A stretch of 61,505 nt of DNA, counting the filler, from Sphacelaria rigidula (taxonomy: Eukaryota): assembly GCA_964200075.2 (NCBI GenBank). It is 10 parts of 10 records of this genome, joined end to end, with 100 filler letters (N's around TTAATTAATTAA, not from the genome) between each part and the next. Parts side by side here need not be neighbours in the genome. Positions count along the whole stretch, not along the records: positions 18,484 to 24,544 come from CAXNAA020022501.1; 9 more parts are not named here. One strand, 5' to 3'. Numbering within the stretch: the first letter of the stretch is position 1; each line of letters begins with the position of its first letter. The translations under genes and the position numbers were made by a program. Below are positions 1 through 61,505 of this stretch, in pieces. Under the pieces are notes generated by a model, which had not been told where the DNA came from, did no database searches, and saw only the letters and a program-made list of their open reading frames with translations.

Positions 1-890
1 ATTTTTTTTTCAACCCCATTTTCGAAAATCGGCTGTTAGATGTTGCATCCAAGGGGGAGGGGGACTCCGCGGCTATAGTTACTACAGGTCCAGATGTGTC
101 GGTAACGGTTTGCAGTCTCATTGATTCTGCTTTATCGTAGTCGCCCTCCGCTGTATCACAGTGCTCTGCGACTAAATACCGCAGCGATCGCAAGCCTCAC
201 GTCAGAGTATGCCACCTTGCCATGTTCCAATAATCAGCGTTTGCCCGATCAGAATAAAACCAGAGGTGACAAATATCGTTCAGCGTCATGACGTCGTATA
301 TACATTCATGTCAACTTGTCGCACACGCTAAACAGCACTGCGACGTCATGAACCCCGTCCCCCACAAGGCTGTGAGTTAAACCCCATTTCCCCTTACTTC
401 TCCCGTTTTGCACCTCCCCTTTGTAACTTGCATTTCTGAAAAAAAAAAAGATTTTTTTTTCATGGGAACACAATTTTTTTTCACGATACTCGAATTTTTT
501 CGACGATGTGTGGAATTGTGGAAAGTGGTACCCCTCGATGGCATCTTCGAGGAAACGTGAGCCCCCCCAATCAGTTGTAATGAACCTCCAATGCTCGCGA
601 AAGTGCATTCGAGGAGTACTATTCCCCACAAATCCAAGCGCCATCGAAAAATTCAACCAGATGATAGCCCTCAAAGGCGCGTTCAACGTGCGTAACTTTT
701 GACGATTCGGAACAGAATCAAACATGTTTCCGTTCCCGTGAAAAAAATGCGTTCCTATTTTCAGAATCCTGTCTTTCATACTGTGATAGAAGAAACACAC
801 GCAATCGCTCACGGTAGTCGAACAAACGATGTTACATCCATGTGACCAAAAACAAAAAGTTGAACAAAACGTGTGTTCAGACCCTCATAC

Positions 891-1007
891 CTGCTCGGGA
901 AAATTGTAGATGAGCTGCCTGTTGATGAAGACGTTGATTCCGTGGTCAACGATCTTTTGGCACTTTTTACGCATCTTGTCCTTCTCTGCCTCCTCGATCT
1001 CAGCCAC
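891..1007 (-). CDS. CCT2: CCT2 internal exon ([39 protein letters not shown])
   Basis: 117 nt, phase 0-0, TAG acceptor and GTATGA donor. Carries the [18 protein letters not shown] motif. The gene continues beyond the contig. Confidence 0.95.
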
Positions 1008-2529
1008 CTAGTTATATTTTTTTTGTTCATTTTTTTTACTAAAAAAAAACAGTTTGTTTTCGATCGTTGGTGTCATTTCGTAGGGTATGATTTACCCGAG
1101 CATTTTGCCAAGCGATAAAGAGAAACATGCTTCACAACAGCAATTACACTTCGTAAACGCCAAACGCCGTTGTTGCCATTCGACCACGATACGAATGTTC
1201 ACCAATATAATTGCTTTCTGTGAGATTGGTTCTGCTTATTAGGTTGCTCAGTCCCACTCATCCACTAATTCCTTCTTGTCTCAGGAACAAAATCATCGTA
1301 GTGTGATGTGAAGCAGTCATGTATCCTCAAGGCACACTTTGCATTTCACACATTTTTCCGTAGCCACACAAACCTCTCACGAACTCATGCTAGCTGTCAA
1401 GATATCCCTTCGTGAAAAAACGGGGGTGGGTTATCCCTTGCAGTGTACACGGTCCGTGGTACCTCTCTTCTCCTTGTACATTTTGTCATCTTTCGCCTTC
1501 TCGATTTCGGGCACCTACTTTAGTCACATCTCGCTAGTATTCTTTCAATTCGATATTTGGCGAGCACATTTTTGACGTTCCTCACGTTCCTCACGCTCCG
1601 AAACCCCGGTCCCCCTGACATCCCACGATAAGTCATTCCCCACGGCCCGAGAGCTTGCCAACCGTCTGGCTCTCCACGAGAAACGCAATGTCTCTCTAGG
1701 ACAATCATTGTCAACCTGTGTGCGCTGCACATTACATCCATATCGTACATGCGTCTATCCACGAACCAAGAGTCTATAACCATAGTATTATAGAGAGCAG
1801 ACAACGCTGCACCCCCGGTAACCGGTCTTCCGTCGGAGTCCATGCTGCAGTGTTCTCAATTCAGTCCGCACAGCCTCGAGCCTACAAAAGTATAACGGCC
1901 AAATCACCGACCTCAGTGTTACGACTCCTTGCGGAAAATGACCAAGTCGTGTCAAGAGTGCCTTCCGTGTTACTACAGCAAAACAGCCGCGTACGCACCA
2001 CTTCTATTATAGACATTTCGGCAACAGTTGCAGTCTCACACCAAAATTCAAGGTGAGAAGACACACACACAGACAAACGACATGAAAAAAAACAGCAAGA
2101 GGAATCCAGAGTCTAACCATTTGACCTGGCGACTCCGCATCATGTGAAGTTCATCAAATGACCATCAGATGTAGTGGGCCACTCGTAGACCCTTCAAGCA
2201 TTTGTATTTTCATATACTGCACAACATAGATATACATAAATGCATGCCTTGGGGAATTTCTCACACGTCGAATGGGCCATGACTCGTAGTGACTATCGTA
2301 CGAGTCATCCCGAAAGATGGGGACAAGTCAAGGCTCGAGCCATTTTCAATTGTCAAGTCGAGTCCAGCTCAAGAGCCATGGGATTCATTGAGAAACCAGT
2401 CCAAAAACGTGTCGAAGAGTCGGATTCATACAAGAGTCAGACTCGAACCCATTTCACGCGTGGAACCGTGGAGTGTTTTTTTTTTACCGTGGGTCTGAAC
2501 TTAGGGGCTGATGTCAACAAACAAGATAC

Positions 2530-2668
2530 CTTGTTCATGGAGTCTACCCTGACCCTGGATCCGTATATCTTGATTTTATCCGTGTCCATAGCGGTATTGG
2601 CGATCAGGATCTTCGCATTCTCGACTACCTTCGGTTGCCCGATCCCGATTTTTTTGTCCAAGATGAAC
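2530..2668 (-). CDS. CCT2: CCT2 internal exon ([46 protein letters not shown])
   Basis: Apical-domain motif [28 protein letters not shown] acceptor and GT donor; in frame with the flanking exons. Confidence 0.95.
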
Positions 2669-2673
2669 CTGGT

Positions 2674-2707
2674 CAGCAACAGCAGCAGCAGCAGCAGCAA
2701 CAACAAC
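2674..2707. repeat. (CAG/CAA)n trinucleotide microsatellite, intronic
   Basis: Direct reading; lies just before a CCT2 acceptor on the minus strand. Confidence 0.9.
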
Positions 2708-2883
2708 GAAAGATAATCATCAACACAACGACAACGAACACAGCCCTCCAAGATGGAACCCACAATCGGATCTGTAAAAGAACGATCGTTGAAATCTGTC
2801 TCCAATCCTTCATCGAGATGCAGCAACAGCGGATTATTCACGCCTCTCACTTTTCCTCGATGTTTAACAAGAATAAATTACAG

Positions 2884-3186
2884 CATGGCCTGTAACGGGA
2901 TTTCGGGACGGGACCAGTTTCCTGTCACCACTGAACGTCGAGACGGGAACTCCCGTCTCGACGTCACGGGAGCGTTTCCGTGAAATATTTCCTTTCCATC
3001 CCGTCTTCTCCCGTCCTCACGGGAATATGCGTGTAACCGAAACCCCTCGGAACGAGCACGAGAAGGCCATTATTTTGCTCACGAAATGACAATCACCGGT
3101 GTTAAGGTACGACATCCTAATTGCTATAGGAAAAGGGTCCCCTTCAGTCCCATCCCGTTCCGTTCAAAGTCCAGTCACAAGCCTTG
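2884..3186. mobile_element. Degenerate MITE with about 17-bp imperfect TIRs and an internal perfect palindrome
   Basis: CATGGCCTGTAACGGGA versus the reverse complement of TCCAGTCACAAGCCTTG (13/17). 14-bp-arm palindrome at 2935-2964. Similar GGGACGG-rich text near 4330-4525. Confidence 0.5.
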
Positions 3187-4748
3187 GTTACGAAATTAGC
3201 GACCGCTTAACCCTTTTGGGACCGGACCCCCACTGACAGAGCGTTGACCCTGTTTTAATGAAATAATAAAAAATAAGTCTTCGAGCGAAATGCCCGATCA
3301 CGGCGAGGCGAAAATTATCGACCAGATCTGAACGACCAGCGCAGGGACTGTTGTCGAGTGTGGTGCCACTGCAAAAATCGTGTGGGGGCCCTGTCCCTGG
3401 CCCAGATAAGCCTCTCCAGGTTTCCAAGTGCAGGATGGTCGCGGCTTGGTTTTATGGTATTACTTGCTCTCAGTATACCGTCCCTGAGTTTTCCAGAGTG
3501 TTTTCTGGGTCCCAATTATTTACTAAAACGTAGTTATTTACGCTAACACAGGGTGGACCGGAAAAAACCGGGAAGGAATGTGCATGCCACAATGTGGTCA
3601 TTTTCACGAGGCACAAAATCCAGGTGGGCTGTGGAAAGACAAAAGGAGCTACCGTCATGAATTCTGCGTATCTCTTTGCCGATGACTTGCAGTGTGCAGT
3701 CCACATGTATGTTGTGGACGGGGATGACAAAGCTGTATATAGGCAGCTGAGAATTACCCAGAACGTGCAAGGGGGTATGCAGCAGCAGCTGCTGCTTCAG
3801 TCGGAGAGGCATACTAGACTGTACTGTACTATCCTGTTGTAGCATGCGCGCCGCAACGCTAATACCGTTGGAAGAGAATTTGCCGCATGCAACAAGGTGG
3901 GGAATGGCGATCCATTCCAACCACAAAGGGCTGTGTGGCAAGGTGATGGGGACAAAAGTATCATCCAAAGCCACAAGTGGTGGGCGGCCCGCCGGTCGTC
4001 GTATCCTGTTGGAAGCTCTTCATCACGACCCATACTGCTTGCTACATTGGATACCACCTAATGCCCACCCTGCACCTGAAAATAGATTGGAACTTTCGGT
4101 CTTTGTCATAATCCTGCGGTTACATACGAGGATTTTCAGCAACACGCCACTGTTTCGTGCAGACGCCAGACACGTCATTCCTGACCAGCCTCATTGATTG
4201 GTCTTTCTGGAGGCTCGGTCCCAAAAGGGTTAACTTTTCATGCCGAATGAAAGTTGAGAATAGGCTGTGGAAGATACCAGAGTCCGTTAAAATGTTCCCG
4301 CATGCAATATATGTTGAGCATATAGCCAAGTTTCCCTTCGGATCGGGCAGGAATCCCTGTTCAGTTGACGGCAAGTCCCGTGAAAAACATCAGAAGTTTC
4401 CCCGTGTGGACGGGACAGAAGGGGACCGTTTTTCCGTCGCCAACAACACGACGGGATGGGACGGGAATTCCCTTTCTGTCCCGCCGCGTGCGATTTCTCG
4501 GCGAGATTATTTTCCCGTGACACGCCCCCCTCAATGGCAGAAAGATCAACAAGTGAACACCAACAACAAAAAACTATAAGCTATGTTGACATAACAAACA
4601 GAAATAACGATGACCTGCTTTTGATTTATTCATTGTAAAAAATAATACTGAAAACAAAGAACACTTACGATATAGGTAAGTCATATTCCATCTTACAAAA
4701 TACCACTGAAAGATGACTCACGATAGATACAGCCATACTCAATCTTAC

Positions 4749-4907
4749 CCTTCCTCAAGGTAAGACTCCTTAAGGGAGCCCCCGGGCTTCTTGATAATCT
4801 GGATGTAATCGAGGTTTCCTGACCCTCGGAGTCTCAGCACCGCCTCCACGGCCAACGCGGCGAAGCGGTCCTTTTCGTGGGTCAGCAGCTTAGAGCTCAG
4901 CGTTGTC
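4749..4907 (-). CDS. CCT2: CCT2 internal exon ([53 protein letters not shown])
   Basis: Diagnostic [17 protein letters not shown] and GGSLxxSYLxEG motifs. AG and GTAAG boundaries; phases fit both neighbours. Confidence 0.95.
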
Positions 4908-5693
4908 CTTGAGACGTGATCAAAAACAAGAAATGAAAGCGGAAGAAATATGGGAGAAGACAAAAGCCGGAAAATCAAATAAACAACATATAGAAGTTTT
5001 GCCTCATGCACTGACTGTATAGGCGGGCGTATTAAACCTTGTTCGGCTGGCTGCAGGTTACCCATTTTAGACAGCTGATGTTCATAGGAAATTATTGTGG
5101 CTTGAATCTATATTCACGAATGCTCCCTGGAGTGAATAACGGTGATGAGAGGTTTCAAACGTCGGACAACTCATGGGTGAACGCATCTTTGTGAGTAATA
5201 CGTGTAACTCATTCAGTGAAGTAGGTACCGCTGATTCACAACGTATAACTCAGTCAGTGGAAAAAGGTGACCGCTGAGTAATATAATTTACCTCAGCGCT
5301 AAGTTGCACGAAAATGAGTTGAATCGATTTAAGGTGATGAGCGGTGTTGTCCAATGTGCGAGAGGTTCGCAGTAACATACTGAAAACGTGAGGCCGTAGA
5401 GTAATACGTGTTCTTTTGCAACACGACGGAACGAAATGGACAAACAGGGGAGGAAGGGGGAGGGGGGAGCAGAAAAAAAAAAAAACAGAAGAGAGAAACA
5501 AAATAGAAAATCTTTGACCACGAAATATTGGTCATTATTCAGCGAGTCCATGTATACGCCAGTATGAACGCGTTTTACTTTATTTCAATGTACAAATGCC
5601 TCAGCAGTAAAGATCCACTGAGCCTATTTTGTACGCACTGAGAGGGTTCAAAATACAAGAAATATGATATATAAACCGAAGAAAAATAGTTAC

Positions 5694-5812
5694 CTCGCGA
5701 TGTTCATAAGATCCTCCCTGAACTTGACATCATCCTTGCCGTTATCCTCCGCCGCGTCCGCCAGCACCTTCCTAGCGCAGGCTGTCGCTATCCGCCATCC
5801 CTGGATGATGGT
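5694..5812 (-). CDS. CCT2: T-complex protein 1 subunit beta, internal exon ([40 protein letters not shown])
   Basis: AG acceptor at 5814-5813 and GT donor at 5693-5692. The peptide matches the CCT2 segment TIIxGWR...VKFRxDLMNIA and splices in phase 2 to the next exon. Confidence 0.93.
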
Positions 5813-5813
5813 C

Positions 5814-5837
5814 TATATATATATATATATATATATA
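5814..5837. repeat. (TA)n microsatellite abutting a CCT2 splice acceptor
   Basis: Direct reading. Confidence 0.9.
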
Positions 5838-5934
5838 TTGCGCACGTATGAAAACACATGCACAATACAAGTATCGAAGTCTCGCCAACTTTTGCGTTGA
5901 AATCCGACATAATGGAAGTGATGCTATGGTGAGG

Positions 5935-6061
5935 CGGGGGAGGGGGGTATTCTCATGATCATGCATCCGGTAGTCATATGACCATCGACCTCATATCGCT
6001 ACAAAGCCGGGACAGAGCACGCCGAGTTTTCGCCGGACCAGGCTCGCAGTCAATCACCAAG
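5935..6061 (-). repeat. Dispersed repeat family C end
   Basis: Shares GGGATGCGAGGTCAATGGT..TGACTATGGCA.GCATGATCATGAG with 6162-6225, 18310-18383, 25745-25878 and 37273-37330. Confidence 0.75.
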
Positions 6062-6161
6062 NNNNNNNNNNNNNNNNNNNNNNNNNNNNNNNNNNNNNNN
6101 NNNNNTTAATTAATTAANNNNNNNNNNNNNNNNNNNNNNNNNNNNNNNNNNNNNNNNNNNN
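6062..6161. other. Artificial contig spacer N44-TTAATTAATTAA-N44 (stops in all six frames)
   Basis: Identical 100-bp spacer recurs every 6160-6161 bp. Confidence 0.98.
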
Positions 6162-6225
6162 TGTAGGGATGCGAGGTCAATGGTCTGATGACTATGGCAA
6201 GCATGATCATGAGTACACCCCCCCC
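6162..6225 (+). repeat. Dispersed repeat family C end (terminates GAGTACACCCCCCC)
   Basis: Direct similarity to the other family C copies. Confidence 0.75.
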
Positions 6226-7699
6226 TATCGTAGGAGACTCGAGAGTCCTGGAGGCCTGGGGAGTCACATGTTCGTCTGGGACCCCCGACAAATGGCGAAA
6301 TAGGATAAAAACCGAAAGGCCCTAATCTCGGCAAAGATCGTGATGACTCAAAGTACATGTATGCAGCATTCCAGGGTGTGCCTCCAAGAAACGGCGTTAA
6401 GTGTTTTGCTTTTGTGCAATGAGTGAGCTTGAAGGGTACACGCACCCAAATACTTGATTTCGGTACCAAACCAGACTTTTCGGGTACGTTGAACGTGAAA
6501 ACGATCCCACCACATAAGTTTTATCAGTAGCACAACTTTTTACAAATGTTCCTTGGACTGCTCCGCGACGCGCGATTTTTTCTTTGTTTCGAGATACTGC
6601 ACTAGCTTCAGGTGGTCTTCAAGCCGGGACCCCCGAAAGTCGATAAAGAGCGGAGAATATTTGACATGATTTCCGACAAAAACTTTCCCCATTTGGAAAA
6701 CCGAAACCTATCGAAGTGCCACGTTCGAGGGCGGTCGGAGCTTTTTTACGATAGACATGAGAGGAACCGTCAGGAGGTCTCCTAGGTCTCTACTGCATAT
6801 TATCAGAGGAAATCAGATAACGATGAAACCCCAAGTCACCGAAATGTCATCGTTTAGGGTATAATTCGATACTACACTGATCGTCCTCCATTTTTGTTTT
6901 TTCGTTACCATTTTCGGGTTGATGGCGGTTACTACGACTTGCAGCAGGTGAAGATTGGCTTGAACGTGGGTTGTGGCTGCGTATTTTGATTTCAGAACAA
7001 TTCCATGGGGGCTGATTGGTCGAGGTACCATGTTGCCCTTAGATTTACCACTATGACCTTGAACAAAACTCCCGCTGTATCACCCTCTTTTGGCGCCCAT
7101 GGCATTCAGTATGACACCATGTATGCTACTATTGGGTAGGTCTTGTGGGAAGTATTGTCATTATTTTATTAACTAATTTTGAGGGGTAAGCGTGAACAAG
7201 CCGGTACCTAATAAATGATTCGTGTGGGTGCATACGTCGTGAATAGTCGTCCAGGAGTGCCCAGCGAGTGGTGGACGCGATGCTAGGTGTCGCAGTCTGA
7301 CGAAAACCTAACGTAGATATTGGGGAGTAGTAGACTTCAATGCCAGCAGCACAAAGCCCGGAACGTGTCTGTCGACGAGAGTGTGCGAGGTATTCGCACT
7401 CACCTTGTCCTCGAAAAAACGCTAGTTGTTTACATACATGTCAAGCCATTCGAGCTATGACACCTGGAGGCCTGAAACCAGTCGATAACGCCCCCATAGG
7501 AGCATTACTACCTTCCTCAGTCCCGAGTGTGGTTTCAGCCGCGATTTCTGCGAAAGAATTAACTCGTGCTCCTCGCTAAAACACTCGCTGCTTGCCGACA
7601 AAGAGTAACAATACAACACCACGCCCCACCTCACCCTCACCCTCATGCTATTCGACCCACAGGCGGTTGGTACTGGGCAGCGGTCGAGAACCGCTTCCG

Positions 7700-7990
7700 C
7701 ACTGCCAGAAAAATCGACAGTGTGGACCGAAATGGAGCGACTGGTCATGTTTCGCCAGCTCCAAGTATTCCAGGCAGAATGTGAAGCTACCGACCGCCGG
7801 GCGATGTGGCGGAGGATGATCACCACCTTCCCGAACCGGTACAATGTGCATTGACGTGGTTAGGATTGCCACCCGACTCTGCTTCGACATCTTACGTCTG
7901 TAACAGAGATTTGCCTCGAGTTTACAACAGCTCTGTCGACACATTCAGACTACGCTCACCCATCATGTTCCTGAATGCCTAATTTGATAT
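7700..7990 (+). pseudogene. Possible decayed hAT transposase C-terminal remnant
   Basis: Frameshifted translation MWRRMITTFPNRY..IDVVRIA..L.FD.SYVCNR..VYN loosely resembles the hAT dimerisation W..FP..L..S..ER.FS pattern. Stops and frameshifts present; weak. Confidence 0.25.
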
Positions 7991-10900
7991 TAACAGTACA
8001 TTGGCTGACATGCAGCGAGTCGTCGCCATGATGCGCGCGACGGAGAGTGACGGACCACCCGCGACCGGCACCCGTGGGAGGCGATTCACCGGACCCGCGT
8101 CCAACACGAGGGCAGCGGGAAGGCGCGAGCGAAGGGGCGACGACGAGTGAACCCCAAGGCGAGGCACTGTAGCAGCTCCAGAGCTATGACCATGGATTAT
8201 CTGGCGCTTATGTGCCATTCCTCGGTACGCGTTTGGGATACGCTCGTGACGAATGTAATACCGGCTGCAATCTGCCTGGCCCTAGCCCTGTAGAACCTAG
8301 TGAAAGTTATTCAACACCAACTCACCCAGTAGCTCACAAGCAGCCCCCAGCAGCCCAGTTCTTTACAAATTATTGTCGGTGTGCTTTTCCTCGCAGATCT
8401 ACAGTTTTTTTTCTTCACCCCATTGAACTCGGGGAAGCTACTTCTCACGTTTTTCTTGGTACCTCTCCTCTTATTTTCATTTCGGCAATATTTGAGTTGA
8501 TTGCGAATGTATTTAAGCTGAAGTCTCTGAAAAAATTATGGAAGACTCTATGTCGTGTAAGGAATAACAGGGACGGTATTGAAAAGACGAGCCTACGTCT
8601 GTGACCGCAGGTTCGAGAGATCGGACTCATGTGCTGAAAAAGGGACAATAATAAATAAATGAGAGGCCTTGAACGTACACCGTGAGGGAGAGATGCAGCT
8701 GTCAAGGCGTATCGGAGCCCACGCGTAGCGTACCACGATCCCTGGTCAATTCTATGCGGGTTATTTTGCCACACCATCTCCCCATTCGACGTGGTTCCCC
8801 AGGGCCTATTGTTTCTCGTGAGCTGTTGTGTACTCGCAAGTGTTCTAGACCGGGATTGTTCTGCCCCGGTGCCCTCACGAACGGTAGCGGAGTTTACACG
8901 CGCAACGTTGTGGTGCAGAGAGCGTACGGACCAGAGACAGCCTATCATCTTACATGGAACCAATCAGAAAATGAGGGTATGGTCGGAAGTTTCCCAGTTT
9001 TACACCACTCACAGTCCCACAAAAACGTAAAATATACTGCGTTCTGTATGGCACTATGTTGCAACATTTTTTTTTGCGTACATAAAGTAGCCGGGTCCAT
9101 ACATGGCATGGTAGGTGTTTTCCCCTGCCCCATCCCCCTCCGGCCGTCACCTGGCCACCATCTGACTGCCGTTATCGGGAGTGTTTTCGGCCGCCGGGGA
9201 CCAGAGGGAGCTCGCACGGTCGTAGTCACAGCCAGTTATCACCGAGCAGGTAACCGTGGTCTTGCCTTCCACCCGCTTGTCGATAGGATGTCGCCTTCTC
9301 CTCGTACGACGGACACGACCCCGCACACCGCATGCAAAAACGGTCTTTGTCCCGCGATCTGGCTGGACACGATCAGCTAAAGTACGTCACTTCGTGGTAG
9401 TGTAGATCCCTTCCCTGCGAAGCACGTTCCCCCTGCTCTTCCGCCTTGGTCCACCTCGAAAACCGTAGGCGACCCTGTCCCGACTTGCACACCACGCTTG
9501 CCACGGAAAACCAACAACAAGAACTCGGAACATCGTTTTACATAATCCGTTGCATGTGCTTCATGTCGTATGCTAGTCGGTTTGAGTGAGGTATGCGAGC
9601 CTGTTAGTAACCTTCCCCCTCACTTGTCGCTCCTGCCCCCGTCCCCGCCCTCGCTATCCCCGTTCGTTACTCGTACGATCACACGCTTCACATATCTACG
9701 CCCCTCCAGGTGGAAACACGGCCGATAGCCGATAGCTCTGACCAAGCGCTGAATCAAGAGCGCCCGTGTTTCTCGTGCGGAGGGTCTTGTCTTCCGTGTT
9801 CGGGGCTCGAGGCGATGTTTCGTATATGTAGAGTGTCTGTCAGCGTCACGAGGCATGCACTGTAACCGTTGGTACATTCCGCGCATGATCGTATGTAGCG
9901 TTAAAGGTGTGATCGTGCACAAGGAAACGAGCTGCTGAAGCGCTGGGTAGTTGGTGGATTTGGCTCCACATGTATTTTTAAAGAAGTAGGATCAAGCGCC
10001 AGACCTACAGGGTGTGCAAGCCATAGGCGACGGTACGGCAACGCTAATATTGCAGACTAAAGCGTGTATGCAATGGCATAGGGCACGAAAACGTCATTAC
10101 GGTGTGAGCAAGTTGAACAAACCAGTTTTGGGGATTTGAACGATGAGGTCAGCCTTTCATTGAATCCTCACCCTGTGTGTAAGTCCCAGTGGTCTGTAGT
10201 GTAGTGAACGATTGATGTAAGGATGCCACCCACTTCCAATAATGCACCCGACCAAGATTATCTGTGAAATACTCCAGTCAAAACTTGTAGGACACCTGGA
10301 GATTCTATCTCTGTGCTTGGAGACACTAACCTGTTGGTATTCTTGTGTTAGCCATACTATAAGTGATACTATTCCCTAGGGAGGACTCAAGTGCTGGACT
10401 CAACATCTTTCCGCACGGTACCTTGCGTAGCTATCGGTATAGGTTGTTCTGACTGTAGCACTCAGATGGAGGCACATCGATTTCGTGTGAGATGCCTTCA
10501 ACATTGCGAACACCGGCTGACCATCTTGACCCAAACAAACCTCTGATGCTTTTCGATTGGGCCACGCCCATGCCTCAGCCGTACGAAGTCGAGCACTATC
10601 AGCCCTAGCCCAGCCCCACCTGTACCGTCCAGGCCTTTGGCCTATAGCGTACATAGACAGAGGTCACGGCGATACCTGAGTCTACCGCGATCTCCTGCGA
10701 TCGTTTCTGAGAGCCCTCTGGATGTATATTTCCCGCGTTGAGTCAACTTTGTAGTGTTGTCAAATATTTCGCGAGAGAGCAAGGGTTCTCAATGAAGCTC
10801 ACGGTCTCGAAACCCGCGCCCTCCTCTGGGGAGAAACTCAACTCCTCGGCCCACGGAAATTGCTAAAATCGCCACATCTAACCATGTGAGCGAAAACCCC

Positions 10901-11499
10901 ACGCTGAAATCAAATATAACGCAGTCATAAGAACCTCCCAAACTCGAGTAGATGGCAAAGTGATAGGCTTTTCCCAATTTACGAGAATATTTGGCATATT
11001 TCGTTCACCTGCTCATGTTCCCTGTGACCGTTTGCAGGTGGTCGTAGAGTATGTGATTTCAGTTCAGGTCAGATGAAAGTCTCGCTCTTGCGGTGCCGTT
11101 AAACAGCCATGTGAACGTTTGTAGACTGCCTTGGGCAGGGCGTAGTAGTAGTGATTTTTCATTTTTGAAACACGTTGCAAAAAATAATGGAGTGAGATGT
11201 CATGCGGCGGGGAGGATCGTCGATGTGCAAACAACTATGACCGTGTGTTCATATAATATATTGCTACTTCCTCTGTCCCATACGTTAGGTGCACTACATT
11301 TGTACAGGTTTCTCACCGTCTTCGACCCTTTTCCCGGTTTTTATTTTTATCGATTGTTTAGGTGTCCTTAGATTTCAAGCCTGCATTGCCTTTTGACCCA
11401 CGTCCACTTCCACCATGCGGCCGAACGGCCGCAAAAAATGAGTAGGCCCGGAAACGGCTATTTTTTTTACCCCGTCACTGTCTCTCAAATAGTTATTTT

Positions 11500-12040
11500 T
11501 GTTCTCCATCTTCCTTCTTCGATGCATGTCTTTTTTATATAGGGAGGAGGATTCAGTGGTGCCCTTCCCCGACCGCGAAGTCGAATTTTGTGTAATCACG
11601 ACATAGTCGCCCTCCACGGATGGGCATCTTATTTTTTTTGTCGCACTTTGCGCCCCTCCGCTTCCTCGGGACGAGTCCGTGGTCTCAAGGGACCATCCTA
11701 TCCATCCCCCGGTACACGCCTTGCATTTTGCTCTCGTGGATTGGGTCAGCACTACCGCACCGCGTCAACTTACGTCAAACAAACTCAGTCGACTACTACT
11801 TTGTTTACTCACGTTCTCATGCTTTTCACGGTGGGAATCAGACATTACGAAGAAAAAAGCCCAAGCATCGGGAATTGAACCCTCGCTCTCTCCACCCTAA
11901 TGGCGACAGTCGGACCATGACACCACCGGGACGAGGCATGATTTCAGAAAAAGTCCTGGATCGTGTGACTTCGCCGAATTTTCGAGCCTACGGTCCAATA
12001 GAAGGTTTCGAGGATACCAGCTGAACCACCGGGACGACCG
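11500..12040 (-). mobile_element. SINE family A copy interrupted by a SINE family B insertion
   Basis: Family A body at 11500-11627 resumes at 11935-12040 with the tRNA-like head. Confidence 0.7.
11628..11934 (-). mobile_element. SINE family B (tRNA-like head, A-rich tail), GGCAT target duplication
   Basis: Minus-strand head has A-box-like TGGTGTCATGG and B-box GGTTCAATTCC; tail AAGTGCGACAAAAAAAA. GGCAT at 11623-11627 and 11935-11939. Homologous to 38360-38692. Confidence 0.75.
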
Positions 12041-12149
12041 GATATGAATTCGTGTGCTCTTGTGGGAGGCATTTCCCACCTGAAGCCATGTTGTCGTTTC
12101 TAATTATTTTTGCCTTCGTTTTGTTTGCTTTTTTCGGTTTCACTGTTTT

Positions 12150-12222
12150 GCCGGTCGCCCCGGTGGCTCAGTTGGTAACCTCGTAACCTTCTGATGGTTG
12201 AGTTGGGGGATTCGATTCCCGG
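12150..12222 (+). mobile_element. SINE family A tRNA-derived head (truncated by contig end)
   Basis: A-box TGGCTCAGTTGG and B-box-like GATTCGATTCC. First about 50 nt are identical to 61455-61505. Confidence 0.8.
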
Positions 12223-12322
12223 NNNNNNNNNNNNNNNNNNNNNNNNNNNNNNNNNNNNNNNNNNNNTTAATTAATTAANNNNNNNNNNNNNNNNNNNNNN
12301 NNNNNNNNNNNNNNNNNNNNNN
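12223..12322. other. Artificial contig spacer
   Basis: N44-TTAATTAATTAA-N44. Confidence 0.98.
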
Positions 12323-12727
12323 GGTGGGATACGTGACACGTGACGTTTTAACGGGACACATGCGAAAACACGTAACTTTGGATCATTTAACGCTACGTGA
12401 GATTTGATTTTTTGTATGGGACATACGTAACGTAACGTGATGTAACGTGTGGTCCTTCGCATGAACCCCAACATTGCGTTTTACTTTCCAAATGTGACGA
12501 AAACTCTGCTTGTTTTCGTGAATATGTCACGTGTCACGTTGAAAAAAACACAAAAGCAGCCTGTTTTACATCTGGAAAACACCAAGAGACACTACTTCAA
12601 AGTACACATGTTACATGACGTTACGTTGCATTTGTCCCGTCCGAAAAATCAAACCTTACGTAGCGTCAAATGGCCCGATGTTGCGTTTTTTCCCGGTTTT
12701 TTCAAATGTGTCACGTATCCCTCCCTG
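12323..12727. mobile_element. MITE with TIR GGGATACGTGACAC / GTGTCACGTATCCC (CCCTG terminus, hAT-like)
   Basis: Perfect 14-bp inverted match at 12326-12339 and 12708-12721. Left end clipped by the contig edge. Confidence 0.7.
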
Positions 12728-14858
12728 GAAATAACTTGTACAAAAACACAAAACACGTGACATCAGTGTCCGAGAAGCCAAGCGTTACCTTCCCGCTACA
12801 CCGCGTGCTCAGCGTCCATCGCTGTCTGGAGGAAATACGGAAATAGTGGCCAAATGACCTAGCTCATGATCCGGATCAGTACTCTAGCAAAAAGTAATAT
12901 CCAGGTAGCTCATTTGCTGTCCGATGTGTGCAATATATAGACCTGTATACACGTGAAAGGATCTCGCCCAGGGTCCCGGACACCAACGTACTGACGCCGA
13001 CATCCTTAACCAAAAGAAATCCGATGAAACAAACCAATATCAAAATTTGGTTTGTTCAAGTATCGGTTCCGATACGTAGGCTTCGGTGTCAATACATCGG
13101 GAGGGCCCAAAACAACAAGTTCACTCCACGAGGCCATGTACGAGGAATACGAGAGTTGGCAACGTTTGGTTTAGCAAAACCAGCGCCGACGAGATCGTTA
13201 CACGTTGAAACAAGGCATCACCAAAGGGTTCCGGACGTACCTTCTTTTGTCGTCAGCAAAGCTTTCGTCAGCATGCATGTATCATGAATTCAACACCTTT
13301 CCCAAAAACTCACAATGTTACATACTACCCCCAGCGCTCTGAGCTTTCCATGTGCTGTGTGAAAAGGAAACAGACCGTTTGAGAGTGCTACATTCACCGA
13401 GGAGTGACAAGAGTTAACCCTTTCGGAATTTGCCAAAAACAGTCAGAAGTCCCATATGCGGGCTTTCGTCACTGGGAAATCGTCACTTCGAGTTCGGTGC
13501 ACGAATCTGTCACATTGGTATACTCGGAGTTGTGTACTGTTTTGGTCGGCCGGGATCGTCAACAGTTGCAGAAAAACAACCATTTTTTGCCCCCTTCCCC
13601 CAAAAACACGAATTGCAAATCCGTCATTTTTCCATCAGCGGTTTCGAAAGGTTCAAGCTGGCTACAAATAAAAATGCTTCAGAAACTCTTCTACTGCTGA
13701 GGGGATTTCCGCTTACCGCACTTCTGCCGTCAGAGGTATTCGTTAGCACAACAAAAGCTTTTGACATGTTTTGGCCGTGTTCGGGTACATGCGGTAAACC
13801 ATCTTCCTGATTCCCGAACCCAAACATTTCATCGGTCTACAATGCTGTCGTCCTCCATCATGGGTTGTTCTCAAGGCTCGTTGGGTGAACTGACTGGTCC
13901 CTTCCTGTACCCTTCGTACAATATCGGGGTGTGGGGTGGGTGGCTTGTCTTCAACTTCAAACCTCAGCCGCCTCACTGATTTTTCAATCACCGTCATTAT
14001 ATATATTTCTCTGACATGCGGTCAACGCCCATCAATTTACCAAAAAAGAACAACGTACGTTTCTGCGTCCAGCAACGTTCACTCTCGACACGTGAAAACA
14101 ACGTACACTCTGGAAAATGTACTGGGTACAGTATGGGCATATCGCAGATATTGTTCATCATGAGTTGCGATAGGCCTATACTTCACCCAGTACATACTTG
14201 TCTATTGCATATTTTGTCCATATTTTGTCGAGGGCGTGAACAACTTCATGTCCAGATGTCCGACTATATAAGTCCGACAGCTCAATTGCTTGGATGCAGC
14301 GTAACCCCCCCCCCCCCCCCCGCCCCGAATATTTGAGCACATGTTCATCGTGGTGCGTGGTGCAAATCCAAACTCCCGGACCACTTCTTAGTTAAGAAGA
14401 TAATTTCGAGCCAAATATCACATCTTGTTGCTGTCTCTCTCGCAGTGTTTCCAGAGAGGCCTCCTGACACAGCCGATAAAAACACAAAAATGAATTCTAC
14501 GCCGCAGCGCCTCACTGTCCAACTTGTACAATTCAAACAAGGTACTGTAGGTCGAAAGAACGGCGGTTCGTATGTCGCCAGATGCATATGCCCCCTTTTT
14601 TTTTCTCGACAAATGTTTGATTTCCGTTGCTAAAACATGAGGACGTGTGTAGCAAAACAAATTCTATTAGATGAGAGTTCACCGCCTTCGACAGTGCTAA
14701 TCCAATCTGATTCAATCCAAGCCGCGATAATGACAAGAGGTAAGACGTGTGTACCAGGGGGGACGGGACGGGACGGGTTGCTCCCTTGAGACACGGACTC
14801 GTCCTGAGGAGGGAGAGGGGTTACGCGTGTGACGAAAAAAAAACAACAACGTTCGTAC

Positions 14859-14972
14859 CTCGGTTCGAACGCGCGTATCCGGCGCACCGGTCTGCGACGT
14901 GTCGGATTCGATTGGGCCTGAGCCCCTATCCGACTCAGCCGCTTCATCTCCCTCCTCCTGCTCTACCGGATC
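14859..14972 (-). CDS. Probable acidic low-complexity exon (DPVEQEEGDEAAESDRGSGPIESDTSQTGAPDTRVRTE)
   Basis: 114 nt, phase 0-0, TTTTCAG acceptor and GAG|GTACG donor. Compatible with the exon at 15633-15755. Confidence 0.5.
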
Positions 14973-15632
14973 CTGAAAATAAGAACGGTGCACACAGTAG
15001 ATTTTGCGGTATGTAAAGGGTGAACACCGAAACAAGTCAGAAAATGTATGGAAACCCTTCCCCGCCTTTCCTCTCCCTTCCTCCCCTCCCCCAAACAGTA
15101 GAAATTATGGAACAATGGAAACGACAACAACCACAACAACAACCGATCCTACCTTAGACGAAGGGGGAAGTGGAGGGGGTCTTGATCGCACAAAAACAGG
15201 GGGACTCATAACTGACACGACTTCACAGAAGGGTCGTGACCACAAGTACAGCCTCGAGGACAATATTCTGGCGTTGCGAACGCGCGTGTCGGGTTTGCTC
15301 CTGAAGATGCAGGGACACCTCGACAAGACTCCTACGCGGCTCGTAGACACCTTTCACTCCCTGCCCCCTCCCTCCAGACTCTGAACAACAGCAAAACAGT
15401 CGACACCATCCCCACCGAATACCAGCACATCCAGCACAACGACAACTACACCTACATCGACAGCAACAACACCGACACCTACATCAACAGCAACAACACC
15501 GACACCGACACCGGCCCCACCCCCAACAGCAACAGCACCGACAGCACAGATAGCACAGATAGCACCACCAACACTTCCTCCATCGAAGACCAACATAACC
15601 AACCGCCAACGACTTCTCATCACCGTCCTCAC

Positions 15633-15755
15633 CATGAGCTTATGGCCCGCTCGCTTGTGAGTAACGCAATATCGTGGGCGGAAACGCGGGTCGCCCCAAC
15701 ACGCCTCCAACTTGCAGCCGCGTCCTTCGCACGCTTTCATCGGACCCTGCGTTCC
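15633..15755 (-). CDS. Exon with one EsV-1-7-like Cys/His repeat (KACEGRGCKLEACWGDPRFRPRYCVTHKRAGH)
   Basis: 123 nt, phase 0-0, CAG acceptor and ATG|GTGAGG donor. C-x4-C...G...YC-x2-H-x3-G spacing as in the repeats at 20976-22191. Confidence 0.65.
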
Positions 15756-16146
15756 CTGTGAGGTTATTCGCGTTGAAATTCGTTCGTAAAGCAGGAGCAT
15801 CAAAACAATCAATGAGAGAATACACGGTGAGCGCAAGAACAAGAGAAAACAACAAGTCATGTATGCACACAACTGTTATATGGTGTTGTATGCATATGAT
15901 CGAATAGATTCGAAAGTAGTGCGTGCGGGGCGCGCAACCGAATCACACTTGTTCAACCTGCTGTGCTACTACTGTGTGGTACGCGAAAATTGTACAGCAT
16001 TCTAGTACTATATGGTGCTGCACTCGCTGTACTGCGGAGAAACCGCGTTGTTTCGTATCATGGTCTGCTTGTGGTTCACAGTAAAAAACAATGGGATAGC
16101 TCGTACGACACGTATTAATGCCGACCGGTGTGTATATATATATATA

Positions 16147-16728
16147 CTTCCTCTCACACATAAGTTAGCTCGATTACGAGCTTTTAACCGTTTGTCCATT
16201 CGAACTCTTCCCAATCATCCTATGGTTGGGTTCGTTGGAAAGATGAAGCGCCAAAAAGCTGATGCAAAGAACAAAATTGAAAAAGAAGTTACTTGTCTAT
16301 ACTAAAATGACGTCAAAATATGCCCATTTTGGCCCATTTTTGGTTCACGTATACCCCAATTTTGACTGACTTTGGACGTTTTGACGTTTAACACTACCAA
16401 TTACATGCTGCAAATCTGTTTGATGGGGCGTGCGTAGGTTAACGACACGGAGATATTCAAAATCAATGGCTCTTTCGCGATTTTCACGTTTTTTCGTGTT
16501 CCCGGATCCCCCATGCTTACTGGTAAAAGAGCGAAAAATTACCGTTTTTTGGTCGACCTACTTTTCCTCGACCGCGAGACTGCACGCGTCGAGCACCCAC
16601 GTTGTAGGAAGAGTGTTGCTTCTGGCTAAAAAAACGCCAACGAATGCAAGAAAAGCATCGAAAATCAGATCGGACACAGGTAAGGGCTCGTAAAAACATG
16701 ATCGAGCTAACTTATGTGTCAGAGGAAG
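16147..16728. mobile_element. Tc1/mariner (Stowaway-like) MITE with 28-bp TIRs and TA target duplication
   Basis: TA|CTTCCTCTCACACATAAGTTAGCTCGAT ... ATCGAGCTAACTTATGTGTCAGAGGAAG|TA, one mismatch. Related ends near 11265 and 36806. Confidence 0.85.
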
Positions 16729-18269
16729 TACGTACACATGATGTGTGCTCGCATGCATACAGCCTTCATCACACGGCCAGCCGAGGTTAAGATGCAAAAT
16801 AACAGTCATCCACCACATACATGCGAGGCCCGTACGAGGATAACCCCGCACCGTGGAGCGCGAAACGTGAAACTCGCGGAACACGCGAAACACACTCGCC
16901 GTCACAAGACACGAACACGACGAAGATCGTACCCACAAAATATTTCACGTTAAAAAAAAAAAAGCATCACCCAAAAACACTGCTACGCCCCATACCGTTG
17001 GCCTCTGTAATAATCATGTAGGAGGCAAGCCTTGGGTTGCTTCTCAGAGGCTTTTTTCTTCGACATGTGCTTTCTAATAAATAGGTACTGCATGTACAGT
17101 ATCAGGGCGTGACACCTTAGTTAACAATAACACACAACTCCAAATTTTAGCTTGTACAAAACTGGCGGAGGAAAGGAGCTCTGAATGTCAGTAATATAGC
17201 TCCCAGACGTACCCCAAGCTATGGAACTGACCATGCTTCGGGTATTCTAGCGAAAGATCGTGCACTTGGAGCAGGCGTGTGAACCCTCTACTAGGGATGG
17301 GTGCGAATTGACAGCAAGCCGAATATTTTGATCAATTAATTTATGTTCAATTTCTTCTTCTTGTTGGTTAGGAGAGGTTGGGATTGGATGAATATTTCTT
17401 GGATTGGATTTTTTTTTTTTTAAAGGGAACACTCGAATTGGCGTCATGGAATAACCAACTAAACACATGAGAGGCAAGGCAAGGCATCTGAATTTTATAA
17501 TTATCTGGAGAGCAGGCCGCACCCTACATGAAATGATGAGTAGGAAAATGATCAGGTCATCCCTCGGGTGATCTGTGTACGGCGGATTACTCCTGCGGTT
17601 GATGCAGCGAGGGGGCCTTCATGGTGCTTTCACGCAGGCTTACGGTTAATATGAAAAAAAAAAACACTTTCCCCTGTTCTTCTCCTTTTTCTCGGAACAT
17701 TCGGTACGAGTCCGTGGTCTCAACGGATCAGCTGATCACTATAAGGTCGAAAAGGTGAGGGAGGTGTTCGGCGGGGAATTTGGGATCTGAACTCTCTCTC
17801 ATACAAGTCACTCCATTAGTCTCAGAACAGGAGAGGGATCAGAACAAAAGCTGAAAGATGCGCCGCTCTTGGTCTATTGCATTGAGGACGAGGACGTTCC
17901 GCAATACGTTATTCAGCACCTGGCCGGCTGGTACCATCTTGAAGACTGACTGCCGAATATAATAGATGTAGACCAACGGGCACGAAATACAACGTCATCG
18001 TCCAATATAGTCGAAGCACGGGTAGACACGAAAAATCAGGATAGTCGTAAAACCCACCAGCAATGGGGCGGTCAACGCAGAGATCAGCGTTGGCAATGCT
18101 GCAGTAGGCACGAAATAAAGCTGCTCACTAGTCATATCCAGCAAAACACACAGGTGAGCGAAGTAGGCAAGCATGGCTACGCTAATAGGGTGGGGGAGGG
18201 GGGCGTTCTCATTAGTTTCTTGCTTGAGTCGTTCGGCCATTGACCACGCATCCCTTTCAAGAGGTTGAT

Positions 18270-18312
<43 letters not shown>
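18270..18312. repeat. (GT)n microsatellite between family C' and family C ends
   Basis: Direct reading. Confidence 0.9.
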
Positions 18313-18314
<2 letters not shown>

Positions 18315-18383
18315 TCATGATCATGCATGCCATAGTCATAGAACCATTGACCTCGCATCCCTACAAAGCCGGGACGGAGCAAG

Positions 18384-18483
18384 NNNNNNNNNNNNNNNNN
18401 NNNNNNNNNNNNNNNNNNNNNNNNNNNTTAATTAATTAANNNNNNNNNNNNNNNNNNNNNNNNNNNNNNNNNNNNNNNNNNNN
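18384..18483. other. Artificial contig spacer
   Basis: N44-TTAATTAATTAA-N44. Confidence 0.98.
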
Positions 18484-18650
18484 TTTTCCCTCGTCCACCA
18501 TCAAGTCGAATTCTGTGTACCCACGACATAGTCGCTATCCACTGTTGGCCATGGTGTGAGAAAAAATCCCAGATCGCTCCGAGATTTGAACCCACGACCC
18601 AACCGTCATAAGATTCCGAGGTTATATCAACTGAGCCACCGGGGCGACCG
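18484..18650 (-). mobile_element. SINE family A, 5' half
   Basis: Reverse complement reads CGGTCGCCCCGGTGGCTCAGTTG...GGGTTCAAATCTCGGAGCG followed by the family body. Confidence 0.8.
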
Positions 18651-19227
18651 CCGCGGTGGGGGCAGGCCATTTGGATCATGCATACTTGCTTCGAGTGAAA
18701 ATTGATGGCGATTCACCAGGTGAACTACCCTCGCGGTCTATCGAAAAAAGACGTGAAGAAACGTTAGTAGATAATGTTTGATGGGGAATATCATTGAATT
18801 TTATTGACTAACACTAACACTAACCCCGACCAAAGGCGCACGAGACCCTCGGGCGAGGAGGGTGCATAAATTTCCCTAGGCAAAGTGTGCGTTGGCAGAC
18901 TTCGAATCTTCGCGGCAGGCTCCGATTTCGACAAAAACACGTTTTGGACGAGCTGGGTCCACTGCTCACCTGCCCCAAACCATTTTCTAAATAATTTTAT
19001 CAACTCTAAAATCGAGCAGTCACCCTGTCAACCATTGTGTACGAACATTTCATCAGGTCTACTGCTGTAAGGGTCAACGGGCCTCTTATTATGCTAGAAA
19101 CCAACGTGTCGTGTAACAATTTAAAAGGTGGATGTCACGCTGGTCGGGAAAAGATGTCACTCTCATTTGGATATTCAACTCTCAATTTCACGAAAACATT
19201 GTTGGCCGCAGATGGAGTCAGTGGCTA

Positions 19228-19530
19228 GTCGTGGGTTCGATTCTCGGAGCGATTTGGGATTTTTCATCACACCATGCCCAAGAGTGGAGAGCGATTCACG
19301 TCGTGGGTTCACAAAATTCGACTCAACGGTCGACGAGGGAAAGGGAGTGTTGGCAATCCCCTCTCGGGGTAGAAAATAAATGCAAGCACCGCAGAAGGAA
19401 TGCGGAGTACAAAAAACAAACAAAAAAGAAGACACTTTTGTGTTGGTCTTTCTCTCGTGTGACCCCGGCTAGTGCGCCCACATATAACGGAAGGTGTAAA
19501 CTAACTCCAGAATAGATGGGACGACAACAC
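19228..19530 (+). mobile_element. SINE family A, 5'-truncated, through to the GACAACAC tail
   Basis: B-box GGTTCGATTCT, then body and 3' end GCGCCCACATATA..GAAGGTGTA..CCAGAATAGATGGGACGACAACAC shared with other copies. Confidence 0.8.
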
Positions 19531-20780
19531 CACCCCCCCGGGGATCCTCTCGGTTGTCCCCGTTATTGTTGGTTCGTTGTTGACCCGTGTCGCATGCCAC
19601 GACAACGTACATATTGAGTGAGGGAGGGGATCCAGATATGGGCCCGGAGCGGTACGAGTAGCTGAATCTATCGCGGTTCAACAATCGCGGCACAAGGCAC
19701 AAGATACTGATATTACTGCAGAATCATAATGAACCGGAGCTGGCTCGCCCTAGAGCACTACCGCCTTGGTCGGGATCGCTTTCAAACCATGGCGGCAGCT
19801 TCACAAGGATCAAAATATTCTTGAAAAATGTATGTATGCAAACGTACAGTTTGGCACGCCATGCTAGGCCTCGCCTCCATCCTAAAAACAAACCATCCAC
19901 ACCATATCAAATGCCGTGTTATCTCAACTCGCACACTAATACACCACAGACGATCGACACCGATAGAAACACTCACAATACATGTACAACGCGCAAAATA
20001 GAACACACCCCACCTTTGTATCACCATCAACCCGCGATATATCGACCATGTGTGAAATCGCGTAAAATCGCCCCCGTCTAGAGACGATAAATACGATGCA
20101 TGGCATCAACGGAGATATCGTCTCTATATCGTCCCGATACAGAACCCTGCAATAATATACGTATGTCACGCTAGCACAAAAGCTACCATGCTGTAACAAA
20201 AGTAAAACGACATCACGGAGACACGACCTACAGTAACCGTCACTGACTTGTCGAATCTATGAACATTATATGATCCAACGGCACCCTTTTATGCGGTCGT
20301 CTGTATGCAGACACAGCAGCACTGAATCAATGGCTTTTGCGATTCGGCCATAAATCCGCAAAATGGAAAGCTGCCCCCCTTCTCTTACCCTCTTAATGTG
20401 CTTACTAGAGAACAACAAAGCCGCAATGTACTTCAGGGATGACTACGGGTAGTTCCGTGTGTATTATTGCTGAGCTTCGCGTGTAGTGCTCATCACCAAG
20501 TACATTTTCCGCAAGTCGCATCTTAGCGATTGCACGAGATAGCCCGTATGCTGGTGTTGCGGTCATACCAGCGTACGTTACACGCGCGATCAGGGGGAAG
20601 AGAAAAAGCCATGCACACCATGAACATAATTCATCACTTTTTCCCCACCAACACTGTGAGAAACGACCACGCTCAACCCCAGACCGACCGCAAGATCGAA
20701 ATACACACACAAACACGCACGCAAACACATTATACAGGAAATCACACACAGCGGGCACGACCGCCGCGTTTACAGCAGAG

Positions 20781-20866
20781 ACGCGACCCCTGTCCTCCGC
20801 CGTGAGCGACACGCGACCTCCGTCCTCAGCCGTAAGCGAAACGCGACCTACGTCCTCCGCCGTGAG
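20781..20866. repeat. 30-bp tandem repeat, about 3 copies
   Basis: Units of ACGCGACC..GTCCTC.GCCGT.AG start at 20781, 20811 and 20841. Confidence 0.9.
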
Positions 20867-20975
20867 TTTGGCAGGCTACTTCGACACTCGCCCACATACA
20901 GTATCCAATCCCAGCTGTCACTAGGGCGACTCCTCTCCTGATTGAATCGACAGATAACGGCCAATTTGGCGCGTT

Positions 20976-21636
20976 CTAGTAGCGGCTGGGTATACGGAGA
21001 TTGATGGCGATCCGGTCCACCTGCGAGTAGTCCACGTACTGCTTCTTTTGGGTGCGACGGACGCCCCCGGGCCGCCACACGTTCACCATGCCGTCCTGCG
21101 CATGCCCGGAGCAGTACTCCGCCTTCTTCGAACCTTCCTCCCCATACTTCGGCTGCTTCGAACAGCCTGAGTAGAGGCATCTCTTCGCCCACACCGCCAC
21201 CATTCCTTCTTGCGCGTGGGTGGCGCAGAACTCCGCCTTTTTAGACCCTTCGATGCCGTAAGATGGGTGCTTGATGCAACTCTCGTGGGCGCAGCGTCTC
21301 TTCATCACATCCACCATGCCCTCGAGAGCGTGCCCAGCACAGAAGTCCGCCGTCCTGGTCCCTGGGATGCCGTAGGACGGGTGCTTTGTGCAAGTCTCGT
21401 GCGCGCACCGTTTCTTCATCACATTCACCATGCCCTCGTATGCATGCCCGGCGCAAAACTGAGCCTTCTTCGTCCCATCCACGCCAAACGACGGCTGCTT
21501 GTTGCAACCTTCGTGGGAGCACTTGTTCTTCATCACATCCACCATGCCCTCGAGCGCATGCTTTCCGCAGTACTCCGGCTTCCTCGACCCCTCAACGCCG
21601 AACGATGCCTGCTTGCCACAGGCCTCGTCGCCACAC
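20976..21636 (-). CDS. EsV-1-7 cysteine-rich repeat protein, exon 2 (5 repeats plus tail)
   Basis: Five roughly 38-aa units C-x4-C-x-K-x-P/A-S/K-F/Y-G...(E/D/Q)-F/Y-C-x2-H-A-x2-G-M-V-x-V. CAG acceptor at 21639-21637; stop at 20978-20976 (3' end could alternatively splice at 21020). Confidence 0.9.
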
Positions 21637-21913
21637 CTGACAAGGTTTCGTGAGATTGAGAATAGAGCGCTGCTTGAGAGTGGCTTTGATCACTTGCTTC
21701 AACTAGCCAATTTTTCATTCCGTGTGTGTTTTTCCTTGCTACACGTCGATATGCTACTCGGGGATATCAAGGGCCTCAGTGGTAAGCTACTACAGGACGC
21801 ATGTCGGGCCTCGTGGAGGGGAATTTCGGAACTGAAACGATTGATTCACTAATTGAATGCTTTCGACTTTCAATTGTATCCTCTACTCTCAATCTCACGA
21901 AGAACATTGTTAC
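21637..21913 (-). mobile_element. GT-AG intron made entirely of an inverted-repeat element (Introner-like candidate)
   Basis: 5' end GTAACAATGTTCTTCGTGAGATTGAGAGTAGAG versus reverse complement of 3' end CTGACAAGGTTTCGTGAGATTGAGAATAGAG. AGGT at both junctions. Related sequence at 30806-30850 and 31070-31185. Confidence 0.7.
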
Positions 21914-22191
21914 CTCTTGTTCATCAGGTTCACCATGCCCGGTAGAGCATGCACGCCACAATACTCCGTACTCCTGGAGCCTTCCCTGCCGAACGATGGC
22001 CTCTTGAAGCAGCCCTCATGAGCGCATCTCTTGGACACAACATCGACCATGCCAACCAGGGCATGCTCGATGCAAAACTCCGCCTTTCCGACCATCGGCA
22101 GGCCATACGACGGCCGCTTCTCGCACCCATCGTTCTGGCACCTCTTCCTCTTGCGACCTGTGAAAGGCACCTCTGCGAATTGACTAGACAT
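21914..22191 (-). CDS. EsV-1-7 repeat protein, exon 1 (MSSQFAEVPFTGRKRKR plus 2 repeats)
   Basis: ATG with an in-frame upstream stop; AG|GTAAC donor. Joined CDS is 278+661 = 939 nt = 312 aa plus stop. Confidence 0.88.
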
Positions 22192-22989
22192 CTCGATCTT
22201 CTTGTGGCAGCGAAGAACGCAGCGTCAACAAACCCTCAAGCTCCTTCCCTGGCAGTGCTGCTGTAGCAGGTGAGCGTACCTGAACCGGCGTTCTGCCGTA
22301 GCTTGCGACGCTGAACCGTCTTTGTCCGCTGCTGGCGGGCCGTCCGTGGGGTGGCAACGAGTAGATCCAAACACTCGACGCTCTGCCCTGATCGTTTATG
22401 CTACGCTGAAGACGCCTGGAATGTGAGGGTGCAGGGACGAGAGGGTAACAAAAAAGCACTGGTAAAGACAGCTGTTTACGGAGGATGAACCGGTCGGGGA
22501 GGGTGTTACCAATACTGCTCACCTAACGGAAACGCCGAGGCATGGCTGTCGTCTTGGTTGTTTCCGGCTTTCATCAACCAGTAAATCTGATGACACGATC
22601 ATCACATACTGTCACAACAGTTTGGAAAAAATCGTCCGCCCTGTCATATCTAATGAACTCCACGAGATACGGGTTGCCCAACCTGGACGTCTCTCACTCA
22701 CTATATCGAACGGTACGTTTGTGCTTTTGACAAGCCGGCTACGAACAAACAACTCGCCTCAAGAATGGCGCAAGAGCTGATGCCACATGCACTCGACTCA
22801 GCGAAGCAGATATCCTGCTACATTCTGGAAACCTTTTACACGTGGAAAGCAAGTCGTGGTTCGTCCAATCCGATTACAACCCAGCAGGTGTTTCGGAGAA
22901 AGCCCAAAATTGGCCGCTTTGATCAACTGCTCAGTGAAGTCGCCTCGAGCCACTGTCACGTACCCCACATACATCACGTGGGTATGTAG

Positions 22990-23140
22990 CACACCCTGGA
23001 CAACGACAATAGAATGCCTTGTCAAAAAGCGTACTGCGTACATTGTGGAATCCATTGTCCATTGCAATGGACGATAAAGTCGAAACTATACGCAGTACAC
23101 TTTTTGACAAATGTGATCTATCGTCAATATCCGGGGTGTG
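22990..23140. mobile_element. 151-bp palindromic miniature element with family D termini
   Basis: Arms pair along the whole length around TTGCAA. Ends CACACCCTGGACAA / TATCCGGGGTGTG resemble the termini at 41867, 42981, 55277 and 55845. Confidence 0.75.
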
Positions 23141-24354
23141 GTGTGGTGGTGCAGACAAAATCAAGCAGGGCTTAAACCATTCTGGACGCAAGTGGTACAA
23201 TATCGAGACACCTCCCGCCACACTCGCGTCAAGTTAGACCGAGCTTTACTCCGTGCTTGACGTGACATACAAACAGTACAACCAAGCATGCTGCACCAGG
23301 ATCTTCTTCACCATGCAGTGGCCCACACGACACCACAAGGACCTTCACCGCATCCCAAAATAACAGCGCTTCTTCAAACACCAGAAGTCAGCGGTATCGC
23401 AACTCACGACGGGCGGGGCCAGCTCAACAACGGCTAAAAGTTGCTCACACCACAGCTTTCCCAGTTTCCCGAATGGACCCGATATAAGCGTATCACTGTG
23501 ACGTGCAGACCGACCTGGTAACACACGGCACCGCCGCTGAATAAAAAAAAAAATGAAAAAAATGTGCTGCATAATGTGTGACCTTAACGACGGATGGGGA
23601 AAAAAAAAAAAATCGGGATTCGAACTCATGACGTCGATAATTAGAGTCTCCCATCACTTGAATTACAGGGGGTGCAACAGCATCACGCGAAATGTTGCAC
23701 GCACGGCCCAATCCGACTACTCTCGAGCTGAAATTTCAGCAAGACCTCTTGCACCCAACCGAGTGATACTTCACGTGAGCAGCTGCAGATTCTCATCATT
23801 TTCCTGGATTTCGTGGCATAATCTTGTTTTTGCTGAAATTTCGAATCCCCATCACTTCCTTTTTTTATTCCTTCATTCGCTGCTTACGTGATCTTGTGCG
23901 TTTCGATCATAAAAAGCTCATGTCGAAAATTTCAGCGTCGAACTCCTAATATCGCGCCGTGCGTCTCCTGAGCGAGGAAACCACCCGTTGTTGGCTGGCT
24001 CAGCTCGTAGGGCGCACTACGACAAAGACCGGCTGCAGGGATAATAACCTCGAGCAAGTCTTGAACTTGTGTGACCAGCTCTTTCAAGGACAAAAATATG
24101 CGACGCCTGTTATTAATCCCCACGACCGTGAGGGCAGTCCATCTGAACCATGCATACTTATTTCAAGTGATATCGATGCCAATTCAATAGATGGTCTCAT
24201 CTCGCCGTCCAAGGGTGAACCTAGGGGTGTTCTGCTCAGCATCTGTACCGGTATGGACACCGATATTTTCGTCTCCCCTCGCAGATCGTAACGCACGGCC
24301 GAATATGACAAGGTCGCTGCCGAGAATCATCAGCTTCTAACCGTACTGTCATGC

Positions 24355-24544
24355 GTTAGAGGACCGCGTGCTCAGGGGACCGCATCGGAATTTAAACGGC
24401 CCTATGTTTTGGGGTAAGGGTTAGTGTTGGGGTTAGGGGCAGGGGCATGGTCCCTGCAGAGACTGGCTCGATTGGTTGTGGAAAACGTCGATCCTGAGGT
24501 GTTTTGAACTACGATGCGGTCCTCTAAGCACGCGGTCCTCTCAC
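24355..24544. mobile_element. MITE with about 30-bp TIRs and a telomere-like core
   Basis: GAGGACCGCGTGCTCAGGGGACCGCATCG versus reverse complement GAGGACCGCGTGCTTAGAGGACCGCATCG (27/29). Internal GGGTAAGGGTTAGTGTTGGGGTTAGGGG. Confidence 0.8.
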
Positions 24545-24644
24545 NNNNNNNNNNNNNNNNNNNNNNNNNNNNNNNNNNNNNNNNNNNNTTAATTAATTAA
24601 NNNNNNNNNNNNNNNNNNNNNNNNNNNNNNNNNNNNNNNNNNNN
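24545..24644. other. Artificial contig spacer
   Basis: N44-TTAATTAATTAA-N44. Confidence 0.98.
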
Positions 24645-24716
24645 GGGGGGGCGTACTCATTTGTTGCTTGCCTTAGTCGTTTGACCATTGACCACGCATC
24701 CCTTTCGAGACGGAGC
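24645..24716 (-). repeat. Family C' end
   Basis: GGGGCGTACTCATTTGTTGCT..GACCATTGACCACGCATCCCTTTCGAGACGG, also at 18199-18262 and 59192-59260. Confidence 0.75.
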
Positions 24717-24846
24717 AGACACAGCGACAACGCAGGAGGGGAAATTGACTGTCGCACCGGTTGCTACATGGCACAGTCAGAGTATATTCTGACATGTTTC
24801 TTGTTTGTATCTCGTGCACAAACCACGGAGAGTGATGTAAGAATAC

Positions 24847-25062
24847 CTCAGCCCACGTTAACGGCGCATCCTCGTCGTTGAAACCGCCCAGACCCTCCTC
24901 ATGGGATGCTGCACGGGTAGCGTCATCACCGTCACCGCGTTCTCCTGGTCTCGATTGGCCTTCAATAATTTCTTCGCTCAGTCCTCCCTCGCCAACGTGG
25001 GCGCCCAAGCGAAGTGTATGTTGCTTCCCCATAGCTGTTTGCTGAAGCCAGTTCATGAAAAT
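24847..25062 (-). CDS. Probable exon of an unidentified gene (IFMNWLQQ...DAPLTWAE)
   Basis: 216 nt, phase 0-0, TAG acceptor and GAG|GTATT donor; open, with coding-like composition. Confidence 0.5.
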
Positions 25063-26106
25063 CTATGGAATCGCGGCGAGAGAGGCAGGGAAATCCGCAT
25101 GATGCGCAGTTTGCGCATGTTACAGCCAACATTATACTTGTGATTCAGACCAAGCAGCCTATGTAGCTAGCACAACTCCACTCAAGAGGCCCAACCAACT
25201 GCAGTGCAATACCCACCGCCCCACCCCAGCCCCTCCCGGAGGCTTTCGACAGGCAGAAACTCGAAAAATGCAGTAGAAATATTATGTAAGTTTTATTGTC
25301 ATTACTAATGTTATCTGGGGGGGTTCCCCGTCCACAAAACGGGTATACCTCTCACCCCCCCCCTCAGGCCTCGCTTTCCCTTTGAAGGGTTGGTGTCGGT
25401 TGGCAACGACGCTGTAATACACGCCGCCCACTGCGTGAGCTCGGCAATCAGGTTACCGATTTTCATCGCATGCGTTTTATTTTGCGGTGACCATGATGGT
25501 CGAGCTAGATAATCTTGTGCGGCGTGGATATACTGACCTCCGCGCCAAGGGGATGATTGTACCACGTATTGCTTCAAAGGTGAGACACCCATGGGGCAGT
25601 GTGTAACCCTCGACCGTCTCTGGAAGTAGCGGTGCCAGAAAATGAAGCAACTCATTCGAAGCTGTCACCCATAAGCAAGAAATCAGTATGCTCCGGGCTG
25701 AACAACTTGGCAGGATGCAGCTCACATTTCATGAGACTCGCCGAACACATCACGGCGCTTCGCGCTTGATGATTGCGAGCCTGGTACGGCGAAAACCCGG
25801 CGTGCTCCGTCCCGGCCTTTTAGGGATGCGAGGTCAATGGTTCTATGACTATGGCATGCAAGATCATTAGTATACCCCTCAGACCTCGCGCACAATGAGC
25901 TTTGGGTACTGGCCTACAGATGGTATGTGGGGATGGTATCCCTTGAGAACGAGTGTACCCCCTCCCCCTCCTTCCCTCCGGCTTTCTCCATCATGAGATT
26001 CTACAAAAATTGAGGGGGAGGGTACTGGTCTTCAAGGGATTGGGCGCCTTTCTCCACTACAACACGACAGAGTGAAACAAGCCACCGGGCGCCATTATAT
26101 CCGCAC

Positions 26107-26310
26107 CTTTCCGGCCTCTTCTCCAGGAAGAAGCTCCTCCAGAGATATTTCCTCCGCTTCTCCAGCATCGTTACGATGCTGCTGGAGAATAAGGCTGACA
26201 ATTTCGCATGCCTCTTCGCTCTTGCCACCCCTGGATGATACTTTGTTCCCTTTCTGACTGATGAGTAAGTGAAGCTCCAGCTTCATTTTACGCAGGTCCT
26301 CCAACGCCAC
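26107..26310 (-). CDS. Probable exon of the same unidentified gene (VALEDLRKMKLELHLLISQKG...EEAGK)
   Basis: 204 nt, phase 0-0, TAG acceptor and AAG|GTGCG donor. Confidence 0.5.
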
Positions 26311-29300
26311 CTACGTACACCGTCGAAGTAACACGCCGGGCTTTCATTCATACCAGTACAGCTCACACCGAACAGCAAACCAGGAACTGCTTCACAGCGT
26401 ATTATTGGTGGCAAGCAGCTTCTGGCAGATCAACATGACAAAATGAGTCAAGCCGGCCAAGTACGCAAATACAGAAACTAGTGTCACTGCGAATGGGGCA
26501 ACTGTATCCGCGCAAATTTCGATCATGTCGCCACGCTCGACCACTCCTGCCTGAAGGTGGAGGTGCGCTCATGACATAAGACGGAGCAGGACCAAACACC
26601 GTGGGCACAGCGAATCACTGCTCCTTGCGTGGGCTATAACCCACAGCTTCCCCGACGCACTGCACGATGAGCGATGACAACTACGCGTACGGCATTCAAC
26701 ACTCACATCCTTCTCAACAAAACCCTGGCATAACGTGAGTCACTCTTCATTTCACCAAACCACATGACAGCTGACGTGTTACCTTCTTGCCATTTTGGCC
26801 TTGCTTCCAGGACATGAGGCGGACGCGGTCAAGATGCACCGTCAATGGTCACAAGTACAATGCGCACAAGAGTTGCACAATCGAAAAACTTGAAAATTGC
26901 ACAATCGCCATTTTTGAAAGCAGTTGTATTCTAGTGGACATGCTGGTGAACACTGTGGCTACCCAGCTCATGTACCTGTTGAGCCTTGCCAACACCGCAC
27001 CTGAACAAACCGCCCCAGAAAAATATTTTCGTCTCCAGATGGATCTCGCAGCGACACCAACCACTTGAGCAGGGCTATCGCTGGAGCTGCGGTTCTGCGA
27101 ACGAAAGCACCGAACACGGTTTGCATGTTTCTCTGGTAGAAGTCGACGTGTGTGCTTCGTGCTTGTTTTGGTGGAACGAATAGTGTGCAGAATTGACGTG
27201 ATACAGTTGCAGCCTTCATACCGAGATGGCACCGTTACTTGGAATAGTACCTGGCACACCTCTAACATACCTCGGTGCACTTCACAAAACATCGTTTTAC
27301 TCCGGTACAGTGATTAACGGCCAACATAGAACAGTATTGCAGGCGTTTAGTTTGTGCGCAACTGCTGTATGTATCGCAATGTACTACTACTACGCCGCAC
27401 CGTCTGTACACACGTACGTACACTGTGCCTTGTGCAGACGTCGTTTGCCATTAACCCTTTTGGAACCCTCCCCTCCCGTCCCCTGGACAGACGCCTCATT
27501 ATTTCAAGTTGTGACAAAGAAGAAAAGATGGAAACAGAAAAGACCGACGGCAACCGTTTTTACTGTGGAAGACCAAGGGAGACTCAAGAAGCATACGTCA
27601 TGGATGTACCGGAAATGACCCCCCCGGAGCGGTCGGGTTGGGTTTATCCAATGATATCACGCGACGGGCGAAGTGTGTCCAATCGTATGCATCGACAAAA
27701 CTATCGCGAAGCAGTACAAACTCCCATATATGTGATTTATGTCAGTGGGAATCTATGAAACACCTCAATCCGAGTTCGGTGTGCGAATATGTCACATTAG
27801 GGTGCACCGTTTTGGTGGGCTGCATCATCAGGAGTTGGCGAGCAAAGGAAGCCAGACTATACGTCGACAATGATATGGCGGAGCAAGTGGAAATCNNNNN
27901 NNNNNCCCGTCGCCACATGTGGAAGCGCTGAAGAGCGACCCATACGCACTTCACGTTCAGCTGAAAGAGGTGGCTGAGAAATACGCCCAGGACGCTGCCA
28001 GGCGTTTCGCTGAAAAAGCTGCAAGAGCGGTTGGGGCAGCCCATTGCCCTGCGGCGCACACCGCTCCCCCGCTCGCTTACCGAGCGTCAACACAGTAACC
28101 GCAGCAAGAGACGCTGCGAGGCACACAGGATTTTGTGGAAGACATCAGGCGGACGTGATTGCTAGCGTCCAGACAGACGACATACTGGCAAGCGGTCGAC
28201 AACCGCCGACCGGCACAGCCTTTCGCAACCAGCTGAACCCAACTATAACTACAGTCAGTAAACACATCACACTTCACTACTGTTCAGTATGACTGAATAA
28301 AGATGTTACGATGTTCCATGCAAGAAGACAGAAGGTGTGTAATATCATTGAATGAAACCCCAACGCCGCCCACGAGGACAGACGGTCCGAACGCGATAGC
28401 GCAAGCCGGAGTAATACAACACCTCACGCAGCACAAAGTGGGGCTCTACAACCTTCAGACATGATCAACCCGCATTTGAGAGGTGGTGTCGTGGAAACGT
28501 AAAGCACAAAGCGCAGGATGAGTTATGCGGTAAGTAGGCCACGAATTGTCAGCCTGTATCGGATATGCCAAAGTAACGGCCCCCGCCTACGCTGCACCAG
28601 GAGCATGTATAACGGCGGGGTACATGGCACCCTCGTCGCCGTTATGGAATGGTCAAACCTCAGTGTGGTGCCGTAAAAACGCGGTCGACGGACTACAGTA
28701 ACGTGCATGGCGTGAGTTTACACTTGAAATAAGCTGAAAATCTCATGATTACACGCAGTACAGAGGAGTAGGTGAACACATCCCCACAGGGTCTGACGAT
28801 GACTGTCTCCGAATACAGAAAGTAGACGGGGGCATAACTGAGGTAAATTTGCCATTGGCGTCGCCTTTGTTATTGCAACTTAGGCGCAGGCTTGCCATGA
28901 TGCGGCACGAAGCATCTACTGCAGGTGCGGCGTGAAGATTACTTCACGAAAGGTCAGCCATGCACTCTGGCGGGGGGTTAGAAAACACTGACGGGTCGAA
29001 CAATTTGTCATACCCGTAAAATAGAGAACCTTCTTTTCTTCCACGTTCCATTCGCACGGATCTGAAAAACACGCTATAAGCGAATCGTTTGCTCAAAGGC
29101 TGTAGAGAGACAACCATTTCTTACCCGGAAAAACGTCAAATGTAAGTCGTCAATTTTCCATCAACGGTTTCACAAGGGTTGGCGACGCTTGTAGTCAGCA
29201 GTGCTGCTTCACCGCCTGCTTCTTTCGCACTTCGATGGGTTACCGCCGGTGGAACGGATTCTGCGTGCACGACTCTTTAGGGCGCTGGCATGCATGGCTC

Positions 29301-30705
29301 TTCTTTGTTGGTACTGGTTGCGCCGGATTCTGTTGCGAGCAAACTCGGTAGCCGAGCCTCCGCACGCAAGAGTCAGGCTTCGTTCGGAGATCAATGTGTG
29401 GCACTCTCGAAATAATTTGCCTTGGGAGAAGAGCTCCACAGTATACGAACATCGTTGTTTTACCACTGTTGGAAGAGCTGGAATATGGCGTTCAGCTCAT
29501 TGGAATCCGCCTCATCCAGGTACAGTTTTCCCCATATTCAGGTACTTCTCGAAGATCAGGTACACGTTTAGGAGAACAGACTCAGGACACCGGAATATCC
29601 CTTGCGTTTCCCGCCACAAACAGGTATGTGGCGGTTTCGGCCAATCATGTGCCAGGAAATATCGGCATTTGATACTATGGGAACACACTGTACCTGAATC
29701 TATACGTCCAGGTCTACCTGGATCTGTCCGTTACCCTACTTGAAACGTTGTACAACAGTCGTGGCGCACAGTACGCCGCTTGCAGCTGCTGCGCACTGCG
29801 TGGCAGCACGATGGCCACCGTCCACTACATACCCCGAGACTTGGTGTGCTGCCCGAGTGAGTGTGTCGGTGAATTATGTACCAGAGCTGACTCCAACCGC
29901 CGCAATTTGTGAGAGTTGTGGCCTGTGAGAATGAGGTTATGGCACAGCGGCTTAAACACAAACGAAGTTATCGTTCCGTGACAGGTGGTATACAACGTAC
30001 CCTCGGTGATGGAAGGTCTAGTGTAAAAAGTAGCTGACAATAAAGCGCATAGGGAGTCTCGTAGGTTTGGAGGAGACACCAAGGCCCCCAAAAAATCCAT
30101 TTGGTACCTTTTTCTGTAGGTGAGGTGTTACCTAATGAAAATCGTGCGACCCCTGAAAGCATGAAGCTACTCTCCAGAATCCGGTGGCGTATAGTCGATG
30201 GAATTCACACCCTCTCCTCCCGGAACCCACAATTGCCCACCTCCGCGAAGCTTCTGGGGGTGGACACCTTCCCTGCACTTGGTGCAAAATTGTGGAAAGC
30301 GCCACAAACTATGGCCGTAGAAGAAACAGTCATTCTATTGTTTTCTTTCTCATTGGACTGCCGTCTATAGAGCTGGACCCTGACAGAGGTATGATTCAAA
30401 ATTCCTTTCAAGGACGCAAGAGGGGAAACCCATCCCCTTACCCCTTCAGGAGGTGCTAGTTACGAAGGTGGAATTTCAGGGTAGGGTACTGGCGCTGCGC
30501 GCCAGTACTAGGTGTACTGGCTGCGGTCAGCAGCCAGTATACTGGGTCCAAACAGTACACTGGTGCCGCGGCGAAGCCGCGACCACCGGCCCCCTCCGGC
30601 TGGTGAGGGGGCCCCGCCGGAGGCGTGTTTTAACGCGATTTGGCTTCACAAGAAGATATTTTTGGGGTAATTTTGGGCCACGCTGATGCTGCCCGACTCA
30701 GGTAT

Positions 30706-30805
30706 NNNNNNNNNNNNNNNNNNNNNNNNNNNNNNNNNNNNNNNNNNNNTTAATTAATTAANNNNNNNNNNNNNNNNNNNNNNNNNNNNNNNNNNNNNNN
30801 NNNNN
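30706..30805. other. Artificial contig spacer
   Basis: N44-TTAATTAATTAA-N44. Confidence 0.98.
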
Positions 30806-31069
30806 CTCAATCATATCATCTACTCTCAAACTCACGAAAACACTGTTAAACCTGAAACCCCCCAAAATTTCTCCTTCACCTTGGACCCCACCATTTCGGT
30901 TAGCGGAATCCAAATTTGTACGGCGTGTATGTAGTAGTTGTCAATGGCTATAAATAGGTGAAGAAATGGAACCACCTTTCGAATATTTGGTGTGGATACG
31001 AAGATTTTAATTCTCCGGGTTTTCATCCCCATCGCGTAAAATAAATCCCGTGTTATTATACTCGTACGT

Positions 31070-31185
31070 AGGGCCTCGTGTACGGGCATTTCGGAACTGA
31101 AACGATGATTCCACTAATTGATCACTTTACACTCTCAGTCAGTCGTGCCCTCCAATCTCAATATTGATAATGAAAACACTGTTTG
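31070..31185. repeat. Copy of the element arm that forms the EsV-1-7 intron (second arm end at 30806-30850)
   Basis: GGGCCTCGTG..ATTTCGGAACTGAAACGAT..CACTAATTGA is shared with 21806-21856. Confidence 0.75.
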
Positions 31186-33342
31186 ATACAAAACCCCTTA
31201 TTAATAGCACTGCGGGCGCGGCAAGTTTAATACAAAAGAAGAATTATCTCATGTTGTTCATACTTTTGTGCACCTCCATAATGCCCACCATGCACACATA
31301 AGGGCGGAGGGGTCATGTATAATTATCATCACTAGCACTTACTTGGTACGCTGCACTGTTCCATGCCATCAATGATTTCAGGTCGGTTGATGGCGGCGGG
31401 ATTTCTTGCATCGTCAGTAGCGAGCGAACAGACGAACCCATCCATCCACAAAATAACAGCGGTGGCGGACGAGAGACAACACGCGTCCCCTCAAAGACAT
31501 CATGTTCGAGAAACTTTCTCAGGCAAGAAGAGGCAAGATGTTCATCACGTGTAATTTCACGAGTCTGTTTGGGGGTATATGATGTTGTTCCGAGATCGCA
31601 GAAGGTATACAGGAAGTAGAGAGTCAAGTATCCGTTCCTCACACATATACTGTTCTTTGAACCTTCAAGATAAGGTTCAGTACGGCCGCATGATTGAGGG
31701 ATGTTCTTGATTGGGGGACAAACACATCGGCAACTACGCCCAGAGTGTTGCTTCCCCGCCTTTTGCCAATGTGTGCCATGTCCCCATTCGTGCTGCAACG
31801 ACGGGTGTAACGATCAAGGATGAAGCCAAACTACTTTGTTTTGAGTGACCACCAACTCGGCAGTTGGTGTTACACGAGTTATCTTTTACGTATTAGTCAA
31901 ACAGCGGGTTCTGTTCGGACCAGGTGGCGAAGCTTGAAACCGAGACTCCATTACACTGCAGCATTTGTATCTTTTTTGTATACCGGCGCACCTTTTTTTT
32001 CTTCTTGCAAGGGTCGGTCACAAATGTATTTCGGGACACGTGGTCCCCAAGATCGAAAATTCGAGTTCTTGAGGGGGGGGGGGCGTACACCCAGCCTACT
32101 GTCCCCTAGTTTATTGCCGAAGCGTTAGCGGATGCGGCCAGCTGCCGTGTACAGAGATTCTCGACATGGAAGCTGCTCAGATAACGTACACACCGCCCCT
32201 CCAAGCTCATCACCTACCATGATCACATTTATGGGATCATGTTTCGTGTCGTATGCCTCGACTACCGACCACTAGTAGTCCCTCGCAAATTGGGCGAGGC
32301 GTGAGATAATGTTACTACTTTCGCTACAGGCTGTCACTACCGTGCGCTCGTGTTTTGTACATAAATGTGTGTGAGCGTTGCCGGCACCCGAGGTCTTCAA
32401 GACAGGGCGAGCAAGGAGCAGAAGCAAGTACTGTATGCGAACCTCGCAAAGCCCGCCAGACTTTTCCGTTTTTGTCAGTGTTCATCAAATGCTTTAAAAA
32501 ATCATGACAATTTTCGAAAAATTGCCCTCCGGGAGGGAGAGGGGGCGGCTCCGTGTCCCGTTTTTCCTCCTCTCGACAGACCATTGTTTCTTGCCATAAA
32601 ATTCGGCCCAAAACGCACCGCATACTGAGCAAAGAGCGCTCGCAACCTGCGCTCCAAACAGATTACCCAACAAGCAGGTCTGCAAACTAAGTTGGTGTAC
32701 AGCAAAAGTAGGGTCTCCAAGTCATGGGTTTGTCAACATAATAGGTTCTGAGCTCCAGAGTGTTCAATTACCGTGTATCGAGACGCAAACACTCATCGGT
32801 TCCGCATTGCGGACAAACAATTACATGAGCGAAGCACACACAAAAAAACAGATACACAAGCACAACATCCCCGAGTGATCTTCGGCGAGGAACAATGTAC
32901 CACGAGAGTCGCAACAAAGGGGCACCACTAAAACCCGGAACGCACCACTGCTTGGCATCCATTACTCTTATGTTCTATGCTCCGGGACATTCACCGTATC
33001 ATGAACGGCGATCACAAGGCTTTTTAAAGAGGCGCATCTTCTGCAGCGGCGGCCCCACGTATCAGGAAATGCGACGACCTGTGTATTTGTATCAGACAGG
33101 TCCCCAGTAGCTAGCCTAAACTACCGAGAAATCATTCATGAGGAAAGCTAGCGCTTCCCTGCAGCGAAGCCTCCAACAGGGGCCGGCTACAATGCTCGGG
33201 TATCCAAGTCTCCCTCAAAATGATCACAACGTTTCCGTGATAGTGTGCCGACACAGGAGGATGTCCCATCCAACCAAGCAACCCGAGACTCGGATTATGC
33301 TAGGCAGAATTTACTAGGGGGGGGGGGGGGGGAAGAGCTGTC

Positions 33343-33438
33343 TCAGTTCTCCTCGTCGTCGTCATCCTCTTCGTCGTCGTCGCTTTCGAACGTATCGGGG
33401 GGCACGTTGTAAACTCGCACAACTTGCTTGTTCGGGTC
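33343..33438 (-). CDS. EIF3D: eIF3 subunit D terminal exon (DPNKQVVRVYNVPPDTFESDDDEEDDDDEEN*)
   Basis: DPNKQVxRVY motif followed by an acidic tail; CAG acceptor and TGA stop. Confidence 0.95.
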   Translation of the reverse strand, partial: DPNKQVVRVYNVPPDTFESDDDEEDDDDEEN

Positions 33439-34726
33439 CTGTTGGCCGGCATGAATACAGCGAAAACGAAAGGCGCAGAGGAGCAAACACTTGAAACACT
33501 CAGAGCTCACATGTTCATCTTCACGACAACATAATCGAACGGGAGTTGTTGCTCCTCACGCGGTTGGCACAGGTACTTGGGGTACGTAAGCATGATTAAA
33601 TTCCATGTTACAGAGCAAAATCAACGGGTTCCTTCCTTTTCTTAGCCCACGTCCTGAACACATGGAGGGCTCCTTCTGCGACTGCAGAAGAAATATCCTT
33701 CAACGGGGAGGAGCAGGTCCCTCACTCTCGATTTTAAGTCCGCGTCTGTGTAACTCATGAACTCCACCAGTTTCGGTACATTCGTGAGCAGAGAAAAAAA
33801 CACTCGCGCATTCGTTCCACATTTGCTCAAGTATCACGGACCCTAATCACGCGTGTAACTGCTAGCACTTTCAACAAGGGACAGAGCAGCTGTTCAGGCC
33901 GCCGTTCTCAACTTGTGCATACGTTTCCGCCTCCAAAGCGTCCAGCGCTTTGGATGTCAGTGGCTCTGGTGTAAGGTACCACCGGCAGCGGCATTCCAAG
34001 CACTGCCTAATCCTCACCACCTCTTCACCTCTTGAGATTCACCAAATCAATCCACCAAGTCGTACGTACTTTTCAGCATTCATCGGCTGTTCATGAATTT
34101 TCCCGCTGCCACGAACATCATACTCACCTTATTGGTAAATTTACAGCTCTTCGTATTGTGAATCATAGATGAGGTCTAACAGCTGAAAACCCACTACTCA
34201 GACCAAAGGAGAAACATCGTCCACGGAATAGCATCCCTCCCCCTCCGCCGATTTGGGGGAATAGAAGACGCAGCATCCGTTACACTTGCCGCAAGGCAGC
34301 TATGAGCACCGTGGAGATAGCTGCAGCAGTCGCATGAGTGACGTGATGATATCAGATACCCGATATGAGAGGTGACATTTCCTCATCTCCCTCTCACCAG
34401 GTGTGGAGTGGGGTCAAGGCAATTTTCCACCTAGAAAAAAAAACGTATGTTCAGCTACTGCAGTACTTCGACTTATCTGACTCGCGGTTGGGGATCGTCA
34501 CACGCAAGAGTCCATGCTTCCTCAAAGTTCCAAATATTTTTGACAGTTAAGTGAGTCATGTGTCAGCCTGACTATGCGATCAACGGCACAACTACTCACC
34601 CCGCTGCTCTTCAAGAGCTCACATGGAAATTGAGGGTGTGATGCCGTTCTTAGAAGAACATATTGCCCACTCTTCGTCCATACTAGGTGATCTGTAGTGG
34701 GGAAAACAGCGCCTTCGGAAACTGAC

Positions 34727-34819
34727 CTTCATCATGACGTATTTGCCGTCCTCCTGCTTCATGAACAGCTCCACCAGCATGTGGATGATACCCCACATGT
34801 TGTTGGGGCTCATCGTAAT
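34727..34819 (-). CDS. EIF3D: eIF3d exon (ITMSPNNMWGIIHMLVELFMKQEDGKYVMMK)
   Basis: NxWGI...GKYxxxK motif; 93 nt, phase 0-0, CAG and GTCAGT boundaries. Confidence 0.95.
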
Positions 34820-35324
34820 CTGCCAACAAACGCCAACAGCAATAAGTCCACACATGTCAGTACGTATCCCACCGTGCTTCTCGAGCGTTCATGTTGCCAA
34901 CGTTTCGTCGGGAACGGCTGCGGCAACGGCAGTGCGCCGGACACCACGATAGACCTCCACCCGAATCAACTGGCGCATGCCCGCTATATAGATACTCACC
35001 TCCATGTTGGGGTAGGGTATGTAGCAGAATTCGTATGAACCCTTTTGGGACCGGTCCCCCCCCCCCCCCCCCCCCCCCGGGGCCGTCTAGTTCGTATTAA
35101 AAAAAAAAAAAAAAAAAAGAAAGAACCCCCCCGANNNNNNNGTAGGGTATGTAGCAGAATTCGTATGAACCCTTTTGGGACCGGCCCCCCCCCCCCCCCC
35201 ACGGGGTTGACTATGTGTTAGTGAAAAAAATTAAAAACAAGTCAGGGAGCGACCTGCCCAAGCACGGCGAGTCGAAATTTATGGACCAGACCCGAACACA
35301 TCAACGGTGATTACAGGGTACAGC

Positions 35325-35670
35325 GTGTGTGTGTGTGTGTGTCGCCTTCCCATTTATTTTGGACGCCGGTCTACACCTTTCGGTATATGTGGGCGCACAA
35401 GCCGGGGTCACACAGAAGGAAGGCCAACACAGAGTTTTTTTTTTTTTTCCCAAGGTCTTCACCTCCCTTCTGCGGTGCTTGCCATTATTTTTCATCGCGA
35501 GAGGGGTTCAGCAGTCCCTTTCCCTCGTCGATTGTGAAGTACAATTTTGTGTACCTCCGACATTGTGGCTTTCCACTGTTGGGCATTGTGTGAGATGAAG
35601 ATCCCAGATCGGTCCGAGATTCGAACCCACGGCCCAACCGTCAGAAGGTTGAGAGGTACCAACTGAGCCA
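35325..35670 (-). mobile_element. SINE family A, near full length, in an eIF3d intron
   Basis: Head TGGCTCAGTTGG..GGTTCGAATC, body, and (AC)n tail. Confidence 0.85.
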
Positions 35671-35911
35671 AAAAGTACATCGGAGGATCAATCGACCACT
35701 ACTCAAACATGGAACAAAACATGTACATGATGAGTCTGAATACGTGCGGATGAAAACATCTTGAGCCAAGCAGCACTCAGTTCAGGTAGACAAGGCCACA
35801 ATACATATAGCCAGATAAAGCACAGTATACATGTGTTAATGACAGGACTGACAGTCTCGCCGGACCCGGCAAGGCACAAGCACTACCCGGAGTCCCATCG
35901 TCACACATCAC

Positions 35912-35999
35912 CTGCGTCGCAAACTCCCTGGGCTTGTAGCTCTGCGTGCCGAGGATCATGTGCTCGAATGGGTTCGTTTTGGTCACTCGGGATACTAGC
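35912..35999 (-). CDS. EIF3D: eIF3d exon (LVSRVTKTNPFEHMILGTQSYKPREFATQ)
   Basis: VSR...HxILGTQxxKPxEFAxQ motif; phases match the neighbours. Confidence 0.95.
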
Positions 36000-36340
36000 C
36001 TGCAAAGCCGTGCGGGTGGACAGGGACATCGTGACAGTTACTTTACTTGTGACTTTGCGGGCATAGTTTTGCAGTTTCGCAACAGTCATTGCCCACCGGC
36101 ACCCACGTGCAATCGCCATTCACCAGCAGATCACAGCTGCAGGTTTTTAAAGTAGTCACACAATGCACAGTACCGTACACGTACGAGAGAGACCTACAGT
36201 TTTTGATCGAAGACGTTGAAAATCACAAGTAGTCCGAGTGGTCTCACAGAAGTCCAGTTTGTCTTCGATTTGGTGCAGTGCACCGTGTCGTGGCACTCGT
36301 TGTATGCGAATCACTTATCACAACGGCAGCTTTGACCTAC

Positions 36341-36441
36341 CCGATCTTCATCTGGTCCGCCCCAGAAAGAATCGACTGCGCAGTCCACTTCGCCAGCTTC
36401 GCAGAGTTGTTCTTCAACTCTGTGGCCAAGATCGCTCCCCT
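36341..36441 (-). CDS. EIF3D: eIF3d exon ([34 protein letters not shown])
   Basis: [20 protein letters not shown] motif. The acceptor could alternatively lie 3 nt upstream. Confidence 0.93.
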
Positions 36442-36865
36442 CTGCTCCAATTGGTGAAATCCAGAGCAAAAGTGCACGGCGAGACACACGAACAGGCCAT
36501 GTGAGGAACGACCACAAAGACAGTCACGGCATGGATGATTCGAGTTGCAAGGGATATCGAACAAATAAATGCTCATCGGACGAAACATCAGAATCAACAG
36601 CAGCACACTATGAACAACGGACACGATAGTAGTCCATTTTTTCAGTTGTAGACGCAGGAGGAAACCTATCGACGCATAATATTGAACACGATACATGATA
36701 GGACACATATTTTGATGTGTATTGCAAGCGACAATATATATTGCGATAGACTGAGATCACTGAGCATCGATGGGCATAGTTTACCGCAATAGATTGTGGA
36801 ATACATACTTCCTCTGTCCCATAAGTCTGTATCGTTATGTTTGTACGAGCCCTTAACGATGTCCT

Positions 36866-36965
36866 NNNNNNNNNNNNNNNNNNNNNNNNNNNNNNNNNNN
36901 NNNNNNNNNTTAATTAATTAANNNNNNNNNNNNNNNNNNNNNNNNNNNNNNNNNNNNNNNNNNNN
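36866..36965. other. Artificial contig spacer
   Basis: N44-TTAATTAATTAA-N44. Confidence 0.98.
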
Positions 36966-37584
36966 GGTGGTTGGCCGGGTTATTGGTTAGGGTTCGCGCG
37001 ATTTTCTGTGGGCGTCCCGGCACATTACCCGACGAGATCAAGGGGGGGGGGGGGGGGGGGGTCAATTACGTAAGATAATCAAGAAAGGGGAGGGAATCCA
37101 AATATTGGGAGCACACAGACGCACACACTATTAATAGCGGGTACCCGGGGATAAGCCTAATGTAGCAACCGTCCGCATCCGAAATGGTACTAGAAACTAC
37201 TATATGGTTCATGTCTCACTCTACTGTCGCCATCGGTAATTTTTGAGGCGGCGGGAGGAGGGGAGCAGGCAAGGGGGGGGTGGACTCATGATCATGCATG
37301 CCATAGTCATCAGACCATTGACCTCGCAGCAGGCAGGGGGGGGGGGCTCAAGTTGTTTTCTCAAGTACGGAAAAATGTTCCGAAAACAAATCCCCGTCGG
37401 GTATAGCGTAATCATCGCATCGACTATTGAAACATTATCTCAAAGATGCAGGTGCATGGTAAGGCATCAACGTTAAAAAAATTCGAATGAAAAACAACAC
37501 AAAAATATACATTACAAATCATACACTTGTTTCTTCAACTACTCTAGGGTACGGTTCTGGACTGCAGTACAACTGTGCGCTCGC

Positions 37585-37715
37585 CTGAAGTAGGTCCAGG
37601 GGTGCGGGGTCCTGCCATTTTGAGTACCCAACACCTGCTCCAAAGCGAGCGCCGATAAAGTTATGACGTAGATGATCACGTATACCAGCACGAAAAACGC
37701 TCGCAGAACACTCAC
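37585..37715 (-). CDS. Possible membrane-protein exon (VSVLRAFFVLVYVIIYVITLSALALEQ...)
   Basis: Pyrimidine tract plus CAG, then a hydrophobic helix in phase 0. The 3' boundary is uncertain (GC donor at 37584 or a GT near 37634). Confidence 0.4.
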
Positions 37716-38359
37716 CTGTGGAGCATGACAAGAGGGTCACGCAGACACACATAATACGGTACGGGTGCGAATGACTGGTCAAGGGATACAGCTGATTAGT
37801 TGATAAACCTGCCTGCTACTGAGAGGATGTCTCGACCCGACAGATGCTTGTCCCAACAAATTGTTGTCTTTGGTGCTGTTGTCGTCGTTGTTGTTCTTCT
37901 GCTTGATCATCACATTAGCTCCCTTCCAGAAATCTAGCGCCCGTGGTCACAGAGCCATGGCACAAAAAAACAGACCACAAGGAAACAAACAAATAGTGAA
38001 GAAGTATGACACTACTACAGCGGAACCCAGGTATATTTCACTCACTAAATGTCACCACAGCAGCACAGCTAGCCAGCTTACCCCGCATGTTTCGTTCTTT
38101 CTGCAGAAGCAACAGCAGCAGCATTCGGCACGACGGCCCCGGCGCACACCCTCCGCTCCCGCGAGCTGCAGCAGAGGTCGGAATCTGTACCCGCAGTCGA
38201 TTATTCCAAACAGTGATGGCAGCAAAAAACATCCAAAACGGGGAAGACAGCGGTTAAAACATGCAGTGCAGCGCAGCACTTGTACAGCGCGGTACAGCTG
38301 GCGTATATACTGCAATATATATAAAACATCAGCTGGGTACACCGTGCGCTAGGTTATTT

Positions 38360-38692
38360 CTTCTTCTCTCGTCACACTTCCAACACCCTCCCTTCCTCGG
38401 AACGAGTCCGTGGTCTAATGGTCTACTAGTCTCAAGGTATCAACCCATCTAACATCCCCACGATACTCGCCCTGCATTTCGTTATGGCAGATTGGACCAG
38501 CACCCCCGCACCGCGTCAACTCCCATCAAACAAACTCAATCGACTATTTTTTGTCTACTCACACGCTGACGCCTTCAAGAGCGGACTGTGAACTTTCACG
38601 AAAAAAAACACAAACGAATTTCGCGAAAATTGAAACCGCGTTCTCTCCACCCAAATGCAGTAACACGGACCATTAGACCGCCGGGGCGCGGG
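38360..38692 (-). mobile_element. SINE family B copy
   Basis: Colinear with 11628-11934 (TTCCTCGG.ACGAGTCCGTGGTCT...CCGCACCGCGTCAACT...CTCTCCACCC). Confidence 0.75.
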
Positions 38693-39505
38693 GTCAGGTA
38701 CATATCCGAAATTCCGAAACGGGGGCACGATGCAGGCGATTGATTGGCGCGTTCGGTCCCGTACATTCATTCGCAACGAAATCTCTACCCGTGGCAACAA
38801 GAGAGCCATTGCTGTGTACCTTGCATTAATTGAGGGGCGAGATCTGCTAGAGAGAAAAGGCAAGAAGAGACACTAAATACACCTGACAAATGCGGTCATA
38901 CTACCACTTTGTCCATCAAGAAATTTATCGGAAATTTATGGTTTCCACATAACGCTAACCCTATCCTCAACCTCAATCCAGGGCAAACCAAGAACCGTCG
39001 GGCAGGAGGCGGTGCGAACGGTGCCCCAAGCAAATAGTGCGTTGGCAGACCTCAAAACGGCGCCCACGTTGTGGACAACAACGCGTACTTCGCACGCTTG
39101 GAGCACTCGGAACTATCAGTGCCACTAAAGATCCGAACATCGGTGTTCACACTCAAATCAAGTCATAGAAATTCCAAGAAAGTTCTTATCGACCAAGCGG
39201 TAATATCTACTGTGATGAGTAGACGCCGAAATAGGGAGGGTTGACTCACATTCGGATCCAGAAGTAACGGTTAAGGATGACCTATGTCTCACAACACAAA
39301 TAGCAAAAAGGGGGGGATCAACAACAGACAACAATAACAACGAAAAGCAGGAGGGAAGTGGGATCGTGACTGTTGTTGTTGTTGTTGTTGTCGTCGTCGT
39401 CGTTATTCAGTCTTCACAAAATAAACCGTTCCGATAACTGCACAGTACCTTCTATCTTCCGTACTGGGCATCTGATCCGGACGCCTTTCGTGGTCACACG
39501 ATGAC

Positions 39506-39670
39506 TAACCGTAACCGTAACCATAACCGTAACCGTAACCATAACCATAACCGTAACCGTAACCGTAACCGTAACCGTAACCGTAACCATAACCATAACC
39601 GTAACCGTAACCGTAACCGTAACCGTAACCGTAACCGTAACCATAACCGTAACCGTAACCGTAACCGTAA
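39506..39670. repeat. (TAACCG/TAACCA)n hexamer array, about 27 units
   Basis: Direct reading. Confidence 0.95.
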
Positions 39671-39682
39671 GGTCAGACTCAC

Positions 39683-39796
39683 CGCAGCCAGGAGTAGAGC
39701 ACATAGCATTCCCACGGCAAAGGGAATCGGGCTGTCGTAGTCCGGAGTCAGCAGCAAAATCTCCGCCAGCAAAAATAGAGAGATAAATATGCACGC
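39683..39796 (-). CDS. Probable membrane-protein exon (ACIFISLFLLAEILLLTPDYDSPIPFAVGMLCALLLAA)
   Basis: 114 nt, phase 0-0, branch-like CTGAC, CAG acceptor and GTGAGT donor; two hydrophobic segments. Confidence 0.55.
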
Positions 39797-41866
39797 CTGC
39801 GAAGCGGTCAGAATTAGACCAGCGATGTGCGCGCAAGAGTAACGACAATAACTCGTCACGCATTCGATCCGGGCATTCACAAGACGGTCGGGATTGCAAT
39901 GCGTGTTTGTCTTTCGGCCACCCCCGTGCCCCTAGGGTCATCAGGGTAGCCCATGGTAGCCCTTGCCCGCAAGGCCTGAGCTAGGATAATACAGGAGACA
40001 TGAACCTAGCCCCAACACTACCCCGGAAGATATACTTAGTACGGTCGATTCGGCGACGCATTGAGTCAATGACTGTCGCACACTGGATAGAATAGATGGG
40101 ACGACAACACACTAGCTGATGCGCTACGAATATATAACAGGGTTGTTTAACGGTAAAAGACCCAGGCGATTCAGTTTTTCGAGCTGAGTAACCCTAAGAT
40201 GTCAAACTTTGGGTGTTAAGACATTCTGCACCGCCTTCCGGGGTCTTCATGCTGGGATCCCCGGAAGCCGGTAGAGAACGGAGAAACTTCGAAATTTCGC
40301 CAAGAATATGACTTTTCCATTAGGAGCATCAATACCTACGGAACTGGCAAGTTTGAGGATGATCTGCATTTTTCTACAACAGATAAAAGGGAAATCGCCA
40401 CGAGGATCCCTCGACCTTTAGTACGTACGACGTATCGTGAGTGGAAATTAGACGACGCCAAAGCTCCACATCACCGAAACATGACGGTTTCGGGCAAAAT
40501 TCGACCCCGGTGGAACCATTTTCAAATCTGTTTCTCCCATTAGATTCCTGAGGTGTTGACGGTTACTACGATTTGAAGCATGTGTAGACTCGGTGGAAAT
40601 TGGGCTTGGGACTCGTGTTTTCAATTTCAGAACAATTAGAAAGGCGCTGATTGGTCTACACATATTTTTTGTCCATATCACCACTGCTACAGTCTTACAC
40701 AAAAATCCGGCTATGTCACCCTTTTCGTCTGTTCATTGCGGTCAGTATAATACCATGTATGGATGGCAGAATTGTGGGTCTTTTGTGTGAACCAGCCTGT
40801 AACCAATACCACACCCGGCCCGCTGTGATCAAGTACCTCTTGCACGCTGACGAAAGATTTTCGTTAGACAGCTGCATTACCGCATGCTGCCGCTACTTTG
40901 ATGTCAATTTGTACACTACCCGCTGATGTACATCATGTGTCCACTGCTGTCCACTGGAAACTACCGTAGGTTGCTCAAGATACCACACCCTCAGGAGCGA
41001 TTTTTGAAGCTCGATTACTTTCTCTCGACGATATGGTTGCAACGCCGCCCAGTTCAGCCCTAGCATCGCTTCTAGTGAGGAGGACGTGAGCTTTGAAAAT
41101 CTGTTTAGGGGATGTGGTATCTTATGCGACCTACAACATTGAGTGAGGGTGTCAGTGTGTCAGTGCACTACTCGGTCTTGTACACTGCGGTCATACCAAA
41201 ACAGCCGTATCGTATCGAATATCGATACTCGATACGTATCGTGTCATCTCCGGAATATCGACAAAAATGCGAGTATGGATATCGGGGGTTGTGGGTCGAT
41301 ATTCTAAGAATATCGTACGTATCGAACTTTGTTCTCGGTACGACATGCAACCCTGCTTCAGACCCCATGACTGAACCGGCCATCGACTCTCGTCGACACC
41401 GTAGGACCGTCCACACTCAGCACAGACAACAGATACTTTGGCACAGCCAACTAGCGAAGTGGTGCACATTGGCCCGAGCTATGCCCACATGGCATTGGGC
41501 TCGACCCGGTGATACCGTACAACAGAGATTAACCCGTGAGTAGCACGGTGTAGAAGCAGGTACAAAAGTCTGCTGGCGCGATTCGGTGGGGACACAGTTC
41601 ATCTGCACACTTGCCGCTTCCACGATGCAAGGAGGGAAAGTGGAAGATATCCCTCCATTTAAAACGGCTCTAAGTCTTCAGATATCAAGGTTTACGTATG
41701 AGGGACTAGGGTACCCCCCCGCCTTCACCGCAAAGTCAGTATAGCACTATTGTATACGCCACGGTAGATGGACCTGGTGAGCTGGCAAAGATCTGAGTCT
41801 CGCAACCCCATCAACCTCATATGTTGCTATCGCATCATTTTTCAATTGAAGATGAATGAAAGACAC

Positions 41867-42993
41867 CACACGCTGGACAGCGGGCACAATGGTAGTTCAT
41901 TGCTTCGGCAATAGACACGGGGAAAAATCTATCGAATTATATCATCGAACACGATAGATGGTGAAACACATCTTTTGGTATGCATTGCAAGGAACAGTAG
42001 ATTTTGCAACAGTGGATCGATAGCCTTTGGCAATTACATTAGATCAAGATCACTCGCCATCGATGAACATCGTGTATCGCAATAGATTCTGGGTTGTATA
42101 TATCGATAGCTATTGCCGTAATCAACAGGTTTGGCGAGCCATCCATCAATAGGTTTGGTGAGCCATCCATCGATAGTCATTGCCGTCATCATTAGATTGA
42201 GAGTGTTATCCATCTATACCTATTACCGCCATAAATAGATTTGGTGAGCCGTCTATCGGTAGCCTCTGCCGCCAACAATGCATTTCTTGGTATATACCAA
42301 TATGGGCATTGTCGTCAACAATCGAGTGCTCTCGGGAGCACCTATCGACAGCTAGTGACGCAAACAGTAGGCTTTAAAAAATATATTGCTCACTCCAGTG
42401 GTCTCATGATATCAATGGCAATACCCCCTACACATGAACACGCAACGACCTGAGGCGATAGCTGGCCATAGCTTCTGTTGAATAAGGCGGAAACATACAT
42501 CGAAAAATGCGCATACATAGCGCTAGTGATCGATGCCATTCAGCTGCTTTTGTCGTCAGCAAAAGATATTGGTGGCCGCGATTCAAATTGCACTGTCACC
42601 AGCGGTAACGGCTGGACCCCTGGGGGGTCAGTTAAAGTGCGACAATCAAATCAATCAGCGGTAGACATTGGTGGGCGCAATTGGTATCCTATTATGACCA
42701 ACAATATGTATTAGTGGTCGCGTGGTAGATCCTGTTGTGATTGGTAATGAACATTGGTGGCCACAATTCAGAGCCTTTTAAAACAAATAAAATGTATCGA
42801 TAGACAACTGAGCCCCTCCATTGTCACGGCAATGATACATCATGTCCCTTGTCCCGAATCTATTGTCGCCAACAATAGCTATCGATAGACGTTGATGCCC
42901 GTCGATTATGCCTGACAATGAACATTGACAGTCAAATTTTCGGGGCTACTGCAGCGCCAATGTTCTATTACATAGTCTATTGTCCAGGGTATA
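41867..42993. mobile_element. Family D non-autonomous TIR element, about 1.1 kb
   Basis: Ends CACACGCTGGACA and TGTCCAGGGTATA. 41867-42345 is the reverse complement of 55446-55857. Confidence 0.7.
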
Positions 42994-43025
42994 AGCACAT
43001 CTCACCCACACACAAAAGTACTGTA

Positions 43026-43125
43026 NNNNNNNNNNNNNNNNNNNNNNNNNNNNNNNNNNNNNNNNNNNNTTAATTAATTAANNNNNNNNNNNNNNNNNNN
43101 NNNNNNNNNNNNNNNNNNNNNNNNN
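43026..43125. other. Artificial contig spacer
   Basis: N44-TTAATTAATTAA-N44. Confidence 0.98.
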
Positions 43126-44463
43126 ACACAACACACAAGATAGAGAAAGAAAACATACCCGGTGACACGGGGGAGAGGGAAGGGGGGAGGGGGGGGGGGG
43201 GGGGGGGGGGGGCTTTGCGTGATACATAATCTACATACTCGTTGTATTCCACTACTAAAACCGGAATTTCTCACCAAGCGTGAGACAAGTGATGCAAGGC
43301 TGCCTTCTGTAAAATATACACCCAGAAGTGGGGATTTCGATATCGAACATTCCGATATGCCTCGGAATAGCATTTGCCAATATCATTAATTCCTCCTTCA
43401 TACTTCTGTGAGTACTCTATTTGCATCCTGCATACAAAAAAAAAGCGCGGAAGCAACGAACGACAGAGTGAGCACTCATGCTAGCAGTCACACCAAAACG
43501 GCAGCAGCGAAAGCGGTGACAAGGCACGACCATTGCATGAGACCCCTGTTTCAATCTAGCTGAAAAAACAAACAATGAAGCGTGGAGAAGCACCGCCCTC
43601 GCGTTCAGTATTTTGTCGAACCAAGCGAACGGGCCAATAGGAAAGCGAGGCAGAGCAAGAGCGTGCCATCGGGCAGTCCTCTTTATCATGCTGAACGAGA
43701 ACACTAGAGCACGTGATAGCACCGCAATCTTGGAACAAGAATTCGTCTGAAAAAAAAATACTTGCTTTCGGTGTGATTGTCAGTCCTTGGGCTTTTTCTG
43801 CAGTGTTGCATCCCAGGTACGCGAGGACCCTAGCTAAGTACGTGGAATGGCGCAAAATTTGCCTGGGGACGTTTATGACCCACGGTCAGCTATTTTTTCT
43901 CCATTTCGATCACCCAGGCCTCAGAGTCGTGAATTCGGTTAATTGAACCAGCGAAGACTCGCTCGTTCCTTGAATCTCTCCATCAACCTATAGTCCGAAT
44001 CCGAACCCGGACCCGAACCGGGACTTGAAATGACGAATGGATTGGCGCCAGAAAAGTGCACTAAACGCAATCGGCCAGACACAACATAGCACACAAAGAC
44101 ACAACACAACACCTGTATGCTGCATCGGTTGCCTACGCTTTCCCCCCCCCCCCGTCTCCAGCAGACAGGAAGGAACCTTTCGCGATGCACTTGGCTATTT
44201 CTCGTTTCGTGCGATGCACTCGAGTGCACTCCACCCGCCGTACCTTTCGTACCCAGGCCTTAGGCTAGGTAGTCATTATGGGTCGGATGTACGGATAAGC
44301 ACCAAGGTGGGAGTACCCCCCCCATCCACGTAGTGTCGAACTTGGAAGGAGGATGTTCCTCACCGAGCAAACCTCCCACAATGTCCCCCAGCTCGACTCT
44401 GTACACGTGTTACCCTATTCATCCGGGCGTCGGTCCTCAGGGTTGCCTACGGTTTACCCGCAC

Positions 44464-44577
44464 CTGGAACTGCTCCCGTTCCGTGCCGGGCAAAAATCCC
44501 AGTTCCTGTATCTTCTGGACATTGTCCTCCACCTTCCTCAAACAGACCGTCTGCTTGCCCATCAGCCGGTCCTTGCG
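44464..44577 (-). CDS. SMC3: Cohesin SMC3 exon (RKDRLMGKQTVCLRKVEDNVQKIQELGFLPGTEREQFQ)
   Basis: Matches the SMC3 KIRELGSLP motif; 114 nt, phase 0-0. Confidence 0.85.
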
Positions 44578-44684
44578 CTGTTTTTTTTTTTTCATGAGGA
44601 ATTATTTCGGGCAGCATGTTTTGGCGAAGCGAAGAAGCGGAAGGCAAGGCGGCGTGTGTTTTCGGCGGGAAAACCAAAGGAAAT

Positions 44685-44787
44685 GTGACTATTGATATTA
44701 ACTACTGACCCTTTTGGAACCGTTGACGGAAAAGTGACTATTGATATTAACTACTGACCCTTTTGGAACCGTTGACGGAAAAGTGAC
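44685..44787. repeat. Exact 49-bp tandem duplication
   Basis: GTGACTATTGATATTAACTACTGACCCTTTTGGAACCGTTGACGGAAAA starts at 44685 and 44734. Confidence 0.95.
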
Positions 44788-45614
44788 GATTTACAATTGA
44801 CGTTTTCTTGGGCAAGATACGGTTGTGTTTCTACAAGTGTTGATGATGAAGCCCATCAAAACGGTGCACCACTCTAAGTTCAAGTATACTAATGTGACAG
44901 ATTCGTGCACCCAACTCCAAGTGACGTTTCCCCGGTGACGAAAGTTCGCATAAGGGACTCTGTACTGTTTTTCGCGGGCTCCAAAAGGAGGGTTAAAATG
45001 GCATCCATGATGCTATTTAAACAACAAAAATAGGTGAAAAAAACAAACAAACGTTAAGGATGTATTGGGGAGGGTAAATACCGGACGGGTTTTTTCTCTC
45101 CCGAATTTTCTCGTGTTGCGATGATCCGATCTTCAACATCTATCCATACATTGGGGATCGTTAGGTGCGATCGCATTACTTTACCCAATATCTCGGTATT
45201 GGCGAGTATGATCTCAATACTCCGCCCAAGGTTTTGGGGACTTACAGTACCGACTTTTCGAACTACCCAGATGTAGGAAACATCCTACCCAGCACACCCT
45301 TGAAAATTCATTTGTGGCGCATCAAGTGCAATCGTAACAACAAAGACAGAAATATGTATGTATAGTATTTGATCTGAATGGAAGATCAAGGTATATTGTT
45401 CGGTGCACACTCAACGTGGTACAACAACTGACAGTACAAGGCAGAAAAAGCTTCAGTACAACAAAACTCCGGTACATACAGTTGTCACTGCCCATCAAGA
45501 AGTGTGAGTGAAGTGTGTACGTGAGGTAGAGAGACGGAGGGAGAGCACGTCTCGTGTATCCCTTCAGTACCAACAGCACACACATGAATGCATGCAGTCA
45601 AAAAGTTGTACGAT

Positions 45615-45795
45615 GAAAAATAAAAATAAAAAGGCAAGCACCGCAAAAGGAAGGTGGAGTACTAAAAACAAACAACAAAGAAAAAGCTTCTGTGTTGACC
45701 TTCCTTCTGTGTGACCCCTCCCTGCTGGTGCGCCCACATATACCGAAAGGTGTACACCGGCGTCCAGAATAGATGGGACAACACACAACACACAC
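45615..45795 (+). mobile_element. SINE family A 3' half in an SMC3 intron
   Basis: GCAAGCACCGCA...GCGCCCACATATACCGAAAGGTGTA...GAATAGATGGGACAACAC. Confidence 0.8.
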
Positions 45796-46249
45796 AATGT
45801 ATACACATGAACTATATCCACCCCTCTTTTTTCTTCATTTCCTCAAACCCCCCCTTCCACCCCCCGCTCCCTGGAACGAGTCGGCAGTCTCAGAGGATTG
45901 GCCCATCACTCATCCCCGTGCGTCAACCTGCCTTGCTATTCATCATCAAGCAGTGTATCATGACCTTTCATCGTCTAATTCTCACCACTCCATCCAAAAC
46001 TGGTCGGTCAATTACCACTTTGGTGGCCACCGAGACACTCTGTAGTCAACGATTATTTGATTGATTGATTGTCGCACATGAACTGATACCCGACTATTTT
46101 GTCACCCTCTTTCATGTGACCACGGCTGGATCCCCGGGGGGTCAAATAAAGTGCGACAACCAATCAAAATCAATAAAATATTTCAGGAATGGAGAAAAAT
46201 ATGAGATACGTATCTCACTCATGCCAAAAAAAGCAAAAGGCGAACGTAC

Positions 46250-46330
46250 CTTGTTTTCCTCTTCCCAGTTTTCTACGAGACGGGCCTCTTCCACCCTCGA
46301 GCTCTCCAACTCTCGGCGCACCGTTTCCAT
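46250..46330 (-). CDS. SMC3: SMC3 coiled-coil exon (METVRRELESSRVEEARLVENWEEENK)
   Basis: 81 nt, phase 0-0, CAG and GTACG boundaries; position fits between the flanking SMC3 exons. Confidence 0.8.
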
Positions 46331-46477
46331 CTGGGCACGCAATAAAAAGAGGGGAGGGAGGAGAAACCACCGTGAAACAGAAAAGAAAAAAAAACGGCAA
46401 TGGGACTGATGCGCAACAGAGTTTTATCTGGAAAAAAATAAGGATAGACCAGAAGGACAATCGGCCTGTACATACAT

Positions 46478-46680
46478 ATGACACACACCACTGGAGTATG
46501 ACACACACTAAAGTACAGCACAACCACCGGAGTATGAGACAAACTGGAAGTACAGCATAATCACTAGAGTATGATACACATCACTGGACCATGTCACAAT
46601 CACGGGGAGTATGAGACACTGGAAGTACAACATGAACACTAGAGTACAATACAACGGAGCACAGCACAAATACTGGCATG
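46478..46680. repeat. Degenerate minisatellite (CACTGGAGTATGA..CACTGGAAGTACA units)
   Basis: Recurring GAGTATGA and AGTACA motifs at roughly 35-40 bp spacing. Confidence 0.7.
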
Positions 46681-46732
46681 CAACACATGCACACAGGAAA
46701 ACTACGCACGTACTAGAGTATATATAACTCAC

Positions 46733-46921
46733 CTTCTCTCTCTGGCTTGCCGTTTGTGCGTCAAGCTCCTCGACCGCCTGCCTGAGCACCTCCAACCTTC
46801 GTCCGGTCATAGACAGCTCCTCGCGAAGCTGTGCCAACTTTTCCAGCCTCTCCTCTGCCTCCCCCGCCCTCGCGCTGCCCCCAATACCTCCCTTGTCAGG
46901 ATCCAACAGCTCACGCACTTC
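46733..46921 (-). CDS. SMC3: SMC3 coiled-coil exon (EVRELLDPDKGG...DAQTASQREK)
   Basis: 189 nt, phase 0-0, CAG and GTGAGT boundaries; heptad-rich. Confidence 0.8.
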
Positions 46922-47126
46922 CTGTTCCCCTCGCCCGTAAGTTACATTTGACCACACGGAGAGGACAGACCCGGAGGTCCTCGTCAGCACATCAGCGCAC
47001 TTTTGGCATGCTTGACGATAGATCGATAGATCGATAGATCGATAGATCGGAAAGGTAAGGTACACGAAAAAATCTTCATCAATGCGAAGACGGGCGTGGA
47101 TGAGGCGTCCACGTCGTACTTATTAT

Positions 47127-47778
47127 CAGGGATATGCATGGAGCACAATCCGCTCCACGGTGCGGATTTTGTTTTTTAACCTCACGGAGCGGATATCCGG
47201 CCTTGATCATGCCACGGAACGGAGCGATTTTTCGAATATGGTACAGAGCGGAGCGGATATCCGCTAGTGAGAAAAATCACGGATTGTCACGGAACGGATA
47301 TCCGCCCGCTACAAAAGCACGGATTATTGCGGAGCGGATGTCCGTAGCACGGATTTTTTTCAAGGAGCGATTTGTCCCCCTCCGTGGAACAAAGCGCACG
47401 AACCGCGGCATTTTCCCACAGCGCACCGTGGTAATAATCTGTTGAAATGACTTGGTTATCCGCGAAAATTGTATGGATATCAACGGATAAATGCGAAGAA
47501 GTACGAAAGGAGTCATTTTGCTGGGACTTCCAGATGCTGGACAGGGGGGGCGGCTGTAATCCATACGGAGCTGAGCGGATTTTTTCAGTTGTCACAGAGC
47601 GCAGCGGATATCCGTACATCGGAAAACTCACGGATTATTGCGGAGCAGATATCCGCTTGTGAGAAAAGTCACGGAACGGATATCCGCCCCCTACGAAGGC
47701 CACGGAGCGGTGCGGTTTGACAAACCGCACCGTAGTAATCCACTCCGCGGATTTATTCTTAATCCGTACACATCCCTG
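47127..47778. mobile_element. hAT-like MITE with CAGGG termini and internal GCGGATATCCG repeats
   Basis: CAGGGATATGCATGGA versus reverse complement CAGGGATGTGTACGGA (13/16). 8-bp flanks CTTATTAT and CTAATCAT (6/8). Confidence 0.7.
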
Positions 47779-48526
47779 CTAATCATGCTAGTACGGGTTC
47801 TGTGTGCATGTGACCCATCAATATTTTCAAGGTGGACGATTCTTTCATAACCCGCGCTAGCAAGATAACTAGATGTCTAGTGTGGATGACAATCCTCAAC
47901 AGAAAATATTTTTCAAAAAATGAAAAACATGAAATGGGGCCCGCACGACCTCTGCGATTTCGTATCTGTGTGAAACCGTTTTTGTTCAGCCTTGTGTGAT
48001 GTTGATAAAACGCAGAAAATCTGAAGCCCTGCTTGAATCAATTGCCTAGAGCAGGCGTTTATCGACCAAGATATTGTCAAAAGACGCAAGGACCGACGTT
48101 ACTGCTCCCTGTAGTTGTCGACAGAGATCGAGGATGATGAGCAAAATTTCTCGTATTATGTGGTACCTGGTTGAACAAACTCATCACCGATGGGGGGGGG
48201 GGTGTTATTCTCCATAGTATACAGTAAACTGCAAGGCGCTCTGCTGTTACTGTATCATGGCAAAAACATGAAAAACCCCGTGCTACGCAACTTGATGACA
48301 AGTATACACAAGTATGTACACATATGATGTATCATACATATTCATCACAGTACATTCAAAAAAATTCCGTTTCATTTCTTGATGGTCCGTGCCGAAGTTA
48401 AGGTAAACTTCACACGTTATCAATCAACCCCCCCGAATCACTTACTACTCTGTAAATACGCACGACTTTCTACATTAGTGCTAGAGCCCGTGCCAGTGTT
48501 AGTAGTAGTGTTTATTTTCCGTCAAT

Positions 48527-48595
48527 GTTCGTATTCGTATTCGTATTCGTATTCGTATTCATATTAGTATTAGTATCCGTATTAGTATTAGTATC
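48527..48595. repeat. (TATTCG)n to (TATTAG)n hexamer microsatellite
   Basis: Direct reading. Confidence 0.85.
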
Positions 48596-48785
48596 AGTGT
48601 CGGTGTCTGTGTTAGTTTGATTGATTGATCGATTGATTGATTGTCGCACTTTAGTTGATCTCCAAGGGGTCCAGCCGTGGTCTCATGATAGACGTACTCA
48701 AGAAAAACGAAATTCGAACACGCTCTAAGGAAAAAAAAAATGTTTGTTAGAAATAGTATTTTTCTACTTTTTTTCAGTGACCAAC

Positions 48786-48950
48786 CTCGCGCCGCTTGAG
48801 GAGGTTCCCGATGAGCGATGTCAGTCGCGTCTTCGCACTGGCTGCCATTTCTAACGCGTCGAACTCCGTCTTCAGCCGAGCGTTTAGCGCCGGGATGGTG
48901 GAGGTGTTGAGGTCGTGCAGGGTCCGCTGGTCGTCCTCTGTTAGTGTGGT
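48786..48950 (-). CDS. SMC3: SMC3 exon (TTLTEDDQRTLHDLN...LIGNLLKRRE)
   Basis: Aligns by eye with SMC3 LSxEDQxxxxxLN...NLxKR. The AAG acceptor is uncertain. Confidence 0.75.
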
Positions 48951-49185
48951 CTTGGTTATATATTCCGTCGTTTCGTCATGATCCATGTTGAGCATTCAAC
49001 GTCGTGAGTGATCCAACATTGTATCGTTGCCGTTTTGGCGTGGACCATTGAATGGTCATGATGCAGCGTTGTCGCGCAGAGGGACGAGCAAGAGAAAGCG
49101 TCGGGAACAAAGGAGGGCAGAGGTGAGTAGTGGGGAGGGGGGGAGGGGGGGGGGGGGGGTGGACCGTTTGAGCCACCCGGAAAGG

Positions 49186-49285
49186 NNNNNNNNNNNNNNN
49201 NNNNNNNNNNNNNNNNNNNNNNNNNNNNNTTAATTAATTAANNNNNNNNNNNNNNNNNNNNNNNNNNNNNNNNNNNNNNNNNNNN
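49186..49285. other. Artificial contig spacer
   Basis: N44-TTAATTAATTAA-N44. Confidence 0.98.
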
Positions 49286-51262
49286 TCAACTCACGTCACA
49301 CAAACCCAGTCGACCAGTTTGTTTACTCACGATCTCACGCTTTCCACGGTGAGCATCATACATCACCAAGAGGCTACTAATTCAAGTTCGAGACGTACCG
49401 CTACATTTGAGAGTTTGGCACCGGTTGCCCGCTTTCTTGTCAGTACTCGGGTACAGGGCCCAGTGTTTTGGAGTCATTTCCAGGTCTCGGTGCTTGCGAG
49501 AAAGGTGTCGTCTAAATGATACCGATGGGAAACAGGGTGATGGAAAACAACGCGTTTGTCCGTGTCGTATCTCTTCAATTTCCCTGGCGGTTGTGTCGTA
49601 CCGTAGTGGTGTTCGAAGCATCTTGGTCTCTTCTTACGCGCGAAATTGACGTGACATGGAAGGACTATTGCGGCCAACCACGGAAAAGCGGACATTTTAG
49701 CTACATAATAAATATGACATGGGTATGACGCATGCACAACACACACACTCCTCCAAGCGCGCAACACACAAGAACCAAAGCAGCGGAAGGGACTGGTTGC
49801 GATGAACCAAAGCAATGATTAAATGTAAGGCTGCTGCTTTTGCGAACGCAAACCATGACGTGAATGTTCACCGCCTGGTGGCATCCGACAGCTTTCCTTC
49901 GTGAACATGTGCAACGTACCAGTGCTATCTCTACTGTAAGGTCACACAGTACAATGCAGCTGCTGACAAAGTGGAAAACGTATCTGAGCTGAAGAGAGTT
50001 TTGTAACGTGAAGGTCGAGTCGGAAATTCAGTCGACAATTCGCTCGAACGTTAAATCGATTTCCGTTGAAGGTAGCGCGAATGATGATTATGATGAACAC
50101 ACAGCCACTCGATCACTCTGCTGTGCCTTACCCTGCCTCGACATCCCCGAAAAGCTTAACTGTTCGAGGCAACATAAAAAAGTGTGATGAAAGACAACCG
50201 GAGAGTTTCCCTCCTCCCGACATCTCTAGCGCAAGCCCAATCTTTGTCTTACGAGTAATCGGCTGACCATTGGGACCCACAGCGGTGCTTGACATTGCTG
50301 TCGTTTACCTTCACGGGTACTTTCACGGGTACAAATATTCACCACAGGATCGCAGCATTTCAGCTACCGGTACACTCTGATTTCGGACACCTCTGTATCG
50401 CGTTTCCCCCTCCGAAGGAAAGCTTTCATCTGTAAGGCTTGAGGCACCCACAAGCTGAAAAAATATCACACGAAAGTCGACTACGTGTTGGTTAAACATT
50501 GCCACTTGTTTCAAAATGTCTTCTATGATACAGTAGCAAGAGACGTGACCTCATGGAGAAATGCGTGATATGCGTGGGGGTATTGCATCCCGGCATGGAA
50601 GATATACGCCCTTGTACGGCACTGCACGGTGCTGTCTATTGATGGTGCTATAACTGAGTACTGCGTGTTCCGTAGCATATGATTACGTTTGGTAACTTTC
50701 CATGGGAGATCACTGCACCGTCGTTGCCGGATGTGCCTGTCACCTATCGACATTCACCTTGCGTAACGGATGGGCCGCTGCTAAGCCGTATATTACACCC
50801 GGTCGGATGTGTTGCTCAACAATCGAATATTACCTTGACGACCATGTGCCCAAGCAACGGAAACATGAGCAGCCAAACATTTCACCTGATAACATCGAAA
50901 AACTGCCGACAATATGTTTCGACACGGAGTGCGGGTATAATCGGATTTCCCCTCCAAATTATGCGGGGTGGAGTCGTCATGTTTGTAAACGACAATACGT
51001 TGGGAAGGAATCCATTCTGCGGGCGATAAGGTTACGTATTTATGAGCCCCGACCTTGGACAAGAAGGGGTACGAGGCATTTCAGCAATGACCTTTTCGGG
51101 GTATGAGGGTACTATCCCAAAAAAGACTGCACCCGGTGCACCTACCTTGTGAATGCTTCGTCAAAGTACGATGCAGTGGGGGATGGGGCCCGGACCCCAT
51201 TTCGCGTATGACCTTGGGAGGCGAGTGACGTTATTGGCTTGTGTTTGAGGGAGCCTCGTTTA

Positions 51263-51524
51263 CCGGCGTTGGGCTACAAATGTCCATGGTTGACACAATT
51301 TTACAAGCATCGCTACCCCTAATCCTAACCCCAACCCAACGCATACCAAGAACTCTTGGGCAAGGGCGGTACATACATTCCCTAGGCAAAGTGCGGCCTT
51401 ACAGACCCCAAATCTGCGCACGCGAGGAGCACACGGGACTGTCAGCCCTACAAAACACCCGGTTCTCCTTGTACACACTCAAATCGAGTAATATAAATCA
51501 TGGACATTTGTAGCCCCACGCCGG
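51263..51524. mobile_element. MITE with 26-bp TIRs, TA flanks and a telomere-like core
   Basis: TA|CCGGCGTTGGGCTACAAATGTCCATG ... CATGGACATTTGTAGCCCCACGCCGG|TA, one mismatch. Confidence 0.85.
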
Positions 51525-53038
51525 TAAACTCCACTGGTTTGAGGCGACTATTCGACTAGTCCTGTGGAAGTTTGAGCAAGAAACGATTCGGTGGTGTGCT
51601 CGACCACTTGCGCGCGTTTAATCAAGTACAGCACCTTTGATGGGCGGAAACACACAAAGTGTACCTTATCTAGACTGTTGAAAACGTCGGGATTGATTCT
51701 AGAAACTCTCGGCAAACTGAAGATGTACCGGGACAGAATCTTCTTGATAAAATTGCCAGACGAAGCCCGCATCACGAGTCAGACCTCTCACACACAAACA
51801 AAGGAAGTCAAGATGAACTGAAAGGAGCGCGACTAAAGCCGAGCGTTCAAACGCGGCACTCACCCAAAATGGAAGACCTGTCCAAAATTAGGCGGAGGAC
51901 TATTGAGAGAACATTGGACATGCCTGTTTCACTGTACCGCAGGAAAAACACACTCACGCTCTTTCTCATGTGTTGGAGCTTTCACTGTCCGTACTCTGGT
52001 GTGTTGACGCATTGCGAAGACAGTTTGGATTGCATGAGCTGCGATTACTCTCCATCGGCTCACATTTTCTGCCGGAGAAAATAGGAGAAAATAAAATAAA
52101 CGGTTCTATGATGGACGGTTAGGTACCATTACAAGGGTCACACAACCCATCTGAGTGTGCCGTACAGTAACAGCACCCCGACCGCCCAACATCACGATCA
52201 TCCCCACAAGCGAGAGCGAGATCACATCCACACTAACACTACAGTCAAGTGCAGTCAGTCGTTGTGGAGTATAGTGTCGGGTCTGGATGTCCGTCAAACT
52301 ACGTAATACAAGCAGCAGCACCGTTTTGCGACGTCGGGAGTGCAGCTTTTCCAAGTCGAAAGCGGAAGCTTGCACCACTTTGGGAGAAGGAACTTGACGT
52401 TGCAACTTTCCGAGAGTCAACAAAGCGGCAAACGTGCGTCTTTTCCCCGGTGTTCACACAACGGCCTCCGACTAGCGATTTTCTAACTTCCAGTATAAAA
52501 CAGCCAGTCGCCTATCATGTTTTTTATGATTATTTTTTTATTTTGTTATTGAGTGATGCCGCCAAAAGCCCCCTCCCAAACCAGCCCCAAAATTGCAAAT
52601 AGGAGAAATCAGCAAACCTCACAACACATGGTGGTTGGCTTCGGACTGCATGAAGCGCCTCAGATAGGTGACATTGACGAAAGCGATCCCAAGCGTGGGC
52701 GTTCCCAGCTGCTCGGTATGTTCGCCTTTCGTCATTTTTTGTTTACATGTAGGTTTTACTTCCTCAGACTTTTGTGGGGGTGGCTATCGCGACGTCAGCC
52801 TATTTTGTTGTTTTTGGTGTGATGAAGCATTCATTTCCCTTGCAAGCGTAAGAGAAGCGAGACCAATTTCATTCCCAGAATTACACTGTCACTACTAAAC
52901 AGCGGTTGCACACGTGGTTTGCGGCTTGTAGCGCAAAACTACCGCTATACACTGCTGTGGACTGTCCTTCAATATCCACGGAGCTATCAAGCTGTTACTG
53001 TATAACTTTGCTGCGTGAAAACACCCCACAAATTGCGC

Positions 53039-53078
53039 TACGGTACGGTACGGTACGGTACGGTACGGTACGGTACGG
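53039..53078. repeat. (TACGG)8 microsatellite
   Basis: Direct reading. Confidence 0.95.
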
Positions 53079-55345
53079 CACGGTGTGCAGTGCACGTACG
53101 AGTTCGGAACACAGCAGAGATGACTACGAGTGTAACGGACATCGTAGTACAGTACGCGTAGTGTTTGGCCCGTTGCATGAAAATATCAAAAGGGATCACC
53201 AGCCCCTTCAATCCCGAATCCATCACCTGAAGCTTTGCTGAAATGTAAAGCGATCTGCTCCAGCGCCGCAGCTACTATAGTTTCACGCTGCAAGGGCTAT
53301 CCATGGACCGTTGCACACATGTCCAGGGGACTGCTCAGGAAATACAAAACACTGTCATTTTACTTCAGTCACCGCTTGAAATGCTCCAAGAGCAGTGTGA
53401 TTCCAAGAACAAGTGTACATCTAGTATATCGTCACCAAATCAGCTGGGTCCAGCGCTTTACTTCGGTGTGGTGCCAATATACAGTAACTTGTTTCAGTGC
53501 GGTCCAATTAGTACTTCGAGCTCTACCCCCCCCCTCCCCCCGTGCCGTCTGATTCCGACGGTGAAAGCATGACATGGCACGGGTAGCCGTGGTTGCTATG
53601 CACTACGCCGTGGAACACGTTTTCGAATGCGTGCTGAGGATCATGCAGGCTGGAAGATGCAAACGCTCTCTCCGTTCTCACACGTACCCGCCTTCGCGAG
53701 GCGCCTTGTCCCCACACGTTTGATAATATCAATGCTAGACCGTCGTGTAGCGTGTCGGTGTCGAAAGTCTTCTCTGACGTAACACCTGAAACTGAAAATT
53801 CTGAGTCGTCGATGGAACGTTGTGTCAGCTCCCTTCAGATAACCTAGCGAAGTGAAAGGTGTTGCCGTTGCCTTGCGCCTTACATTCCTTGATATCGGAG
53901 TGCAGCAGGATTACGCTAGCCCAGCTCCCCTGCACGTCGCCAGCATGGATATGGATATGGATGTGCAACTGACCACCAGCATGGACGTACATGTGACGGC
54001 GCTTAGCACGCCTTGAAGAACCGAGTTGACCGACTTATTGATTCGATTTTTCTTCCCCCCTTAGCCTTAGCCTTAGCCTTAACGTTAACATTAACATTAA
54101 CGTTCACAACTACATCCATGTCCACATTACCCGATCCGCTAATAAGCTAATAAGCTAATAAGCTAATAAGATAGACGTACCGGAGGTGAACGAACGGAAA
54201 TACTTGCTAAAGGAACGGAAGAGAAATGGAACGAAAGAGAAGAGAGGAGAGGACAAGCATAGTAAGCTGAAAACGAGAAAAACAATAGGAGAGGAGAGGA
54301 AGAAGGGACAGGAAAGAAGAGAAAAAACGAAGAGCAGCAAAACTCCAGGCTGAGATGGAGTACCGATCCCGAGAACCCTCCTGTATCAGACCTCTGCCGT
54401 ACGGCTTCAGGTAAGGAGGCCGGGCAGAACAGACCAAAGCTCGTGCAAGGCGACTACAGTATCTTCCGTTTGTACCTTACTGTCGGCTTGCCGTCGGTTG
54501 ACGTGCATTTGTGATTGAAGGCGTGCGCGTCGGTTGATTGGCATGACGGTGATGCACTTCGGCTTCGCTACCTCGCTACTTGCCAGGATGGCCGCACGTG
54601 TAGTGGCGTGCGGCATTCTCTTTCACGCAGCAATCATCTCCCGTTTCTGCCGTTCTGTCGTCTGGCCTTCGATCGGCGTGTCTCGTTGATCTGTGACGTG
54701 TGTGTGTGTGGGTTTATTGACACGACAGTGATGCAGTTCGGCTTTGCTGCCTTGGAGGTGGGTAGCATCAGGCCCAAGAACACTAAATCTGTGCTGCTCA
54801 AGAACTCACTGGATGCAGCTATCGGGTAAGCACCACGCATGTAAAACTATATCGGCCGGTGTTCGCTGTGGAATTGATTGTGTTGACTAGAAAACGCCAA
54901 GCGCTCGCAATTGCAAGACGTCGATCGAACGCTGCCATACAATAGTGGCGCTGCTTGATCTCCATCATCGTTCTTTGCATGAAAGTGCAGCCCCCAGATG
55001 ATGATATCGCTCGGATGACACGGAACAGCTCAATGCGGTGGCGCGAAAAAATGATGCTACGAGTACTGTATCGACGGAAATAAGTTGAACTCTCAAGATT
55101 TTGGTAGTTTTCCCGTTGGCGTTGCTCAAGTCCAGGTAGGGTTTGTGGGCATGTCTGGCGAAGACTGACCGCGTGCCGGGAGCTTGAATAGACCCGAAGT
55201 GGCATGAACGCCAAATGTGATGCCCCGCAGGCAGCTGCATAGACGGTGTGATTCTTGTAGCCAATTCACAGTTGACCACACCTTGGACAATATATGGTCA
55301 ATAGTTGCAATAGACAAGAAACGTACTGCATAAAGTATAGGCCTA

Positions 55346-55445
55346 NNNNNNNNNNNNNNNNNNNNNNNNNNNNNNNNNNNNNNNNNNNNTTAATTAATTA
55401 ANNNNNNNNNNNNNNNNNNNNNNNNNNNNNNNNNNNNNNNNNNNN
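55346..55445. other. Artificial contig spacer
   Basis: N44-TTAATTAATTAA-N44. Confidence 0.98.
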
Positions 55446-55857
55446 ATAGGTGCTCCCGAGAGCAATCGATTGTTGACGGCAATGCCCATATTGGTAAATA
55501 CCAAAAAATGCCTTGGCGTTTTTTGCGGCAGAGGCTACCGATAGACGGCTCACCAAATCTATTGATGTAGCTATTGATGGATAACTCACTTCATCTATTG
55601 ATGACGGCGATGGCTATCGATGGATGGCTCACCAAACCTATTGATTACGGCAATGGCTATCGATGTATACAACCCAGAATCTATTGCGGTACACCATTTC
55701 CATCGATGGCGAGTAATCTTCATCTGTTGTTCCTTGCAATGCATATCAATAGATGTCTTTCACCATCTATCGTGTTCGATAATATATATCGATAGATTTT
55801 ACGCCGTGTCTATTGCTGAACCAATGAACTATTATTGCGTCCATTGTCCAGGGTGTG
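55446..55857 (-). mobile_element. Family D element, partial
   Basis: Reverse complement of 41867-42345; ends in ATTGTCCAGGGTGTG. Confidence 0.8.
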
Positions 55858-56111
55858 CAATAATCAGTTTTCAGATATCGGTAAAATGCCCCTAACTCAT
55901 GGAAAAAAAACTTGTGTGCACTGGTAAACTTTTTTATTATGCCCTATTCATTGTCCATACCAAATTTCAGGGTCCAACTCCAAGTATTGGCCGTATAATG
56001 GGCCTGCAAACTACAGAATCGCTTCTCGGCTGGCCCAGCTCTTAGTAGCGCACGAGAAAGGTCAAATGGAGCGAGGCAACGCACTGAGTGCCAAGTCATG
56101 GGATCGCTTTA

Positions 56112-56455
56112 TGTGTTGTCATCCTATCTATTCTGGACGCCAGTCTACACACCTCAGCCAGGGTCACACGGAACAAGAGCCAACACAGAAGTTTTCACAT
56201 TTTTGTTTGTTTTAGCACTCCACTCTCCTTTTGCAGTGCTTGCCTTATTTTTTTATCGCGAGAGGGATTCAGCAGTTCTTTTCCCCCGTCGACCTTAAAG
56301 TCGAATTTTGTGTACCCACGACGTAGTCGCTCTCCACTGTTGTGTGTGTATTGTGAGATAAAACCCCAGATCGTGAGATTTCACAGAGATTTGAACTCAC
56401 GACCCAACCGTCAGAAGGTTTTTGAGGTTACCAAATGAGCCACCGAGGCAACCGG
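56112..56455 (-). mobile_element. SINE family A, near full length
   Basis: Head, body and GACAACAC tail are colinear with 35325-35670. Confidence 0.8.
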
Positions 56456-57751
56456 CATGTCTATACCGCACAGCTTTGATGCGACGATATTTACCATCAT
56501 CTACGTTTGATATCACCGCCCACGAACCGAGAGGCTTTGCTCGTGAGAGTTGGGGAAACGAACGCACTGTAACGAAACAGAAGCCTTGAAAAATCAACAG
56601 ACACACACGTAAGACGGAGTACAGAGAAGAAAAACAAAATGAAAGAATGCGGACAACATTACTATTATCAGCTGTTAGGGACCTCCCAGGAACAAAAACC
56701 CACGAATTAAAACTCTCGCATGTACCTGTCCATGAAAAGCCTGAATCTACGTTGCGTCTCGCTCTCCTTGCCATGATGCTGCGTGGACGAGTCGCCACTG
56801 AAAAAAGGGTTACCCTCCAGCAGGCTGGCATGCGCCTGGACGTAGCGCCGGGGACAAACCAAGCGCGTTGAGAGAAGAGACAACAAGGGCTTGATAAGGT
56901 GCTCGTGGAATAGCAGCTAGTCATCGCACGGCGGGAGCAAACAGTACGTTATTCGATGTTTGCCCCGTGACGACTCGCTCTCGTGCAACGAAAGTGACAA
57001 CTATCGAAATACAGCCCTTTGCCTTGGGAAACGCTCCATTGAGCGGTGGCGCGAAGCGCCAAAAAGCTTGTAGATATTTTATCAGTTCCAATTTGTTCTG
57101 AGATTTCGTTCCCTGCACACAGATGTCTTGCTGCATTTCCTTCACTTGCTTTTAGAGTACATATCTTTCGGGGGCCATTTCGTTGTCTGAAGCTGTGAAG
57201 AGCTGGCATTTCTTCTTGACTTTAATTTAGAGGTCACTTTTTCGCTGGTTATACGTATCAGCCTCTTCGCTTCCATTTCGCCGGACATTACGGCACGTTC
57301 CGGTTTTGCTTGTGTTTGGAGCGCACACGCTTTCTGCGCTGAGTTCTGCATGGCGTTTTGGCGTTGCGATGCATTCCGTTTGATGCATTCACTCGCTCGA
57401 CGTCTCGGTGGACCCTTTGGCCGTCGAAGACGTTACCTCTCGACTACACACAGGCCACATGCATTCGTTGAACCGGCATCGTTTTGACTTGAAAATTGAA
57501 TCGGCATCATGCTCAATTGAATCGGATTTATGCGAAACGGCAGTGTGCCATCGCTCTCCGTTTGATTCTCGGGGCACACTTCGAGCATGTTGTGATCTTG
57601 CCCGCATGTCGCATCGTCTCGACTGTACTTCCTTTCTACTGTCCCTGGACTGCTGCTGTAGCTGCTGCTGCTACTCTACCGTGCATGCGATTTTTTTTCA
57701 TCATGAGGCACTAAAAACAACGGCTTCTACTTGTCCACATTCGAGTCGACA

Positions 57752-57840
57752 GCCGGTCGCCCCGGTGGCTCAGTCGGTAACCTCGAAACCTTTTGAGGAT
57801 TGGGTCGTGGGTTCGAATCTCAGTGCAATCACACGATCTT
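57752..57840 (+). mobile_element. SINE family A head only
   Basis: GCCGGTCGCCCCGGTGGCTCAGTCGGTAACCTCG...GGGTTCGAATCTC. Confidence 0.75.
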
Positions 57841-59736
57841 GCCCCTCATGATGAAAAAAACGGTATGGCCGCACGCACTTTCTTTTTATATAAATTATAA
57901 TCGAATTGGCACCACTTTCACGATGTCAATCATGCAATCGCTCTCCATAGACTCAACTTGGCATCATATTTATTCGTCAATCTTGGGACTGGAGATCAGT
58001 CAAGAAAAATGGTCGCGCTATCTCGACACAGCTGTCGGGACACGGGCCCGCCTATCATTTTTTGGATCGTTCCTCATTGGATTCTGAACGGATTTACGCG
58101 CCGTGGTGGCTATTTGATCGCGACCATGGATGATCTGTGCAATCAGCATCCGTTTTACTTGAAAAATCACTGCACATTTATATTACGCAAAATCAAGGGC
58201 GAATCATAATGCTTTGTGTATTTTGAGCCAGGGGAAAAGTGCGAGCTTACACCCAAGCGGCGAGGCAATATTGACTGTGATGACCGCATCACGACGGACG
58301 AACCGTCTAACATGGCGCAGCACCGTCAGTGTGGAGTACTGAGTGGTGGTTGTACAAAGAAAAATCAAAGAACTGTCGCGGATCTGAAAATTTACGCAAC
58401 ACAACTCAGCCAGCTTGCAATGAATCACGCGCCAGAACTTAACCTTTGGGTGATTTGTTTCTACGATGGCAGTTTTGCAAGGGCAGGTCGAGTAGAGTAT
58501 ACTTAATTGCGAGGTATTTTGAAAGACGTACTTGGGGTACTCGAGTTAGGGTATAGTGTTGGGAGTCGTACCCAAAAAATAGCTGGGAAGCGATTCCTGC
58601 AATGCTACCCCCAATTTGTGTACGTTAAGCACGACTTTCGAAATACCCCGCAATTGAGTTTACTCTACTCGACCTACCCTTGCAGTTTTGTTGCCGATCG
58701 TCCGCGGCAAAGACCACGTTGAGACGGAAGTCCAAGTGACTCCCCACCTGGACCGGTGCCTCATGGGCATGTCAAGTGCTCGGGATCGGCGCGAGCCTCG
58801 AGTGTGACTCATATTTCTGCTGCTCCAACGTTTTGAAGCGATGGTCGCCACGAGCGTCTTCTGCATGTTTGCGGTAGTGCATCGACACACCAACCAACCC
58901 CATGAGCCCCGGCGAGAACTCTCAAGCTTCAACACCGCACAGAGCCGGAGAGACTATACACGTTTGTCTTTTCTGTCTCGCAGTTTAGGTAGACTATATT
59001 TGTCTTTAACCTTGTCCAATTATTCCAACCGTTTTTGTCGTCGTTTTCTTAGTTGAACCTCATTTTTTTCTTACCCACGTCCATTTCCACCATGCGCCCG
59101 GACGCTGGAGATTTTTGAGTCGACTCGAAAACGATCGAATTTTTCCCCTTTTACGGGAGCTTGAAAACGTTGGGGGGGGTGCCTCTTTTACGGGGCGTAC
59201 TCATTTGTTGCTCGCCTTTGTGGTGTGACCATTGACCACGCATCCCTTTCGAGACGGAGGGAGGGGGGGGGGGGCGTAGTTGCCGTCCTGATCGTCACTG
59301 GGACTTGATGCTAGATAGTCCCAAACCGTTTTGAAGATCTTCTCGTCATACTTTAGGACCCTTTCCAACGCCCACGCCCTCCTCCGCGCCCTCACTCAGC
59401 TATGTTCTTATTCACGTCCTCTGCCCCAATTCTCGGAAAAACTCGACAAAGCGCCAACTTCGGGTAGATTTTGGCCCAGTTTTCGTATAAACATGTAGCC
59501 TCATTTTTTCCCCAATTAGAATCGCCTGTGTCATGTCGTTGTTATGGACCCAACCATAGCATCATCAGCAACTGTGTTGGGGGGATGTGATTTGCACCCA
59601 TATTTCACCGAACTAATGGGACAGAGGAGGTATCACGCAAAGATGCAGCTGTGCAACACATTCACACGAGCCCATGTGAGCATTGAAAAATCACAATCCG
59701 AAAGCGGTTGACACAAAAACATTCGCCTTGAGACAC

Positions 59737-59925
59737 CTTGTTGAGCAGGCCCTCGACCGTTGTGTACATACTGCCCAGCGTCCCCATTTCCAGGACCAGC
59801 TCTAACTCCGGCAGCTCCAGCATCGCAGTGTCCGACTTGAGCACGTCCCTGCGGAAGTCTTCCCTGCATGTGGCCTTTAAGGAGTACTTCGTTCCCCGAT
59901 TTGGTATGGCGCCGCCACCCTTGAC
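59737..59925 (-). CDS. ZPR1: Zinc finger protein ZPR1 exon (VKGGGAIP...RDVLKSDTA..PELEL..GTLG..YTTVEGLL)
   Basis: ZPR1 A/B domain motifs RDxLKSxT, PELE and TTxEGLL. 189 nt, phase 0-0, CAG and GT boundaries. Confidence 0.92.
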
Positions 59926-61454
59926 CTGCGGCGGAACCGATCGAGCACAACAGGTTAGAAATGTACGGTGTAGTATCATCATCATGAACAATCAGCGATT
60001 ACCGCCATGATCACCCACACTAGCGGTCGAAGGATTATGTACATTCTCTACATTTCGATACGTGTATGCGAAGTTTCAATGTATATATACACGAGAATCT
60101 TAGTAGGTACTGAGATTATGTTATATGCTCTTATTAGACTAGGAACTAAGATTAAGATTATGTTTGAACGGCTTCCCTGCAGGCAAGTGTCCTTTTGCAA
60201 TGCACAACAGCACAGCATTTACCCGCACTACAAAACACCATATCGCGGTATTTCACTCTTCCGTTCTCCATGACGAACAGCACAACAGAACATTTCCCAT
60301 TTCCCTTATCGGAATTCGTCCTTCCGTCGCGGAATATACATGGTTCGGGATTCCACACAACCTGTAGCTTCAGCACCAGTAGAGAGTTTCGGAAACAAAA
60401 AACGGCTGGAAAAACTGAGGGCAAGGGGCCTTACAGACTGGAATACTTTATACACCGCCCCCAATTCCCGAAAACCTCATTCTTGGCGACGGGGGACGGG
60501 GGAAAAAGGGGGGTACCCCCTTTTGGGAGGGGTGGGTACCCCCTGATCAAATGGATAATGACGATAGTAGGTACTATACTGAGCAGTACGTGAATGAACG
60601 GCTTTTCCCGGCTTGTGCTAGGCTTCTTATTAAGTTGTGTATGCTACGGTCAAGTCTTCATTATTATTCGTGGGAACAGCATCCTCTCGTAATAATCGAG
60701 TCGACAGCATGCGGCACGACACATGAATCTGTCAAAAGTTCTGAAAACGTAGTCATGGTTGTTGTAAGACCCGCATTTGTTGGAACAGATTATGCCAGCA
60801 TGAACAAAGAATACAGAACTGTGCCTTGTTGACTTATTTCTTGAGCGAAACCATCTTCACGAGATTCTCATTTGTCGCTTCTGCTTGTGTCGCTGTGCAG
60901 TATCCCGACCTTTAGAGATTGCCCGTCGACACAGCTGTCCGAACGCGGGCACTGCCTACACGAGCACCAGGTGATCATCCTTGAATCATCTACAGTTGGT
61001 TGATAGCATGGGAGTACTGTCAGAACATTTTTATGCCGGTTACAACTATACAGTCAAGTCACACTAGTAGTGTATACCTCTGGTGTCACCCAGCAACACG
61101 TACAACTCGTGGTACGCCATCGGGTTCACGTCTTGAGCACACGGCCCTCTCCAGCATTGCGGCCTCACTACTACAACACCTACCCTAAAGTCATTTTCCA
61201 GCGGTCACCTTGACTGAAAGTCGTCATCAAACGTTCAAGTTCTCTTCCCTGCGGCCGCTAGAACAACTGATATGCCCAAACTCTTCGGTTTCGGGCTGCT
61301 CGGGTACAGGCCAGCATCGTGTTAGTGGAGGTACTGTTCAATTCCGCATTCTGGCGAAGAAACAGGAAGAGGAAGGTTTTCGGACACCATTTTTCGATTT
61401 TCTTCATTCTCGACCGCCTCTTGGGGGGGAGGGGGTATAACGTATTCTTCTCTA

Positions 61455-61505
61455 GCCGGTCGCCCCGGTGGCTCAGTTGGTAACCTCGTAACCTTCTGAT
61501 GGTTG
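61455..61505 (+). mobile_element. SINE family A head (truncated by window end)
   Basis: Identical to 12150-12200. Confidence 0.8.

Follow-up and report, generated by a model that had tools for sequence, protein, structure and literature searches.

The DNA analysed here is a stretch of 61,505 nucleotides from Sphacelaria rigidula (assembly GCA_964200075.2), referred to below as the window. It consists of ten pieces of approximately 6,061 nucleotides with N spacers between them, and the locus of interest lies in the piece at 18484-24544 (CAXNAA020022501.1). Translation of the minus strand of this piece revealed an open reading frame that starts with an ATG at 22191, ends with a stop codon at 20976-20978, and is interrupted at 21913-21637 by an intron. 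The intron is occupied, except for its terminal GT and AG, by a MITE-like element with terminal inverted repeats. The positions of the gene, the intron, the element, and the further copies of the element in the window are collected in Table 1.

Table 1. Gene, intron, and element features of the locus and further copies of the element, in window coordinates
Feature	Position	Strand	Details
Upstream exon, coding part	21914..22191	-	EsV-1-7 repeats 1-2; Pfam PF19114 E 1.8e-31, 2 stretches
Upstream exon, 5' UTR	extends to 22415	-	RNA-like contig cover 21912-22417
AG acceptor of second intron, in 5' UTR	22416-22417	-	shared loose end of RNA-like contigs; pyrimidine run precedes AG
Downstream exon, coding part	20976..21636	-	EsV-1-7 repeats 3-7 and stop; PF19114 E 1.3e-84, 5 stretches; RNA-like contigs 20300-21634
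Spliceosomal intron	21637..21913	-	277 nt; GT..AG; interrupts codon 93 (AG|G) in phase 2
MITE-like nonautonomous TIR element	21639..21911	.	273 bp; whole intron except GT and AG; ends at family boundary
Left inverted-repeat arm	21639..21722	.	core 21647-21667 closely paired; looser pairing as far as about 21722
Right inverted-repeat arm	21827..21911	.	core 21881-21901 closely paired; looser pairing begins at about 21827
Upstream 4-bp direct repeat AGGT (ACCT on +)	21912..21915	-	supplies exon-final AG and intron GT
Downstream 4-bp direct repeat AGGT (ACCT on +)	21635..21638	-	supplies intron AG and exon-initial GT
Terminus of diverged family copy	19159..19203	+	BLAST E 6e-7; flank GGCC; same contig as intron, downstream of gene
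Terminus of second copy, cut by contig start	30806..30847	+	BLAST E 5e-8; flank AAAC
Right half of third copy	31068..31183	+	BLAST E 5e-14; 83% identical over 71 nt; flank TGAT

The host gene and the splicing of its intron

Both exons of the gene encode tandem cysteine-rich motifs that match Pfam PF19114, which places the product in the EsV-1-7 repeat protein family. When the two exons were joined in a script, the spliced coding sequence comprised 939 nt and encoded 312 amino acids, arranged as seven units of exactly 38 residues with a tail after the last. The 38-residue period is unbroken across the splice junction, which falls between units 2 and 3. This is the single junction, out of the six between repeats, that carries an intron, as the preliminary description of this DNA had noted; the other five are without one. 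In the unspliced frame, a stop codon is reached immediately after the residues KR, because the split-codon G is then followed by TAA.

A protein search with the gene yielded 227 candidates, 83 of them with E ≤ 0.001, and the best match was 51% identical. The named relatives all come from brown algae (Sphacelaria rigidula itself, several Ectocarpus species, and Laminaria digitata) and are at most 55% identical, in agreement with the brown-algal host that had been assumed. Other proteins of Sphacelaria rigidula were present among the database proteins of 120-384 residues, while the protein encoded here (20979-22191, minus strand) was absent from that set; the public annotation may thus lack this gene or carry a different model of it. 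The possibility that the gene is an unexpressed remnant of an integrated virus was considered and rejected in view of its introns and of the RNA-like contigs that cover it.

Splicing of the intron was assessed with contigs from public sequencing runs. Among 11 listed runs, one that is DNA-like (X1) and three that are RNA-like (X5, X6, and X7) were compared; the figures for X5 and X6 are identical, and these two are probably one data set. The RNA status of X5 to X7 is a tool's guess combined with the coverage pattern. In all three runs the contigs break off at 22417, where they share one loose end, and their depth is 0 at 22421-22622, compared to 67.6 in X1. We took these runs as RNA because of this absence of depth and because of the shared stop at the AG acceptor. 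The same stop at an AG acceptor that follows a pyrimidine run indicates a second intron in the 5' UTR. A motif taken from the loose end, which would mark the upstream 5' UTR exon, was not found in the window.

One contig in each of X5, X6, and X7 (depths 138.6, 138.6, and 188.9) omits exactly 277 nt. The joint as aligned (21634>21912) can slide over as many as 4 letters; when it is shifted by +2, the omitted stretch has the ends CT..AC on the plus strand, which is the predicted GT..AG junction 21636/21914 of the minus strand. The preliminary description had made its proposal depend on an RNA junction of 21914 to 21636, and this exact joint is present in the three RNA-like runs. It had also stated that splicing would restore a single AGGT with the frame intact, which is borne out by the 312-residue reading frame and its preserved repeat period. 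In X1, the region 20300-23300 is covered at a flat depth of 67.6 and only the filled site is represented, with no intron-skipping contig.

The joined contigs could also be taken to represent an allele or a strain that is free of the insertion, in which case the element would be polymorphic and, as it would not be spliced, would break the gene in the assembled strain. In favour of this, a contig looks alike whether an RNA was spliced or the site was empty, a single AGGT remains at the joint in either case, and no contig bridging exon and element was among those listed for the RNA-like runs. However, the listed RNA-like contigs show no other letters and no gaps relative to the window over 20300-21634 and 21912-22417. 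This points to the same strain and argues against an insertion-free allele. Furthermore, the DNA-like run, which has the same organism code, contributes no joined contig, and the joined form follows GT..AG on the coding strand. We consider an empty allele quite improbable and read the joint as the product of splicing, with the understanding that such contigs inform on neither the share of unspliced RNA nor the strand.

The inverted-repeat element and its family

The two ends of the intron are inverted copies of each other. Their core arms are 21 nt long and 95% complementary, and local alignment of the left half of the intron with the reverse complement of the right half extended over approximately 85 nt with a score of 57; 300 shuffles scored 20.5 on average (sd 3.8) and 37 at most. 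In the left arm, the outermost 10 nt carry substitutions and a short gap relative to the family end. On the coding strand, the locus reads AG-GT(273 bp)AG-GT, and 4 is the only length of direct repeat that fits directly beside both ends of the element. These results support, on the minus strand, the preliminary account of a GT..AG intron with inverted ends, with looser similarity reaching about 85 nt inward and AG|GT at both junctions. It should be noted that ordinary introns also show AG|GT..AG|GT, as AG is preferred at the ends of exons and G at their starts; because of this, the direct repeat alone is weak evidence of an insertion.

The arms also contain sequences that resemble splicing signals. 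In the intron RNA strand, the 3' arm is pyrimidine-rich and carries the YTNAY-like motif CTCAC approximately 16 nt before the AG. The 5' arm has an internal GTGAG 15 nt inside the intron, which according to the contigs is not the site used. The intron RNA is predicted to fold into one long hairpin in which the ends are paired, with a free energy of -78.6 kcal/mol (z -4.4), and none of 200 shuffles was predicted to be as stable.

Searches of the window showed that the element is not unique. The 21-mer of the arm, with up to 3 mismatches allowed, had 4 matches in the window compared to 0.00 expected from 100 shuffles. The occurrence of the arm on another contig, which had been pointed out previously, was confirmed for two copies, and a third, diverged copy lies on the contig of the intron itself (Table 1). 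Within about 60 kb of sampled genome there are thus five termini of the family, with unrelated flanks. By local alignment, no left arm was found for the copy at 31068-31183 or for the diverged copy near 19000-19203. The intron copy is the sole complete copy in the window and has the 4-bp AGGT repeat on its flanks; the other three are one-ended. The same 21-mer pattern had no match in metagenome contigs. Matches of a 15-mer of the arm to viral contigs (at least 116 loci) were attributed to chance: among the matches listed by BLAST, the similarity scarcely extended beyond the 15-20-mer, and the best was 51 nt at 78%.

The five termini define where the element ends. When they were oriented outward and compared in all 10 pairs, the inner 12 bases were identical at 9.1 of 12 positions and the outer 12 bases at 3.5 of 12, which is close to random. 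The boundary of the family follows ...TGTT in four of the five termini and ...TGTC in the fifth, which is the other end of the intron copy. The bases beyond it are unrelated: ACCT and AGGT (the latter at the reverse-complemented end) for the intron copy, and GGCC, AAAC, and TGAT for the others. Since the similarity ends after ...TGTT and the flanks differ, the element ends 2 nt inside each splice site. The inverted repeat therefore begins directly inside GT and AG, as had been described, and the other copies, when aligned with the intron copy, have their termini at the same place. The GT and the AG accordingly lie outside the element, in what is probably the duplicated target. The ends of the intron and those of a mobile-element copy thus coincide to within these dinucleotides, and this copy is spliced from the transcript with the frame kept, the RNA status being taken from the coverage pattern; these are two of the properties expected of an Introner.

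The element family is very abundant in the genome. In X1, the summed contig depth over three successive 100-nt bins of the element was 36,655, 226,090, and 356,444. Relative to the depth of 67.6 next to the element, this is an approximately 540- to 5,270-fold excess, and 1,075 contigs had at least 95% likeness to it, figures that do not represent a copy number. The further termini in the sampled 60 kb are in line with such abundance. In the RNA-like runs, the summed depth over the element was 716 to 16,456. The large number of X1 contig pieces that are at least 95% like the intron copy indicates that a large family of low divergence surrounds this copy. The earlier suggestion that the insertion is not very recent is thus doubtful.

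With a length of 273 bp, terminal inverted repeats, and no coding capacity for a transposase, the element has the properties of a MITE. A transposase-encoding, autonomous partner with matching termini is absent from the window. Its superfamily was considered from the bases next to the termini. MITEs derived from Tc1/mariner (Stowaway-like) insert at TA and duplicate TA, and those derived from piggyBac duplicate a TTAA target. The dinucleotides adjoining the five termini are AC, AG, GG, AA, and TG, and the corresponding tetranucleotides are those given above; neither derivation agrees with them, and a TNA target is likewise a misfit with the flanks. A 4-bp duplication other than TTAA would be reminiscent of Sola-type elements. 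Elements of the Sola type are present in Ectocarpus, as stated in the available part of the literature on that genus.

Origin of the intron

The intron of the EsV-1-7 gene was most likely created by the insertion of a MITE at an AGGT within an exon, with both splice sites provided by the target duplication. The target would have been an intronless array of EsV-1-7 repeats, and a nonautonomous TIR DNA transposon of about 273 bp, belonging to a very abundant family, would have entered an AGGT at the boundary of repeats 2 and 3. Repair of the staggered cut would have duplicated the AGGT to give AG-GT(element)AG-GT. The spliceosome would then take the GT of the first AGGT copy and the AG of the second, and removal of GT(element)AG would leave a single AGGT, that is, the coding sequence as it was before the insertion. 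The inverted-repeat ends would present the same tips in either orientation. In addition, the arms would provide a pyrimidine tract and the branch-like CTCAC, and the predicted hairpin would bring the two splice sites together; in these ways the arms may aid splicing.

This proposal draws on the anatomy of the element, the family boundary, the base-exact joint in the contigs taken as RNA, the repeat period regained on splicing, and the abundance of the family. The five intronless repeat junctions of the gene are indirect evidence for a gain. From the element ends, the direct repeat, and the exact RNA-like junction, the transposon-generated intron gain proposed in the preliminary description is well supported at the EsV-1-7 locus of this brown alga. 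The 4-bp repeat is probably a target-site duplication, as judged from one copy, and we infer that the insertion made the intron and not the reverse. The mechanism itself is one already described for Introners elsewhere.

Two other histories of the locus were considered. First, an old intron may already have been at the site, with the MITE inserted into it later and the remainder of the intron lost or too short to see. MITEs are common in brown-algal introns, 34.1% of the TE bases of Ectocarpus being intronic according to the part of the published analysis at hand, and the available text of the Phaeoexplorer preprint describes brown-algal introns as mostly ancient and stable. However, only GT and AG lie outside the element here, and an old intron would accordingly have been 4 nt long. 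Moreover, when the adjoining exon bases are included, the outer dinucleotides are part of a direct repeat of 4 bp without mismatch, and the five other repeat junctions of the gene are intronless. An older intron at this site is very improbable.

Second, the direction could be reversed, in that a structured intron may have seeded the repeat family by way of RNA, through reverse splicing or retroposition, as has been proposed for fungal introner-like elements. The intron RNA with its predicted long hairpin would suit such a route, and so would the abundance of the element sequence in the RNA-like runs. On the other hand, terminal inverted repeats together with a flanking direct repeat are the signature of a cut-and-paste DNA transposon. 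The other copies end at the terminal inverted repeat and not at GT/AG, and they have unrelated flanks, whereas intron copies carried by RNA would include the GT and the AG. Neither a poly-A tail nor other retro-type features were found in the copies examined. An origin of the family from the intron is thus extremely improbable, and the insertion of a MITE into an exonic AGGT is retained as the origin of the intron.

A separate question is whether the family as a whole deserves to be called an Introner family in the usual sense, in which numerous introns of different genes are alike in sequence. The intron may be insertion-born and nevertheless be a one-off, in which an ordinary, untargeted MITE happened to hit an AGGT, with no specialised Introner family behind it. 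The flanks of the other termini (GGCC, AAAC, and TGAT), taken with those of the intron copy, show no preference for AGGT, the tips of the element are without a splice dinucleotide of their own, and none of the three other copies in the window, all incomplete, is evidently an intron. [quoted passage not shown] Against a one-off stands the very high abundance of the family. Furthermore, whichever way the element is inserted, its arms would bring along a pyrimidine tract and a branch-like motif and would allow the two ends to pair, so that further insertions into exonic AGGT would be expected to be tolerated and to accumulate. Weighing these points, we lean slightly towards a one-off event. This bears on the label of the family alone and is compatible with the insertion-born origin of the intron at the locus.

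The alternative for the family is that, in this multicellular brown alga of the Sphacelariales, the MITE is active as an Introner family, with a dozen or more young introns of this kind. Each insertion into an exonic AGGT, in either orientation, would then be removed precisely as an intron from the outset, and in a family of such high copy number repeats of the intron-making event are plausible. On the few flanks available, the family appears to be without AGGT targeting, so that exact intron births would be a small fraction of all insertions, of which the tolerated ones would accumulate. An active family is conceivable and is, in our estimate, rather unlikely.

Comparison with known Introners, and further repeats in the window

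In the available part of their report, Gozashti et al. (2022; PMC9860276) described Introner families that recruit both splice sites wholly or partly from the target-site duplication (TSD) or from the insertion site, as well as families in Symbiodinium with TIRs and a 4-bp TSD. Compared to these and other known cases, the Sphacelaria element shares individual features with several. First, the Introners of Florenciella sp. (PMC9860276, Fig. 2E) are alike in that the element contains neither GT nor AG, both being taken from the insertion site, and in that splicing leaves the length of the mRNA unchanged. Unlike them, the Sphacelaria element has long, clearly recognizable TIRs and is flanked by a direct repeat of 4 bp, and its host is a multicellular brown alga. 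More than 100 introns are given for Florenciella in the supplement rows seen of the 2022 study, compared to a single documented one for the Sphacelaria family. Second, the Introners of Symbiodinium microadriaticum (PMC9860276, Fig. 2B) likewise have TIRs, and their 4-bp TSD, which contributes a splice site, corresponds to the putative TSD of the Sphacelaria element. According to the passages available, they carry their own 3' splice site and obtain the 5' site from the TSD, whereas at the Sphacelaria locus both sites would come from the duplication.

Third, IE1 of Micromonas pusilla (review PMC11282704) resembles the Sphacelaria element as a short, MITE-like TIR element that is removed as an intron, and it has a TSD, putative in Sphacelaria, with a splice site in the duplicated target. 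As described in the part of that review at hand, IE1 has a 3-nt TSD, one splice site within the element, and thousands of intronic copies; the Sphacelaria locus, in contrast, has a 4-bp repeat and both splice sites outside the element. Fourth, the single TE-derived introns treated in the same portion of PMC11282704 are similar in that a TE in an exon is tolerated since nearby splice signals permit its removal. Compared to these, excision at the Sphacelaria locus is base-exact, uses a canonical GT-AG that probably derives from the duplication, and involves a family of very high copy number.

The preliminary description had raised the possibility that a family of this kind has not been described in brown algae, and a search of the literature found no report of Introners in these organisms. 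In the accessible supplement of the 2025 Introner survey, the rows of the two Ectocarpus assemblies (E. siliculosus and Ectocarpus sp. CCAP 1310/34) end in '0 0', in columns of unread meaning, and 12 of its 13 files contain no rows for five other brown-alga names. The Ectocarpus rows seen in the Gozashti 2022 supplement likewise carry zeros, the meaning of the columns being unread there too. The words 'introner' and 'intron gain' are absent from the 2025 Ectocarpus TE paper, and 'introner' and 'MITE' are absent from the available text of the Phaeoexplorer preprint.

The origin of spliceosomal introns is an old question, and there are few clean cases in which the event itself can still be traced. 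The EsV-1-7 locus still displays the target, its probable duplication, the ends of the element, the exact splicing, and the undisturbed period of the protein repeat. If the family has done this repeatedly, Introners would be extended to a complex multicellular lineage, with a testable rule by which insertions into AGGT targets make introns. An active Introner family, if true, would be the first in brown algae and an exception to the reported stasis of their introns. If the event was a one-off, it would be a textbook example and nothing more. So far, it is the single example of intron birth in this family.

Several further repeats were observed on the same contig. A large inverted repeat (18485-18598 / 19228-19342) has arm segments of 43 and 67 nt that are 86-88% complementary and approximately 630-770 nt apart, and it encloses the diverged element copy at 19159-19203. 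This structure is possibly another TIR element, of larger size, that has received a nested insertion. Strings in its arms that resemble a T-arm, at 18560-18650 and 19210-19300, were considered as possible tRNA genes, and ARAGORN found 0 genes on the contig. Upstream of the EsV-1-7 gene there is a palindrome of 92 nt (23019-23110) with 46-nt arms that are 80% complementary, a perfect centre, and no spacer; its depth in X1, 186-695 compared to 67.6, points to another repeated small hairpin element. At the end of the contig, an inverted repeat (24355-24396 / 24503-24544) has 42-nt arms at 86% and 106 nt apart, which, together with the other repeats, suggests that the genome is rich in MITE-like elements.

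Two coding features were recorded elsewhere in the window. On another contig, a stop-to-stop frame at 15354-15875 (minus strand) contains a single EsV-1-7-like cysteine motif beside a valine/glycine-rich low-complexity run. In the first piece, an exon of the chaperonin CCT-beta lies at 2530-2670 on the minus strand, and its 47 residues match a Sphacelaria rigidula protein with 100% identity over 98% of their length.
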